The notes beneath the pieces are model-generated. The model worked only from the letters and a program-made list of their open reading frames with translations. It was not told where the DNA came from and did no database searches. From Pristiophorus japonicus (lineage: Eukaryota), in the NCBI RefSeq assembly GCF_044704955.1, contig NC_091996.1, positions 40,052,001 through 40,116,000 of the forward strand: 64,000 nucleotides of DNA, read 5' to 3'. The translations under genes were made by a program, and so were the position numbers. How positions within the stretch are numbered: the stretch's first letter is position 1; every line of letters begins with the position of its first letter. Positions 1 through 64,000 of this stretch are shown here, in pieces.

Positions 1-472
1 GAGTGAGAGAAACAGGGAGAGTGTGAGAGAGAAACAGGGAGAGAGTGAGTGAGAGAAAGAAACAGGAAGAGAGAGTGTGTGTATGAGAGAGAGACAGGGA
101 CTCAGAGTGCGAGAGAGAGTGTGTGTGTGAGAGAGAGTGAGAGAAACGGAGNNNNNNNNNNNNNNNNNNNNNNNNNNNNNNNNNNNNNNNNNNNNNNNNN
201 NNNNNNNNNNNNNNNNNNNNNNNNNNNNNNNNNNNNNNNNNNNNNNNNNNNNNNNNNNNNNNNNNNNNNNNNNNNNNNNNNNNNNNNNNNNNNNNNNNNN
301 NNNNNNNNNNNNNNNNNNNNNNNNNNNNNNNNNNNNNNNNNNNNNNNNNNNNNNNNNNNNNNNNNNNNNNNNNNNNNNNNNGAGTGTGTGTGAGAGTGAG
401 AGAGAGTGAGAGTGAGAGAAAGAAACAGGAAGAGAGAGACTGTGTGTGTGAGAGAGACAGAGAGAGGAAGAG
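1..472. repeat. GA/GT-rich low-complexity repeat with assembly gap (N 152-381)
   Basis: gagagaaacagg/gtgtga units. Confidence 0.95.
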
Positions 473-473
473 A

Positions 474-3400
474 AATATAAGAACATAAGAATTAGGAACA
501 GGAGTAGGCCATCTAGCCCCTCGAGCCTGCTCCGCCATTCAATAAGATCATGGCTGATCTGGTCGTGGACTCAGCTCCACTTACCCACCCTCTCCCCGTA
601 ACCCTTAATTCCCTTATTGGTTAAAAATCTATCTATCTTTGACTTGAAAACATTCAATGAGCTAGTCTCAACTGCTTCCTTGGGCAGAGAATTCCACAGA
701 TTCACAAACCTCTGGGAGAAGAAATTCTTTCTCAACTCGGTTTTAAATTGGCTCCTCCATATTTTGAGGCTGTGCCCCCTAATTCTAGTCTCCCCCACCA
801 ATGGAAACAACCTCTCTGCCTCTATCTTGTCGATCCCTTTCATTATTTTAAATGTTTCTATAAGATCACCCCTCATCCTTCTGAACTCCAAGGAGTAAAG
901 ACCCAGTCTACTCAATCTATCATCATAAGGTAACCCCCTCATTTCTGGAATCAGCTTAGTGAATCGTCTCTGTACCCCTTCCAAAGCTAGTATATCCTTC
1001 CTTAAGTAAGGTGACCAAAACTGCACGCAGTACTCCAGGTGCGGCCTTACCAATACCTTATACAGTTGCAGCAGGACCTCCCTGCTTTTGTACTCCATCC
1101 CTCTCGCAATGAAGGCCAACATTCCATTTGCCTTCCTGATTACCTGCTGCACCTGCAAACTAACCTTTAGTGCCCAAAAAGAAAAAAAAAGAAAAACACA
1201 AAAAAAAACACAAAAAAGGAAAAAAAGGGCCTTGTAAATGTCTGGTGTGTCATCCAGGTCGGGTGGCACGGATTAATGTTTTATGTTTTCAGATAAACTC
1301 CAAAAAGAGTTTCATGCACAAGGACCCCCAGGTCCCTCTGCACCACAGCATGTTGTAATTTCTCCCCATTCAAATAATATTCCCTTTTACTGTTTTTTTC
1401 CCCCAAGGTGGATGACCTCACACTTTCCGACATTGTATTCCATCTGCCAAACCTTAGCCCATTCGCTTAACATATCCAAATCTCCTTGCAGCCTCTCTGT
1501 GTCCTCTACACAACCCGCTTTCCCACTAATCTTAGTATCATCTGCAAATTTTGTTGCACTACACTCTGTCCCCTCTTCTCGGTCATCTATGTATATTGTA
1601 AACAGTTGTGGTCCCAGCACTGATCCCTGTGGCACACCACTAACCACTGATTTCCAACCGGAAAAGGACCCATTTATCCCGACTCTCTGCTTTCTGTTCG
1701 CCAGCCAATTCTCTTTCCATGCTAATAAATTTCCTTTGACTCCGCGTACTTTATCTTCTGCAGTAACCTTTTGTGTGGCACCTTATTGAATGCCTTTTGG
1801 AAATCTAAATACACCACATCTATCGGTACACCTCTATCTACCATGCTCGTTATATCCTCAAAGAATTCCAGTAAGTTAGTTAAACATGATTTCCCCTTCA
1901 TGAATCCATGCTGCATCTGCTTGCCTGCACTATTCCTATCTAGATGTCCCGCTATTTCTTCCTTAATGATAGTTTCAAGCATTTTCCCCACTACAGATGT
2001 TAAACTAACCGGCCTATAGTTACCTGCCTTTTGCCTACCCCCTTTTTTAAACAGAGGCGTTACATTAGCTGCTTTCCAACCGCTGGTACCTCCCCAGAGT
2101 CCAGAGAATTTTGGTAGATTATAACGAATGCATCTGCTATAACTTCCGCCATCTCTTTTAATACCCTGGGATGCATTTCATCAGGACCAGGGGACTTGTC
2201 TACCTTCAGTCCCATTAGCCTGTCCAGCACTACGCCCCTAGTGATAGTCTCAAGGTTCTCCCTTCCCACATTCCTGTGGCCTGCAAATTTTGGCATGGTT
2301 TTTGTGTCTTCCACTGTGAAGACGGAAGCAAAATAATTGTTTAAGGTCTCAGCCATTTCCACATTTCCCATTATTAAATCCCCCTTTTCATCTTCTAAGG
2401 GACCAACATTTACTTTAGTCACTCTTTTCCGTTTTATATATCTGTAAAAGCTTTTACTATCTGTTTTTATGTTTTGCGCAAGTTTACCTTCGTAATCTAT
2501 CTTCCCTTTCTTTATTGCTTTTTTAGTCATTCTTTGCTGTTGCTTAAAATTTTCCCAATCCTCTAGTTTCCCACTAACCTTGGCCACCTTATACACATTG
2601 GTCTTTGATTTGATACTTTCCTTTATTTCCTTGGTTATCCACAGCTGGTTATCCCTTCTCTTGCCGCCCTTCTTTTTCACTGGAATATATTTTTGTTGCG
2701 CACTATGAAAGAGCTCCTTAAAAGTCCTCCACTGTTCCTCAATTGTGCCACCGTTTAGTCCTTGTTTCCAGTCTACTTTAGCCCTCATCCCACTGTAGTC
2801 CCCTTTGTTTAAGCATAGTACGCTCGTTTCTGACACAACTTCCTCATCCTCAATCTGTATTACAAATTCAACCATATTGTGATCACTCATTCCGAGAGGA
2901 TCTTTTACGAGATCGTTTATTTTTCCTGTCTCATTACACAGGACCAGATCTAAGATGGCTTGCTCCCTTGTAGGTTCTGTTACATACTGTTCTAAGAAAC
3001 AATCCCGTATGCATTCTATGAATTCCTCCTCCAGGCTACCCCGTGCGATTTGATTTGACCAATCGATATGTAGGTTAAAATCCCCCATGACTACTGCCGT
3101 TCCTTTTTCACATGCCTCCATTATTCCCTTGATTATTGCCCGCCCCACCATGAAGTTATTATTTGGGGGCCTATAAACTACGCCGACCAGTGACTTTTTC
3201 CCCTTACTATCTCTAATCTCCACCCACAATGATTCAACATTTTGTTCATTGGAGCCAATATCATCCCTCACAACTGCCCTGATATCATCTTTTATTAACA
3301 GTGCTACCCCACCTCCTTTCCCTTCTTGCCTATCTTTCTGAATCGTCAGATACCCCTGTATGTTTAATTCCCAGTCTTGGCCACCTTGCAACCATGTTTC

Positions 3401-3700
3401 TGTAATGGCCACCAAATCATACCCATTTGTAATGATTTGTGCCGTCAACTCATTTATTTTATTTCGAATGCTGCGTGCATTTAGGTAGAGTGTTTTCATC
3501 CTAGTTTTTAAACCATGATTTTTAGTTTTGACCCCTCCCGCAGCCCTTTTATATTCAGTGGCCCTTTTTGTTTCTTGCCTTTGGTTTCTCTGCCCTCCAC
3601 TTTTACTCATCTCTTTTCTGTCTTTTGTTTTTGTCTCCTTTTTGTTTCCCTCTGTCTCCCTGTATTGGTTCCCATCCCCCTGCCATATTAGTTTAACTCC
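474..3700 (-). mobile_element. CR1-clade LINE, near-complete ORF2 (APE endonuclease + RT), 5'-truncated and disrupted
   Basis: ORF 2060..3610 has EN motifs (YLNARSI, AITETWL, GVVYRPP, MGDFN, SDHN). ORFs 1387..1991 have RT motifs (LDFQKAF, GVPQGSVLGP, KFADD). ORF 571..1269 is the C-terminus (LEYCVQFWSP, NLWNSLP). The 3' tail is (TTCTTATG)n. Confidence 0.95.
1168..1308 (+). mobile_element. Short A-rich insertion within the CR1, probably the 3' end of a Tx1-like LINE
   Basis: Interrupts CR1 ORF2. It shares the A-run architecture and the terminal ...CCAAAAAGAG(T) with the insertion at 5783-6087. Confidence 0.55.
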
Positions 3701-3707
3701 TCACCAA

Positions 3708-3729
3708 CAGCAAACAGGGAGAGTGAGAG

Positions 3730-3776
<47 letters not shown>

Positions 3777-4526
3777 AAAACAGAGAGAGAGTATTTGAAA
3801 GAGAAACAGGGAGAGAGAGTGTGTGTGTGAGAGAGAGTGAGAGAGACAGAGAGTGAGAGAAAGAGAGAAAAAGAGTGAGAGAGAGTGTTTGAGAAACAGG
3901 AAGAGGNNNNNNNNNNNNNNNNNNNNNNNNNNNNNNNNNNNNNNNNNNNNNNNNNNNNNNNNNNNNNNNNNNNNNNNNNNNNNNNNNNNNNNNNNNNNNN
4001 NNNNNNNNNNNNNNNNNNNNNNNNNNNNNNNNNNNNNNNNNNNNNNNNNNNNNNNNNNNNNNNNNNNNNNNNNNNNNNNNNNNNNNNNNNNNNNNNNNNN
4101 NAGGGAGTGTTTGAGACAGTGAGAGAAACANNNNNNNNNNNNNNNNNNNNNNNNNNNNNNNNNNNNNNNNNNNNNNNNNNNNNNNNNNNNNNNNNNNNNN
4201 NNNNNNNNNNNNNNNNNNNNNNNNNNNNNNNNNNNNNNNNNNNNNNNNNNNNNNNNNNNNNNNNNNNNNAGTGTGTGAGAGAGTGGGAGAGACAGAGAAA
4301 CAGGGAGCGTGTGAGAGTGTCTGTGTGTGTGAGAAACAGGGAGAGTGTGAGAGAGAGTGTGTGAGTGAGTGAGTGAGTGAGTGAGTGAGTGAGTGAGTGA
4401 GTGAGTGAGTGAGTGAGTGAGACAGGGAGAGTGGGAGTGAGAGAAAGAAACAGGGAGAGACTGTGTGTGTGAGAGAGACAGAGAGAGTGAGAGACAGAGA
4501 GTGAGAGAAACAGGGAGAGTGAGAGA

Positions 4527-4558
<32 letters not shown>

Positions 4559-4635
4559 CAGATAGTGAGAGAAACAGGGAGCGAGTAAGAGAAAGAAACA
4601 GGGAGCGAGTGAGAGAAAGAAACAGGAAGAGAGAG

Positions 4636-4667
<32 letters not shown>

Positions 4668-5640
4668 AGACAGGGAGAGAGTGAGAGAAAGAAACAGGAA
4701 GAGAGAGACAGTGTGTGTGTGAGTGAGCGAGAGAGAGAGTGAGAGAGACAGAGAGAGTGTGTTNNNNNNNNNNNNNNNNNNNNNNNNNNNNNNNNNNNNN
4801 NNNNNNNNNNNNNNNNNNNNNNNNNNNNNNNNNNNNNNNNNNNNNNNNNNNNNNNNNNNNNNNNNNNNNNNNNNNNNNNNNNNNNNNNNNNNNNNNNNNA
4901 CAGGAAGAGGGTGTGTGTGAGAGAGAAACAGAGTGAGAGAGAGAAACAGGGAGAGTGTGTGAGAGTGAGAGAGACAGAGTGAGGGAGAGAAACAGGGAGT
5001 GTTTGAGACAGTGAGAGAAACAGGGAGTGTGTGTGTGTGAGAGACAGTGTGTGTGAGAGAAACCAGGAGACAGAGTGTGTGTGAGAGTGTGTGCGTGAGA
5101 GTGAGAAACTGGGAGAGACAGTGTGTGTGTGCGTGTGTGTGAGAGAGAGAGAGAGAGACAAAGAGTGTGTCAGTGTGAGAAAGTTTGTGTGAGAGAGTGT
5201 ATGAGAGACAGTGTGTGAGTGAGTGAGTGTGTGAGAGACAGAGTGAGTGTGAGAGACAGAGTGTGTGAGAGACAGAGTGTGTGAGAGACAGAGTGTGTGA
5301 GAGACAGAGTGTGTGAGAGACAGAGTGTGTGAGACAGAGTGTGAGTGAGAGAAACTGGGAGACAGAGTGTGTGAGAGAGAGAGTGAGAGAAACAAGGAGG
5401 GTGTGAGAAAGTGAGAGAGAGACAGTGTGTTTGAGACAGATTCAGAGAGTGAGAGAAACAGAGAGTGTGTGAGAAACAGAATGCGTGTGTGAGAGAGAGA
5501 CAGAGAGAGTGAAACAGGGAGAGAGACAGAGTTTAAGAGACAGAGTGAGTTTGAGAGAGACAGAGTGAGAGAAACAGGGAGAGTGCGAGAGAGTGAGTGT
5601 GTGTGTGTGTGTGTGAGAGAGACAGAGAGAGTGTGAGACA
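3708..5640. repeat. GA/GT-rich microsatellite-derived low-complexity array with three N gaps
   Basis: (GA)n, (GT)n, (GAGT)n and gagaaacagg units. Confidence 0.95.
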
Positions 5641-6440
5641 GCCCAAGTCTGGATGTCATCCAGGTCTTGCTGCATGCTGGCATGGACTGCTCCATTATCT
5701 GAGGAGTTGTGAATGGAACTGAATACTGTGTAATCATCAGCGAACATCCCCACTTCTGACCTTATGATGTAGGGACAGTCATCGCGGTGTCCATCGATAC
5801 GCTCGCGGCCTTCCGCGAGAGGTGGGCGCCGGAGGGACTGGAGTGCATCGTCACCCCCGGCAACCAAATTTTAAATTGATTTTATATGTTTCAAAGTTTA
5901 ACTTGTTTTAATTGCTGGTTTTAGTGTCCCCTTCCCCTTTTATAGAGGGCACTTGTAAAATGTGATTTTAAAGCCCCCCCCCCAAAAAAATACAAAAAAC
6001 CCCACAAAAAATATAGAAAAAGGGGCAGTTGAAAAGTGTTTGGGGACACTTGATTTAACTGTAATTTCGTTTTCAGCCAAAAAGAGTTGTAGGGAAGGTC
6101 ATTGAAGCAGCTGAAGATGGTTGGGCCTAGGACACTGCCCTGAGGAAATCCTGCAGCGATGGCCTGGGGCTGGAATGATTGACCTCCAACAACCACCTTC
6201 CTTTGTGCTAGGTGTGCCTCCAGCCAGTGGAGTCCCCCACACCCCACAAACCCCACCCCCGCTGCCCACTCCCATTGAGTTGTTTTACTAGGGCTCCTTG
6301 ATGCCACACTTAGTCAAATGCAGTCTTGATATCATAGGCAGTCACACTCGCCTCACCTCTGGAATTCCTTATTTTTCCATGTTTGCATCGAGGCTGCAAT
6401 GGAATCTGGAGCCGAGTGGTCCTGCGCAACCCAGACCGAG
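5640..6440 (-). mobile_element. Degenerate CR1-group LINE RT fragment (second family)
   Basis: Translations GFPQGSVLGPTIFSCFNDLP and MFADDYTVFSSIHNSSD...QQDLDDIQTWA. Confidence 0.85.
5783..6087 (+). mobile_element. 5'-truncated Tx1-like (L1 group) LINE 3' end with ~15-bp TSD
   Basis: Encodes AVSIDTLAAFRERWAPEGLECIVTPGNQILN*, then an AT/A-rich 3' UTR. Flanked by tgtagggacagtcat (5768-5782) and tgtagggaaggtcat (6088-6102). The family assignment is from recall. Confidence 0.65.
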
Positions 6441-6607
6441 CTGAGGGGGAGGGGCGCGGAGAAGAGAGAATCAACTCTGGCTCCTGAGCACAATCTAGTC
6501 ACTCCTCACTGAAGATATGATCGAACTTACCTCGAATACCAACATGGCCAATTATCCTGATGACATGCACTGTGCAGGCTTACACTTGAATAATGGTGAG
6601 GTATCAG

Positions 6608-6750
6608 AGGATAGTCAGTGTGTGTGGGACCCGTACCCCAGTGAGAGTCAGTGTGTGTGGGACCTGTACCCCAGTGAGAGTCAGTGTGTGTGGGACCCAT
6701 ACCCCAGTGAGAGTCAGTGTGTGTGGGACGCATACCCCAGTGAATCAGTG
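6608..6750. repeat. 33-bp minisatellite (cccagtgagagtcagtgtgtgtgggacccgtac), ~4 copies
   Basis: Same unit as the arrays at 19005 and 25160. Confidence 0.9.
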
Positions 6751-7487
6751 TGTTAGTGACAGACCTGTACCCACCAGTACTGCACCCCAGTGTTAGTGAC
6801 AGACCTGTATCCACCAGTACTGTATCCCAGTGTTATACAGGGACAGACCTGTACCCACCAGTACTGTACCCCAGTGTTATACAGGGACAGACTTGTACCC
6901 ACCAGTACTGTACCCCAGTGTTAATGACAGACCTGTACCCACCAGTACTGTACCCACCAGTACTGCACCCCAGTGTTAGCGACAGACCTGTACCCACCAG
7001 TACTGTATCCCAGTGTTATAGTGACAGACTTGTACCCACCAGTACTGTACCCCAGTGTTATACAGGGACAGACCTGTACCCACCAGTACTGTGCCCCAGT
7101 GTTATATAGGGACAGACCTGTACCCACCAGTATTTTACCCCAGTGTTATACAATGACAGACCTGTATCCACCAGTACTGTATCGCAGTGTTATACAATGA
7201 CAGACCTGTACCCACCAGTACTGTACCCGTGTTATAGTGACAGACCTGTATCCACCAGTACTATACCCCAGTGTTATAGTGACAGACCTGTACCCACCAG
7301 TACTGTACACCAGTGTTATACCGTGACAGACCTGTACCCACCAGTACTGTACCCCAGTGTTATATAGTGACAGACCTGTACCCACCAGTACTGTACCCCA
7401 GTGTTATACAATGACAGACCTGTATCCACCAGTACTGTATCGCAGTGTTATACAGTGACAGACCTGTACCCCACCTGTACTGTACCC
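6750..7487. repeat. 39-44-bp minisatellite (tgttatacagggacagacctgtacccaccagtactgtaccccag)
   Basis: Directly visible tandem array. Confidence 0.95.
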
Positions 7488-8153
7488 TGTGAGAGCGCAA
7501 GCCTGCATTTCTGAAACTCTTTGCTTCGGTGCAGTCTGGAGAAATCAAAAGGGTTAAAAGTTGGAAAATTGAAGTTTGGATTAAAAATAGATGTTTGGAT
7601 CGAAAGAGGCTGCTGGACGATATGGTGCCTTTTAGCCATTGAAATGTTGAGTATTTGAGTGTAACTTGTTACTATGCGAATAATAATCTATGCATGGAAT
7701 CAAAGAAACCCATCTGCTGATCATCTGTGTTGTGTATCGTAATTCATGACATTGTCTGGATTTGCGTGAACCTTGTTGCTATCTGATGACATCATCTGTA
7801 TGTTAAACGATCTGGTTTGTGTATAGTAGTTCAGAAAGCAGTTAGCTGTGATTTCAGGACAATTCTACATTGTCTGCATGTTAATTATCTAAATGGACTA
7901 TGCAAAGAAATAAGAATTCGAAGTTTGACACGGACTGTTCACACATTGGAATCTCGGAAGGTATGTCACAAGCAGCCACGGAACTCGGAACAAGCAGAGA
8001 GCTGCCTTTGTGCAGTATCTCAGTAACTTTCATACTTGGTTTGTATAGTATGAATGTCTGAATAAAAGACCAGATCCTGCATTTACTACAACTGAGTGTG
8101 TGTGTAATTCGACGTTTAAAGCAACAAAGCGAAAAGAGCAAGACAGCCTTACA
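7488..8153 (+). mobile_element. Possible solo LTR
   Basis: Starts TGTGAGAGC and ends GCCTTACA; AT-rich with AATAAA at 8061. No clear TSD. Confidence 0.35.
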
Positions 8154-8482
8154 AGTTACCCCAGTTCAAAATGCTCTGTGCGAACACTGTGGGTTTTGAT
8201 GATAATTTGAGACGTTATTGGAGTTTGGTTCAATTCTGTAATGTCCTGTGTATTTAACAGAAATCGATCTCGGCCCGAAATCGGTTTCCAGTGCCTCCCC
8301 CCCTTCCACCAACAAGAAATAGAGACACGGGGTTTTGATTCTGTTCAAACCTCTTGTATTAATGTGGAATTGAAGGGTAAATTACACCAAAACCTCTGAC
8401 AGCTGAAAGATCTGACTCCAGGGGAGGTCATCACAACGATTACACTGCTCACAGGCAATGGGATGTCTTTCCTCACTGTCTA

Positions 8483-8488
8483 TTTATT
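8483..8488 (-). terminator. Candidate polyadenylation signal (AATAAA) for WDR5
   Basis: tttatt on the plus strand, about 1.9 kb after the stop codon, across largely TE-free sequence (8490-10414) that looks like a 3' UTR. Confidence 0.4.
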
Positions 8489-10042
8489 ACACAGTACTGT
8501 CAGCAACTCAAACTAACTGAAATACTAAAAGATACTGGCTCCAGTCACGAGGCGCTGCGCTGTACAAAACATGTTGAGGGAAAGAGGTCAGCGCTGGACA
8601 TCAAAGGAAAAGTGGCGGGGAAAATTTACTCCCGATATCTCCCTGCGTACCAATTTCCTCAACATGCAGCAGTCGGGAAGTGGCAATAAGCTCGCCAAAT
8701 GGCTTGGCCAGTGTGCTCACCAAGCTGGCCGGACCAGCAAGAACCCGGTCCCACCCAGAGCCCTGTGTCGTCCGCTGATTGCAAACCGGCCTCTCAGTGG
8801 AACCCGCGCCCCGCTGTCCGCCAGTTAAAGCTTCAGGGACACGGAGACCGATCATAGCACCGTCTCACCTACCATCAGACAACAGGTGACCCTGTTGTGT
8901 TACTCAGTGTCACACCGAGATCTGTACCGACCCACCCATGGACATGCAATGCTCAGATTAGCCCATCGCTGAATTAAAAATGCAAATACCTCTCCATTCT
9001 GGTGCGTCCGGGAGCGGGGCTGTGCCGACTCAAGGCTGTGCTGTGGCGATCCAATCCCAATCATTCCCGTACACTTCGAGACCGGGGCTCAGAGCAGCAT
9101 GTCCTGCACCACAGGTCTGACCCCTGGTGACACCGGTCACTGTAACAGCAGCCCCCGTCAAACCAATCACATGGGAGGTGGAGCGATAGAGCCACGAGGT
9201 CGTGGCCACGGTTACAAGGGTTACTCATCACCTGGGACATGGCCGAGAGACCTGGTGATATCGGGGGGGTTCCATTGGCAGCTCCAGGGGACCATCGATG
9301 ATTAGGCCCATTCGTCAGCACAGCGTCCCCCCCCCCGTCCCCCAGGAGCACATGCTGTGCAGCACGCCAGCTGACCGTCTATCGATACCATATAAATAGG
9401 GTGGGGGTTGATGCCGTATAAAGTTGCAGCGATGAGACCAACACGCCCTCCGGGCAGGAGCTGAGTTTTGCTTGAGAGCCATTGATGGATTGAGTAGGGA
9501 CCCTGGATAGTGACCAGTCTGTAGCACCGACTCCCAAAACATCTCCCCCAAAGGTCCAGGCTGGCAGGGAGCGCTGCCGATAATGCTGCGACGGCTGAAT
9601 ACTATTGGGAGAGATCTGTACACAAGCAGCAGTGAGGGCCCGATTACCAGACTGAATCTTCCCCCCATAGCACACTCGATCGGAGCCTGGGCGGCCATGG
9701 CAGGACTGTCTAAGGTCCCAGGGGTCTGGCAGTGACCGACCAGTCAGTCTAGCTGGTCAGTAACCTGGAGCCATGGCCGGAGCAGCAATGGAGGAAGGGG
9801 CGGGGGGGGGGGGAGGGAAGGTAGAGATCTGGAGACAAAGACACACAAAAAAAAAGGAATTTAAAAAGACAAAAGATGGTTAACTGGCTAATTTAAACTC
9901 GCAGTCAACCATCAACACCAAGTTTACAAAAACACTCCACTACCAACAACTAACCCTGCTTTTAAAAAAATGAGAGCTTTCACAAGAATCGAGATGGGGA
10001 AAAACCACAAGTGATTTGGTCACTTAAAAAAACTTTAGTCAG

Positions 10043-10212
10043 ATGTGTGCGCGCACAAGCGTGCGTGTTCGAGCGTGTGTGCATCAGTCTGTGTGTGCAT
10101 CAGTCTATGTGTGTGTGTGTGTGTGTGCATGTCAGTGTGTGTGTATACGCGCGCGAGCGTGTGTGTGCGTCAGTCTGTGTGTGTGTGCGCGCATGTGTGT
10201 GTGTGTGTGTGT
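10043..10212. repeat. Imperfect (GT)n/(GC)n alternating purine-pyrimidine tract in the WDR5 3' UTR
   Basis: Directly visible gtgtgt/gcgcgc runs. Confidence 0.9.
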
Positions 10213-10414
10213 TTTAAGCATACAATAATTTGCTAAGTGTTATGAATCCGCAGTAAAAACGGGATTTGTTCCGATGCTCCCACTGGGTCTGTAATGCGGT
10301 GTCACCGGTTTGGGCAGGGTCCGCACAGTCTCAGACGTCAGGAGTTGGAGGGGCCTGTTCCCATGACGGGGTGGCTGGGACAGGGCACAGTTCTCAAAGT
10401 GGAGACGCTGCTCT

Positions 10415-10630
<216 letters not shown>

Positions 10631-11341
10631 TTAAACTGCCGCTCTCGCTCACAGCGCACCTGTTATGGTTAGGGGCTGCAGTTTGACATTATCATCAGCT
10701 GCTTCACCATAGAGCAGATAACACTGTCCAGAACATGGGCATAACCGTAGAATTCGAGTTAGGACGTTCAGGGATGACACCAGGAAGCGCCTCTTTACAC
10801 GAGAGGCCGAATGGCCTCCTCCTGTTCCCAATAATTCCAGGAGTGGATTGCCCAGCCCAAAGAAAAACTGTAAAAAGCTCTGTCTAAAATTCTACACAGT
10901 GCAACTGAGAGCAGTAATGCAGCACAGCCTGCGAAGGATCCCATGAATGGGAGACACAATGTACCAGATCCAGAAACCCCCACAGCACCAGTAATGTAGC
11001 AAGAGAACGACATGATGTCCCAAAGCACTTTGCATTGAATAAAGTGCTTCTGATGTGTAAAAAGTTATTCTGGAGGGAAGTTCAGCACCTGGCTTTCAAC
11101 CAAGCCCCAAACTGTGAAGCACTCTCCCAAAATCCCACTTCCCCATTCAATCCTCTGCACTTTCTAAACCTCCACCACAACATCCTCTTTAACCTTTCCC
11201 TTCCCCGCCCCTTACTTTCAGTCACCTCCCCAACATCTGATTTTATCCCTTCCCTACACCGCGACAGGATGTGATGAGTGATGCCCCCCCCCCCCCCAGA
11301 GATCTGCACCAGGTGGTGGGGGTGCTCAGATTTTCACAAAA

Positions 11342-11957
11342 AGACTTGCTTTTCATGACCACCGGACTTACAGCCAATGAAGTACTTTATGAAGTGTAGT
11401 CACTGTTGTAATGTGGGAAACACGGCAGCCAATTTCTGCACCACAAGCTCCCACAAACAGCACTATGATAATGACCAGATCATTTGTTTTAGTTGAGGGA
11501 TAAATATTGGCCAGGACACCGGGGATAACTCCCCTGCTCTTTGAAATAGTGCCACGGGATCTTTTACATCCACCTGGGAGAGCAGATGGGGCCTCGGTTT
11601 AACATCTCATCCGAAAGACGGCACTTCCGACAGCGCGGCGCTCCCTCAGTACTGCCCCTCCGACAGTGCGGCGCTCCCTCAGTACTGCCCCTCCGATAGT
11701 GCGGCGCTCCCTCAGTACTGCCCCTCCGACAGTGTGGCGCTCCCTCAGTACTGCCCCTCCGACAGTGTGGCGCTCCCTCAGTACTGCCCCTCCGACAGTG
11801 CGGCGCTCCCTCAGTACTGCCCCTCCGACAGTGCGGCGCTCCCTCAGTACTGCACTGGGAGCATCAGCCTAGATTTTTGTGCTCAAGTCTCAAGTGGGAC
11901 TCAAACCCACGATCTTCTGACTCAGAGGTGAGGGTGCTACCCACTGAGCCACGGCTA
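11342..11957 (-). mobile_element. tRNA-derived Deu-type SINE with internal 33-bp tandem expansion
   Basis: Minus-strand head TGGCTCAGTGG (A box) and GGTTTGAGTCC (B box), a conserved core, and repeats of cagtactgcccctccgacagtgcggcgctccct. Confidence 0.85.
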
Positions 11958-11964
11958 TACTTAG

Positions 11965-13790
11965 CAATAGATTGGATGAAGGAATAGAGAGTGATATATC
12001 CAAGTTTCAGATGACACTAATTTAGATGGCACAGTAAAAAGTTTAGATGGTAGTCATCATCATAGGCAGTCCCTCGAAATTGAGGAAGACTTGCTTCCAC
12101 TCTAAGAGTTCTCAGGTGGCTGTGCAATCCAATACTGGAATTACAGTCTCTGTCACAGGTGGGACAGACAGTGGTTGAAAGAAAGGCTGGGCGGAGAGTC
12201 TGTTTTGCTGCACGCTCCTTCCGCTGCCTGCGTTTGTTTCCTGCACGCTCCTTCCGCTGCCTGCGTTTGTTTCCTGCACGCTCCTTCCGCTGCCTGCGTT
12301 TGTTTCCTGCACGCTCCTTCCGCTGCCTGCGTTTGTTTCCTGCATGCTCCTGGCGACGAGACTCAGTGCCCTCCCAGATGCTCTTCTTCCACTTTGGGCG
12401 GTCTTGGGCCAAGGATTTCCAGGTGCCGGTGGGCATGTTGCACTTTATCAAGCTGGCTTTGAGGGTGTCCTTGAAACGTTTCCTCTGCCCGCCTGGGAGT
12501 TCTGAGTAGAGTGCTTGCTTAGGGAGTCTCATGTCAGCTAAGGGTCTCCGGGGTCGCTGCCGAGGCCGGCTCAGAGCTGACCCAAGGGTCTCAGAAGGTC
12601 GCCACCGCATCGGGAGAGGGAGGACAGAGTTCAGACCTGGGAGGATTTGTTCCAAATGCTCAGAATCCGGAGAAGGAGTGAGTTCCAGGAGCGTCTTGGT
12701 GCTGCGGAGGTCCGATAGATGGGCCTAGGTAGGTATCCATGCAGCACCCACGATTAGGACAATGGGGAACTTAAGCTTAAACTTAGACTTAAACAGTGGT
12801 GGGGGAAGAGATTGGGGGGAGAGAGGGTGTAGGGTGGCATTGGATGGCCACGCGTAAAGATGTTCAGCGGAGCTCCCTAGGGAGCTGCCGTCCTGGGCGC
12901 CATCTTGTCCTGCCCGATGATGGTAGGAAGTTTCAAAGGGACATTGATTGATTCAGTGAGTGGGCAACACTGTGGCAGATGCAGTTCAGTGTGGGGAAAG
13001 TGTGAGGGCACGCACTCTGGACCCAAGAACGAGAGATCAGAATATTTTCTAAACAGCGAGAAGCTGGGGACTGTGGGGGAGCCGAGAGATTTCGGGGTCC
13101 AAGTACAGAAATCACTAAAAGCCATTGGACAGGTACAGAAATAATTAAAAAGGCCAATGGAATGTTGGGCTTTATCTCGAGGGCTGGAATACAAAGGGCT
13201 GGAAGTTATGTAACACTTTATATAAAGCTCGGGTCAGACCCCGCCTGCAGTAACTGCGTTCAGCCCTGGGCCCCGCCCCTCAGGGAGGGTATATCGGCCT
13301 CGGAGGGGGAGCAGCGCAGATTCACCAGAATGGTACAAGGGATAAAAGGGTTAAATTATGAGGACAGGTTGCACAGACTGGGCTTGTGTTCCCTCGAGTG
13401 TAGAAGGTTAAGGGGCGATCTGATCGAGGTGTTTGATGATTAAAGGATTCGATCGGGTAGAGAGAGAGAAACTATTCCCTCTGGTGGGGGGAGTCCAGAA
13501 CAAGGGGCAGCACCTTACAATTAGAGCCAGGCCATTCAGGGGTGATGTCAGGAAGCACTTCTTCACACAAAGGGCAGTGGGAATCTGGAACTCTCTCCCC
13601 CAAAAAGCTGTGGATTCTGGGGGTCAATTGAATATTTCAAACCCGAGATTGAAGGATGTTTGTTGGGCAAGGGTATTAAGGGTTACGGAACCAAAGCGGG
13701 GACATGGAGTTACAGTACAGATCAGCTGTGATCTGATTGATTGGCGGAACAGGCTGGAGGGGCTGAATGGCCCCCTGTTCCTACCTTTGT
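11965..13790 (+). mobile_element. CR1 LINE 3' portion (degenerate), interrupted by an RTE-derived element
   Basis: RT/C-terminal motifs (QRRFTRM, RRLRGDLIEV, IWNSLPQKAV). Confidence 0.9.
12054..12918 (-). mobile_element. Bipartite / internally deleted RTE-derived non-autonomous element with 8-bp TSD
   Basis: TSD GATGGTAG at 12046-12053 and 12919-12926. The 3' part encodes an RTE C-terminus (RLPKQALYSEL..GQRKRFKDTLK, CPTC zinc-finger-like motif) and has a (GAT)n tail. Confidence 0.8.
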
Positions 13791-13914
13791 AAACCAGCGA
13801 GAGTTTTAAGTTTTATTTGGTGCAGTTGGTAACAGTCAGAAAGTCGAAGGTTGAAGACACAGTTCTTACTTCAACAGGACTTCATTGAACGTGGGTAGTG
13901 TTCGTCTCGTCGCT

Positions 13915-14160
13915 CGGCGTGTACACCCTCGTGTCCCTTCGCACGGCGTGTACACCCCCGTGTCCCTTCGCACGGCGTGTACACCCCCGTGTCCCTTCGC
14001 ACGGCGTGTACACCCCCGTGTCCCTTCGCACGGCGTGTGCACCCCCGTGTCCCTTCGCACGGCGTGTGCACCCCCGTGTCCCTTCGCACGGCGTGTGCAC
14101 CCCCGTGTCCCTTTGCACGGCGTGTCCACCCCCGTGTCCCTTCGCACGGTGTGTACATCC
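13915..14160. repeat. 29-bp CpG-rich minisatellite (gtacacccccgtgtcccttcgcacggcgt), ~8 copies
   Basis: Directly visible, period 29. Confidence 0.95.
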
Positions 14161-14191
14161 CAACGTACCCGATCGCGTGGCTTCAGATGCT

Positions 14192-14794
<603 letters not shown>

Positions 14795-14829
14795 TCACAA
14801 TTATTGATCACAAAAAGCAAACACAGCAA

Positions 14830-17772
<2,943 letters not shown>

Positions 17773-17889
17773 CTAAGCTGTGCGGCCGCGCATCGATCCG
17801 GGGGTCCTGCGCAGGCCGCTCACCAGCTGTCCCGGCCACACAGCAAATTTAAAGGGACCCGCACCAACAATAAAAATGAGGGTGAACAT

Positions 17890-18424
17890 TGTCCTGCACC
17901 TGGAATACTGCGTACAGTTTTGGTTTCCATATTTAAGGAAGGATATACTTGCTTTGGAGGTAGTTCAGAGAGGGTCCACTAGGTTGATTCTGGAGATGAC
18001 TGGGTTGACTTATGAGGAAAGGTTGAGAAGGTTGGGCCTATACTCATTGGAATTCAAAAGAATGAGAGGTGATCTTATCAAAACGTGCAAGATTATGAGG
18101 GGACTTGACAAGGTGGATGAGAGAGGATGTTTCCACTGATGGGGGAGCCCATTTAAAACTGAGACGAGGAGGAATTTCTTCTCTCAGAGGGTTGTAAATC
18201 TGTGGGATTCGCTGCCTCAGAGCTGTAGAAGCTGGGTCATTGAGTAAATTTAAGACAGAGATAGACAAGTTTTTTAACCGATAAGGGAATAAGGGGTTAT
18301 GGAGAGCGGGCAGGGAAGTGGACCCAAGTCCATGATTGGATCAGCCATGATCGTATTAAATAGCAGAGCAGGCTTGAGGGGCTGTATGGCCTACTCCTGC
18401 TCCTATTTCTTATGTTCTTATGAT
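17890..18424 (+). mobile_element. CR1 LINE 3' fragment
   Basis: HLEYCVQFWFPYLRKDI and a ttcttatgttcttatg tail. Confidence 0.92.
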
Positions 18425-18594
18425 ATCTCCCTGGGAGGAGCCGGCAGTCACTAAGGTGCCTGTTCGTGGGGCAGGAATAGAAGCTGCGACTGCCTTAGGC
18501 CCGAGGGTGGAACACAGCACACAGGCTTACATTTTCAAACTGCATTTAAAATAAATGGGTGAGTGGCTCCTCCCTGTGGCCCAATCGCTGAATG

Positions 18595-18825
18595 AATCCT
18601 CATAGCATCACACAGCACAGGAAGCGGCCATTCGGCCCACCGTGCCTGCTCTCTGAAAGAGCGATGCAATCAGTCCCACTCCCCACAGCACTTTCCCCAC
18701 AGACCGACAACTTGTTTCCTTTTCAAGTATTTATCCAATTCCCTTTTGAAAGTTACTATTGAATAAGTGAATCTGCTTTCACCACCCTTTCAGGCAGCGT
18801 GTTCCCGATCACAACAACTCGCTGT
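18595..18825 (-). mobile_element. CR1 LINE 3' end fragment
   Basis: Reverse complement of the CR1 3' end type seen at 22800-22990. Confidence 0.75.
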
Positions 18826-19004
18826 GGAATATAGTCAGAGACAGGGCAGCAGTTGGGGATATAATTGGTCTCATTGCCCTTGAGATAGGGAAATAAAATC
18901 AGCAAGTTCCTGATCGCTGACCTGTGACTCCAGCTAGAACATGCATGTGACTGAATGTTGGACAGGATGGAGGCCAGGCTCAGCTACGATTCCCCCACTC
19001 CATA

Positions 19005-19730
19005 CCGTACCCCAGTGAGAGTCAGTGTGTGTGGGACCGTACCCCAGTGAGAGCCAGTGTGGGACCCATACCCCAGTGAGAGTCAGTGTGTGTGGGACCC
19101 ATACCCCAGTGAGAGTCAGTGTGTGTGGGACCCATACCCCAGTGATAGTCAGTGTGTGTGGGACCCGTACCCCAGTGAGAGTCAGTGTGTGTGGGACCCG
19201 TACCCCAGGGATAGTCAGTGTGTGTGGGACCCGTACCCCAGTGAGAGTCAGTGTGTGTGGGACCCGTACCCCAGGGATAGTCAGTGTGTGGGGGACCCGT
19301 ACCCCAGTGAGAGTCAGTGTGTGTGGGACCCATACCCCAGTGAGAGTCAGTGTGTGTGGGACCCGTACCCCAGTGAGAGTCAGTGTGTGTGGGACCCGTA
19401 CCCCAGTGAGAGTCAGTGTGTGTGGGACCCATACCCCAGTGAGAGTCAGTGTGTGTGGGACCCATACCCCAGTGAGAGTCAGTGTGTGTGGGACCCGTAA
19501 TCCAGTGAGAGTCAGTGTGTGTGGGACCCGTACTCCAGTGAGAGTCAGTGTATATGGGACCCGTAAACCAGTGAGAGTCAGTGTGTGTGGGACCCGTACT
19601 CCAGTGAGAGTCACTGTGTGTGTGGGACCCGTACTCCAGTGAGAGTCACTGTGTGTGTGGGACCCGTACTCCAGTGAGAGTCAGTGTGTGTGTAACCTGT
19701 ACCCCATTGAGAGTCAGTGTCTGGGGAACT
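19005..19730. repeat. 33-bp minisatellite array (~21 copies)
   Basis: cccagtgagagtcagtgtgtgtgggacccgtac; 11-aa periodic ORFs. Confidence 0.97.
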
Positions 19731-19742
19731 TGCAATACATAC

Positions 19743-19776
19743 CTTTCCTTTACTGTAGTCCCAAAGTTTCAAAGTG
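19743..19776 (-). CDS. WDR5: WDR5 exon 11, (N)TLKLWDYSKGK
   Basis: 34 nt; acceptor ttttccag, donor gtatgt. Confidence 0.97.
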
Positions 19777-19857
19777 CTGGAAAATACAGAAATATTTATT
19801 TTAGTAAATATATTTCAGAAGTGGTACAAGTAGAGCCAGGATCCGAATTCCAGGTCA

Positions 19858-20225
19858 CAGCCGAGGGAGATTGGGGTGCGGGGAGCCGAGGGAGATTGGG
19901 GGGGGGGGGGGGGGGGCGAGCCAAGGGAGATGGAGGGGAGGAGGAGCCGAGAGAGATGGGGGGGGGGGGGGGACCGAGGGAGATTTGGGGGGGGGGGGGT
20001 GGAGAATAGTCGAGGGAGATGGGGCGGGGGGGTTGGGGGGGGGGGGAGAGCCGAGGGAGATGGGGGGGGGGGGGGGAAGGAGGAGCCGAGGGAGATGGGG
20101 GGGGGGGGGGGGGGGAGGAGCCGAGAGAGATGGGGGGGGGGGGGGGACCGAGGGAGATTGGGGGGGGGGGGGGGTGGAGAATAGTCGAGGGAGATGGGGG
20201 AGGGGAGCCGAGGGAGATGGGGAGG
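19858..20225. repeat. G-run-rich repeat (gagccgagggagatggggg...)
   Basis: Poly-G tracts with a recurring ccgagggagat core. Confidence 0.9.
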
Positions 20226-20440
20226 CAGCTGAGGGTTGTTGCACGCCCACCGTGGTCTCCTCCCGTGTAGCATCAGTGAGGAGCCTGCGGGATGGTGAGG
20301 TTAGACACAGCGGCAGTGGGAGAGATCGTTCGGGGAGGGTCTCCAGGCTGGCTGGGGCGGGTCGGGGGTGTATTGTGTCGGGACACACTGGGGCACGGGA
20401 CAGCTCCGCGGCCAGCGATCGAGCGGTAGGAGCCTCCTTA

Positions 20441-20644
<204 letters not shown>

Positions 20645-20921
20645 TCACCCCCCACCCCACGACACTGCCCGCCGTATGCTCCCCCCCCCCACAACACTGC
20701 CTGCTGACCCACCCCCACCCGCTGGGCGCAGCACTGTACAGAGAGCTGGATGACCATGAGCCGTCCCAGGAAACATGAATAACCAGCAACGTTCAGCACT
20801 GGGCATCTGATGGAAGCAGCCCAGCCCTGGGCCTGTGGGTGCCCCACCCAGTCTGGATCTGAACTCTGCGGGCTGGAACGTTTCCAGACATCTCTCCTTG
20901 GTCCCTGATCTCAACAGAGCA

Positions 20922-22192
20922 GGCTCCTGATCACTGTCCAGTGACCCCTGGGTTAGAGAGAGGGGAAATCAGCCAGGGTTCCTGCCCCTGATCACTGTCC
21001 AGTGACCCCTGGGTTAGAGAGAGGGGAAATCAGCCATGGTTCCTGCTCCTGATCACTGCTCAGTGACCCCTGGGTTAGAGAGAGGGGAAATCAGCCAGGG
21101 TTCCTGCCCCTGATCACTGTCCAGTGACCCCTGGGTTAGAGAGAGGGGAAATCAGCCAGGGTTCCTGCTCCTGATCACTGCCCAGTGACCCCTGGGTGAG
21201 AGAGAGGGGAAATCAGCCAGGGTTACTGCTCCTGATCACTGCCCAGTGACCCCTGGGTTAGAGAGAGAGAGGGGAAATCAGCCAGGGTTCCTGCTCCTGA
21301 TCACTGTCCAGTGACCCCTGGGTGAGAGAGAGGGGAAATCAGCCAGGGTTCCTGCTCCTGGTCACTGTCCAGTGACCCCTGGGTTAGAGAGAGAGGGGAA
21401 ATCAGCCAGGGTTCCTGCTCCTGATCACTGTCCAGTGACCCCTGGGTGAAAGAGAGGGGAAATCAGCCAGGGTTCCTGCTCCTGATCACTGTCCAGTGAC
21501 CCCTGGGTGAGAGAGAGGGGAAATCAGCCAGGGTTCCTGCTCCTGATCACTGCCCAGTGACCCCTGGGTGAGAGAGAGGGGAAATCAGCCAGGGTTCCTG
21601 CTCCTGGTCACTGCCCAGTGACCCGTGGGTTAGAGAGAGAGAGGGGAAATCAGCCAGGGTTCCTGCTCCTGGTCACTGCCCAGTGACCCGTGGGTTAGAG
21701 AGAGAGAGGGGAAATCAGCCAGGGTTCCTGCTCCTGGTCACTGTCCAGTGACCCCTGGGTTAAAGAGAGAGAGGGGAAATCAGCCAGGGTTTCTGCTCCT
21801 GGTCACTGTCCAGTGACCCCTGGGTTAGAGAGAGAGAGAGGGGAAATCAGCCAGGGTTCCTGCTCCTGATCACTGCCCAGTGACCCCTGGGTTAGAGAGA
21901 GGGGAAATCAGCCAGGGTTTCTGCTCCTGGTCACTGTCCAGTGACCCCTGGATTAGAGAGAGAGAGGGGAAATCAGCCAGGGTTCCTGCTCCTGGTCACT
22001 GTCCAGTGACCCCTGGGTTAGAGAGAGGGGAAATCAGCCAGGGTTCCTGCTCCTGGTCACTGCCCAGTGACCCGTGGGTTAGAGAGAGAGAGAGGGGAAA
22101 TCAGCCAGGGTTCCTGCTCCTGATCACTGCCCAGTGACCCCTGGGTTAGAGAGAGGAGAAATCAGCCAGGGTTTCTGCTCCTGGTCACTGCT
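20922..22192. repeat. ~61-67-bp minisatellite with variable (GA)n (~20 copies)
   Basis: gatcactgtccagtgacccctgggttagagagaggggaaatcagccagggttcctgctcct. Confidence 0.97.
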
Positions 22193-22395
22193 GGAAAATG
22201 TATGGAAAGATTCAGGCCTGCCCCTGATGAATAGCTTGCCAACACTCACTATTTAGGCTGACTTACAACAACTGGCCCCGAGGGGAAGATACTGGGGAGA
22301 GGGAGACAGCCAGCCAACAGTTTATATTTTGGTTTACCAAGCAGGGCTGGACTCACAACACCCCCCCCCCCGCCCAGGCTCGCTGGGTCACTTAC

Positions 22396-22442
22396 CGATC
22401 AGTGTTTTAAGGCATTGCCCTGACGCAGTGTCCCAGATTCGG
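22396..22442 (-). CDS. WDR5: WDR5 exon 9, (C)RIWDTASGQCLKTLI(D)
   Basis: 47 nt; acceptor tttttgcag, donor gtaagt. Confidence 0.98.
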
Positions 22443-22561
22443 CTGCAAAAACAGAGAAACAAGCTGTTTAAAAAGGATCCGTGCCCAAAACAGCTTTCCT
22501 CCTTGCTCAGATGGCGACCAACATTCTGCATAGCCCCAACACATTCTGCTTCTGGCTCGAA

Positions 22562-22995
22562 CAGGGATGAGGAACTTCAATTACGCGGAGAGACTGGAGA
22601 AGCTGGGATTCTTCTCCTCAGAGCAAAGACGGTTAAGAGGAGATTTGATGAGAGTTGTTCAAAATCATGAAGGGTTTTGATAAGAGTAAATCGGGAGAAA
22701 TTGTGTCCTGTGGCAGGAGGGTCGGTAACCAGAGGACACAGATTTAGGGTCATTGGCAAATGAACCAGAGGGGAGAGGAGAATTATTTTTACACAGTGAG
22801 TTGTGATCGGGAATGCTCTGCCTGGAAGCAGATTCAATAGTAACTTTCAAAGGGGAATTAGATAAATACTTGAAAAGGAGAAATTTGCAGGGCTGTGGGA
22901 TAGAGCGGAGGGAGGGGGGAACTGATTGGATTGCTCTCTTACAGGCACGATGGGCCAAATGGCCTCTTCCTGCGCAGTATGATTCTATGATTTTT
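22562..22995 (+). mobile_element. CR1 LINE 3' fragment
   Basis: gagactggagaagctggga...ttctatgattt 3' end. Confidence 0.85.
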
Positions 22996-23407
22996 TTGCG
23001 AAAATGTTTTTAAATTAGAAAACTGGGTGTTCTTCATTACACAATGTACAATCGGAGGCTTCACTACTGAGACCCAGGACCAAAGAATTGGGCACAGCGC
23101 GCTGGCTTGTTTACACTCTCAATTCAGAATGGCAGCAACAGATCTTCGTACACCGCTGTGGGTGTTCGCGAGCTCCCTCCGACCATTGCTGTGGTGTTAT
23201 TCCTGGACTACAACAGTGACTACACTTCAAAAGTACTCCAATGGCTGTAAGGCGCTTTGGGACATCCCGAGGTTAATAAAGGCGCTTTCGAAATGCAAGT
23301 TATTTCTTTCTTCATTATTGTGGCCCAGATTCCAGTCACTTCGGCACGTCTCACCTTGTGAGTGAGAAAGAAAATGGAGGCGGCAAAATTGACAAAGTAA
23401 CACTTAC

Positions 23408-23463
23408 CACAGCCCATCGTAACTACTGGAAACAATGAGGGACCCATCTCGGTTAAAATGTAC
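23408..23463 (-). CDS. WDR5: WDR5 exon 8, VHFNRDGSLIVSSSYDGL(C)
   Basis: 56 nt; acceptor ccttccag, donor gtaagt. Confidence 0.98.
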
Positions 23464-23751
23464 CTGGAAGGATGAATTCAACACACATCCAGTCATTTAA
23501 ACAGCCAAGGCAGCAACTCAGTGCAACACAAACCTCCACAAGGTGGCAGTATTACACCACGCCAACTCCCTCCAACAACGACCAGTTCACTATAAAATAT
23601 ACCCATTGCATGAGAGGCTATAAAAAGATAACCACAACTGTTTTACAAATAGAGGCATACATTCCAAGGGTGAAGTTACGATTAATTTGTACAAAACATC
23701 GGTTAGTCCACAGTTAGAGACTGTGTGCAGTCGAGGCGCCCATTATTGAAA

Positions 23752-24142
23752 GGAGAGAGCGGGGCAGTGGAATTAGTTTGGAATTGATACAGGGCTATGG
23801 GGAGAGAGCGGGGCAGTGGGATTAGATTGGGATTGATACAGGGCTATGGGGAAAGAGTGGGGCAGTGGGATTAGATTGGGATTGATACAGGGCTATGGGG
23901 AGAGAGCGGGGCAGTGGGATTAGATTGGGATTGATACAGGGCTATGGGGAGAGAGCGGGGCAGTAGGATTAGTTTGGGATTGATACAGGGCTATGGGGAG
24001 AGAGCGGGGCAGTGGGATTAGTTTGGGATCGATACAGGGCTATGGGGAGAGAGCGGGGCAGTGGGATTAGTTTGGGATTGATACAGGGTTATGGGGAGAG
24101 CGCGGGGCAGTGGGATTATTTTGGGATTGATACAGGACTATA
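23752..24142. repeat. 49-bp minisatellite derived from a CR1 3' end (~8 copies)
   Basis: gattgatacagggctatggggagagagcggggcagtgggattagattgg, preceded by a CR1 fragment at 23650-23750. Confidence 0.9.
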
Positions 24143-24213
24143 GCCATCTTCTGCACTGTAAAGGTCTCTGGCTCGATGCACTATTTGATGTACAAAGTGC
24201 TGACACAGCCTCA

Positions 24214-24393
<180 letters not shown>

Positions 24394-24607
24394 TCAAACA
24401 CAAAACAGACAGATCTCAAATCAAACTGAGCATCACCGAGGCCTGCACACTTTGCAGTGCAGCTACAGAGAGGGACACAATATCTACAACTAGCGCTTAT
24501 AGCACCCCTCAACACAGGAAATCTACCAGGGCAACTCGGGAGCGTAACAGGGGTGGTGGGTGCAGTAAGAAAAAATGATAAAAAAGGAGAGAGAGAAATG
24601 AACAAAC

Positions 24608-24937
24608 TCCAGGGGCAGTACTGAGGGAGTGCTGCACTGTCAGAGGGGCAATACTGAGGGAGCGCCGCACTGTCGGAGGGGCAGTACCGAGGGAGCGCCG
24701 CACTGTCGGAGGGGCAGTACTGAGGGAGTGCTGCACTGTCAGAGGGGCAGTACTGAGGGAGTGCTGCACTGTCAGAGGGGCAGTACTGAGGGAGCGCTGC
24801 ACTGTCAGAGGGGCAGTACTGAGGGAGTGCTGCACTGTCAGAGGTGCCCAACTTCAGATGTAACTTTAAGCCAAGGCCCAGTCTGCCCTCAGGGTGAGGG
24901 ATGGGTGGGGAAAAGATCCCACAGCCATGATTCAAAG
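24608..24937 (+). mobile_element. Partial Deu-type SINE core with 33-bp expansion
   Basis: ggggcagtactgagggagtgctgcactgtcaga repeats followed by SINE core sequence. Confidence 0.8.
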
Positions 24938-24939
24938 AG

Positions 24940-25127
24940 CAGGCTGGAGGTTAGAGAGATATTGAGGGGCGAGGCCATGGAGGGATTTGAACAAGGATGA
25001 AAAATTTAAAATGGAGGCGTTGCCGGACTGAGAACCAATGTCGGTCAGCGAGCACAGCGGGTGATGGGTGAGCGGGACTTGGTGCGAGTTAGAATGCGGG
25101 CAGAGTTTTGGATGAGCTCAAGTTTCA
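24940..25127 (-). mobile_element. L2-clade LINE ORF2 C-terminal fragment
   Basis: The minus strand translates to approximately KLELIQNSARILTRTKSRSPITRCAR, similar to the L2 motif LQLIQNSAAR...ITPVL..LHWLP. Confidence 0.7.
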
Positions 25128-25159
25128 GATGTTTTGGACCCATACCCAAATGAGTCGTG

Positions 25160-26256
25160 TCTGCGGAACCGGTACCCCAGTGAGAGTCAGTGTGTGTGGG
25201 ACCCGTACCCCAGTGAGAGTCAGTGTGTGTGGGACCCGTACCACAGTGAGAGTCAGTGTCTGTGGGACCTGTACCCCAGTGAGAGTCAGTGTGTGTGTGG
25301 GACCCGTACCCCAGTGAGAGTCAGTGTGTGTGGGACCCGTACCCCAGTGAGAGTCAGTGTGTGTGGGACCTGTACCCCAGTGAGAGTCAGTGTGTGTGGG
25401 ACCCGTACCCCAGTGAGAGTCAGTGTGTGTGGGACCCATTCCCCAGTGAGAGTCAGTGTGTGTGGAACCCATACCCCAGTGAGAGTCAGTGTGTGTGGGA
25501 CCTGTACCCCAGTGAGAGTCAGTGTGTGTGGGACCCATACCCCAGTGAGAGTCAGTGTCTGTGGGACCCATACTCCAGTGAGAGTCAGTTTGTGCGGGAC
25601 CCATTCCCCAGTGAGAGTCAGTGTGTGTGGAACCCATACCCCAGTGAGAGTCAGTGTCTGTGGAACCCATACACCAGTGAGAGTCAGTGTCTGTGGAACC
25701 CATACCCCAGTGAGAGTCAGTGTGTGTGGAACCCATACCCCAGTGAGAGTCAGTGTGTGTGGGACCCATACACCAGTGAGAGTCAGTGTGTGGGGGACTC
25801 GTACCCCAATGATTCAGTGTGCGTGGGACCCATACCCCAGTGAGAGTCAATGTGTGGGACCCATACCCCAGTGAGAGTCAGTGTGTGTGGGACCCGTATC
25901 CAGTGAGAGTCAGTGTGTGTGGGACTCGTATCCCAGTGAGAGTCAGTGTGTGTGGGACCCGTACCCCAGTGAGAGGGAACCGTACCCCAGTGAGAGTCAG
26001 TGTGTGTGGGACCCGTACCCCAGTGAGAGTCAGTGTGTGTGGGACCCGTACCCCAGTGAGAGTCAGTGTGTGTGGGACCTGTACCCCAGTGAGAGTCAGT
26101 GTGTGTGGGACCCATACCCCAGTGAGAGTCAGTGTGTGGGAAACCGGTACCCCAGTGAGAGTCAGTGTGTGTGGGATCTGTAACCCAGTGAGAGTCAGTG
26201 TGTGTGTAAACTGTACCCCAGTGAGAGTCAGTGTGTGTGGAACCCGTACCCCAGGG
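25160..26256. repeat. 33-bp minisatellite array (~33 copies)
   Basis: Same unit and orientation as 19005-19730. Confidence 0.97.
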
Positions 26257-26296
26257 GGACTGGTTCAATGCCCACCGGTTTGCAGTTCAATACTCA

Positions 26297-26431
<135 letters not shown>

Positions 26432-26469
26432 TCACAAACAGACGGAGCTCAACACAGTGCGGAGAATGG

Positions 26470-26963
26470 AAGCTGGGTATTTATACAGCGCCTTTCACAA
26501 CCTCAGGATAGCTCGAAGCACTTCACAGCCAATTAAAACATTATGAACTGTTGCCACTGTTGTAACATAGGAAACACGGCAGCCAATTTGGGCACAGCAA
26601 GCTCCCACAAACAACATTCCGAGAATAACCCAGATCATCTGTTTTAGTGATGTTGGTTGAGGGATGCATATTGGTCCCAGGACACGGGGGAGAACTCCCC
26701 TGCTCTTCTTCCAATAGTTCCGTGGGAGCTTTTACTTCCACCCGAGGGGGCAGACGGGGCCTCGGTTTAACGTCTCATCCAAGGACAGCACCTCCAACAG
26801 TGCGGCGCTACCTCAGTACTGCCCCTCCGACAGTGCGGCGCTCCCTCTGTACTGCACTGGGATTGTCATCCTGGATTATGGGATGAAGCCTCCAGAGTGG
26901 GACTTGAGTCCATGACCGTCTGACTCAGAGGTGAGAGTGCAACCCACTGAGCCATAGGTGACA
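26470..26963 (-). mobile_element. Full-length tRNA-derived Deu-type SINE
   Basis: Head TGGCTCAGTGG...GGCTCAAGTCC, core, and tail ...aaggcgctgtataaat. Confidence 0.88.
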
Positions 26964-27389
26964 CTAAAGGGAAAGAGAGGTGTGTAGGTAGCGGAGAGAG
27001 GGGTAGGTAGCGGAGAGACAGGGGACCGTGACCCCGAGCCCAGGGCAACACACTGCGGGGTTTGGGCTGCCCATCCAGCATCGTGACCACCTGCCCAGGG
27101 CATCACACCGTAGGACTACAGCTGCGCGAGAAGGCGCACACAATTGTTCATCGCTGCGAGGAGGATGGGGGGAGAAATCTGCAGACAAGTGTCTCGCTGT
27201 AACATCTCCAGGAGGAGCGGGGGAAGACACTTGCAGATGGGGAGCAGGTAAAATAAGTGAAATAAACCAGACATCTCGCCTCAATTATTCAGTCATTGAA
27301 TGAATTACCAGCCCGTCCATTGGTCAGTTCACCTGACTCAGCCACAGGGCACAGAGTGACGCCTGACTCCCGGCTGGCTACGGTTCCCT

Positions 27390-28297
<908 letters not shown>

Positions 28298-28689
28298 CTA
28301 TTTCAAAACAAAATTATGAGCATTTAAAAATCTCTGAAGTTTAAAAATAACAGGACCCACAATGCCAAGAGCACTAGGAAGCAGCCAGCTTTATCACCCT
28401 TCCAGAACTCTCATAACCAACGAGCTACACCCATTGTTTTGTGGACAAACTGCAGCCATATTGTGCATAGCAAGATCCCACAGACAGCAAATGAGAGAAA
28501 TAACCAGATCATCTGGTGGGGGAGGGATTGAACTAATTTGGCCTGGGGTGGGGGACCAGAATGAACCATCGGTGAGGAGAAGCATAATGCACAGAGGACA
28601 GGGAGAGACAAACAGCATTAGCATACAGAGTAGTTCAGAAATAGGAGGGATCAGACAGCAGGAAATGCATGGCAGGCTAGGATTGGGTT

Positions 28690-31630
28690 TGCAATGCATG
28701 AACGTAAATGCACGGTTGTGGTAAATAAGGTTGGTGAGCAGCAGGCACAAGTCACCACACGGGGTTATGATATAGTGGCAAAAACAGAGATTTGGCTCAA
28801 AGAAGGGGCTGATTGGGAACTTAATATTCCTGGCTACAAAGTATTCAGGAAAGATAGGGAAGGATAATTAGGAAAGGGGCTAGTGAGGTGGCACTATTGA
28901 TCAAAGGTACAGTTACAGAATTTATTTGGTTAGAATTAAGGAACAATGGAGGAGCTATTACTATAGGCCACCAATTAGTGGGAAGGAGTTGACGAGCAAA
29001 TTTGCAGCAAATTACAGAAAGGTGCAAGAACTTCAAAGTGGTGATAATGGGGGCGTTCAATGATCCGAATATAGACTGGGATAGTAACAGTGTAAAGTGC
29101 AGAGAGGGGGAGGAATTCCTGAAATATGATCAGTATGTTTCCGGCCCAACACGGAAGAAAGGGAACAGTGCTGGGTCTGGTTCTGGGGAATGAAGTGGGC
29201 CAAGTTTCATTGGGGGAGCATTTGGGGAACAGCGATCATAATATCATCAGGTTTAGAATAGTTCTGAAAAGGGAGATGGTACAATCAAGCATAAAAACTC
29301 TTAACTTCAAGAGGGCTAACTTCAGTGAGTTGAAAAGTGATGTGGTCCAGGTGGATTGGAATTAAAGATCGGTCGGTTAAACAGTAATTGAGCAATGGGA
29401 GGCCTTCATAGAGGAGGTTTGGGTACAGAGTGGACACGTTCCCATCAGGGGAAAAGGAAGGGCATCCAAAGCTAGAGCTCCCTGGATGACTAAAGACAGA
29501 GAGGGTAAAATGAGACAGTAAAAGGAGGCTTCTGACAAATGTCAGGTTCATAATACAGTAGAAAACCAAGATGAATATAGAAAGTACAGAGGAGATCTCA
29601 AAAAGGGAATACGAGGGACATAGATTAGCAGGAAACATAAAAGGGAACCCAAAAGTCATTTATAAACACACAAGGAGGCAGCAGCGATATTGGATAGGAT
29701 ATAATAAAGTGGAGGTACTTAGAAGGTTGGCAGCCCTCGAAATCGAAAAGTCACCCAGTCCAGATGGGATGCATCCTGGGTTACTGAGGGAAGTCAGGGT
29801 GGAAATTGCAGAGGCTCTGGCCACAATTTTTCAATCCTCCTTGGATATGGGGGGGGGGGGGGGCTGTCCCAGAGGACTGGAGAATTGCAAATGTTGCTCC
29901 CCTGTTCAAAAAAGGGGAGGGGGATAAACCTGGTAACGACAGGCCAGTCAGCCTCACGTTGGTGGTGGGGAAACTTTGAGAGACAATAATCTGAGACACA
30001 ATTAATTGGCATTTGTAAAAGTGTGGGCTGATAAATGAAAGCCAGCATGGATTTGTTGAAGGCAAATCGTGTCAGACTAACTTGTTTGAGTTCTTTGATG
30101 AAGTAATTACAGGGCTTGACAGGGTAGATGCAGGGAGGATGTTTCCCCTGGCTGGGGTGTCTAGAACCAGGGGTCAGGGTCTCAGGATCTCAGGATAAGG
30201 GGTCGGCCATGTAGGACTGAGATTAGGAGAAACTTCTTCACTCAGAGGGTGGTGAATCTTTGGAATTTTCTACCCGAGAGCGCTGTGGAGGCTCCGTCTT
30301 AGAGTATATTCAAGACAGAGATCGATAGATTTTTGGATATTAAGGGAATCAAGGGATATGGGGTTAGTGCAGGAAAGTGGAGTTGAGGTCGAAGATCAGC
30401 CATGATCTTATTGAATGGCGGAACAGGCTCGTGGGACCATATGGCTGACTCCTGCTCCTAATTCTTACGTTCTTATGTAATGGAGAGGGCTAGTAAGGAT
30501 AGTGCAGTTGATGTTGTGTATTTGGACTTTCAAAAGGCGTTTGATAAAGTACCACATGATAAACTGGTTAGCAAAATTGAAGTCTATGGGATTAAAGGGA
30601 CAATGGCAGTATGGATACAACATTGGCTGAGGGACAGAAAGCAGAGAGTAGTGGTGAACGGTTGGTTTTCAGACTGGAGGGAGAATACAGTGGTGTCCTC
30701 TAGGGGTCAGTGTTCGGACCACTGCTCTTGATATATATTAATGCCCTGGACTTGGGTATACAGGGCATAATTTCAAAGTTTGCAGATGACACAAAACTCA
30801 GAAATGTAGTAAGCAATGAGGAGGATAGTAACAGATTTCAAGACATGGACAGACTGGTGAAATGGGCAGACACATGGCAGACGACATTTATTGCAGAGAA
30901 GTGTGGCGATTCATTGTGGAAGGAAAAATGAGAGGGGCAATGTAAACTAAAGGGTATCATTTTAAAAAGGGCTGCAGGGAGACCTGGGGGCTCACATACA
31001 GAAATCTTTGAAGGTGGCGGGACAAGTTGAGAAAGCTGTTAAAAAGGCACATGGGATCCTTGGCTTTATTAATAGAGGCATAGAATACAAAAGCTAAATC
31101 TTTATAAAACACCAGTTGGGCCCCAGCTGGAGTATTGTGTCCAATTCTGGGCACCGCACTTTAGGAAGGATGTCAAGGTCTTGGAGAGGGTGCGGAGGAG
31201 ATTTACTGGAATGATACCAGGGATGAGGGACTGGAGAAGCTGGGTTTGTTCTCCTTAGAGCAGAGAAGGTTAAGGGAAGATTTAATAGAGGAGTTCAAAA
31301 TTATGAGGAGTTTTGATAGAGTAGAGACTACTTCCAGTGGCAGGAGGGTCGGTTACCAGAGGACACAGATTTAAGGTAATTGGTAAAAAAAAAGCCGTGG
31401 GAGAATTTTTTTAGGCAGCGAGTTGTTGTGATTGGGAACGCGCTGCCTGAAAGGGCGGTGGGAGCAGATTCAATAGTAACTTTCAAAAGGGATAAAGACT
31501 TAAAAAGGAAACATTTTCAGGGCTATGCGGAAAGCAATTTAATTGGTTGTTTTTTGGCCAAGGCACGATGGGCCGAATGACCTCCTTCTGTGCTGTAAGA
31601 TTCTATCATGTACGATTCTATTCTATGATC
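28690..31630 (+). mobile_element. Degenerate near-full ORF2 CR1 LINE with a nested CR1 3' fragment (30108-30476, TSD gtaat)
   Basis: [40 protein letters not shown] and KFADD motifs occur in order. Confidence 0.92.
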
Positions 31631-32120
31631 TGTTTTAGGATAAACGTTGGCCAGGACACCAGGGAGGACACTTCTTGCACTCGTGCCATGGGATCTTTTA
31701 CAGCCACCCGAGAGGGCAGACGGGGCCTCGGTTTAACCTCCCTCAGTACTGTAACCTGTCAGCACAGATGACATGTTGAAATCCTGGAGTAGGAATTGAA
31801 CATCACATCGTTCTGGACGAGAGGGCGATCAGCTGAGCCAAGCCAATACTGGCAGCAGCCCCAGTATGTAGAGCAGGACAGAGCCACAGGCGCTGGGGAT
31901 TTACGCTATATTCAAGGCCGTCCTTGCTGGACTCCACCTGTGGATTGGTGCTGGGGTTCAGGTTCAGGAGGTACGGGGTGACTAACTCAGACGCAGGTTC
32001 ACTGACCCATCGGGCTGGGAGGTTTGTTGCTGACCGTAACACTGTGACAGCGACAGATAAGGTGCATCACTATGGCTTTATTGATGGGAGTTATCTCAGT
32101 AACAGCCACCGGGCGGGCTA

Positions 32121-32261
<141 letters not shown>

Positions 32262-32985
32262 TCAGGCTCCAGACGGAGAAATCTCACTCCCACAGACCCA
32301 CACTGCCCTCAGTCCACCCTGTAGGAAAGCTCAGGGGAGCCAGTGCCCGCGATTCCCCCTCACAGAGTCGCAACGACTGCCCGGGTGCAGCGTGCTGCCA
32401 ACAGAGGCAAGGTGGCAACGCACCGAGGGTCAGCCAGTCTGCCTCCCGCTCGCCTCCGTACGGCTGCCTCTGGAACTGACGTGAAGCCCACTCCCTCCCT
32501 CCAGGGCTCAGCTGGCTACAGCCGATGATCAGCACCTCAAAGACCTGAGAGTCTCCGCTTCCAGCGTTGGATGGGCACAGCCATAAGGCGCTACAATTGG
32601 CCTCGGGGTGAGGGAGAGGGAGATACAAAATATAACCAGCGACGGCTCCAGCCCTGACCACACTCTGGTGACTCCTGTGGTAGTTGGGCCCAGTCAAGAA
32701 CCATCACGGCTCGGATGCCTCTTGCAGTCTGCTGACATTCACTATCTCGGCTCATGAAGTGCGGCTGAGGTATTGGAGAAAACACTCGACTCCAGCCAGT
32801 GTCACTGGATTCTGGAGCAAGCACCCCACCTGGCTGTACCCCGTCCTAACCCAGGGGCATGGCAGACAAACATCGCCAGCCTCACGCCAATGCAGCTCAG
32901 CCCTGCTCAGCCTCCGCACCCGGCAGGGCATTCAGCCACCCATCACTCGGACTGATTGTTGAAAATCAAACCCTATACTGAACCT

Positions 32986-33245
32986 TGTAATGTATTTGCT
33001 TCATGGGTTCTTTGCTTAAGAATTCATAGTAAAACATTGCTATTAAGAACTAGCTGGATAATTAACAAAGGTTTAACAATCACAGTACACATTAACAGTT
33101 CATCCACTAGGCTTACAACTGCATAACTCATCGTGGATGACCCAGACCCAACTGGCTGGGGTTTTATTGAGTCTTGTGAACATCACGTGACTGGCTAAGC
33201 CACTCACAATGCAACAATTCTACCAATCTGTGAGCATACATTACA
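32986..33245. mobile_element. Solo LTR (260 bp) in WDR5 intron 3
   Basis: 10-bp terminal inverted repeat TGTAATGTAT...ATACATTACA; degenerate 5-bp flanks aacct/gacgt. Confidence 0.7.
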
Positions 33246-33310
33246 GACGTTTTCGCATTATACAATCACAGACAGCAGTTATCGGGCGAAGCAATAATGG
33301 AAGGGGTTTA

Positions 33311-33451
<141 letters not shown>

Positions 33452-34094
33452 TTATTTCAAACAACCAGCCTCCATCTACACCAGGTGAAACTGTGAATGC
33501 ATAAACAAGCTTGCTCCGTCCTGATATCCCCAAAGGTGAGGTGAGGTGTGCAGGTACCGTTCCAACACGTGTCGATCCCACACTTCGTTCCCCCATTTCT
33601 CTCTCATTTTTGAGTCTTTCCTTGCTGCCCCTGTCCGCTATAACTCACCGGCCATTTCCACTCCCTCGACAAGCTAAACTAGAGTCCGTTTCCTAATAAT
33701 GGAGGTGTATTTTACCCATTCCCTTCAGCTACAGCGAAATAGCTCTACACTGAATGCTGCAGAGCAATCTCGCCCTCACTGAGGAGGAGGACAAATCCTG
33801 CCTCCATCAGTATAACAGTGACTTGCACTGCCAAGAGGTGGCAGCATTGTATCACTGTGCAGATATACGTAGCCACGTGGAGACTTGTTGGGCCCCGACA
33901 CACTTAATGAAGTAAATGGTAACTACCCTGCTGCCTGACACAGTAACGCAGATGGAACATCTCAGCACAGGCCCACCGCTAGAGGTTTTCAGAGCCCGTG
34001 TTTTAAATGAAAGGTACAAAGAGCTGCAAGTTCACACTCTGGTCTGTACAGCAGTGTCTCCACTCAAAGGAAGCACATTTAATGCGGTCAGCAA

Positions 34095-36295
34095 TTATGT
34101 AAACATGAATGGTTACAGCACAGGAGACCTTTCAGCCCATCGTGCCAGCTCTCTGCAAGAGCATTTCAGCCAGTCCCACTCCCCCACCCTTGCCCCGTAG
34201 CCCTGCAATTTTTTTCCTTCAGCCACTTATCCAATTCCCTTTTGAAAGCCACGATTGAGTCTGCCTCCAGCACCCTTTCAGGCAGTGCATTCCAGATCCT
34301 AACCACTCGCTGCGTAAAAACATTTTTCCTCATGTCGCCTTTGGTTCTTCTGCCAATCACCTTAAATCTGTTCCTCTGGTTCTCGACCCTTCCACCAATG
34401 GGAACAGTTTCTCTCGATCTACTCTGTCCGGACCACTCATGATTTTGAACACCTCGATCAAATTTCCTCTCAACCTTCTCTGGTCTAAGGAGAACAACCC
34501 CAGCTTCTCCAGTCTCTCCATGTAACTTAAGTCCCTAATTCCTGGAACCATTCTCGTAAATCTTTTCTGCACCCTCTCTAAGGCCTTCACATTCTTCCTA
34601 AAGTGCAGTGCCAGAATTGGACACAATTCTCCAGTTGAGGCCGAACCGGTGTTTTATAAAGGCTCATCATAACTTTCTTGCTTTTGTACTCTATGCCTCT
34701 ATTTATGAAGCCCAGGATCCCGTATGCTTTTTAACCGCTCTCAACCTGCCCTGCCACCTTCAACATTTTGCGCACATTACCCCCAGATCTCTCTGTTCAT
34801 GCATCCCCTGTAGGATTATACCCTTCAGTTTATATTGCCTCTCCTTGTTCTTACTGCCAAAATGTATCACTTTGCACTTTTCTGCGTTAAATTTCATCTG
34901 CCATGTGTCCTATGTATGTTCTCTTGAAGTCTATCACTATCCTCCTCACAATTCACTATACTTCCAATTTTTGTGTTATCTGCAAATTCTGAAATTGTTC
35001 CCTGTACACCCATTTCCAAGTCATTGATATGTATCAAGAAAAGCAGTGGTCCGAGTACCGACCCCTGGGGAACACCACTATATACCTTCCTCCAGTCCGA
35101 AAAACAACTGTTCACCACTACTCTCTGTAGCCTGTCACTTAGCCAATCTCGTATCCATGCTGCCACTGTCCCTTTTATTCCATGGGCTTCAACTTTGCTG
35201 GCAAGCCTATTATGTGGCACTTTGTCGAACGCCTTTTGGAAATCCATGTACACCACGTCAACCGCATTACCCTCATCAACCCTCACTGTTACCTCATCAA
35301 AAAACTCGATCAAGTTGGTTAAACACGATTTGCCTTTAACAAATCCGTGCTGGCTTTCCTTAATTAATCCAAACTTGTCCAAGTGACTTAATTTTGTCCC
35401 GGATTATTGTTTCTAAAAGCTTCCCCACTACCGAGGTTAAACTGACTGGTCTCGAGTTGCTGGGTTTATCCTTACACCCTTTTTTGAACAATGGTGTAAC
35501 ATTTGCAATTCCACAGTGCTCTGGCACCACCCCGTCTCCATGGAGGATTGGAGGATCAGGGCAGTACTGTTTCAAATTTACTTCCCTCAGCATCCTAGGA
35601 TGCACCCCATCGGGTCCTGGCGACTTATCTACTTTAAGTGCAGCCAACCTTCCTAGTACCTCGTCTTTATCAATTCCTATCACATCCAGTATCTCAACAA
35701 CTCATTACTATGACTTTGGCAGCATTGGTGAAGACAGATGTAAAGTACTTTTAAAGTAGCTCCGCTATGCCCTCTGCCTCCATGCGTAGGTCTCCTTTTT
35801 GGTCTTTAATCGGCCCCACCCCTCCTCCTACTACCCGTTTACTATTTATATGCCTATAGAAGACTTTTGGATTACCTTTTATATTAGCTGCCAATCTATT
35901 CTCATACTCTCTCTTTGCCCCCCTTATTTCCTTTTGCACTTGCCCTCTGAATTTTCTATATTCAGTCTGGTTCTCATTTATTTTCTCAACCCGACATCTA
36001 TCATACGTCCCCTTTTTCTGCTTCACCCGTTTCCCACATTACAACAGTGACTACACTCCAAAAGTACTTCATTGGCTGTAAAGCGCTTTTGAGTCATCCG
36101 GTAGTTGTGAAAGGTGCTATATAAATGCAAGTCTTTCTTTTTCTTTCGTTATCCAGGGAGCTCTGGCTTTAGTTGTCTTACCTTTCCCTCTTGGGGGAAT
36201 GTACCTCGATTGTACCCGAACCATCTCCTCTTTAAAGGCAGCCCATTGTTCGATTACAGTTCTGACTGCCAATCTTGGATTCCAATTTATGGGTG
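34095..36295 (-). mobile_element. CR1 LINE ORF2 (RT to 3' end), degenerate; SINE tail inserted at ~36025-36147
   Basis: ORFs 34166..36026: [35 protein letters not shown]. Confidence 0.93.
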
Positions 36296-36477
36296 AGGGG
36301 ACGCTGTTGGAGAGTGAGGGAGCAGGGGACACACAAACCGTGCAAAAGAAACTGTATACACTCGACATTTTGTTCATACCAGGTAATTGGTGGGGGGGGG
36401 GGGGTGGAGGGGGGAAGGAGAGAAGCAGATAACATCTGCAGAGTTGAAGAAGAAAAACATAACATTTCTACAGCGCC

Positions 36478-37248
36478 GTTAATGGCCTCAAGATGTCGTG
36501 TACAAGTGTAGTCACTGTTGTAATGCATGAAAAGCGGCAGCCAATTTGCACCCAGCAAGGTCCCATAAACAGCACTGTGATAATGACCAGATTATCTGTT
36601 TTAGTGATGTTGGTTGAGGGATAAATATTAGCCAGGACACCGGGGATAACTCCCCTGCTCTTCTTCCAAGTTATACCATAGGAGAGGAGGAAAACAAGGT
36701 CTTGGTTTAAAATCTTATCCGAAACATGGCAGTACAACGCTACTTCAGAACTGCCCCTCCGGCAGTGCGGCGCTCCCTCAGGACTGCCTCTCCGACAGTG
36801 CTGCGTTCCCTCAGGACTGCCCCTCCGACAGTGCAGCCCCCTGACAGTGCGGCGCTCCTTCAGTGCTGCCCCCCAACAGTACAACTCTCCCTCAGTACTG
36901 CCCCTCCAACACTGTGTCGCTCCCTCAGTACTGCCCCCCCTCCCCCGACAGTGCAGCTCTCCTTCAGTACTGCCCCCCCCCCCACCCCCGACACTGCGGC
37001 ACTCTCTCAGTACTGCCCCTCCGACAGTGCAGCACTCCTTCAGTACTGCCCCCCCGACACTGCGGCACTCTCTCAGTACTGCCCCTCCGACAGTGCAGCA
37101 GCCCTCAGTACTGCCCCTCCGACAGTGTGGCGCTCCCTCAAGTACTGCACTTGGAGTTCAGCCTGGATTACAGGCTCAGTTCTCTGGAGTGGGGACTTTT
37201 CCCCACGACCTCCTGACTGAGACGATGGTGCCAGCACTGAGCCACGGT
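36478..37248 (-). mobile_element. Deu-type SINE with internal tandem expansion
   Basis: Head CGTGGCTCAGTG near 37246, core, and cagtactgcccc repeats. Confidence 0.82.
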
Positions 37249-37302
37249 TGAATGGCCTGTGCGTGGTGTGTGAGTCTCCCCGGTGAATGTTTTTTTACTC
37301 GC

Positions 37303-37380
37303 CTTGTTTTGATTGGAGGAAGAAGATGCTGATTGTGTTTTCGTGCACTCCGACTCGGATTTCTTGTCTTCAGTCGACAT
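37303..37380 (-). CDS. WDR5: WDR5 first coding exon (exon 2), MSTEDKKSESECTKTQSASSSSNQNK
   Basis: ATG at 37380 with A at -3 (gcaacgATG). The peptide resembles the WDR5 N-terminal tail (MATEEKK...). The exon starts at 37493 after the acceptor tttttacag and ends at AAG|GCGAGT, a GC donor in phase 0. Confidence 0.9.
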
Positions 37381-37789
37381 CGTTGCGAGGCCGTCAGAGT
37401 TCCGATGTTTCAATGGATGAGGGCAAGGCTCGTGCCCAAACACCAGCTAAATGCAACCCCCTTCCCCAGGAACAGCCGGAGTGGACAGTGTCTCTGTAAA
37501 AACTGGACAAAATGTAACAACGGTCAGTCAGAAACACAGCTCACAGCCACATGGACAGACGATGGAACATGGCAATCTCACAGAGCTGGAGGCTGTACTC
37601 ACTCAATGAATCCCTCAACAGACTGACTTGGGTTTCAGAGCTGCATAAAACAAGGTCTGTCCACATATGTCTCTGAAAAACTTCAACTTACAGCACAAAA
37701 CAAATCATAGATAACAGGCACAAATGGACTCGCCGGGTTGATCACCACTGTATGGAAAGGACACGGGTAGGAGAAGGGCGAAAAAGGGG

Positions 37790-39112
37790 CTCCGGGGGGG
37801 GGGGAGAAGAGGGGGCCGCGGGGGGGGAGGGGGCAGTGGAGGAGTTGCAGAAAGGGGGCTGCTGGGGGTGGAGGAGAAAGGAGCAGTGGAGGGGGCCGCG
37901 GTGGGGGGGGGGGAGGAGGGGAAGCGGGCGGCGGGGGGAGGCGGAGGGAGTGAGGCGGGCTGTGGGGGAGGCGAGAGGGGAGGGAGACGGGGGGGGGGGA
38001 AGGGTGGGTGGCGGGGGGGGGGGGGGAGAGGGAGGGAGGGTGGCGGGGGGAGGGAGTGAGGCGGGGGGGGGGGGGGGAGGGGGAGGGAGGGTGCCAGGGG
38101 AGGGAGTGAGGCGGGGGGAGGGGGAGGGAGGGTGCCGGGGGAGGGAGGGTGGCGGGCTGTGGGGGAGGCGAGAGGGGAGGGAGACGGGGGGGGGGGGGGG
38201 GAGGGAGGGTGGCGGGGGGAGGGAGTGAGGCGGGGGGGGGAGAGGGGGGAGGGAGTGAGGCGGGGGGGGAAGGGAGGGTGGCGGGGGGGGGGAGGGGGAG
38301 GGAGTGAGGCGGGCTGTGGGGGAGGCGAGAGGGGAGGGAGACAGGGGGGGGGAGGGAGGGTGGCGGGGGGAGGGAGTGAGGCGGGGGGAGGGAGTGAGGC
38401 GGGGGGAGGGAGTGAGGCGGGGGAGGGGGGGAGGGAGTGAGGCGGGGGGGGGGGGAGGGGGAGGGAGGGTGCCAGGGGAGGGAGTGAGGCGGGGGGAGGG
38501 GGAGGGAGGGTGCCGGGGGAGGGAGGGTGGCGGGCTGTGGGGGAGGCGAGAGGGGAGGGAGACGGGGGGGGGGGGAGGGAGGGTGGCGGGGGGAGGGAGT
38601 GAGGCGGGGGGGGTAGAGGGGGGAGTGAGTGAGGCGGGGGGGGGAAGGGAGGGTGGTGGGGGGAGGGAGTGAGGCGGGGGGGGAGGGGGAGGGAGTGAGG
38701 CGGGGGGGAGGGGAGGGAGTGAGGCGGGCTGTGGGGGAGGCGAGAGGGGAGGGAGACAGGGGGGGGAAGGGAGGGTGGCGGGGGGAGGGAGTGAGGCGGG
38801 GGAGGGGGGAGGGAGTGAGGCGGGGGGGAAGGGAGGGTGGCGGGGGGAGGGAGTGAGGCGGGGGGGGAGGGAGTGAGGTAGGGGGGGAAGGGAGTGAGGT
38901 AGTGGGGGAAGGGAGGGTGGCGGGGGGAGGGAGTGAGGCGGGGGAGGGAGTGAGGCAGGGGGGGAAGGGAGGGTGGCGGGGGGAGGGAGTGAGGCGGGCT
39001 GTGGGGGAGGCGAGAGGGGAGGGAGACGGGGGGGGGGAGGGAGGGTGGCGGGGGCAGGGAGTGAGGCGGGGGGGGGAGGGGGAGGGAGTGAGGCGGGGTG
39101 CTGCGAGGGGTG
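37790..39112. repeat. Extremely G-rich repeat (gggagtgaggcgggggg) in intron 1
   Basis: Directly visible. Confidence 0.95.
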
Positions 39113-41215
39113 GGACTGCAGGCACAGGATTGTGTCTGGTCAGTATCAGAGAGCAGTTAAATTACAAACGGCCGAAGAGACCCCTCTCATGATGTTTGGG
39201 GGGGGGGGGGGGGGTATGGAAGGGAGGGCAGGGGTGCTCCTGCTGCCACCCTTCAAATACCACCCTGGTGAGTGATACAGTCCCTGCTCAGAGCGCATGC
39301 GGGCGGGGCAGGTAACCTCGACAATCCACCTCACGGCAGTATGTTCTCGGGGTTTTGTTCCAATGCAGCCGTTGCCCCTCAGGATGGTTTAACCCCGTGC
39401 CCCGACAGTACCCTGCATTGTGCCCCATGGCTAGATATTCTCAGAGGTTGGCAGCACCGACCAATCCCGTAAGTGGACCTTGCATCCTGTGATCCGGGGT
39501 GCTCGCTTTCACTGCCCAATACTGAAGTAAACGATTGCGATTGTAACAGAGAGCCCTTACTCTGGACCCCGGATACTGGAAAACAGCTCACGTCCCCCTC
39601 TCTCTAAGGGCAGCAGCATTCTATCAAGGCAAAGCCCAGCTTTAGACTGCCCTGCCAATGCATTTATATAAAATACTTGAATGAACACAACACAGTTTTC
39701 ACAATGCACACAACCAATTTCCCTACGCTCCTCAGATGTGAACATTGGCTCCCTCCCTCCCGCTTTCTAAATGACTCAAGCTAATCTGCTGCAGACTTTC
39801 TGAACATATTCCCAGTGAAGTGGGATCAGATGGCTCCCCAAAGTCTGCCTCTGCTAAGCCCCCACTCTCTGAATGGAAGAGAGTGATGTTCTGTCTCATC
39901 ACCTGATGCAAGAAATCGTCATCTCACAATGGCCAACAAGGTTTGAGTTTGTACAGCTGGCTCATGCTGAGGAAAAGGCCTGCTGCATCCAGCATTGCAG
40001 GATTATTAAAACTTTAGATCTGCTCAGGCAACGCTGGCAAAGTCTAACTAGTTCCAGACCCCTCTTGCTCATCGCACACAGCTCCCCCGGGGGCACCACC
40101 TCCGGCTGTATGTTGGCAGACCCAGCAGCCGATCGACACCCTGTCAATCGCGCTGGCTGCCTGTTCCGGCCGCGGACCAGTTGTGTATAATCTCACCAAC
40201 CTGTGCAACTACACTTCCACGCTCACAACCAGTCAGTCAATTAGCAACAATGCCTCCTTCCTTCTCCAGAACACTTGCCCGCTGCTGCTACCTTCGCCGA
40301 GACCCTCGCTACATCTCGAGAGGCCATTCCCCGAACGTCTTCCTCGCCAGGATGTCCCGCTCCCACCCTTCAGCTTGGCTCGGCTGCCCCGCTCCCAGAC
40401 TCCGCACCTAACCTGGGCCGGCGCTCACCACTGTCCAGCACACTGTGGTCCCACCTGCCACTGTAAGCCTCTGTTTGAAGCAGCACGTGGAACTCTCCCG
40501 TCATCTTGGCCAACATTTCTCACAACCGACGGCAGCAAAAGCAGATTAACTGGAACTGGCCGATCCTCTCTACTTTGGCGTGGGACCTTGCTGTACACAA
40601 CATGGCTGCAGCGATTGTCTAAACAAGCCAAAGTAACGGATTACCCGGAGTCACAACTGGGCTGTGCGATAAAGCTCCGCATAAACGCAACTTTCTTGAG
40701 TAATCTTCATTTGATTCAGAATGTCACCCAAACTAACTGGAATAAAACAGGAAGCGTGCACCAGCAGATCCAATGCTCCTCACTCCCACAGGCCCCAAAC
40801 ACAACCCAATTTCATGACCCTCTTTTTAAAATCACCTCATTCCGCCTCTCTTCACACAACAGCTGGAATCCAACAGGACTTCCCCGAGGTGCTTCACAAC
40901 CAGGGCAGGGAAAGGACAGAGTGTGGGGGAGGTGACCAAAGACACGGTCGTCAACGGTGAAGTGTGCACAAAGCAGAGTCACGTGGACAGAGTGTGAGCA
41001 AGGCGGTGAGGGGCACACGTAGACGATTTAGGGTCAAAGCGAGAAAGGTTGGCGAGTTAAGTGTGTGCGTTGGGGGGGGGGGGGGGAAAGAGAGCCGCAC
41101 TGTGTGGGGAGCAGGGGGGTGCCGCACCTTGTGAGCACACGCCAGGGAGATCGACATTTACGCAGGTGGAGCTCACGCACAGCCAGGCATTCCGCGATGC
41201 AAAAAGTCCCATATA

Positions 41216-42328
41216 AAGAAAGACTTGCATTTATACAGCGCCTTGCACAACCACCAGACCTCTCAAAGCACTTTACAGCCAATTAAGTACTTTTGGAGTG
41301 TAGTCAATGTTGTAATGTGGAAAACGTAGCAGCCAATTTGCGCACAGCAAGCTCCCACAAACAACAATGTGATAATGACCAGATAATCTGTTTTTATTAT
41401 GTTGATTGAGGGGTAAATATTGGCCGCAGGACACCGGAGATAACTCCCCTGCTCTTCTTCGAAATAGTGCCATGGGATCTTTTACGGCCATCTGAGAGGG
41501 CAGACGGGGCCTCGGTTTAACGTCTCATCCGAAAGACGGCATCTCCAACAGTGCACCATTCCCTCAGTACTGCCCCTCCAACAGTGCGGCGCTCCCTCAT
41601 TACTGGCTCTCCAACAGTGCACCACTCCCTCAGTACTGCCCCTCCGACAGTGCACCACTCCCTCAGTACTGCCCCTCCGACAGTGCACCACTCCCTCAGT
41701 ACTGCCCCTCCGACAGTGCACCACTCCCTCAGTACTGCCCCTCCGACTGTGCAGCGCTCCCTCAATATTGCCCCTCCGACAGTGCACCGCTCCCTCAGTA
41801 CTGCCCCTCCGACAGTGCACCACTCCCTCAGTACTGCCCCTCCGACAGTGTACCACTTCCTCAGTACTGCCCTCCCTCAGTACTGCCCCTCCGACAGTAC
41901 ACCGCTCCCTCAGTACTGCCCCTCCGACAGTGCACCACTTCCTCAGTACTGCCCTCCCTCAGTACTGCCCCTCCGACTGTGCAGCGCTCCCTCAGTACTG
42001 CCCCTCCGACTGTGCAGCGCTCCCTCAATATTGCCCCTCTGACAGTGCACCACTCCCTCGGTACTGCCCCTCCGACAGTGCACCACTCCCTCAGTACTGC
42101 CCCTCCGACAGTACACCGCTCCCTCAGTACTGCCCTTCTGACAGTACTGCGCTCCCTCAGTACTGCCCCTCCGACTGTGCAGCGCTCCCTCAGTACTGCC
42201 CCTCAGACAGTGCAGCTGCTCTGGAATGTCAGCCTGGATTTTTTGTGCTACAAGTTCCTAGAGTGGGACTTGAACCCAAAACCTTCTGACTCAGAGGCAA
42301 GTGCTACCCACTGGGCCACAGGTGACAC
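41216..42328 (-). mobile_element. Full-length Deu-type SINE with ~650-bp internal 33-bp expansion
   Basis: Head TGGCCCAGTGG/GGTTCAAGTCC, tail ...tataaatgcaagtctttct. Confidence 0.9.
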
Positions 42329-42479
42329 ATGTAAATGTAAAGCTGTTTCAGGACCAGTTCACAACAGCAACACCAACCAATGCCATTAATTTGGGTTAAC
42401 TGTAAATAACTAGGGAACAGTCAGCAAGAGATACACGACTGGGGAAAAAAAATCTATTTCAATTTCAGTGAACGATAGA

Positions 42480-45400
42480 GCTAGCCCAGATAAACTAGAA
42501 AATGTCAAAGACGACAGTTAATAAATAAAGGGAATGTTGAAGTCAATGGTCGGGTACAGACACAGTTAGTTCCACATATTAAGGAGCTGCAGTGAGAGCT
42601 GAAACTAACCGGATAAGCTAAAACAATTAGACTTCAAAAAGAGGCATTAGACGGAGGTCGGGCTAATAGCAGAAAAGGAAATCAAGTGGAGTATGAAGAA
42701 TGATGAGGGAAAATACAGATTAGAAAGTTTAAGATTGGATGTGAAGACTGGCAAGGAAAAAGTAACAGATGTTAAACACATAAAAGGTAGAAAACTAGCA
42801 AAAGAGAGCGTGCAGTGCAATTAAAGACGGACAAATAATATCTGAGGTTGAAGGAAGGGCAGATACTAAATGAGGACGTTGCCGTTGTTTGCACAGGAGT
42901 GGGATTGGTAGGAGTGAAAGGATACATGAGTGGGGGAGCGGTTAGAGGGTAACTATAGGAAACATGGAGCTGATAAAATGGGCGGATCTCAAAGTGGAAA
43001 GGCTCAGACGCTGAGAGAAGTCAGAGAGGAAATAGCAGAGGTTCGGACCACAATCTTTCAAACATCCTTAGATATGGAGGCTGTACCAGAGGACTGGAGG
43101 GTTGATCATCTGACCGATCATGTGACACCTGTGTTCAAAAAGGGAGAAACCACAGCACAGGCGGTTTAACGTCAGTGGCACGATAACTTATTGACCTTTA
43201 TCAGCCGAGGCATAGAATACAAGAGCAGGGAGGTGATGAACTACTTAGGCCGCAGCTAGAGTATTGCCTGCAGTTCTGGTCACATTACAGGAAAGATATA
43301 TTTGCACTCGAGAGGGTACAGAGGAGATTTACGAGGATGTTGCCAGGACTGGATAATTTTAGCTATGAGGAAAGATTGGATAGGCTAGGGTTGTTTTCTT
43401 TGGAACAGAGAAGGCTGAGGGGAGATCTTGTTGAGGTGTATAAAATTATGAGGGGCTCAGATAGAGTGGATAGGAAGGACCTATTCCCTTAGCAGAGGGG
43501 TCAAAACCAGGGACATAAAATAAGTAGAAGACACTAAAAACATCCCAATAGTGAATAATCAAGGGGCTATAGGGAGGGAAGAACTTAATACAATCACTAT
43601 CACTAATGAAGTAGTACTTGGTAAAATAATGGGACTATAGGTGCACAAGTCTCCTGGACCTGATGGCTTACATTCAAGGGTCTTAAAACAAGTGGCTGCA
43701 GAGGTTGTAATCTATCAATATTCCCTGGAATCTGGGGCGGTCCCAGCAGATTGGAAAACCGCAAATGTAACGGCCCTATTTAAAAAAGGAGGCAGACAGA
43801 AAGCAGGAAATTATAGACCAGTTAGCCTAACATCTGTCATTGGGAAAATGCTGGACTCCATTATTAAGGAAGCAGTAGCAGGACATTTGGAAAAGCATAA
43901 TACACTCAGAGTCAGCATGGTTTTATGAAAGGGAAATCATGTTTGACAAATTTGCTGCAGCTCGTTGAGGATGTAACGAGCAGAGTGGATAAGGGGGAAC
44001 CAGTAGATGTGGTGTATTTGGATTTCCAGAAGGCATTCGATAGGTGCCACATAAAAGGTTACTGCACAACGGGTTGGGGGTAATATATTAGCATGGATAG
44101 AGGATTGGCCAACTAACAGAAAACAGAGTCGGGATGAACGGCTCATTTTCCGGTTATCAAACAATAACTCGTGCCGCAGGGGCCTCAACTATTTACAATC
44201 TATATTAATGACTTGGATGAAGGGACCGAGTGTAATGTCGCCAAGTTTGCTGATGATACAAAGATGGATGGGAAAGCAAATTGTGAGGACACAATAAAAG
44301 TCTGCAAAGGGATATAGACAGACTAAGTGAGTGGGCAAAATTTGGCAGATGGAGTATAATGTGGCCTACTCCTGCACCTATTTAATAGGTGCAGGAGTAG
44401 GCCATTCAGCCCTTCGAGCCTGCACCACCATTCAATATGATCATGGCTGATCATGCAACTTCAGTACCCCATGATCCCTTTAGCCGTAAGGGCCACATCT
44501 AACTCCCTTTTGAATATATCCAATGAACTGGCCTCAACAACTTTCCGTGGTAGAGAATTCCACAGGTTCACAAATCTGAGTGAAGAAGTTTCTCCTCATC
44601 TCGGTCCTAAATGGCTTGCCCCTTAAAATATGAGGTTATCCACTTTGGCAGAAAAAATAGAAAACCAAATTATAATTTAAATGGAGAAAAATTGCAAAGT
44701 ACAGAGGGACCTGGGGGTCCTTGTGCATGAAACACAAATAGTGTGCAGGTACAAGAAGTAATCAGGAAGGCAAATGGAATGTTGGCCTTTATTGCAAGGG
44801 GGATAGAGTATAAAAGCAGAGAAGTCCTGCTACAACTGTACAGGGTATTGGTGTGGCCACACTTGGAGTACTACGTACAGTTTTGGTCTCCGTATTTAAG
44901 GAAGGATATATTTGCATTGGAGGCTGTTCAAAGAAGGTTCACTAGGTTGATTCCGGAGATGAGGGGGTTGACTTATAAAGATAGGTTGAGTAGGTTAGGC
45001 CTATACTCAATGGAGTTCAGAAGAATGAGAAATGATCTTATCGAAACATATAAGATAATGAGGGGGCTCAACAAGGTGGACGCAGAAAGGATATTTCCAC
45101 TCATAGGTGAAACTAAAACTAGGGGACATAGTCTTAGAATAAGGGGACAACAATTTAAAACTGAGATGAGGAGGAATTTCTTTTCTCAGAGGGTTGTAAA
45201 TCTGTGGAATTCTCTGCCCCAGAGAGCTGTGGAGTCTGGGTCATTGAATATATTTATTGCCTAGACAGATTTTTGAACGATCAGGGAGTAAAGGGTTATG
45301 GGGAGCGGGCAGGGAAGTGGAGCGGAGTCCATGATCAGATCAGCCATGATCTTATTAAATGGCGGAGCAGGCTCGAGGGGCCAGGTGGCCTACTCCTATT

Positions 45401-47340
45401 TCTTACGTTAGGGGATCTGAGGTGCAACTGCTTCACCCAGAGGGTGGTGGGGGTCTGGAACTCACTGCCTGAAAAGGGAGGTAGAGGCAGAAACCCTCAC
45501 CACATTTAAACAGTACTTGGATGTGCACTTGAAGTGCCGTAACCTATAGGGCTACAGACCAAGAGCTGGAAAGTGGGATTAGGCTGGATAGCTCTTTGTT
45601 GGCCAGCGTGGCCACGATGGGCTGAAATGGCCTGCTTCCGTGCTGTAAATTTCTATGATTCTAATTTCTAGCGACCAGAATACACGATAAAAATTAAACT
45701 CATTTAGAAAGACATGTTAATTAGGGACAGCCAGCACGGATTTATAAAAAGCAAGTCAGGTCTGACAAATCTAGTAAGAGTTCTTTAAGAAAATAGGGTG
45801 TATTTATAAAGGAAATGCAGTGGATGTTGTTTATATGGATTTTCAAAAGGCATTTGAGAAGGTGCCACATAGGAGGCCTGTTGATAAAATGAAGACATTT
45901 TATTAAAGGGAGTGTGGCAGCGTGGACAAGAAGTTTGTTAAAAGACAGAGACCAGATTAGTGATTAATGGCTGTTGTCAGACTGGAGGGATGTGAACAGT
46001 CGCGTCCCCCAGGTATCAGTGTGCGGACCTGAGGATCGGGCGGGAAAGTGAAGCTGAGGTCAAAAACCAGTTATGATCTTATTGAATGGCGGAGCAGGCT
46101 CGAGGGGCCATATGGCCATTAATTCTTATGACCATTGCTCTTCGCAATGTAGAGAAATGATCCGGACTTGGATCCTGGGCCACAGCATCAAGGTTTGCAG
46201 CTAACATGACAATATGGAGAATGGTTAACCGTGAAGTGGATTAGAAGTAACTTCAAGAGGGCATAAAATCCTGCAGATGCTGCAAACCTGAAATATAAGC
46301 AGCACTGAGGTCAAACAGCGTCTGTGGAGAGGGAGAAGGGAGGTGTTCACGTCTCAGGCCCATGACCCTAGGTCAGACAGTGCCTGTGGAGAGGGGGAAG
46401 GCCCCTGTAATCAGGGTTGGTGACTTTATTCGTGAGGAGGCAGGTGGGGAGATTTAATACTGGGAATTGTGCGGTGATACATTTTGGGAGGAAGGATACA
46501 GAGAAGAAATGGGCACAAAATGGTAAAACTTTAACAGCAGAGGAGCAGAGAATCTGAAGGTTTCAGATGCACAAATCTTTGCAAGTGGGAGGACAGTAGA
46601 TAAAGCTATTAAAAATATGCACACGGGACCCTGGGTTTTATAAATCGGGGCAGAGTACAAAAGCAAAGAGGGAGTGTTAAACGTGTGCAAATCATTGGTG
46701 AGGCCACAGTTCAAATAGTGTGTTCAGTTTTGGGCTCCTCACTAGGAATGTCATGGCCATGGAGAGGGTGCAGAAGAGATTCACTGACGATCCCACGCAC
46801 AAGAGGCTCTAGTTATAAGAGATTAGAGAAACTGGGGCTCTTTGATTAGAAGGTTAAGAGGAGATGTTAAAAAATTGTTCAAAAATCTGAGAGGTTTCAC
46901 TACGATAAATTAACTATTTTCACTGGTCAGCGATTAGCCGGCATAAATGTAAGATCATCGCCAAGAACTAAGGTAATCGAGGGTAATGGGGAGCAGCAGG
47001 GAAGTGGAGTTGAGGCCAAGATCAGATCAGCCATGATCTTAGTGAATGGCGGAGCAGACTCGAGGAACCAAATGGCCGACTCTTGCTCCTATTTTTTATG
47101 TATGTTCTTATCAATGTAGGGAGAGATCAGGAGATTGTGTGTTAGGACGTGGTATATCCGACCAAAAACAGGGAGCAGAAGCCACAATAGCTTTTAAAAG
47201 GGAAGTGAATAAATATTTAAAAAGAATCATTTTAAAGGATCTGGGGAAAGGGGCAAAGTGGTTCGCTCTCGAAGAGCCAGCCCCGGCCCTAGACCGAATG
47301 GCCTCCTTCCACACTGTAAAATTCCATGATTCTGTTCTAA
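42480..47340 (+). mobile_element. Cluster of nested CR1 LINE fragments of several ages
   Basis: ORFs 43641..43928 and 44743..45264; multiple CR1 3' tails (45410, 45660, 46130, 47110, 47335). Confidence 0.92.
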
Positions 47341-48144
47341 GCTTCCTGTTCCTGATCACTATCCCGCAAGAAAGCTGGCGTGTGTGGATGTGGGGTACGG
47401 ATAGGGAGGTTGTAGTCTGCTGTGCTCATCGCCTCATCTGGTGCTTGAAGAATGGTGATACAGGCGAAGTATTGGGAGCCAGTGAGGATCCAAGCAGCAG
47501 CAAGAGTCTGCATCTTCAGGAGAGGAGAGAAATGGGGGGAAAAAACACAACTTAATCCGTCTGAAAACCTGCCCTCTCGCAAACCCATCTGGGGATGCTG
47601 AGCTGGCAGCTGCTGCTGTTCTGTGTTACAAACACTGAACACTTACAACTCCTGTGACAGCTCTGCCGTCTAACCTAGCCCCCATCTTGCACAGAAACAC
47701 CCACATTCCTGCCTGTAACACCAAACAGACCCGAATCCCAAATGAAACCACAAAGTTGCTCAGAGATGAAGGAATTATTTCAACGTGTTGGATAATTCTT
47801 ACAGTGGAGACCAAGAAACACCAAATTGGCAGATTCCAATACTGCCCCTCCCAACCTGTGCCTGGGTCCTTCCGAAACACCGCATTATATTCCCCAAACA
47901 TCCCTCCCCACCCACCCCCGCGCCCCAAATATGCCAACTCTCGTCTGGCTACACCTCCGCGGGCGCTGGGCAGCCTCCGGGGCCCCAACATTCTCAGTCA
48001 CTACAAGCGGGTTATTTAACCGGGGGGGGGGGGGGGGGGGGGGAGCAGCACAGCCCAATCGTGCCCCAAATAATGGCAGCACCAGAGGGGCCCCCAGAGC
48101 CGGAGTGGGGTCAGAAGCCCAGAATGGTCCCCAACTCCCCAAAC

Positions 48145-48670
48145 CCCCACCCAACCAACCCTTCCCCCTCAACACCCCAAACCCACAACCAACCAACCCT
48201 TCCCCCTCAACACCCCAAACCCACAACCAATCAACCCTTCCCCCTCAACACCCCAAACCCACAACCAACCAACCCTTCCCCCTCAACACCCCAAACCCAC
48301 AACCAAACAACCCTTCCCCCTCAACACCCCAAACCCACAACCAACCAACCCTTCCCCCTCAACACCCCAAACCCACAACCAACCAACCCTTCCCCCTCAA
48401 CACCCCAAACCCACAACCAATCAACCCTTCCCCCTCAACACCCCAAACCCACAACCAACCAACCCTTCCCCCTCAACACCCCAAACCCACAACCAAACAA
48501 CCCTTCCCCCTCAACACCCCAAACCCACAACCAACCAACCCTTCCCCCTCAACACCCCAAACCCACAACCAACCAACCCTTCCCCCTCAACACCCCAAAC
48601 CCACAACCAACCAACCCTTCCCCCTCAACACCCCAAACCCACAACCAACCAACCCCTCCCCCCCCAAACC
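48145..48670. repeat. 38-bp C/A-rich minisatellite (caccccaaacccacaaccaaccaacccttccccctcaa), ~13 copies
   Basis: Period 38 (48211, 48249, ...). Confidence 0.97.
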
Positions 48671-48769
48671 AAAGGCACATTGAGGAGCCCAGACTGGCCC
48701 CCAAATGCCCCGCCCCCTTCCAACCTCTCCATCAATCCCTCCCCCACCCCACAACCCAGGGCACTGAGG

Positions 48770-49110
48770 CCAATTCCACCCCCAGCGCGCGGTGTGCCGG
48801 GCCGGGAGGGATCCCGGGGGTGCTGAGCTGGAAGCCGCCCGGCGACTCCGGTGAGCAGTAGACCCGAGCCCGGGGGCCGGGCACTGGATCGCGGCACAGG
48901 CCCCGCGGCCTCCCTCACCCCGGGCCGCCGCCGCCGCGCTCACCTGGTGCTGGGCCTGTATCCCCGGCCTCTCGCTTCCCGGGCCCCGCTCTCGGGCCTC
49001 TTTCTCCCCGCGCGGTTGCTGTGGCGGGAGCGCCGAGCCGCCAAACCCGGGCCCGGCAAGCGACAAGGAGCCGACAGGGCCAAGAGCAGCCCCGCGGCCG
49101 GACTCCCAGC
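48770..49110 (-). promoter_or_regulatory. CpG island / putative WDR5 promoter and first-exon region
   Basis: Very high GC and CpG density (e.g. gccgccgccgccgcgc) in unique sequence lying between two satellites. Confidence 0.65.
48944..49090 (-). other. WDR5: Probable non-coding exon 1 of WDR5 (5' end approximate)
   Basis: Strong donor CAG|GTGAGC at 48944/48943 inside a non-repetitive CpG-dense segment, 11.4 kb upstream of exon 2. The TSS cannot be determined from sequence alone. Confidence 0.65.
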
Positions 49111-52100
49111 ACAGCGCCCCCTCGCAACACAGCGCACGCTCCCGGGCCCTCCCGCTCCCGGCACAGCGCCCCCTCCCGGCACAGTGGGCCCTCTCGACAT
49201 AGCGCCCCTCCCGGGCCCTCCTGATGCAGCGCCTCCGCCCCCCCCCCCCACCGCCGACACAACGCCCCCTCCCGGGACCTCCCAGCACAGCGCCCCCTCC
49301 CGCAACCTCGCGGCACAGCGAACCTCCCGTGCCCTCCCGGCACAGCACCCTCTCCCGGCATAGCGCCCTCTCCCGGGCTCTCCCGGCACAACGCCCCCAT
49401 CCCAGGCCCTCCCGGCACAGCGTCCCCCCACGACACAGCGCCCCCTCTCGGGCCCTCCCGGCACAGCGCCCCCTCCCGGCACAGTGGGCCCTCTCGACAC
49501 AGCGCCCCCTCCCGGCACAGTGAGCCCTCCTGGCACAGCGCCCCTCCCGGGCCCTCCCGGTACTGCGCCCCCTCCCGGGCCCTCCCGCAACAGCGCCCCC
49601 TCCCGGGCCTTCCGGGCACAGCGCCTACTCCCGGCACAGCGCGCCTCCCGGGCCCCCCCTCCCTCGACACTGCGCCCCCTCCCAGCACAGCGCTCCCTCC
49701 CGGGACCTCCCGGCACAGCGACCCCTTCCCGGGCCCTCCCGGCACAGCGTCCCCTTCCCGGGCCCTCCCGGCACAGCGCCCCTTCCCGGGACCTCCCGGC
49801 ACAGCGACCTTTCCAGCACAGTGCCCCCTCCCGGCCCTCCCGGCACAGCGTCCCCTTCCCGGGCCCTCCCGGCACAGCGTCCCCTTCCCGGGCCATCCCG
49901 GCACAGCGGCCCCTCCCGGCACAGTGCCCCCTCCTGGGCCCTCCCGGCACAGCGTCCCCTCCCGGGACCTCCCGGCACAGCGACCCTCCCAGCACAGTGC
50001 CCCGTCCCGGGCCCTCCCGGCACAGCGTCCCCTTCCCGGGCCGTCCCAGCACAGCGGCCCTTCCCTGACCCTCCCGGCACAGTGCCCCCTCCTGGGCCCT
50101 CCCGGCACAGCGTCCCCCTCTTGTCACAGCCCCCCTTCCGGGCCCTCCTGGCACAGCACCCCCTCCCGGCACAGCGCCCCTTCCCGGGCCGTTCCAGCAC
50201 AGCACCCCCTCCCAGCACAGCGCCCCCTCCCGGGCCCTCCCGGCACAGCGTCCCCTTCCCGGGTCCTACCGGCACAGCGCCCCCTCCCAGGCCCTCCTGG
50301 CACACGCCCTCTCCCGAGCCCTCCTGGCACAGCGCCCCCTCCTGGGCCTCCCGGCACAGCGGTCCCTCCCGGCACAGCGCCCCCTCCTGGCACAGCGTCC
50401 CCTCCCAGGCCCTCCTGGCACATCGCCCCTCCCGGCACAGAGCCCCCTCCCTGGCCCTCCCGGCACAGAGCCCACTCCCTGGCCCTCCCGGCACAGCGCC
50501 CCTTCCTGGTACAGTGCCCCCTCCCGGCACAGCGGCCCCTCCCGGACCCTCCTGGCACAGCGCAACCTCCTGGCCCAGCGCCCCATCCCGGGCCCTCCTG
50601 GCATGGCACCCCTCCCGGCACAGCGCCCTTTCCTGGGCCTTCCTGGCACAGCGCCTCCTCCCAGCACAGCGCCCCTTCCCGGGCCCTCCTGGCACAGCGT
50701 CCCCTTCTGGCACAGCGCTCCCTCCCGGACCCTCCCGGCACAGCGTCCCTCCCAGACCCTCCCGGCACAGCGCTCATTCCCGGACCCTCTCGGCACAGCG
50801 TCCCCTTCCCGGGCCCTCCCGGCACAGCGTCCCCTTCCCAGGCCCTCCTCGCACAGCGCCCCCCCCAGACCCTCCCGGCACAGCACCCCCTCGTGGGCCC
50901 TCCCGGCACAGCACCCATTCTCGGCACAGCGCAATCTCCCGGCCCTTCTGGCACAGCGCCCCCTCCCGGCACAGAACCTCCTCCCGGCACAGCGTCCCCT
51001 CCAGGCGCTCCTGACACAGCGCCCCCTCCCGGCACAGCGGCCCTCCAGACACAGCGCCCCCTCCCGGCACAGCGCACCTTCCCGGGCCCTCCATGCACAG
51101 CGCCCCTCGCAGGCCTCCTGGCACAGCGCCCCCTCCCGGCCCTCCCGGCACAGCGTCCCCTTCCCGGGCCATCCCGGCACAGCGGCCCCTCCCGGGACCT
51201 CCCGGCACAGCGACCCTCCCAGCACAGTGCCCCGTCCCGGGCCCTCCCGGCACAGCGTCCCCTTCCTGGGCCGTCCCGGCACAGCGGCCCCTCCCTGACC
51301 CTCCCGGCACAGTGCCCCCTCCTGGGCCCTCCCGGCACAGCGTCCCCCTCTTGTCACAGCCCCCCTTCCGGGCCCTCCTGGCACAGCACCCCCTCCCGGC
51401 ACAGCGCCCCTTCCCGGGCTGTTCCAGCACAGCACCCCCTCCCGGCACAGCGCCCCCTCCCGGGCCCTCCCGGCACAGCGTCCCCTTCCCGGGTCCTACC
51501 GGCACAGCGCCCCCTCCCAGGCCCTCCTGGCACACGCCCTGTCCCGAGCCCTCCTGGCACAGCGCCCTCTCCTGGGCCTCCCGGCACAGCGGTCCCTCCC
51601 GGCACAGCGCCCCCTCCTGGCACAGCGTCCCCTCCCAGGCCCTCCTGGCACATCGCCCCTCCCGGCACAGAGCCCCCTCCCTGGCCCTCCCGGCACAGAG
51701 CCCACTCCCTGGCCCTCCCGGCACAGCGCCCCTTCCTGGTACAGTGCCCCCTCCTGGCACAGCGGCCCCTCCTGGACCCTCCTGGCACAGCGCAACCTCC
51801 TGGCCCAGCGCCCCATCCCGGGCCCTCCTGGCATGGCAACCCTCCCGGCACAGCGCCCTTTCCTGGGCCCTCCTGGCACAGCGCCTCCTCCCAGCACAGC
51901 GCCCCTTACAAGGCCCTCCTGGCACAGCGTCCCCTCCTGGCACAGCGCTCCCTCCCGGACCCTCCCGGCACAGCATCCCTCCCAGACCCTCCCGGCACAG
52001 CGCTCATTCCCGGACCCTCTCGGCACAGCGTCCCCTTCCCGGGCCCTCCCGGCACAGCGTCCCCTTCCCAGGCCCTCCTGGCAAAGCGCCCCCCCAGACC

Positions 52101-55100
52101 CTCCCGGCACAGCACCCCCTCGTGGGCCCTCCCGGCACAGCGCCCACTCTCGGCACAGCGCAATCTCCCAGCCCTTCTGGCACAGCGCCCCCTCCCGGCA
52201 CAGAACCTCCTCCCGGCACAGCGTCCCCTCCCGGCGCTCCTGACACAGCGCCCCCTCCCGGCACAGCGGCCATCCAGACACAGCGCCCCCTCCCGGCACA
52301 GCGCCCCTTCCCGGGCCCTCCATGCACAGCGCCCCCTCCTGGCACAGCGCCCCTCACAGGCCTCCTGGCACAGCGCTCCGTCCCGGGCCTTCCCGGCAGA
52401 GCGTCCACTTCCCGGGCCCTCCCGGCATAGCGCCCCCTCCCGGGCCCTCTCGACACAGCCCCCCATCCCGAGCCCTCCCAGCACAGCGCCCCTCCCAGGA
52501 CCTCCCAGCACAGCGGCCCTTCCCGGGTCCTCCCAGCACAGTGCCCCCTCCCGCAACCTCGAGGCACAGCGACCCTCCCGTGCCCTCCCGGCACAGCTCC
52601 CTCTCCCGGCATAACGCCCTCTCCCGGGCCCTTCCGGCACAGCGCCCCCCTCCCAGGCCCTCCCGGCACAGCGCCCCTCCCGGGCCCTCCCGGAACAGCG
52701 TCCCCCCGCCACACAGCGCCCCCTCTCGGGCCCTCCCGGCACAGCGCCCCCTCGCGACACAGCGCCCCCTCCCGGGCCCTCCCGGCACAGCGCCGCCTTC
52801 CGGGCCTTCCGGGCACAGCGCCCCCTCCCGGCACAGCGCGCCTCCCGGGCCCCCCCTCCCCCGACTCTGCGCCCCCTCCCAGCACAGCGCTCCCTCCCGG
52901 GCCCTCCCAGCACAGCGCCCCCTCCCGGCACAGCGACCCTTCCAGCACAGTGCCCCCTCCCGGCCCTCCCGGCACACCGTCCCCTTCCCGGGCCCTCCCG
53001 GCACAGCGTCCCCTTCCCGGGCCATCCCGGCACAGCGCCAACTCCCTGACCCTCCCGCCACAGTGCCCCCTCCTGGGCCCTCCCGGCACAGCATCCCCCA
53101 CCCGGCACAGCGCCCCTCCCGGCCCTCCTGACACAGCGCCCACTCCCAGGCACTCCCGGCCCACGCCCTCTCCCGAGCCCTACTGGCACAGCGTCCCCTC
53201 CTGGGCCCTCCCGGCACAGCGGTCCCTCCCGGCACAGTACCTCCTCCCGGCACATCGCCCCCTCCCAGCCATCCTGGCACAGCGCCCCCTCCCGGCACCG
53301 CACCTCCTCCTGGCACAGCGTCCCCTCCCAGGCCCTCCTGGCACAGCGCCCCTCCCGGGCCCTCCCGGCACAGAGCCCCCTCCCTGGCCCTCCCGGCACA
53401 GCGCCCGCTCCCGTACCCTCCCGGCACACTGTCCCCTCCCTCCCGGGTCCTCCCATCACAGTGTCAGTTCCCTCCCAGCACAGCGCCCCTCCCAGCACAG
53501 AGCCCCCTCCCTGGCCCTCCCGGCACAGAGCCCATTCCCTGGCCCTCCCGGCACAGCGCCCCTTCCTGGTACAGTGCCCCCTCCCGGCACAGCAGCCCGT
53601 CCCGGACCCTCCTGGCACACCGCAACCTCCTGGCCCAGCGCCCCATCCCGGGCCCTCCTGGCATGGCACCCCTCCCGGCACAGCGCCCTTTCCTGGGCCC
53701 TCCTGGCACAGCGCCTCCTCCCAGCACAGCGCCCCTTCCCGGGCCCTCCTGGCACAGCGTCCCCTCCTGGCACAGCGCTCCCTCCCGGACCCTCCCGGCA
53801 CAGCGTCCCTCCCAGACCCTCCCGGCACAGCGCTCATTCCCGGACCCTCTCGGCACAGCGTCCCCTTCCCGGGCCCTCCCGGCACAGCATCCCCTTCCCA
53901 GGCCCTCCCGGCACAGCGCCCCCCCCCGACCCTCCCGGCACAGCACCCCCTCGTGGGCCCTCCCGGCACAGCGCCCACTCTCGGCTCAGCGCAACCTCCC
54001 GGCCCTTCTGGCACAGCGCCCCCTCCCGGCACAGAACCTCCTCCCGGCACAGCGTCCCCTCCCGGCGCTCCTGACACAGCGCCCCCTCCCGGCACAGCGG
54101 CCCTCCAGACACAGCGCCCCCTCCCGGCACAGCGCCCCTTCCCGGGCCCTCCATGCACAGCGCCCCCTCCCGGCACAGCGCCCCTCGCAGGCCTCCTGGC
54201 ACAGCGCTCCGTCCCAGGCCTTCCCGGCAGAGCGTCCACTTCCCGGGCCCTCCCGGCATAGCGCCCCCTCCCGGGCCCTCTCGACACAGCCCCCCATCCC
54301 GAGCCCTCCCGGCACAGCGCCCCTCCCAGGACCTCTCAGCACAGCGCCCCTTCCCGGGTCCTCCCAGCACAGTGCCCCCTCCCGCAACCTCGAGGCACAG
54401 CGACCCTCCCGTGCCCTCCCGGCACAGCACCCTCTCCCGGCATAGCGCCCTCTCCCGGGCCCTTCCGGCACAGCGCCCCCCTCCCAGGCCCTCCCGGCAC
54501 AGCGCCCCTCCCGGGCCCTCCCGGAACAGCGTCCCCCCGCCACACAGCGCCCCCTCTCGGGCCCTCCCGGCACAGCGCCCCCTCGTGACACAGCGCCCCC
54601 TCCCGGGCCCTCCCGGCACAGCGCGCCTCCCGGGCCCCCCCTCCCCCGACTCTGCGCCCCCTCCCAGCACAGCGCTCCCTCCCGGGCCCTCCCAGCACAG
54701 CGCCCCCTCCCGGCACAGCGACCCTTCCAGCACAGTGCCCCCTCCCGGCCCTCCCGGCACACCGTCCCCTTCCCGGGCCCTCCCGGCACAGCGTACTCTT
54801 CCCGGGCCCTCCCGGCACAGCGTCCCCTTCCCGGGCCATCCCGGCACAGCGCCCACTCCCTGACCCTCCCGCCACAGTGCCCCCTCCTGAGCCCTCCCGG
54901 CACAGCATCCCCCACCCAGCACAGCGCCCCTCCCGGCCCTCCTGACACAGCGCCCACTCCCAGGCACTCCCGGCCCACGCCCTCTCCCGAGCCCTACTGG
55001 CACAGCGTCCCCTCCTGGGCCCTCCCGGCACAGCGGTCCCTCCCGGCACAGCACCTCCTCCCGGCACATCGCCCCCTCCCAGCCCTCCTGGCACAGCGCC

Positions 55101-58100
55101 CCCTCCCGGCACCGCACCTCCTCCTGGCACAGCGTCCCCTCCCAGGCCCTCCTGGCACAGCGCCCCTCCCGGGCCCTCCCGGCACAGAGCCACCTCCCTG
55201 GCCCTCCCGGCACAGAGCCCACTCCCTGGCCCTCCCGGCACAGCGTCCCTTCCTGGTACAGCGCCCCCTCCCGGCACAGCGGCCCCTCCCGGACCCTCCT
55301 GGCACAGTGCGACCTCCTGGCCCAGCGCCCCAATCTTGGGCCCTCCTGGCACAGCGCCCCTTCCCGGGCCCTCCTGGCACAGCGCCGCCTCCCGGCACAG
55401 CGCCTCCTCCCGGGCTCTCCTGGCATGGCACCCCTCCCGGCACAGCGCCCCTTCGCGGGCCCTCCTGGCACAGCACCCCCTCCCAGCACAGCGCCACTTC
55501 CCAGGCCCTCCTGGCACAGCATCCCCTCCCGGCACAGCGTCCCCTTCCCTGACCCTCCCGGCACAGCGCCCCCTCGTGGGCCCTCCCGGCACAGCGCCCC
55601 CTCTCGGCACAGCGCAACCTCCCGGCCCTCCTGGCACAGCGCCCCCTCCCGGCTCAGAATCTCCTCCCAGCACAGCGCCCCCTCCCGGCGCTCCTGACAC
55701 AGCGTCCCCTCCCGGCACAGCGGCCCTCCTGACACAGCACCCCCTCCCGGCACAGCGCCCCCTCCCAGGCTCACCCGGCACAGCGCCCCTCGCAGGCCTC
55801 CTGGCACAGCGCCCCTTCCCGGGCCCTCCTGGCACAGCACCCCCTCCCAGCACAGCGCCCCTTCCCAGGCCCTCCTGGCACAGCGTCCCCTCTTGGCACA
55901 GCGTCCCCTTCCCTGACCCTCCCGGAACTGCGCCCCCTCCTGGGCCCTCCCGGCACAGTGGCCCCTCCCAGCACAGCGGCCCCCCCCCTGCCCTCCTGGC
56001 ACAGCGCCCCCCTCCCGACACAGCACCTCCTCCCGGCACAGCGCCCCCTCCCAGCCCTCCTGGCACAGCGCCTCCTCCTGGCACAGCGCCCTCTCCCGGG
56101 CCCTCCTGGCACAGCGCCCCCTCCCGGGCCCTCCCGGCACAGAGCCCCCACACGGGCCCTCCCGGCACAGCACCCCTTCCTGGTACAGCGCACCCTCCCA
56201 GCACAGCGCCGCTTCCCGGGCACCCCTGGCACAGCGCCTGCTCCCGGACCCTCCTGGCATAGCACCCCTCCCAGCACAGCGCCCCTTCCCGGGCCCTCCA
56301 GGCACAGCGCCCCCTCCCAGCACAGCGACTCCTCCCAGGCCCTCCAGGCATAGCGCCCGCTCCCGGGCCCTCCCGGCACAGCGCCCGCTCCCGGACCCTC
56401 CCGGCACAGCACCCCCTCCCGGACCCTCCCAGCACAGCGCTCGTTCCCGGACCCTACCGGCACAGTGCCACCTCCCGGACACTCCCGGCACAGCATCCCC
56501 TCCCTCGCAGCACAGCGCCCCCTCCCAGCACAGCGTTAGTTCCTTCCCGGCACAGCACCCCCTCCCGGCACAACGCCCCCTCACGGGCCCTCCTGGCACG
56601 GTGCCCCCTCCTGGCACAGCGCCACCTCCCGGGCCCTCCTGGCACAGCGCCCCCTCCCGGGTCCTCCCAGCTCAATGCCCTCCCGGGCCCTCCCGGCACA
56701 GCGCCCCCTCCCGGCACAGCTCCCCCTGCGGACCCTCCCGGTACAGCGCCCCCTCCCGGACTCTCCCGGCACAGCGCCCGCTCCCGTACCCTCCCGGCAC
56801 ACCGTCCCCTCCCTCCCGGCACAGCGCCCCCTCCCGGGTCCTCCCATCACAGTGTCAGTTCCCTCCCAGCACAGCGCCCCTCCCGGCACAGCGCCCCCTC
56901 CCGGGCCCTCTCGGCACAGCGCCCCCTCCCGGCACAGCGTCCCCTCCCTCCCGGCACAAAAACCGCTCCCGGCACAGCGCCCCCTCCCGGACCCTCCCGG
57001 CACAGCGCCCCCCTCCCAGGCCCTCTCGGCACAGCACCCCCTCCCGGCACAGCGGCCCCTCCCGGACCCTCTTGGCACAGCGCGACCTCCTGGCCCAGCG
57101 CCCCATCCTGGGCCCTCCTGGCACAGCGCCCCTTCCCGGGCCCTCCTGGCACAGCGCTGCCTCCCGGCACAGCGCCTCCTCCCGGGCTCTCCTGGCATGG
57201 CACCCCTCCCGGCACAGCGCCCCTTCCCGGGCCCTCCTGGCACAGCACCCCCTCCCAGCACAGCGTCCCTTTCCCTGACCCTCCCGGCACAGCGCCCCCT
57301 CGTGGGCCCTCCCGGCACAGCGCCCCCTCTCGGCACAGCGCAACCTCCCGGCCCTCCTGGCACAGCGCCCCCTCCCGGCACAGAATCTCCTCCCAGCACA
57401 GCGCCCCCTCCCGGCGCTCCTGACACAGCGTCCCCTCCCGGCACAGCGGCCCTCCTGACACAGCGCCCCCTCCCGGCACAGCGCCCCCTCCCAGGCTCAC
57501 CCGGCACAGCGCCCCTCGCAGGCCTCCTGGCACAGCGCCCCTTCCCGAGCCCTCCTGGCACAGCACCCCCTCCCAGCACAGCGCCCCTTCCCAGGCCCTC
57601 CTGGCACAGCGTCCCCTCCTGGCACAGCGTCCCCTTCCCTGACCCTCCCGGAACTGCACCCCCTCCTGGGCCCTCCCGGCACAGTGGCCCCTCCCAGCAC
57701 AGCGGACCCCCCGGCCCTCCTGGCACAGCGCCCCCCTCCCGACACAGCACCTCCTCCCGGCACAGCGCCCCCTCCCAGCCCGCCTGGCACAGCGCCTCCT
57801 CCTGGCACAGCGCCCTCTCCCGGGCCCTCCTGGCACAGCGCCCCCTCCCGGGCCCTCCCGGCACAGAGCCCCCACACGGGCCCTCCTGGCACAGCACCCC
57901 TTCCTGGTACAGCGCACCCTCCCAGCACAGCGCCCCTTCCCGGGCACCCCTGGCACAGCGCCCCCTCCTGGCACAGCGCCTGCTCCCGGACCCTCCTGGC
58001 ATAGCGCCCCTCCCAGCACAGCGCCCCCTCCCGGGCCCTCCTGGCACAGCGCCCCCTCCCAGCACAGCGACTCCTCCCAGGCCCTCCAGGCATAGCGCCC

Positions 58101-60690
58101 TCTCCCGGGCCCTCCCAGCACAGCGTCACGTCCCGGGCCCTCCTGGCACAGCAGCTCCTCCCGGGTCCTCCCAGCTCAATGCCCTCCCGGGCCCTCCCGG
58201 CGCAGCGCCCACTCCCAGCACAGCGCCCCCTCCCGGCACAGCGCCCCCTCCGGACCCTCCCGGTACAGCGCTCCCTCCCGGACCCTCCCGGCACAGCGCC
58301 CGCTCCCGTACCCTCCCGGCACACCGTCCCCTCCCTCCCGGCACAGCGCCCCCTCCCGGGTCCTCCCATCACAGTGTCAGTTCCCTCCCAGCACAGCGCC
58401 CCTCCCGGCACAGCGCCCCCTCCGGACCCTCCCGGTACAGCACCCCCTCCCGGACTCTCCCGGCACAGCGCCCGCTCCCGTACCCTCCCAGCACACCGTC
58501 CCCTCCCTCCCGGCACAGCGCCCCCTCCCGGGTCCTCCCATCACAGTGTCAGTTCCCTCCCAGCACAGCGCCCCTCCCGGCACAGCGCCCCTCCCGGCAC
58601 AGCGCCCCCTCCCGGGCCCTCTCGGCACAGCGCCCCCTCCCGGCACAGCGTCCCCTCCCTCCCGGCACAAAAACCGCTCCCGGCACAGCGCCCCCTCCCT
58701 GACCCTCCCGGCACAGCGCCCCCCTCCCAGGCCCTCTCGGCACAGCACCCCCTCCCGGCACAGCGCCCCCTCCCGGCACAGCGTCCCCTCCCTCCCAGCA
58801 CAGCGCCCCCTCCGGGCACAGCGCCCCCTCCCAGCACAGCGCCCCCTCCTGGGCTCTCCCGCCACACCGTCCCCTCCCGGCGCTCCTGACACAGCGCCCC
58901 CTCCCGGCACAGCGGCCCTCCAGACACAGCGCCCCCTCCCGGCACAGCGCCCCCTCCCGGCACAGCGCCCCTCGCAGGCCTCCTGGCACAGCGCTCCGTC
59001 CCGGGCCTTCCCGGCAGAGCGTCCACTTCCCGGGCCCTCCCGGCATAGCGCCCCCTCCCGGGCCCTCTCGACACAGCCCCCCATCCCGAGCCCTCCCGGC
59101 ACAACGCCCCTCCCAGGACCTCCCAGCACAGCGCCCCTTCCCGGGTCCTCCCAGCACAGTGCCCCCTCCCGCAACCTCGAGGCACAGCGACCCTCCCGTG
59201 CCCTCCCGGCACAGCACCCTCTCCCGGCATAGCGTCCTCTACCGGGCCCTTCCGGCACAGCGCCCCCCTCCCAGGCACTCCTGGCACAGCGCCCCCTCCC
59301 GGGTCCTCCCAGCTCAATGCCCTCCAGGGCCCTCCCGGCACAGCGCCCCCTCCCGGCACAGCGCCCCCTCCGGACCCTCCCGGTACAGCGCCCCCTCCCG
59401 GACCCTCCCGGCACAGCGCCCGCTCCCGTACCCTCCCGGCACACCGTCCCCTCCCTCCCGGCACAGCGCCCCCTCCCGGGTCCTCCCATCACAGTGTCAG
59501 TTCCCTCCCAGCACAGCGCCCCTCCCGGCACAGCGCCCCTCCCGGCACAGCGCCCCCTCCCGGGCCCTCTTGGCACAGCGCCCCCTCCCGGCACAGCGTC
59601 CCCTCCCTCCCGGCACAAAAACCGCTCCCGGCACAGCGCCCCCTCCCGGACCCTCCCGGCACAGCGCCCCCCTCTCAGGCCCTCTCGGCACAGCACCCCC
59701 TCCCGGCACAGCGCCCCCTCCCGGCACAGCGTCCCCTCCCTCCCGGCACAGCGCCCCTCCCGGCACAGCGCCCCCTCCCAGCACAGCGTCCCCTCCCGGG
59801 CTCTCCCGGCACACCGTCCCCTCCCTCCCGGCACAGCGCCCCCTCCCGGACCCTCCCGGCACAGCATCCCCTCCCTCGCAGCACACGCCCCCTCCCAGCA
59901 CAGCGTTAGTTCCTTACCGGCACAGTGCCCCCTCCCGGCACAACGACCATTCCCGGACCCTCCTGGCACGGCACCCCCTCCCGGCACAGCGCCACCTCCC
60001 GGGCCCTCCTGGCACAGCGCCCCCTCCCGGGTCCTCCCAGCTCAATGCCCTCCAGGGCCCTCCCGGCACAGCGCCCCCTCCCGGCACAGCGCCCCCTCCG
60101 GACCCTCCCGGTACAGCGCCCCCTCCCGGACCCTCCCGGCACAGCGCCCGCTCCCGTACCCTCCCGGCACACCGTCCCCTCCCTCCCGGCACAGCGCCCC
60201 CTCCCGGGTCCTCCCATCACAGTGTCAGTTCCCTCCCAGCACAGCGCCCCTCCCGGCACAGCGCCCCCTCCAGGTCCCTCTCGGCACAGCGCCCCCTCCC
60301 GGCACAGCGTCCCCTCCCTCCCGGCACAAAAACCCCTCCCGGCACAGCACCCCCTCCCGGACCCTCCCAGCACAGCGCCCCCCTCCCAGGCCCTCTCGGC
60401 ACAGCACCCCCTCCCGGCACAGCGCCCCCTCCCGGCACAGCGTCCCATCCCTCCCGGCACAGCACCCCCTCCCGGCACAGCGCCCCCTCCCAGCACAGCG
60501 CCCCCTCCCGGGTTCTCCCGGCACACCGTCCCCTCCCTCCCGGCACAACGCCCCCTCCCGGGTCCTCCCATCACAGTATCAGTTCCCTCCCAGCACAGCG
60601 CCCCTCCCGGCACAGCGCCCCCTCCCGGGCTCTCCCGGCACTGCGCCCCCTCCCGGGTCCTCCCGGCACGGCACCCCCAGCAGCGGCTCC
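49100..60690. repeat. 11.6-kb GC-rich satellite built from cccggcacagcgccccct and cccgggccct units, with higher-order duplications
   Basis: Directly visible; rare variants recur at kb spacings (ttgtcacagc at 50121/51351; ccatgcacag at 51091/52320/54151). Confidence 0.97.
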
Positions 60691-61049
60691 CAGTGATGGT
60701 GGCTGGAGCAGGAACGCACTGTCTGAGTGGAAACAGATTCAATAATCACCTTCAAAAGAGAATTGAAAGAAGACTTGCATTTCTATCGCGCCTTTTATGA
60801 CCACCGGACGTCTCAAAGTGCTTTACAGCCAGTGAAGTACTTTCGGAGTAAAACAGAAAAAGCTGTAAATCTCAGGCAGCATCTGAGCTCGGACCAGTGC
60901 AGCTATCAATAGATTGGTGGGGTCCCTGTACACAGGTCACTAAATGTAGGGGTCAGCTACAGAAAATAATCAGAAAGGCGAATGGAATGTTTAGCCTCTC
61001 TAATTGGAGGGCAAGAATATAATGGGGAGGCTTTACTGCAACAATACAA

Positions 61050-62525
61050 TCTAGTCTTCGAACACTCTCTTCTTCAAGCCGCCAAAGGCTGTGCTGGCGC
61101 ACTGGTGGCAGTGTTGACCTCATCATTGATGTCTGCCCTTGCTGATAATAGGCTCCCGAGGTATGGAAAATGGTCCACGTTATCGAGGGCCGCGCCATGG
61201 ATTTTGATGACCGGGGGGGGGGCAGTGCTGTTCGAAGATCAGGTTCTCCAATCTGACACCAAGTCTACAGGGCTGTAGTGATACCCGCCCTCCTGTATGG
61301 CTCAGGTTGGGGTCAGGTTGCTGGAGAACCTTTGTCTTATGGATGTTTAATGTAAGGCCCATGCTTTCGTACGCCTCGATGAAGATGTTGACTGTTATGT
61401 ATGCAACTCTATGTAACCAGCATTATACCACCACCAGAGGGCGTACCTGTTGGGGTCCCAAGGGATCCCAGCTTCCCTTGGGAGCACTGTAAATAAGCAG
61501 GCCTCCCATGCTGTACCAACACTCTGGAGTTAGAATAAAAGAACTAAGGTCACACTTACTCACGTCTACAGTACTCAAAGTTACATTACTTTATTTGAGA
61601 CATAACATTGACGATGACTTGGACTTCAGCCTCTGAACGTGCGCAGACGCAAGTGTCGTCCACGTACTGTAGCTCGATGACAGAGGATGGGACGGACTTG
61701 GACCTGGCCTGGAGGTGACAAAGGTTGAACAGGTTCCCACTGGTTCTATAGTTTAGTTCCACTCCAGCGGGGAGCTTGTTGAGTGTGAGGTGGAGCATTG
61801 CAGCGAGGAAGATCGAGCCTGAGAAAGAGAGTGTTCGAAGATCAGGTCCTCAAATCTGGCACAAAGTCTACAGGGCTGTAGTGATACCCGCCCTCCTGTA
61901 TGGCTCAGAGACATGGACCATATACAGTAGACACCTCAAATCGCTGGAGAAATACCACCAGCAATGTCTCCGCAAGATCCTGCAAATCCCCTGGGAGGAC
62001 AGACGCACCAACGTCAGTGTTCTCGATCAGGCCAACATCCCAAGCATCGAAGCACTGACCACATTCGAGCAGCTCCGTTGGGCGGGCCACATTGTTCGCA
62101 TGCCTGAAACAAGACTCCAAAAGCAAGCGCTCTACTCGGAACTCCTACACGACAAGCGAGCCCCAGGTGGGCAGAGGAAACGTTTCAAGGACACTCTCAA
62201 AGCATCCCTAATAAAGTGCAACATCCCCACTGACACCTGGGAATCCCTGGCCAAAGATCGCCCTAAGTGGAGGGAGTGCATCCGGGAGGGCGCTGAGCAC
62301 CTCGAGTCTCATCGCCGAGAGCATGCGTAAAACAAGCGCAGGCAGCGGAAGGAGCGTGCGGCAAACTAGTCCCACCCACCCTTTCCTTCAATGACTGTCT
62401 GTCCCAACTGTGCCAACTGTGACAGAGACTGTAGTTCCCGTATTAGACTGTACAGTCACCTGAGCTACTTTTGGAGTGGAAGCAAGTCTTCCTCGATTTT
62501 GAGGGACTACCTCTGATGATGATGA
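61050..62525. mobile_element. RTE-clade LINE with inverted 5' segment (minus 61050-61818, plus 61819-62525), inserted in a CR1 fragment
   Basis: Minus strand: IELQYVDD, MGLTLNIHKTKVL, VDHFPYLGS. Plus strand: LLYGSETWT, LRWAGHIVRM, GQRKRFKDTLK, (GAT)n tail. Confidence 0.88.
61393..61607 (+). mobile_element. Solo LTR (215 bp) with perfect 5-bp TSD
   Basis: TGTTATGT...ACATAACA termini; TTGAC at 61388-61392 and 61608-61612; internal AATAAA. Confidence 0.88.
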
Positions 62526-64000
62526 CAGCCTGGTCTGCCTGGTTACACCACATCTGGAGTACTGGGTGTCGTTCTGGGCACTGCATCTGAGAAAGGAAAT
62601 ATAGGTTTGCCAGAATTATGCCAGGGCTCCAAGGGTTACATTATGAGGAGAGATTACATAAATTACACTTGTACTCCCTGGAATTTAGAAGATTAAGGGG
62701 TGATTTGATTGAAGTTTTTAGGATTTGAAAGGGAAGATCGAGAGAAACCATTTCCTCTGGTGGTGGGAGTCCAGAACAAGGGGCAGCACCTTAAAATTAG
62801 AGCCAGGCTGCTTAGGGATGATCATCGAATCATGGAAAATTACAGCACAGAAGGAGGCCATTCGGCCCATCATGTCCATGCCGGCCGACCAAGAGCTATC
62901 CAGCCTAATCCCACTTTCCAGCTCTTGGTCCGTAGCCCTTCAGATTACGGCACTTCAAGTGCACATCCAAGTAACTTTTAAATGTGGTGAGGGGTCCTGC
63001 CTCTACCACCCTGTCAGGCAGTGAGTTCCAGACCCCCACCGCCCTCTCATTGAAGAAATTTTTCCTCATCGCCCCTCTAAACCTTCTACCAACAATTTAA
63101 ATCTATGCCCCCTGGTTATTGACCCCTCTGCTAAGGGAATATGTCCTTCCTATCCGCTCTATCTAGGCCCCTCATAATTTTATACACCTCAATTAAATCT
63201 CCCCTCAACCTCCTCTGTTCCAAGGAAAACAACCCCAGCCTATTCAATCTTTCCTCATAGCTAAAATTCTCCAGTTCTGGGAACATTCTCGTAAATCTCC
63301 TCTGTACCTTCTCTTGTACATTCACATCCTTCCTGTAATGTGGTGACCAGAACTGCACGCAGTACTCCAGCTGTGGCCTAACTAGTGTTTTGTACAGTTC
63401 AAGCGTAACCATCCTGCTCTTGTATTCTATGCCTCGGCTAATAAAGGCAAGCATTCCGTATGCCTTTCTAACTACCTTATCGACCTGTCTTGCTACATTT
63501 AAGGATCTGTGGACATATACTCCAAGATCCCTCTGTTCCTCCACACCTCTCCATATCCTCCCATTTATTGTGTATTCTCTTGCCTTGTTGTCCCTCCCCA
63601 AATGCATTACCTCACATTTCTCCGGATTGAATTCCATTTGCCCAACTGACCAGTCCATCGATATCTTCCTGCAGTCAGATTCAGGTGAATTTATAATGGG
63701 GAACAAAGAAATGTTAGACCAGTTAAACAAATACTTTGGCTCTGTATTCACGAAGGAAGACACAAATAACATTCCGGAAATACTAGGGGACCAAGGGTCT
63801 AGTGAGAAGGAGGAACTGAAGAATGTCCTTATAAAGCGGGAAATTGTGTTAGGGAAATTGATGGGATTGAAGGCCAATAAATTCCCGGGGCCTGATAGTC
63901 TGCATCCCAGAGTACTTAAGGAAGTGACCATAGAAATAGTGGATGCATTGGTGATCATTTTCCAACAGTCTATTGACTCTGGATCAGTTCCTATGGACTG
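62526..64000. mobile_element. CR1 fragments: plus 62526-62820, minus 62825-63676, plus 63677-64000
   Basis: ORF 63131..63958 (LEYCVQFWSP...); plus-strand segment with FGSVFTKED and GPDSLHPRVLKE. Confidence 0.9.

What the first reader, a model, noticed from the sequence alone, without database searches (positions are those of the whole stretch)
49100..60690. 11.6-kb satellite of near-consensus, co-oriented CTCF motifs directly abutting the WDR5 5' end
Seen: the dominant monomer reads GTGCC(A/G)GGAGGGGGCGCTG on the minus strand. By eye it is repeated hundreds of times in one orientation, starting right at the CpG island/exon 1. Established: the vertebrate CTCF core consensus is about TGGCCACCAGGGGGCGCTA (CC[A/G][C/G][C/T]AG[G/A][G/T]GGC[G/A]). 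The monomer deviates mainly at the one core position normally C/T (here G). CTCF binding is orientation-dependent for loop-extrusion barriers and CpG-methylation-sensitive. Inference: the array could be a massive, methylation-tunable insulator or loop anchor pointing toward the WDR5 gene body, next to an essential housekeeping promoter in TE-dense chromatin. I do not know of a description of such a satellite-encoded CTCF array at this locus.
Basis: partly seen in the sequence, partly recalled or inferred. Interest (0 to 1): 0.8.

Follow-up and report, generated by a model that had tools for sequence, protein, structure and literature searches.

The report
Amplified promoter CTCF-like site beside WDR5
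A short promoter sequence resembling a binding site for the genome-folding protein CTCF has been copied about 450 times in a row just before the WDR5 gene, and the same has happened, apparently independently, at many other genes of this genome; it looks more like runaway repeat growth than a purpose-built insulator, though binding is untested.

Summary
The array is real: about 447 mixed 18/28-bp units, all one way round, starting about 50-65 bp before WDR5 exon 1 (splice to the ATG exon seen in a contig from another sample). The CTCF likeness beats shuffles (recalled matrix: 118 minus-strand hits at p<1e-5, 0 plus), but only 38 copies are the quoted monomer and none has the usual C/T at core position 5. 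It is not unique. I found 19 promoter-abutting arrays with different monomers around a CTCF core (Aph-1, WDR20, SRP72, SEH1 and others; one about 186 kb), 17 pointing into the gene, as single promoter CTCF sites do in mouse. Yet 9 of 33 promoters picked without the motif also carry upstream arrays, none with a sense CTCF unit. In the WDR5 array CpGs decay 2-3 times faster than other C/G, and key motif bases are not preferentially kept. Best reading: a promoter CTCF site caught in general promoter-flank minisatellite growth, largely methylated. A selected insulator is possible but unshown. The scan earlier noted a similar 11-copy array upstream of XPA in another genome.

The parts
49096..60690 (-). 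Tandem array of about 447 mixed 18-bp and 28-bp units, each with a CTCF-like core read on the minus (gene-sense) strand
49164..49182 (-). Most promoter-proximal strong CTCF-like copy (16.4 bits, recalled matrix), 117 bp before the 5' end of the transcript contig
48944..49047 (-). WDR5 non-coding exon 1 (5' end at least 49047; donor at 48944/48943)
   Evidence: contig of run X5 lies here and its loose end matches 37478-37496
48132..48662 (-). 38-bp minisatellite (14 copies, 97% matches) at the start of intron 1, G-rich on the sense strand, without the CTCF core
37303..37502 (-). WDR5 exon 2 with the start codon at 37380
10418..33451 (-). Remaining WDR5 coding exons (frames at 33311-33451, 32121, 28145, 26297, 24214, 20441, 19614, 14363, 10418; exact borders not mapped)
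   Evidence: exon at 33311-33451 matches WDR5 chains in the PDB, E 4.5e-26
60765..60850 (.). Dispersed-repeat fragment just beyond the far end of the array (also at 23224, 36055, 41215); interspersed repeats follow
   Evidence: SINE identity is recalled, not tested

Best explanation
The seed was an ordinary promoter-proximal CTCF-type site lying just upstream of the WDR5 start in the direction of transcription. It was caught in the tandem amplification that often hits the DNA flanking CpG-island first exons in this genome: a small duplication gave the 18-bp unit, a variant gave the 28-bp unit, and unequal exchange or conversion then copied blocks of 0.2-3 kb. Most of the array has been methylated in the germline for part of its history and drifts without selection on the motif; at most the proximal, unmethylated copies would serve as the promoter site. 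Shown: array anatomy, motif likeness, position, recurrence at other genes, CpG decay, no preferential motif conservation. Inferred: the single-site ancestor, the amplification mechanism, present methylation and occupancy.
For: 19 promoter-abutting CTCF-core arrays with different monomers, 17 in sense orientation (p=7e-4; 10 of 12 among those found by pattern alone, p=0.04), matching the ~60 bp upstream, 90% direct orientation of mouse promoter sites (bioRxiv 10.1101/095802, passages). Motif positions 1-8, not part of the search, are CTCF-like in the 11 pattern-only promoter arrays scored: C at 5 in 9, C/T at 8 in 10, partial score >=0 in 6 against about 10% expected. In 33 promoters picked by other motifs, 9 have an upstream array and 9 an array after exon 1; none of the 9 upstream units has a sense CTCF site. 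CpG transitions 1.9-3.1 times non-CpG. High-information positions vary more than the 3' flank. Motif strength does not follow array size: the ~186-kb array and the NOL11-like array score about 1-2 bits.
Against: Upstream arrays were not significantly commoner at promoters than at the mostly transposon-borne control loci (9 of 33 vs 14 of 81, p=0.30; only the downstream excess, 9 vs 4, was significant). 3 of 5 promoter-located strong CTCF sites were in arrays against about 3 of 33 promoters with an array reaching that close (p=0.02), more than purely passive capture predicts, though arrays get more chances to match. In 12 of 16 arrays high-information positions changed less than other motif positions (p=0.08; biased by anchoring). 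CpG observed/expected stays 0.46-0.84 along the array, so decay is only moderate. No orthologous single-copy promoter could be examined.
Confidence: 0.55

Rival explanations
1. Selected, methylation-tunable insulator or loop anchor: many co-oriented CTCF sites stop cohesin coming from the gene side and shield a housekeeping promoter from transposon-rich chromatin.
For: 118 same-strand hits at p<1e-5, evenly spread at 7-13 per kb; CpG at the methyl-sensitive core position; recurrence and polarity at 17 of 19 promoters; precedent in Dxz4, whose sites share polarity and give orientation-dependent stripes (PMC6985041, passages); interspersed repeats begin 80 bp past the far end.
Against: All 79 matches to the strict pattern carry the disfavoured G at position 8; CpG decay and no preferential motif conservation in this array; most sampled promoters lack such an array; array sizes run from 3 copies to about 186 kb with no link to motif quality.
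Confidence: 0.2
2. CTCF-bound sites are themselves hot seeds of tandem duplication (stalled cohesin, topoisomerase or replication breaks beside an open promoter), so the arrays are a mutational footprint of CTCF binding rather than a selected device.
For: Tandem-core pattern 229 vs 17 control matches, 386 vs 12 at longer spacing, 73 vs 0 for strong sites; 3 of 5 promoter sites in arrays; in a dispersed element the 47-bp segment holding its CTCF site is amplified 4-12 times in the 5 copies read.
Against: Single CTCF motifs are already about 115-fold over control, so tandem excess is expected; only 2 of 80 sampled strong sites sat inside a tandem repeat; none of 33 sampled copies of the dispersed element had its CTCF segment amplified and one had another segment amplified; arrays with CCAAT, YY1 and ETS words also occur.
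Confidence: 0.17
3. A G-quadruplex-prone GC-rich minisatellite whose CTCF likeness is incidental.
For: 92 quadruplex-type motifs on minus, 0 on plus; the G-run is the most variable non-CpG part.
Against: Only 0.05% of 20,000 base shuffles and 0.02% of 5,000 dinucleotide shuffles of the 18-mer reach its score; unsearched motif positions are CTCF-like in sister arrays; unselected upstream arrays are G-rich on the sense strand in only 5 of 9.
Confidence: 0.08

Closest known systems
DXPas34 minisatellite at mouse Tsix (PMC3149622, passages)
   Same: CpG-rich short-monomer array near a promoter, each monomer with a CTCF site; motif and CpG content vary between species.
   Different: One locus tied to X inactivation with published binding; here at least 19 housekeeping-type promoters with unrelated monomers, upstream of the start, up to about 186 kb, binding untested.
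DXZ4 / FIRRE / ICCE tandem repeats (PMC6985041, passages; PMC3287207, search listing)
   Same: Arrays of CTCF sites with common polarity; occupancy goes with hypomethylation.
   Different: Those have long units (3 kb for DXZ4), demonstrated occupancy and Hi-C effects; this has 18/28-bp units, a sub-optimal motif and signs of methylation.
Promoter-proximal CTCF sites in direct orientation (bioRxiv 10.1101/095802, passages)
   Same: Just upstream of the start, about 90% in the direction of transcription (here 17 of 19).
   Different: [quoted passage not shown]
Recombination-linked minisatellite expansions in frogs (PMC10794172, passages)
   Same: Short segments repeatedly expanded into satellites, attributed to unequal crossing over.
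   Different: Those are subtelomeric and partly transposon-derived; this unit shows no significant likeness to the local SINE-linked 33-mer and the locus is at 40 Mb of a 100-Mb contig.

Membership tests
CTCF-bound tandem-repeat insulators (DXPas34/DXZ4 type) | CTCF motif in the monomer | tested here: met
   16.4 bits, p 1.4e-6 for the modal 19-mer; 118 of about 447 units at p<1e-5 (recalled matrix); position 8 is the disfavoured G
CTCF-bound tandem-repeat insulators (DXPas34/DXZ4 type) | Common polarity of the sites | tested here: met
   214 minus vs 0 plus at p<1e-4
CTCF-bound tandem-repeat insulators (DXPas34/DXZ4 type) | CTCF/cohesin occupancy in vivo | not testable with these tools
   No ChIP-type run listed
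CTCF-bound tandem-repeat insulators (DXPas34/DXZ4 type) | Hypomethylated where bound | tested here: inconclusive
   CpG transitions 1.9-3.1 times non-CpG point to germline methylation; somatic state unknown
CTCF-bound tandem-repeat insulators (DXPas34/DXZ4 type) | Motif conserved more than the rest of the unit | tested here: not met
   14.2% vs 4.6% change; 11.6% vs 5.5% in the 3' flank, but 16.3% at other motif positions by a second method; cross-species conservation not testable
CTCF-bound tandem-repeat insulators (DXPas34/DXZ4 type) | Boundary or stripe in Hi-C | not testable with these tools
   No contact data available
Promoter-proximal direct-orientation CTCF site | Motif in the direction of transcription, shortly upstream of the start | tested here: met
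   Sense orientation; array starts about 50-65 bp and first strong copy 117 bp before the transcript contig's 5' end; the true start site is not mapped
Transposon-derived minisatellite | Unit matches part of a dispersed element and sits inside its body | tested here: not met
   Likeness to the window's 33-bp minisatellite reached by 12% of 2,000 shuffles; proximal flank is exon 1; only this one element was compared
G-quadruplex minisatellite | Dense four-run G motifs on one strand | tested here: met
   92 vs 0; formation not testable

The most novel reading that the evidence does not exclude
In this lineage (apparently cartilaginous fishes) promoter CTCF sites are repeatedly and independently expanded into polarised arrays of 3 to thousands of copies, because CTCF sites seed duplication or because selection keeps them as length-variable, methylation-gated barriers that protect housekeeping promoters in a 5.9-Gb repeat-rich genome. 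The arrays would be a natural dosage series for how the number and strength of co-oriented sites set loop-extrusion barriers.
Probability: 0.3. Interest if true: 0.8.

Novelty: new variant of a known kind. Interest (0 to 1): 0.52.

Why it matters
CTCF-bearing tandem repeats are known from a handful of mammalian loci. Here a whole set of promoters carries them, each built from its own sequence, almost all pointing into the gene, across a range from 3 copies to about 186 kb and from poor to perfect motifs. Even if neutral, this shows how promoter motifs get amplified in large repeat-rich genomes, and it gives a ready comparison for asking whether site number, motif quality or methylation decides barrier strength. 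Such arrays are collapsed in short-read assemblies and dropped by unique-mapping ChIP pipelines (general knowledge), so they would have been easy to miss.

Tried and rejected
Origin from the SINE-linked 33-bp minisatellite: not significant (12% of shuffles). A YY1 13-mer as promoter sample: 27 of 30 loci were not promoters, mostly repeats. PRDM9 SSXRD search in the genome: no match, but no control genome rang, so uninformative; PMC5519329 (passages) leaves the status in cartilaginous fishes unsettled, so promoter-directed recombination stays a guess. No RNA holder listed for the exon-1 stretch; X5 is of unknown kind and is used only for the splice it bridges; X6 and X7 laid nothing, which proves nothing. 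A first gapless conservation table was confounded by C-run indels and redone; the two methods disagree on high- vs low-information positions. The count matrix was not found in print. Five similarity hits lack the core or a promoter context (L008, L010, L054, L056, L057) and were dropped; 4 arrays were left out of the orientation count as ambiguous (L003, L049, L053, L124) and others as non-promoter or transposon-borne (L016, L020, L125, L128, L129, L133, L134, L135, L211, the C15, C22:53.5 Mb and C32 arrays). Rfam found only two tRNA-type hits in four flanking loci. Earlier-findings look-ups by place, sequence and one word set gave nothing.

Full report
Observation. The window lies at C20:40,052,001-40,116,000 of a 5.92-Gb genome; its repeats look to me like those of a shark (recalled, not tested). 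From about 49096 to 60690 the plus strand is a C-rich tandem array, GC about 0.76. It holds 447 gapless units, spaced mostly 18 bp (133) or 28 bp (150); the 28-mer is the 18-mer plus ten bases. Blocks recur at offsets of 1230, 1831, 3060 and 728 bp, so growth involved multi-unit copying.

The gene. WD-repeat exons run on the minus strand from 33451 to 10418; the first matches WDR5 chains in the PDB (E 4.5e-26), and the start codon is at 37380. A 1447-letter contig from run X5 (another sample and study, kind not on record) lies on 48944-49047 and its loose end matches 37478-37496, with a proper donor and acceptor. So exon 1 is non-coding and its 5' end is at least 49047, about 50-65 bp from the array. 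A contig from the source sample spans 48670-49184, across the junction; that is not independent support.

The motif. With a count matrix recalled as JASPAR MA0139.1 (not found in print; column sums consistent) the modal 19-mer scores 16.4 of 27.5 bits (p 1.4e-6). The minus strand has 214, 118 and 19 hits at p<1e-4, 1e-5 and 1e-6, the plus strand none; 100 dinucleotide shuffles give means of 17.7, 2.0 and 0.25 on minus. Because an array multiplies one chance event, I also shuffled the unit: 0.05% of 20,000 base shuffles and 0.02% of 5,000 dinucleotide shuffles reach the score. The likeness is real but second-rate. A strict pattern with position 8 left free has 1497 matches in the genome against 13 for its control; among the first 100, position 8 is C/T in 87, G in 8 and A in 5, and G at both 6 and 8 occurs twice (counted by eye); several of the G cases belong to one repeat family. 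All 79 matches inside the array have G at 8. The monomer has CpGs at core positions 2 and 12; binding is methylation-sensitive at 2 and not at 12 (PMC10484683, passages; PMC10325916, abstract).

The class. A similarity search with 201 bases of the array and pattern searches for two cores in tandem (229 matches vs 17 control; 37 vs 13; 386 vs 12; 73 vs 0 for strong sites) led to other arrays; lists stop at 100 rows, so contigs after C11 are poorly covered. Reading flanks gave 19 arrays, this one included, that abut a CpG-rich first exon. Neighbours identified by tools: Aph-1 (Pfam E 3.7e-13), a ThiF-domain gene, NOL11 (Pfam E 0.021, below cut-off), SRP72, WDR20 and SEH1. UBA2, PAXBP1 and SELENOI are recalled names; the others are unnamed and their direction was judged by eye from CpG, start codons and donors. 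Units are 18-47 bp and, apart from a few found by likeness to this one, share little outside the core. Sizes run from 3 copies to an array on C11 that starts at about 96,291.5 kb and is still present at 96,478 kb (about 186 kb if continuous; ends and parts sampled). In 17 of 19 the motif reads in the gene's direction (p 7e-4; 10 of 12 for pattern-only finds, p 0.04). In mouse, promoter CTCF sites of early down-regulated genes lie about 60 bp upstream and 90% are in direct orientation (bioRxiv 10.1101/095802, passages). Motif positions 1-8 were not searched for, yet in 11 pattern-only promoter arrays position 5 is C in 9, position 8 is C/T in 10, and the partial score is at least 0 in 6, against about 10% by chance. 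The seeds therefore look like true CTCF sites.

The background. To see whether CTCF is special I sampled promoters by other motifs: 30 of 1059 YY1-word hits, 37 of 37 ETS+YY1 hits and 49 of 214 ETS-CRE hits. Of 116 loci I classed 33 as promoters by eye, 81 as not, and dropped one duplicate and one satellite. Nine of 33 have an array ending within 500 bp upstream and 9 have one after exon 1; the non-promoter loci have 14 and 4 of 81 (p 0.30 and 0.002; many of the 14 are internal repeats of transposons). None of the 9 upstream units holds a sense CTCF site; one holds a weak antisense one. They are G-rich on the sense strand in 5 of 9, so strand skew alone does not explain 17 of 19. WDR5 itself has a non-CTCF 38-bp array at the start of intron 1. 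Arrays with CCAAT, YY1 and ETS words also exist. Conversely, of 80 strong sites fetched from the first 100 rows, 33 lie in one dispersed element, 2 lie inside a tandem repeat, and 3 of the 16 read in full are at promoters, one of them in an array. Adding the SEH1 and SRP72 arrays from the same list, 3 of 5 promoter sites are in arrays, against about 3 of 33 promoters with an array reaching that close (p 0.02). The numbers are small and arrays have several chances to match, so this is a hint only.

Selection and methylation. In units of exact length, CpG transitions are 3.0-3.1 times (18-mers) and 1.9-2.0 times (28-mers) those at other C/G, while transversions are similar: the array has been methylated in the germline at least in part. 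CpG transitions exceed others in 12 of the 15 arrays with a CpG in the modal unit; the NOL11-like and one 20-bp array are exceptions and one shows no change. Over 144 distinct units, high-information positions changed in 14.2%, other motif positions in 7.8% and positions outside the motif in 4.6%. A second method gave 11.6%, 16.3% and 5.5%, the middle figure raised by the difference between the two unit types. Neither shows the motif kept better than its flank. Across 16 arrays the second method favoured high-information positions in 12 (p 0.08), with a bias from anchoring on the core. The largest array and the NOL11-like array score about 1-2 bits, while the two antisense arrays score 18-21.

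Reading. Most likely (0.55) a sense-oriented promoter CTCF site was swept into the tandem growth that often affects promoter flanks here, and the array now drifts, mostly methylated. A selected insulator (0.2), CTCF sites as mutational seeds (0.17) and an incidental G-quadruplex repeat (0.08; 92 vs 0 motifs) remain. Which process drives the growth is not shown; unequal exchange is the explanation offered for frog satellites (PMC10794172, passages).

Comparison with what is known. DXPas34 (PMC3149622, passages) and DXZ4/FIRRE/ICCE (PMC6985041, passages) are CTCF-bearing tandem repeats with shared polarity. This array meets the motif and polarity criteria, fails within-array conservation, and cannot be tested for occupancy or contacts, so I say it resembles them, not that it is one. 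Seven searches (listings and abstract starts only) showed no description of such a promoter class in sharks or fishes. The library lacks most subscription papers, including shark genome papers with CTCF ChIP-seq that I recall, and I read no supplements. The scan noted an 11-copy CTCF-motif minisatellite upstream of XPA in a chimaera-like genome (e1-7791257); I did not check it, but it agrees in kind and pointed me to DXPas34.

Verdict. A real feature and a new variant of a known kind. The single-locus insulator claim is unsupported so far; the recurrence at many promoters is the more interesting result. Interest 0.52.

Noticed in passing
G000:C11 about 96,291,500-96,478,000 (L118-L121, L051): Satellite of about 186 kb (28-bp units, weak CTCF-like core) starting directly upstream of a gene start (PAXBP1-like, recalled name); same geometry as WDR5.
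   Followed up: partly
L280, L289, L295, L300, L303; 33 of L196-L275: A roughly 600-bp CpG-rich dispersed element with short inverted ends carries one strong CTCF motif and accounts for 33 of 80 sampled strong sites; in copies on C15 (1.9-4.5 Mb), C5, C6 and C22 its 47-bp CTCF segment is tandemly amplified 3-12 times.
   Followed up: partly
G000:C32 4.69-5.92 Mb (L306, L307): Macro-repeat with a period of about 105-120 kb, each of 12 units holding a 33-bp array of near-perfect CTCF motifs interrupted by interspersed repeats; what the unit encodes is unknown.
   Followed up: partly
L124, L125, L128, L129: A family of 20-bp arrays with strong CTCF-like motifs (up to 74 hits at p<1e-5 in 4 kb) near contig ends, mostly not at promoters.
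   Followed up: partly
G000:C8 150.47-151.16 Mb (L188): Large satellite region containing an ETS-type promoter word many times.
   Followed up: no
L089, L090, L103, L107, L113, L114, L165, L169, L195; window 48132-48662: Minisatellites often begin shortly after exon 1 (9 of 33 sampled promoters vs 4 of 81 other loci).
   Followed up: partly
window 11626-11853, 24611-24844, 36738-37148, 41543-42214: A 33-bp minisatellite recurs in WDR5 introns, at 41543 beside the body of a dispersed repeat; tandem repeats cover 21% of the gene body.
   Followed up: partly
L115 and L116 (C18:7.91 and 8.15 Mb): Near-identical duplicate promoter and first exon 236 kb apart in opposite orientation.
   Followed up: no
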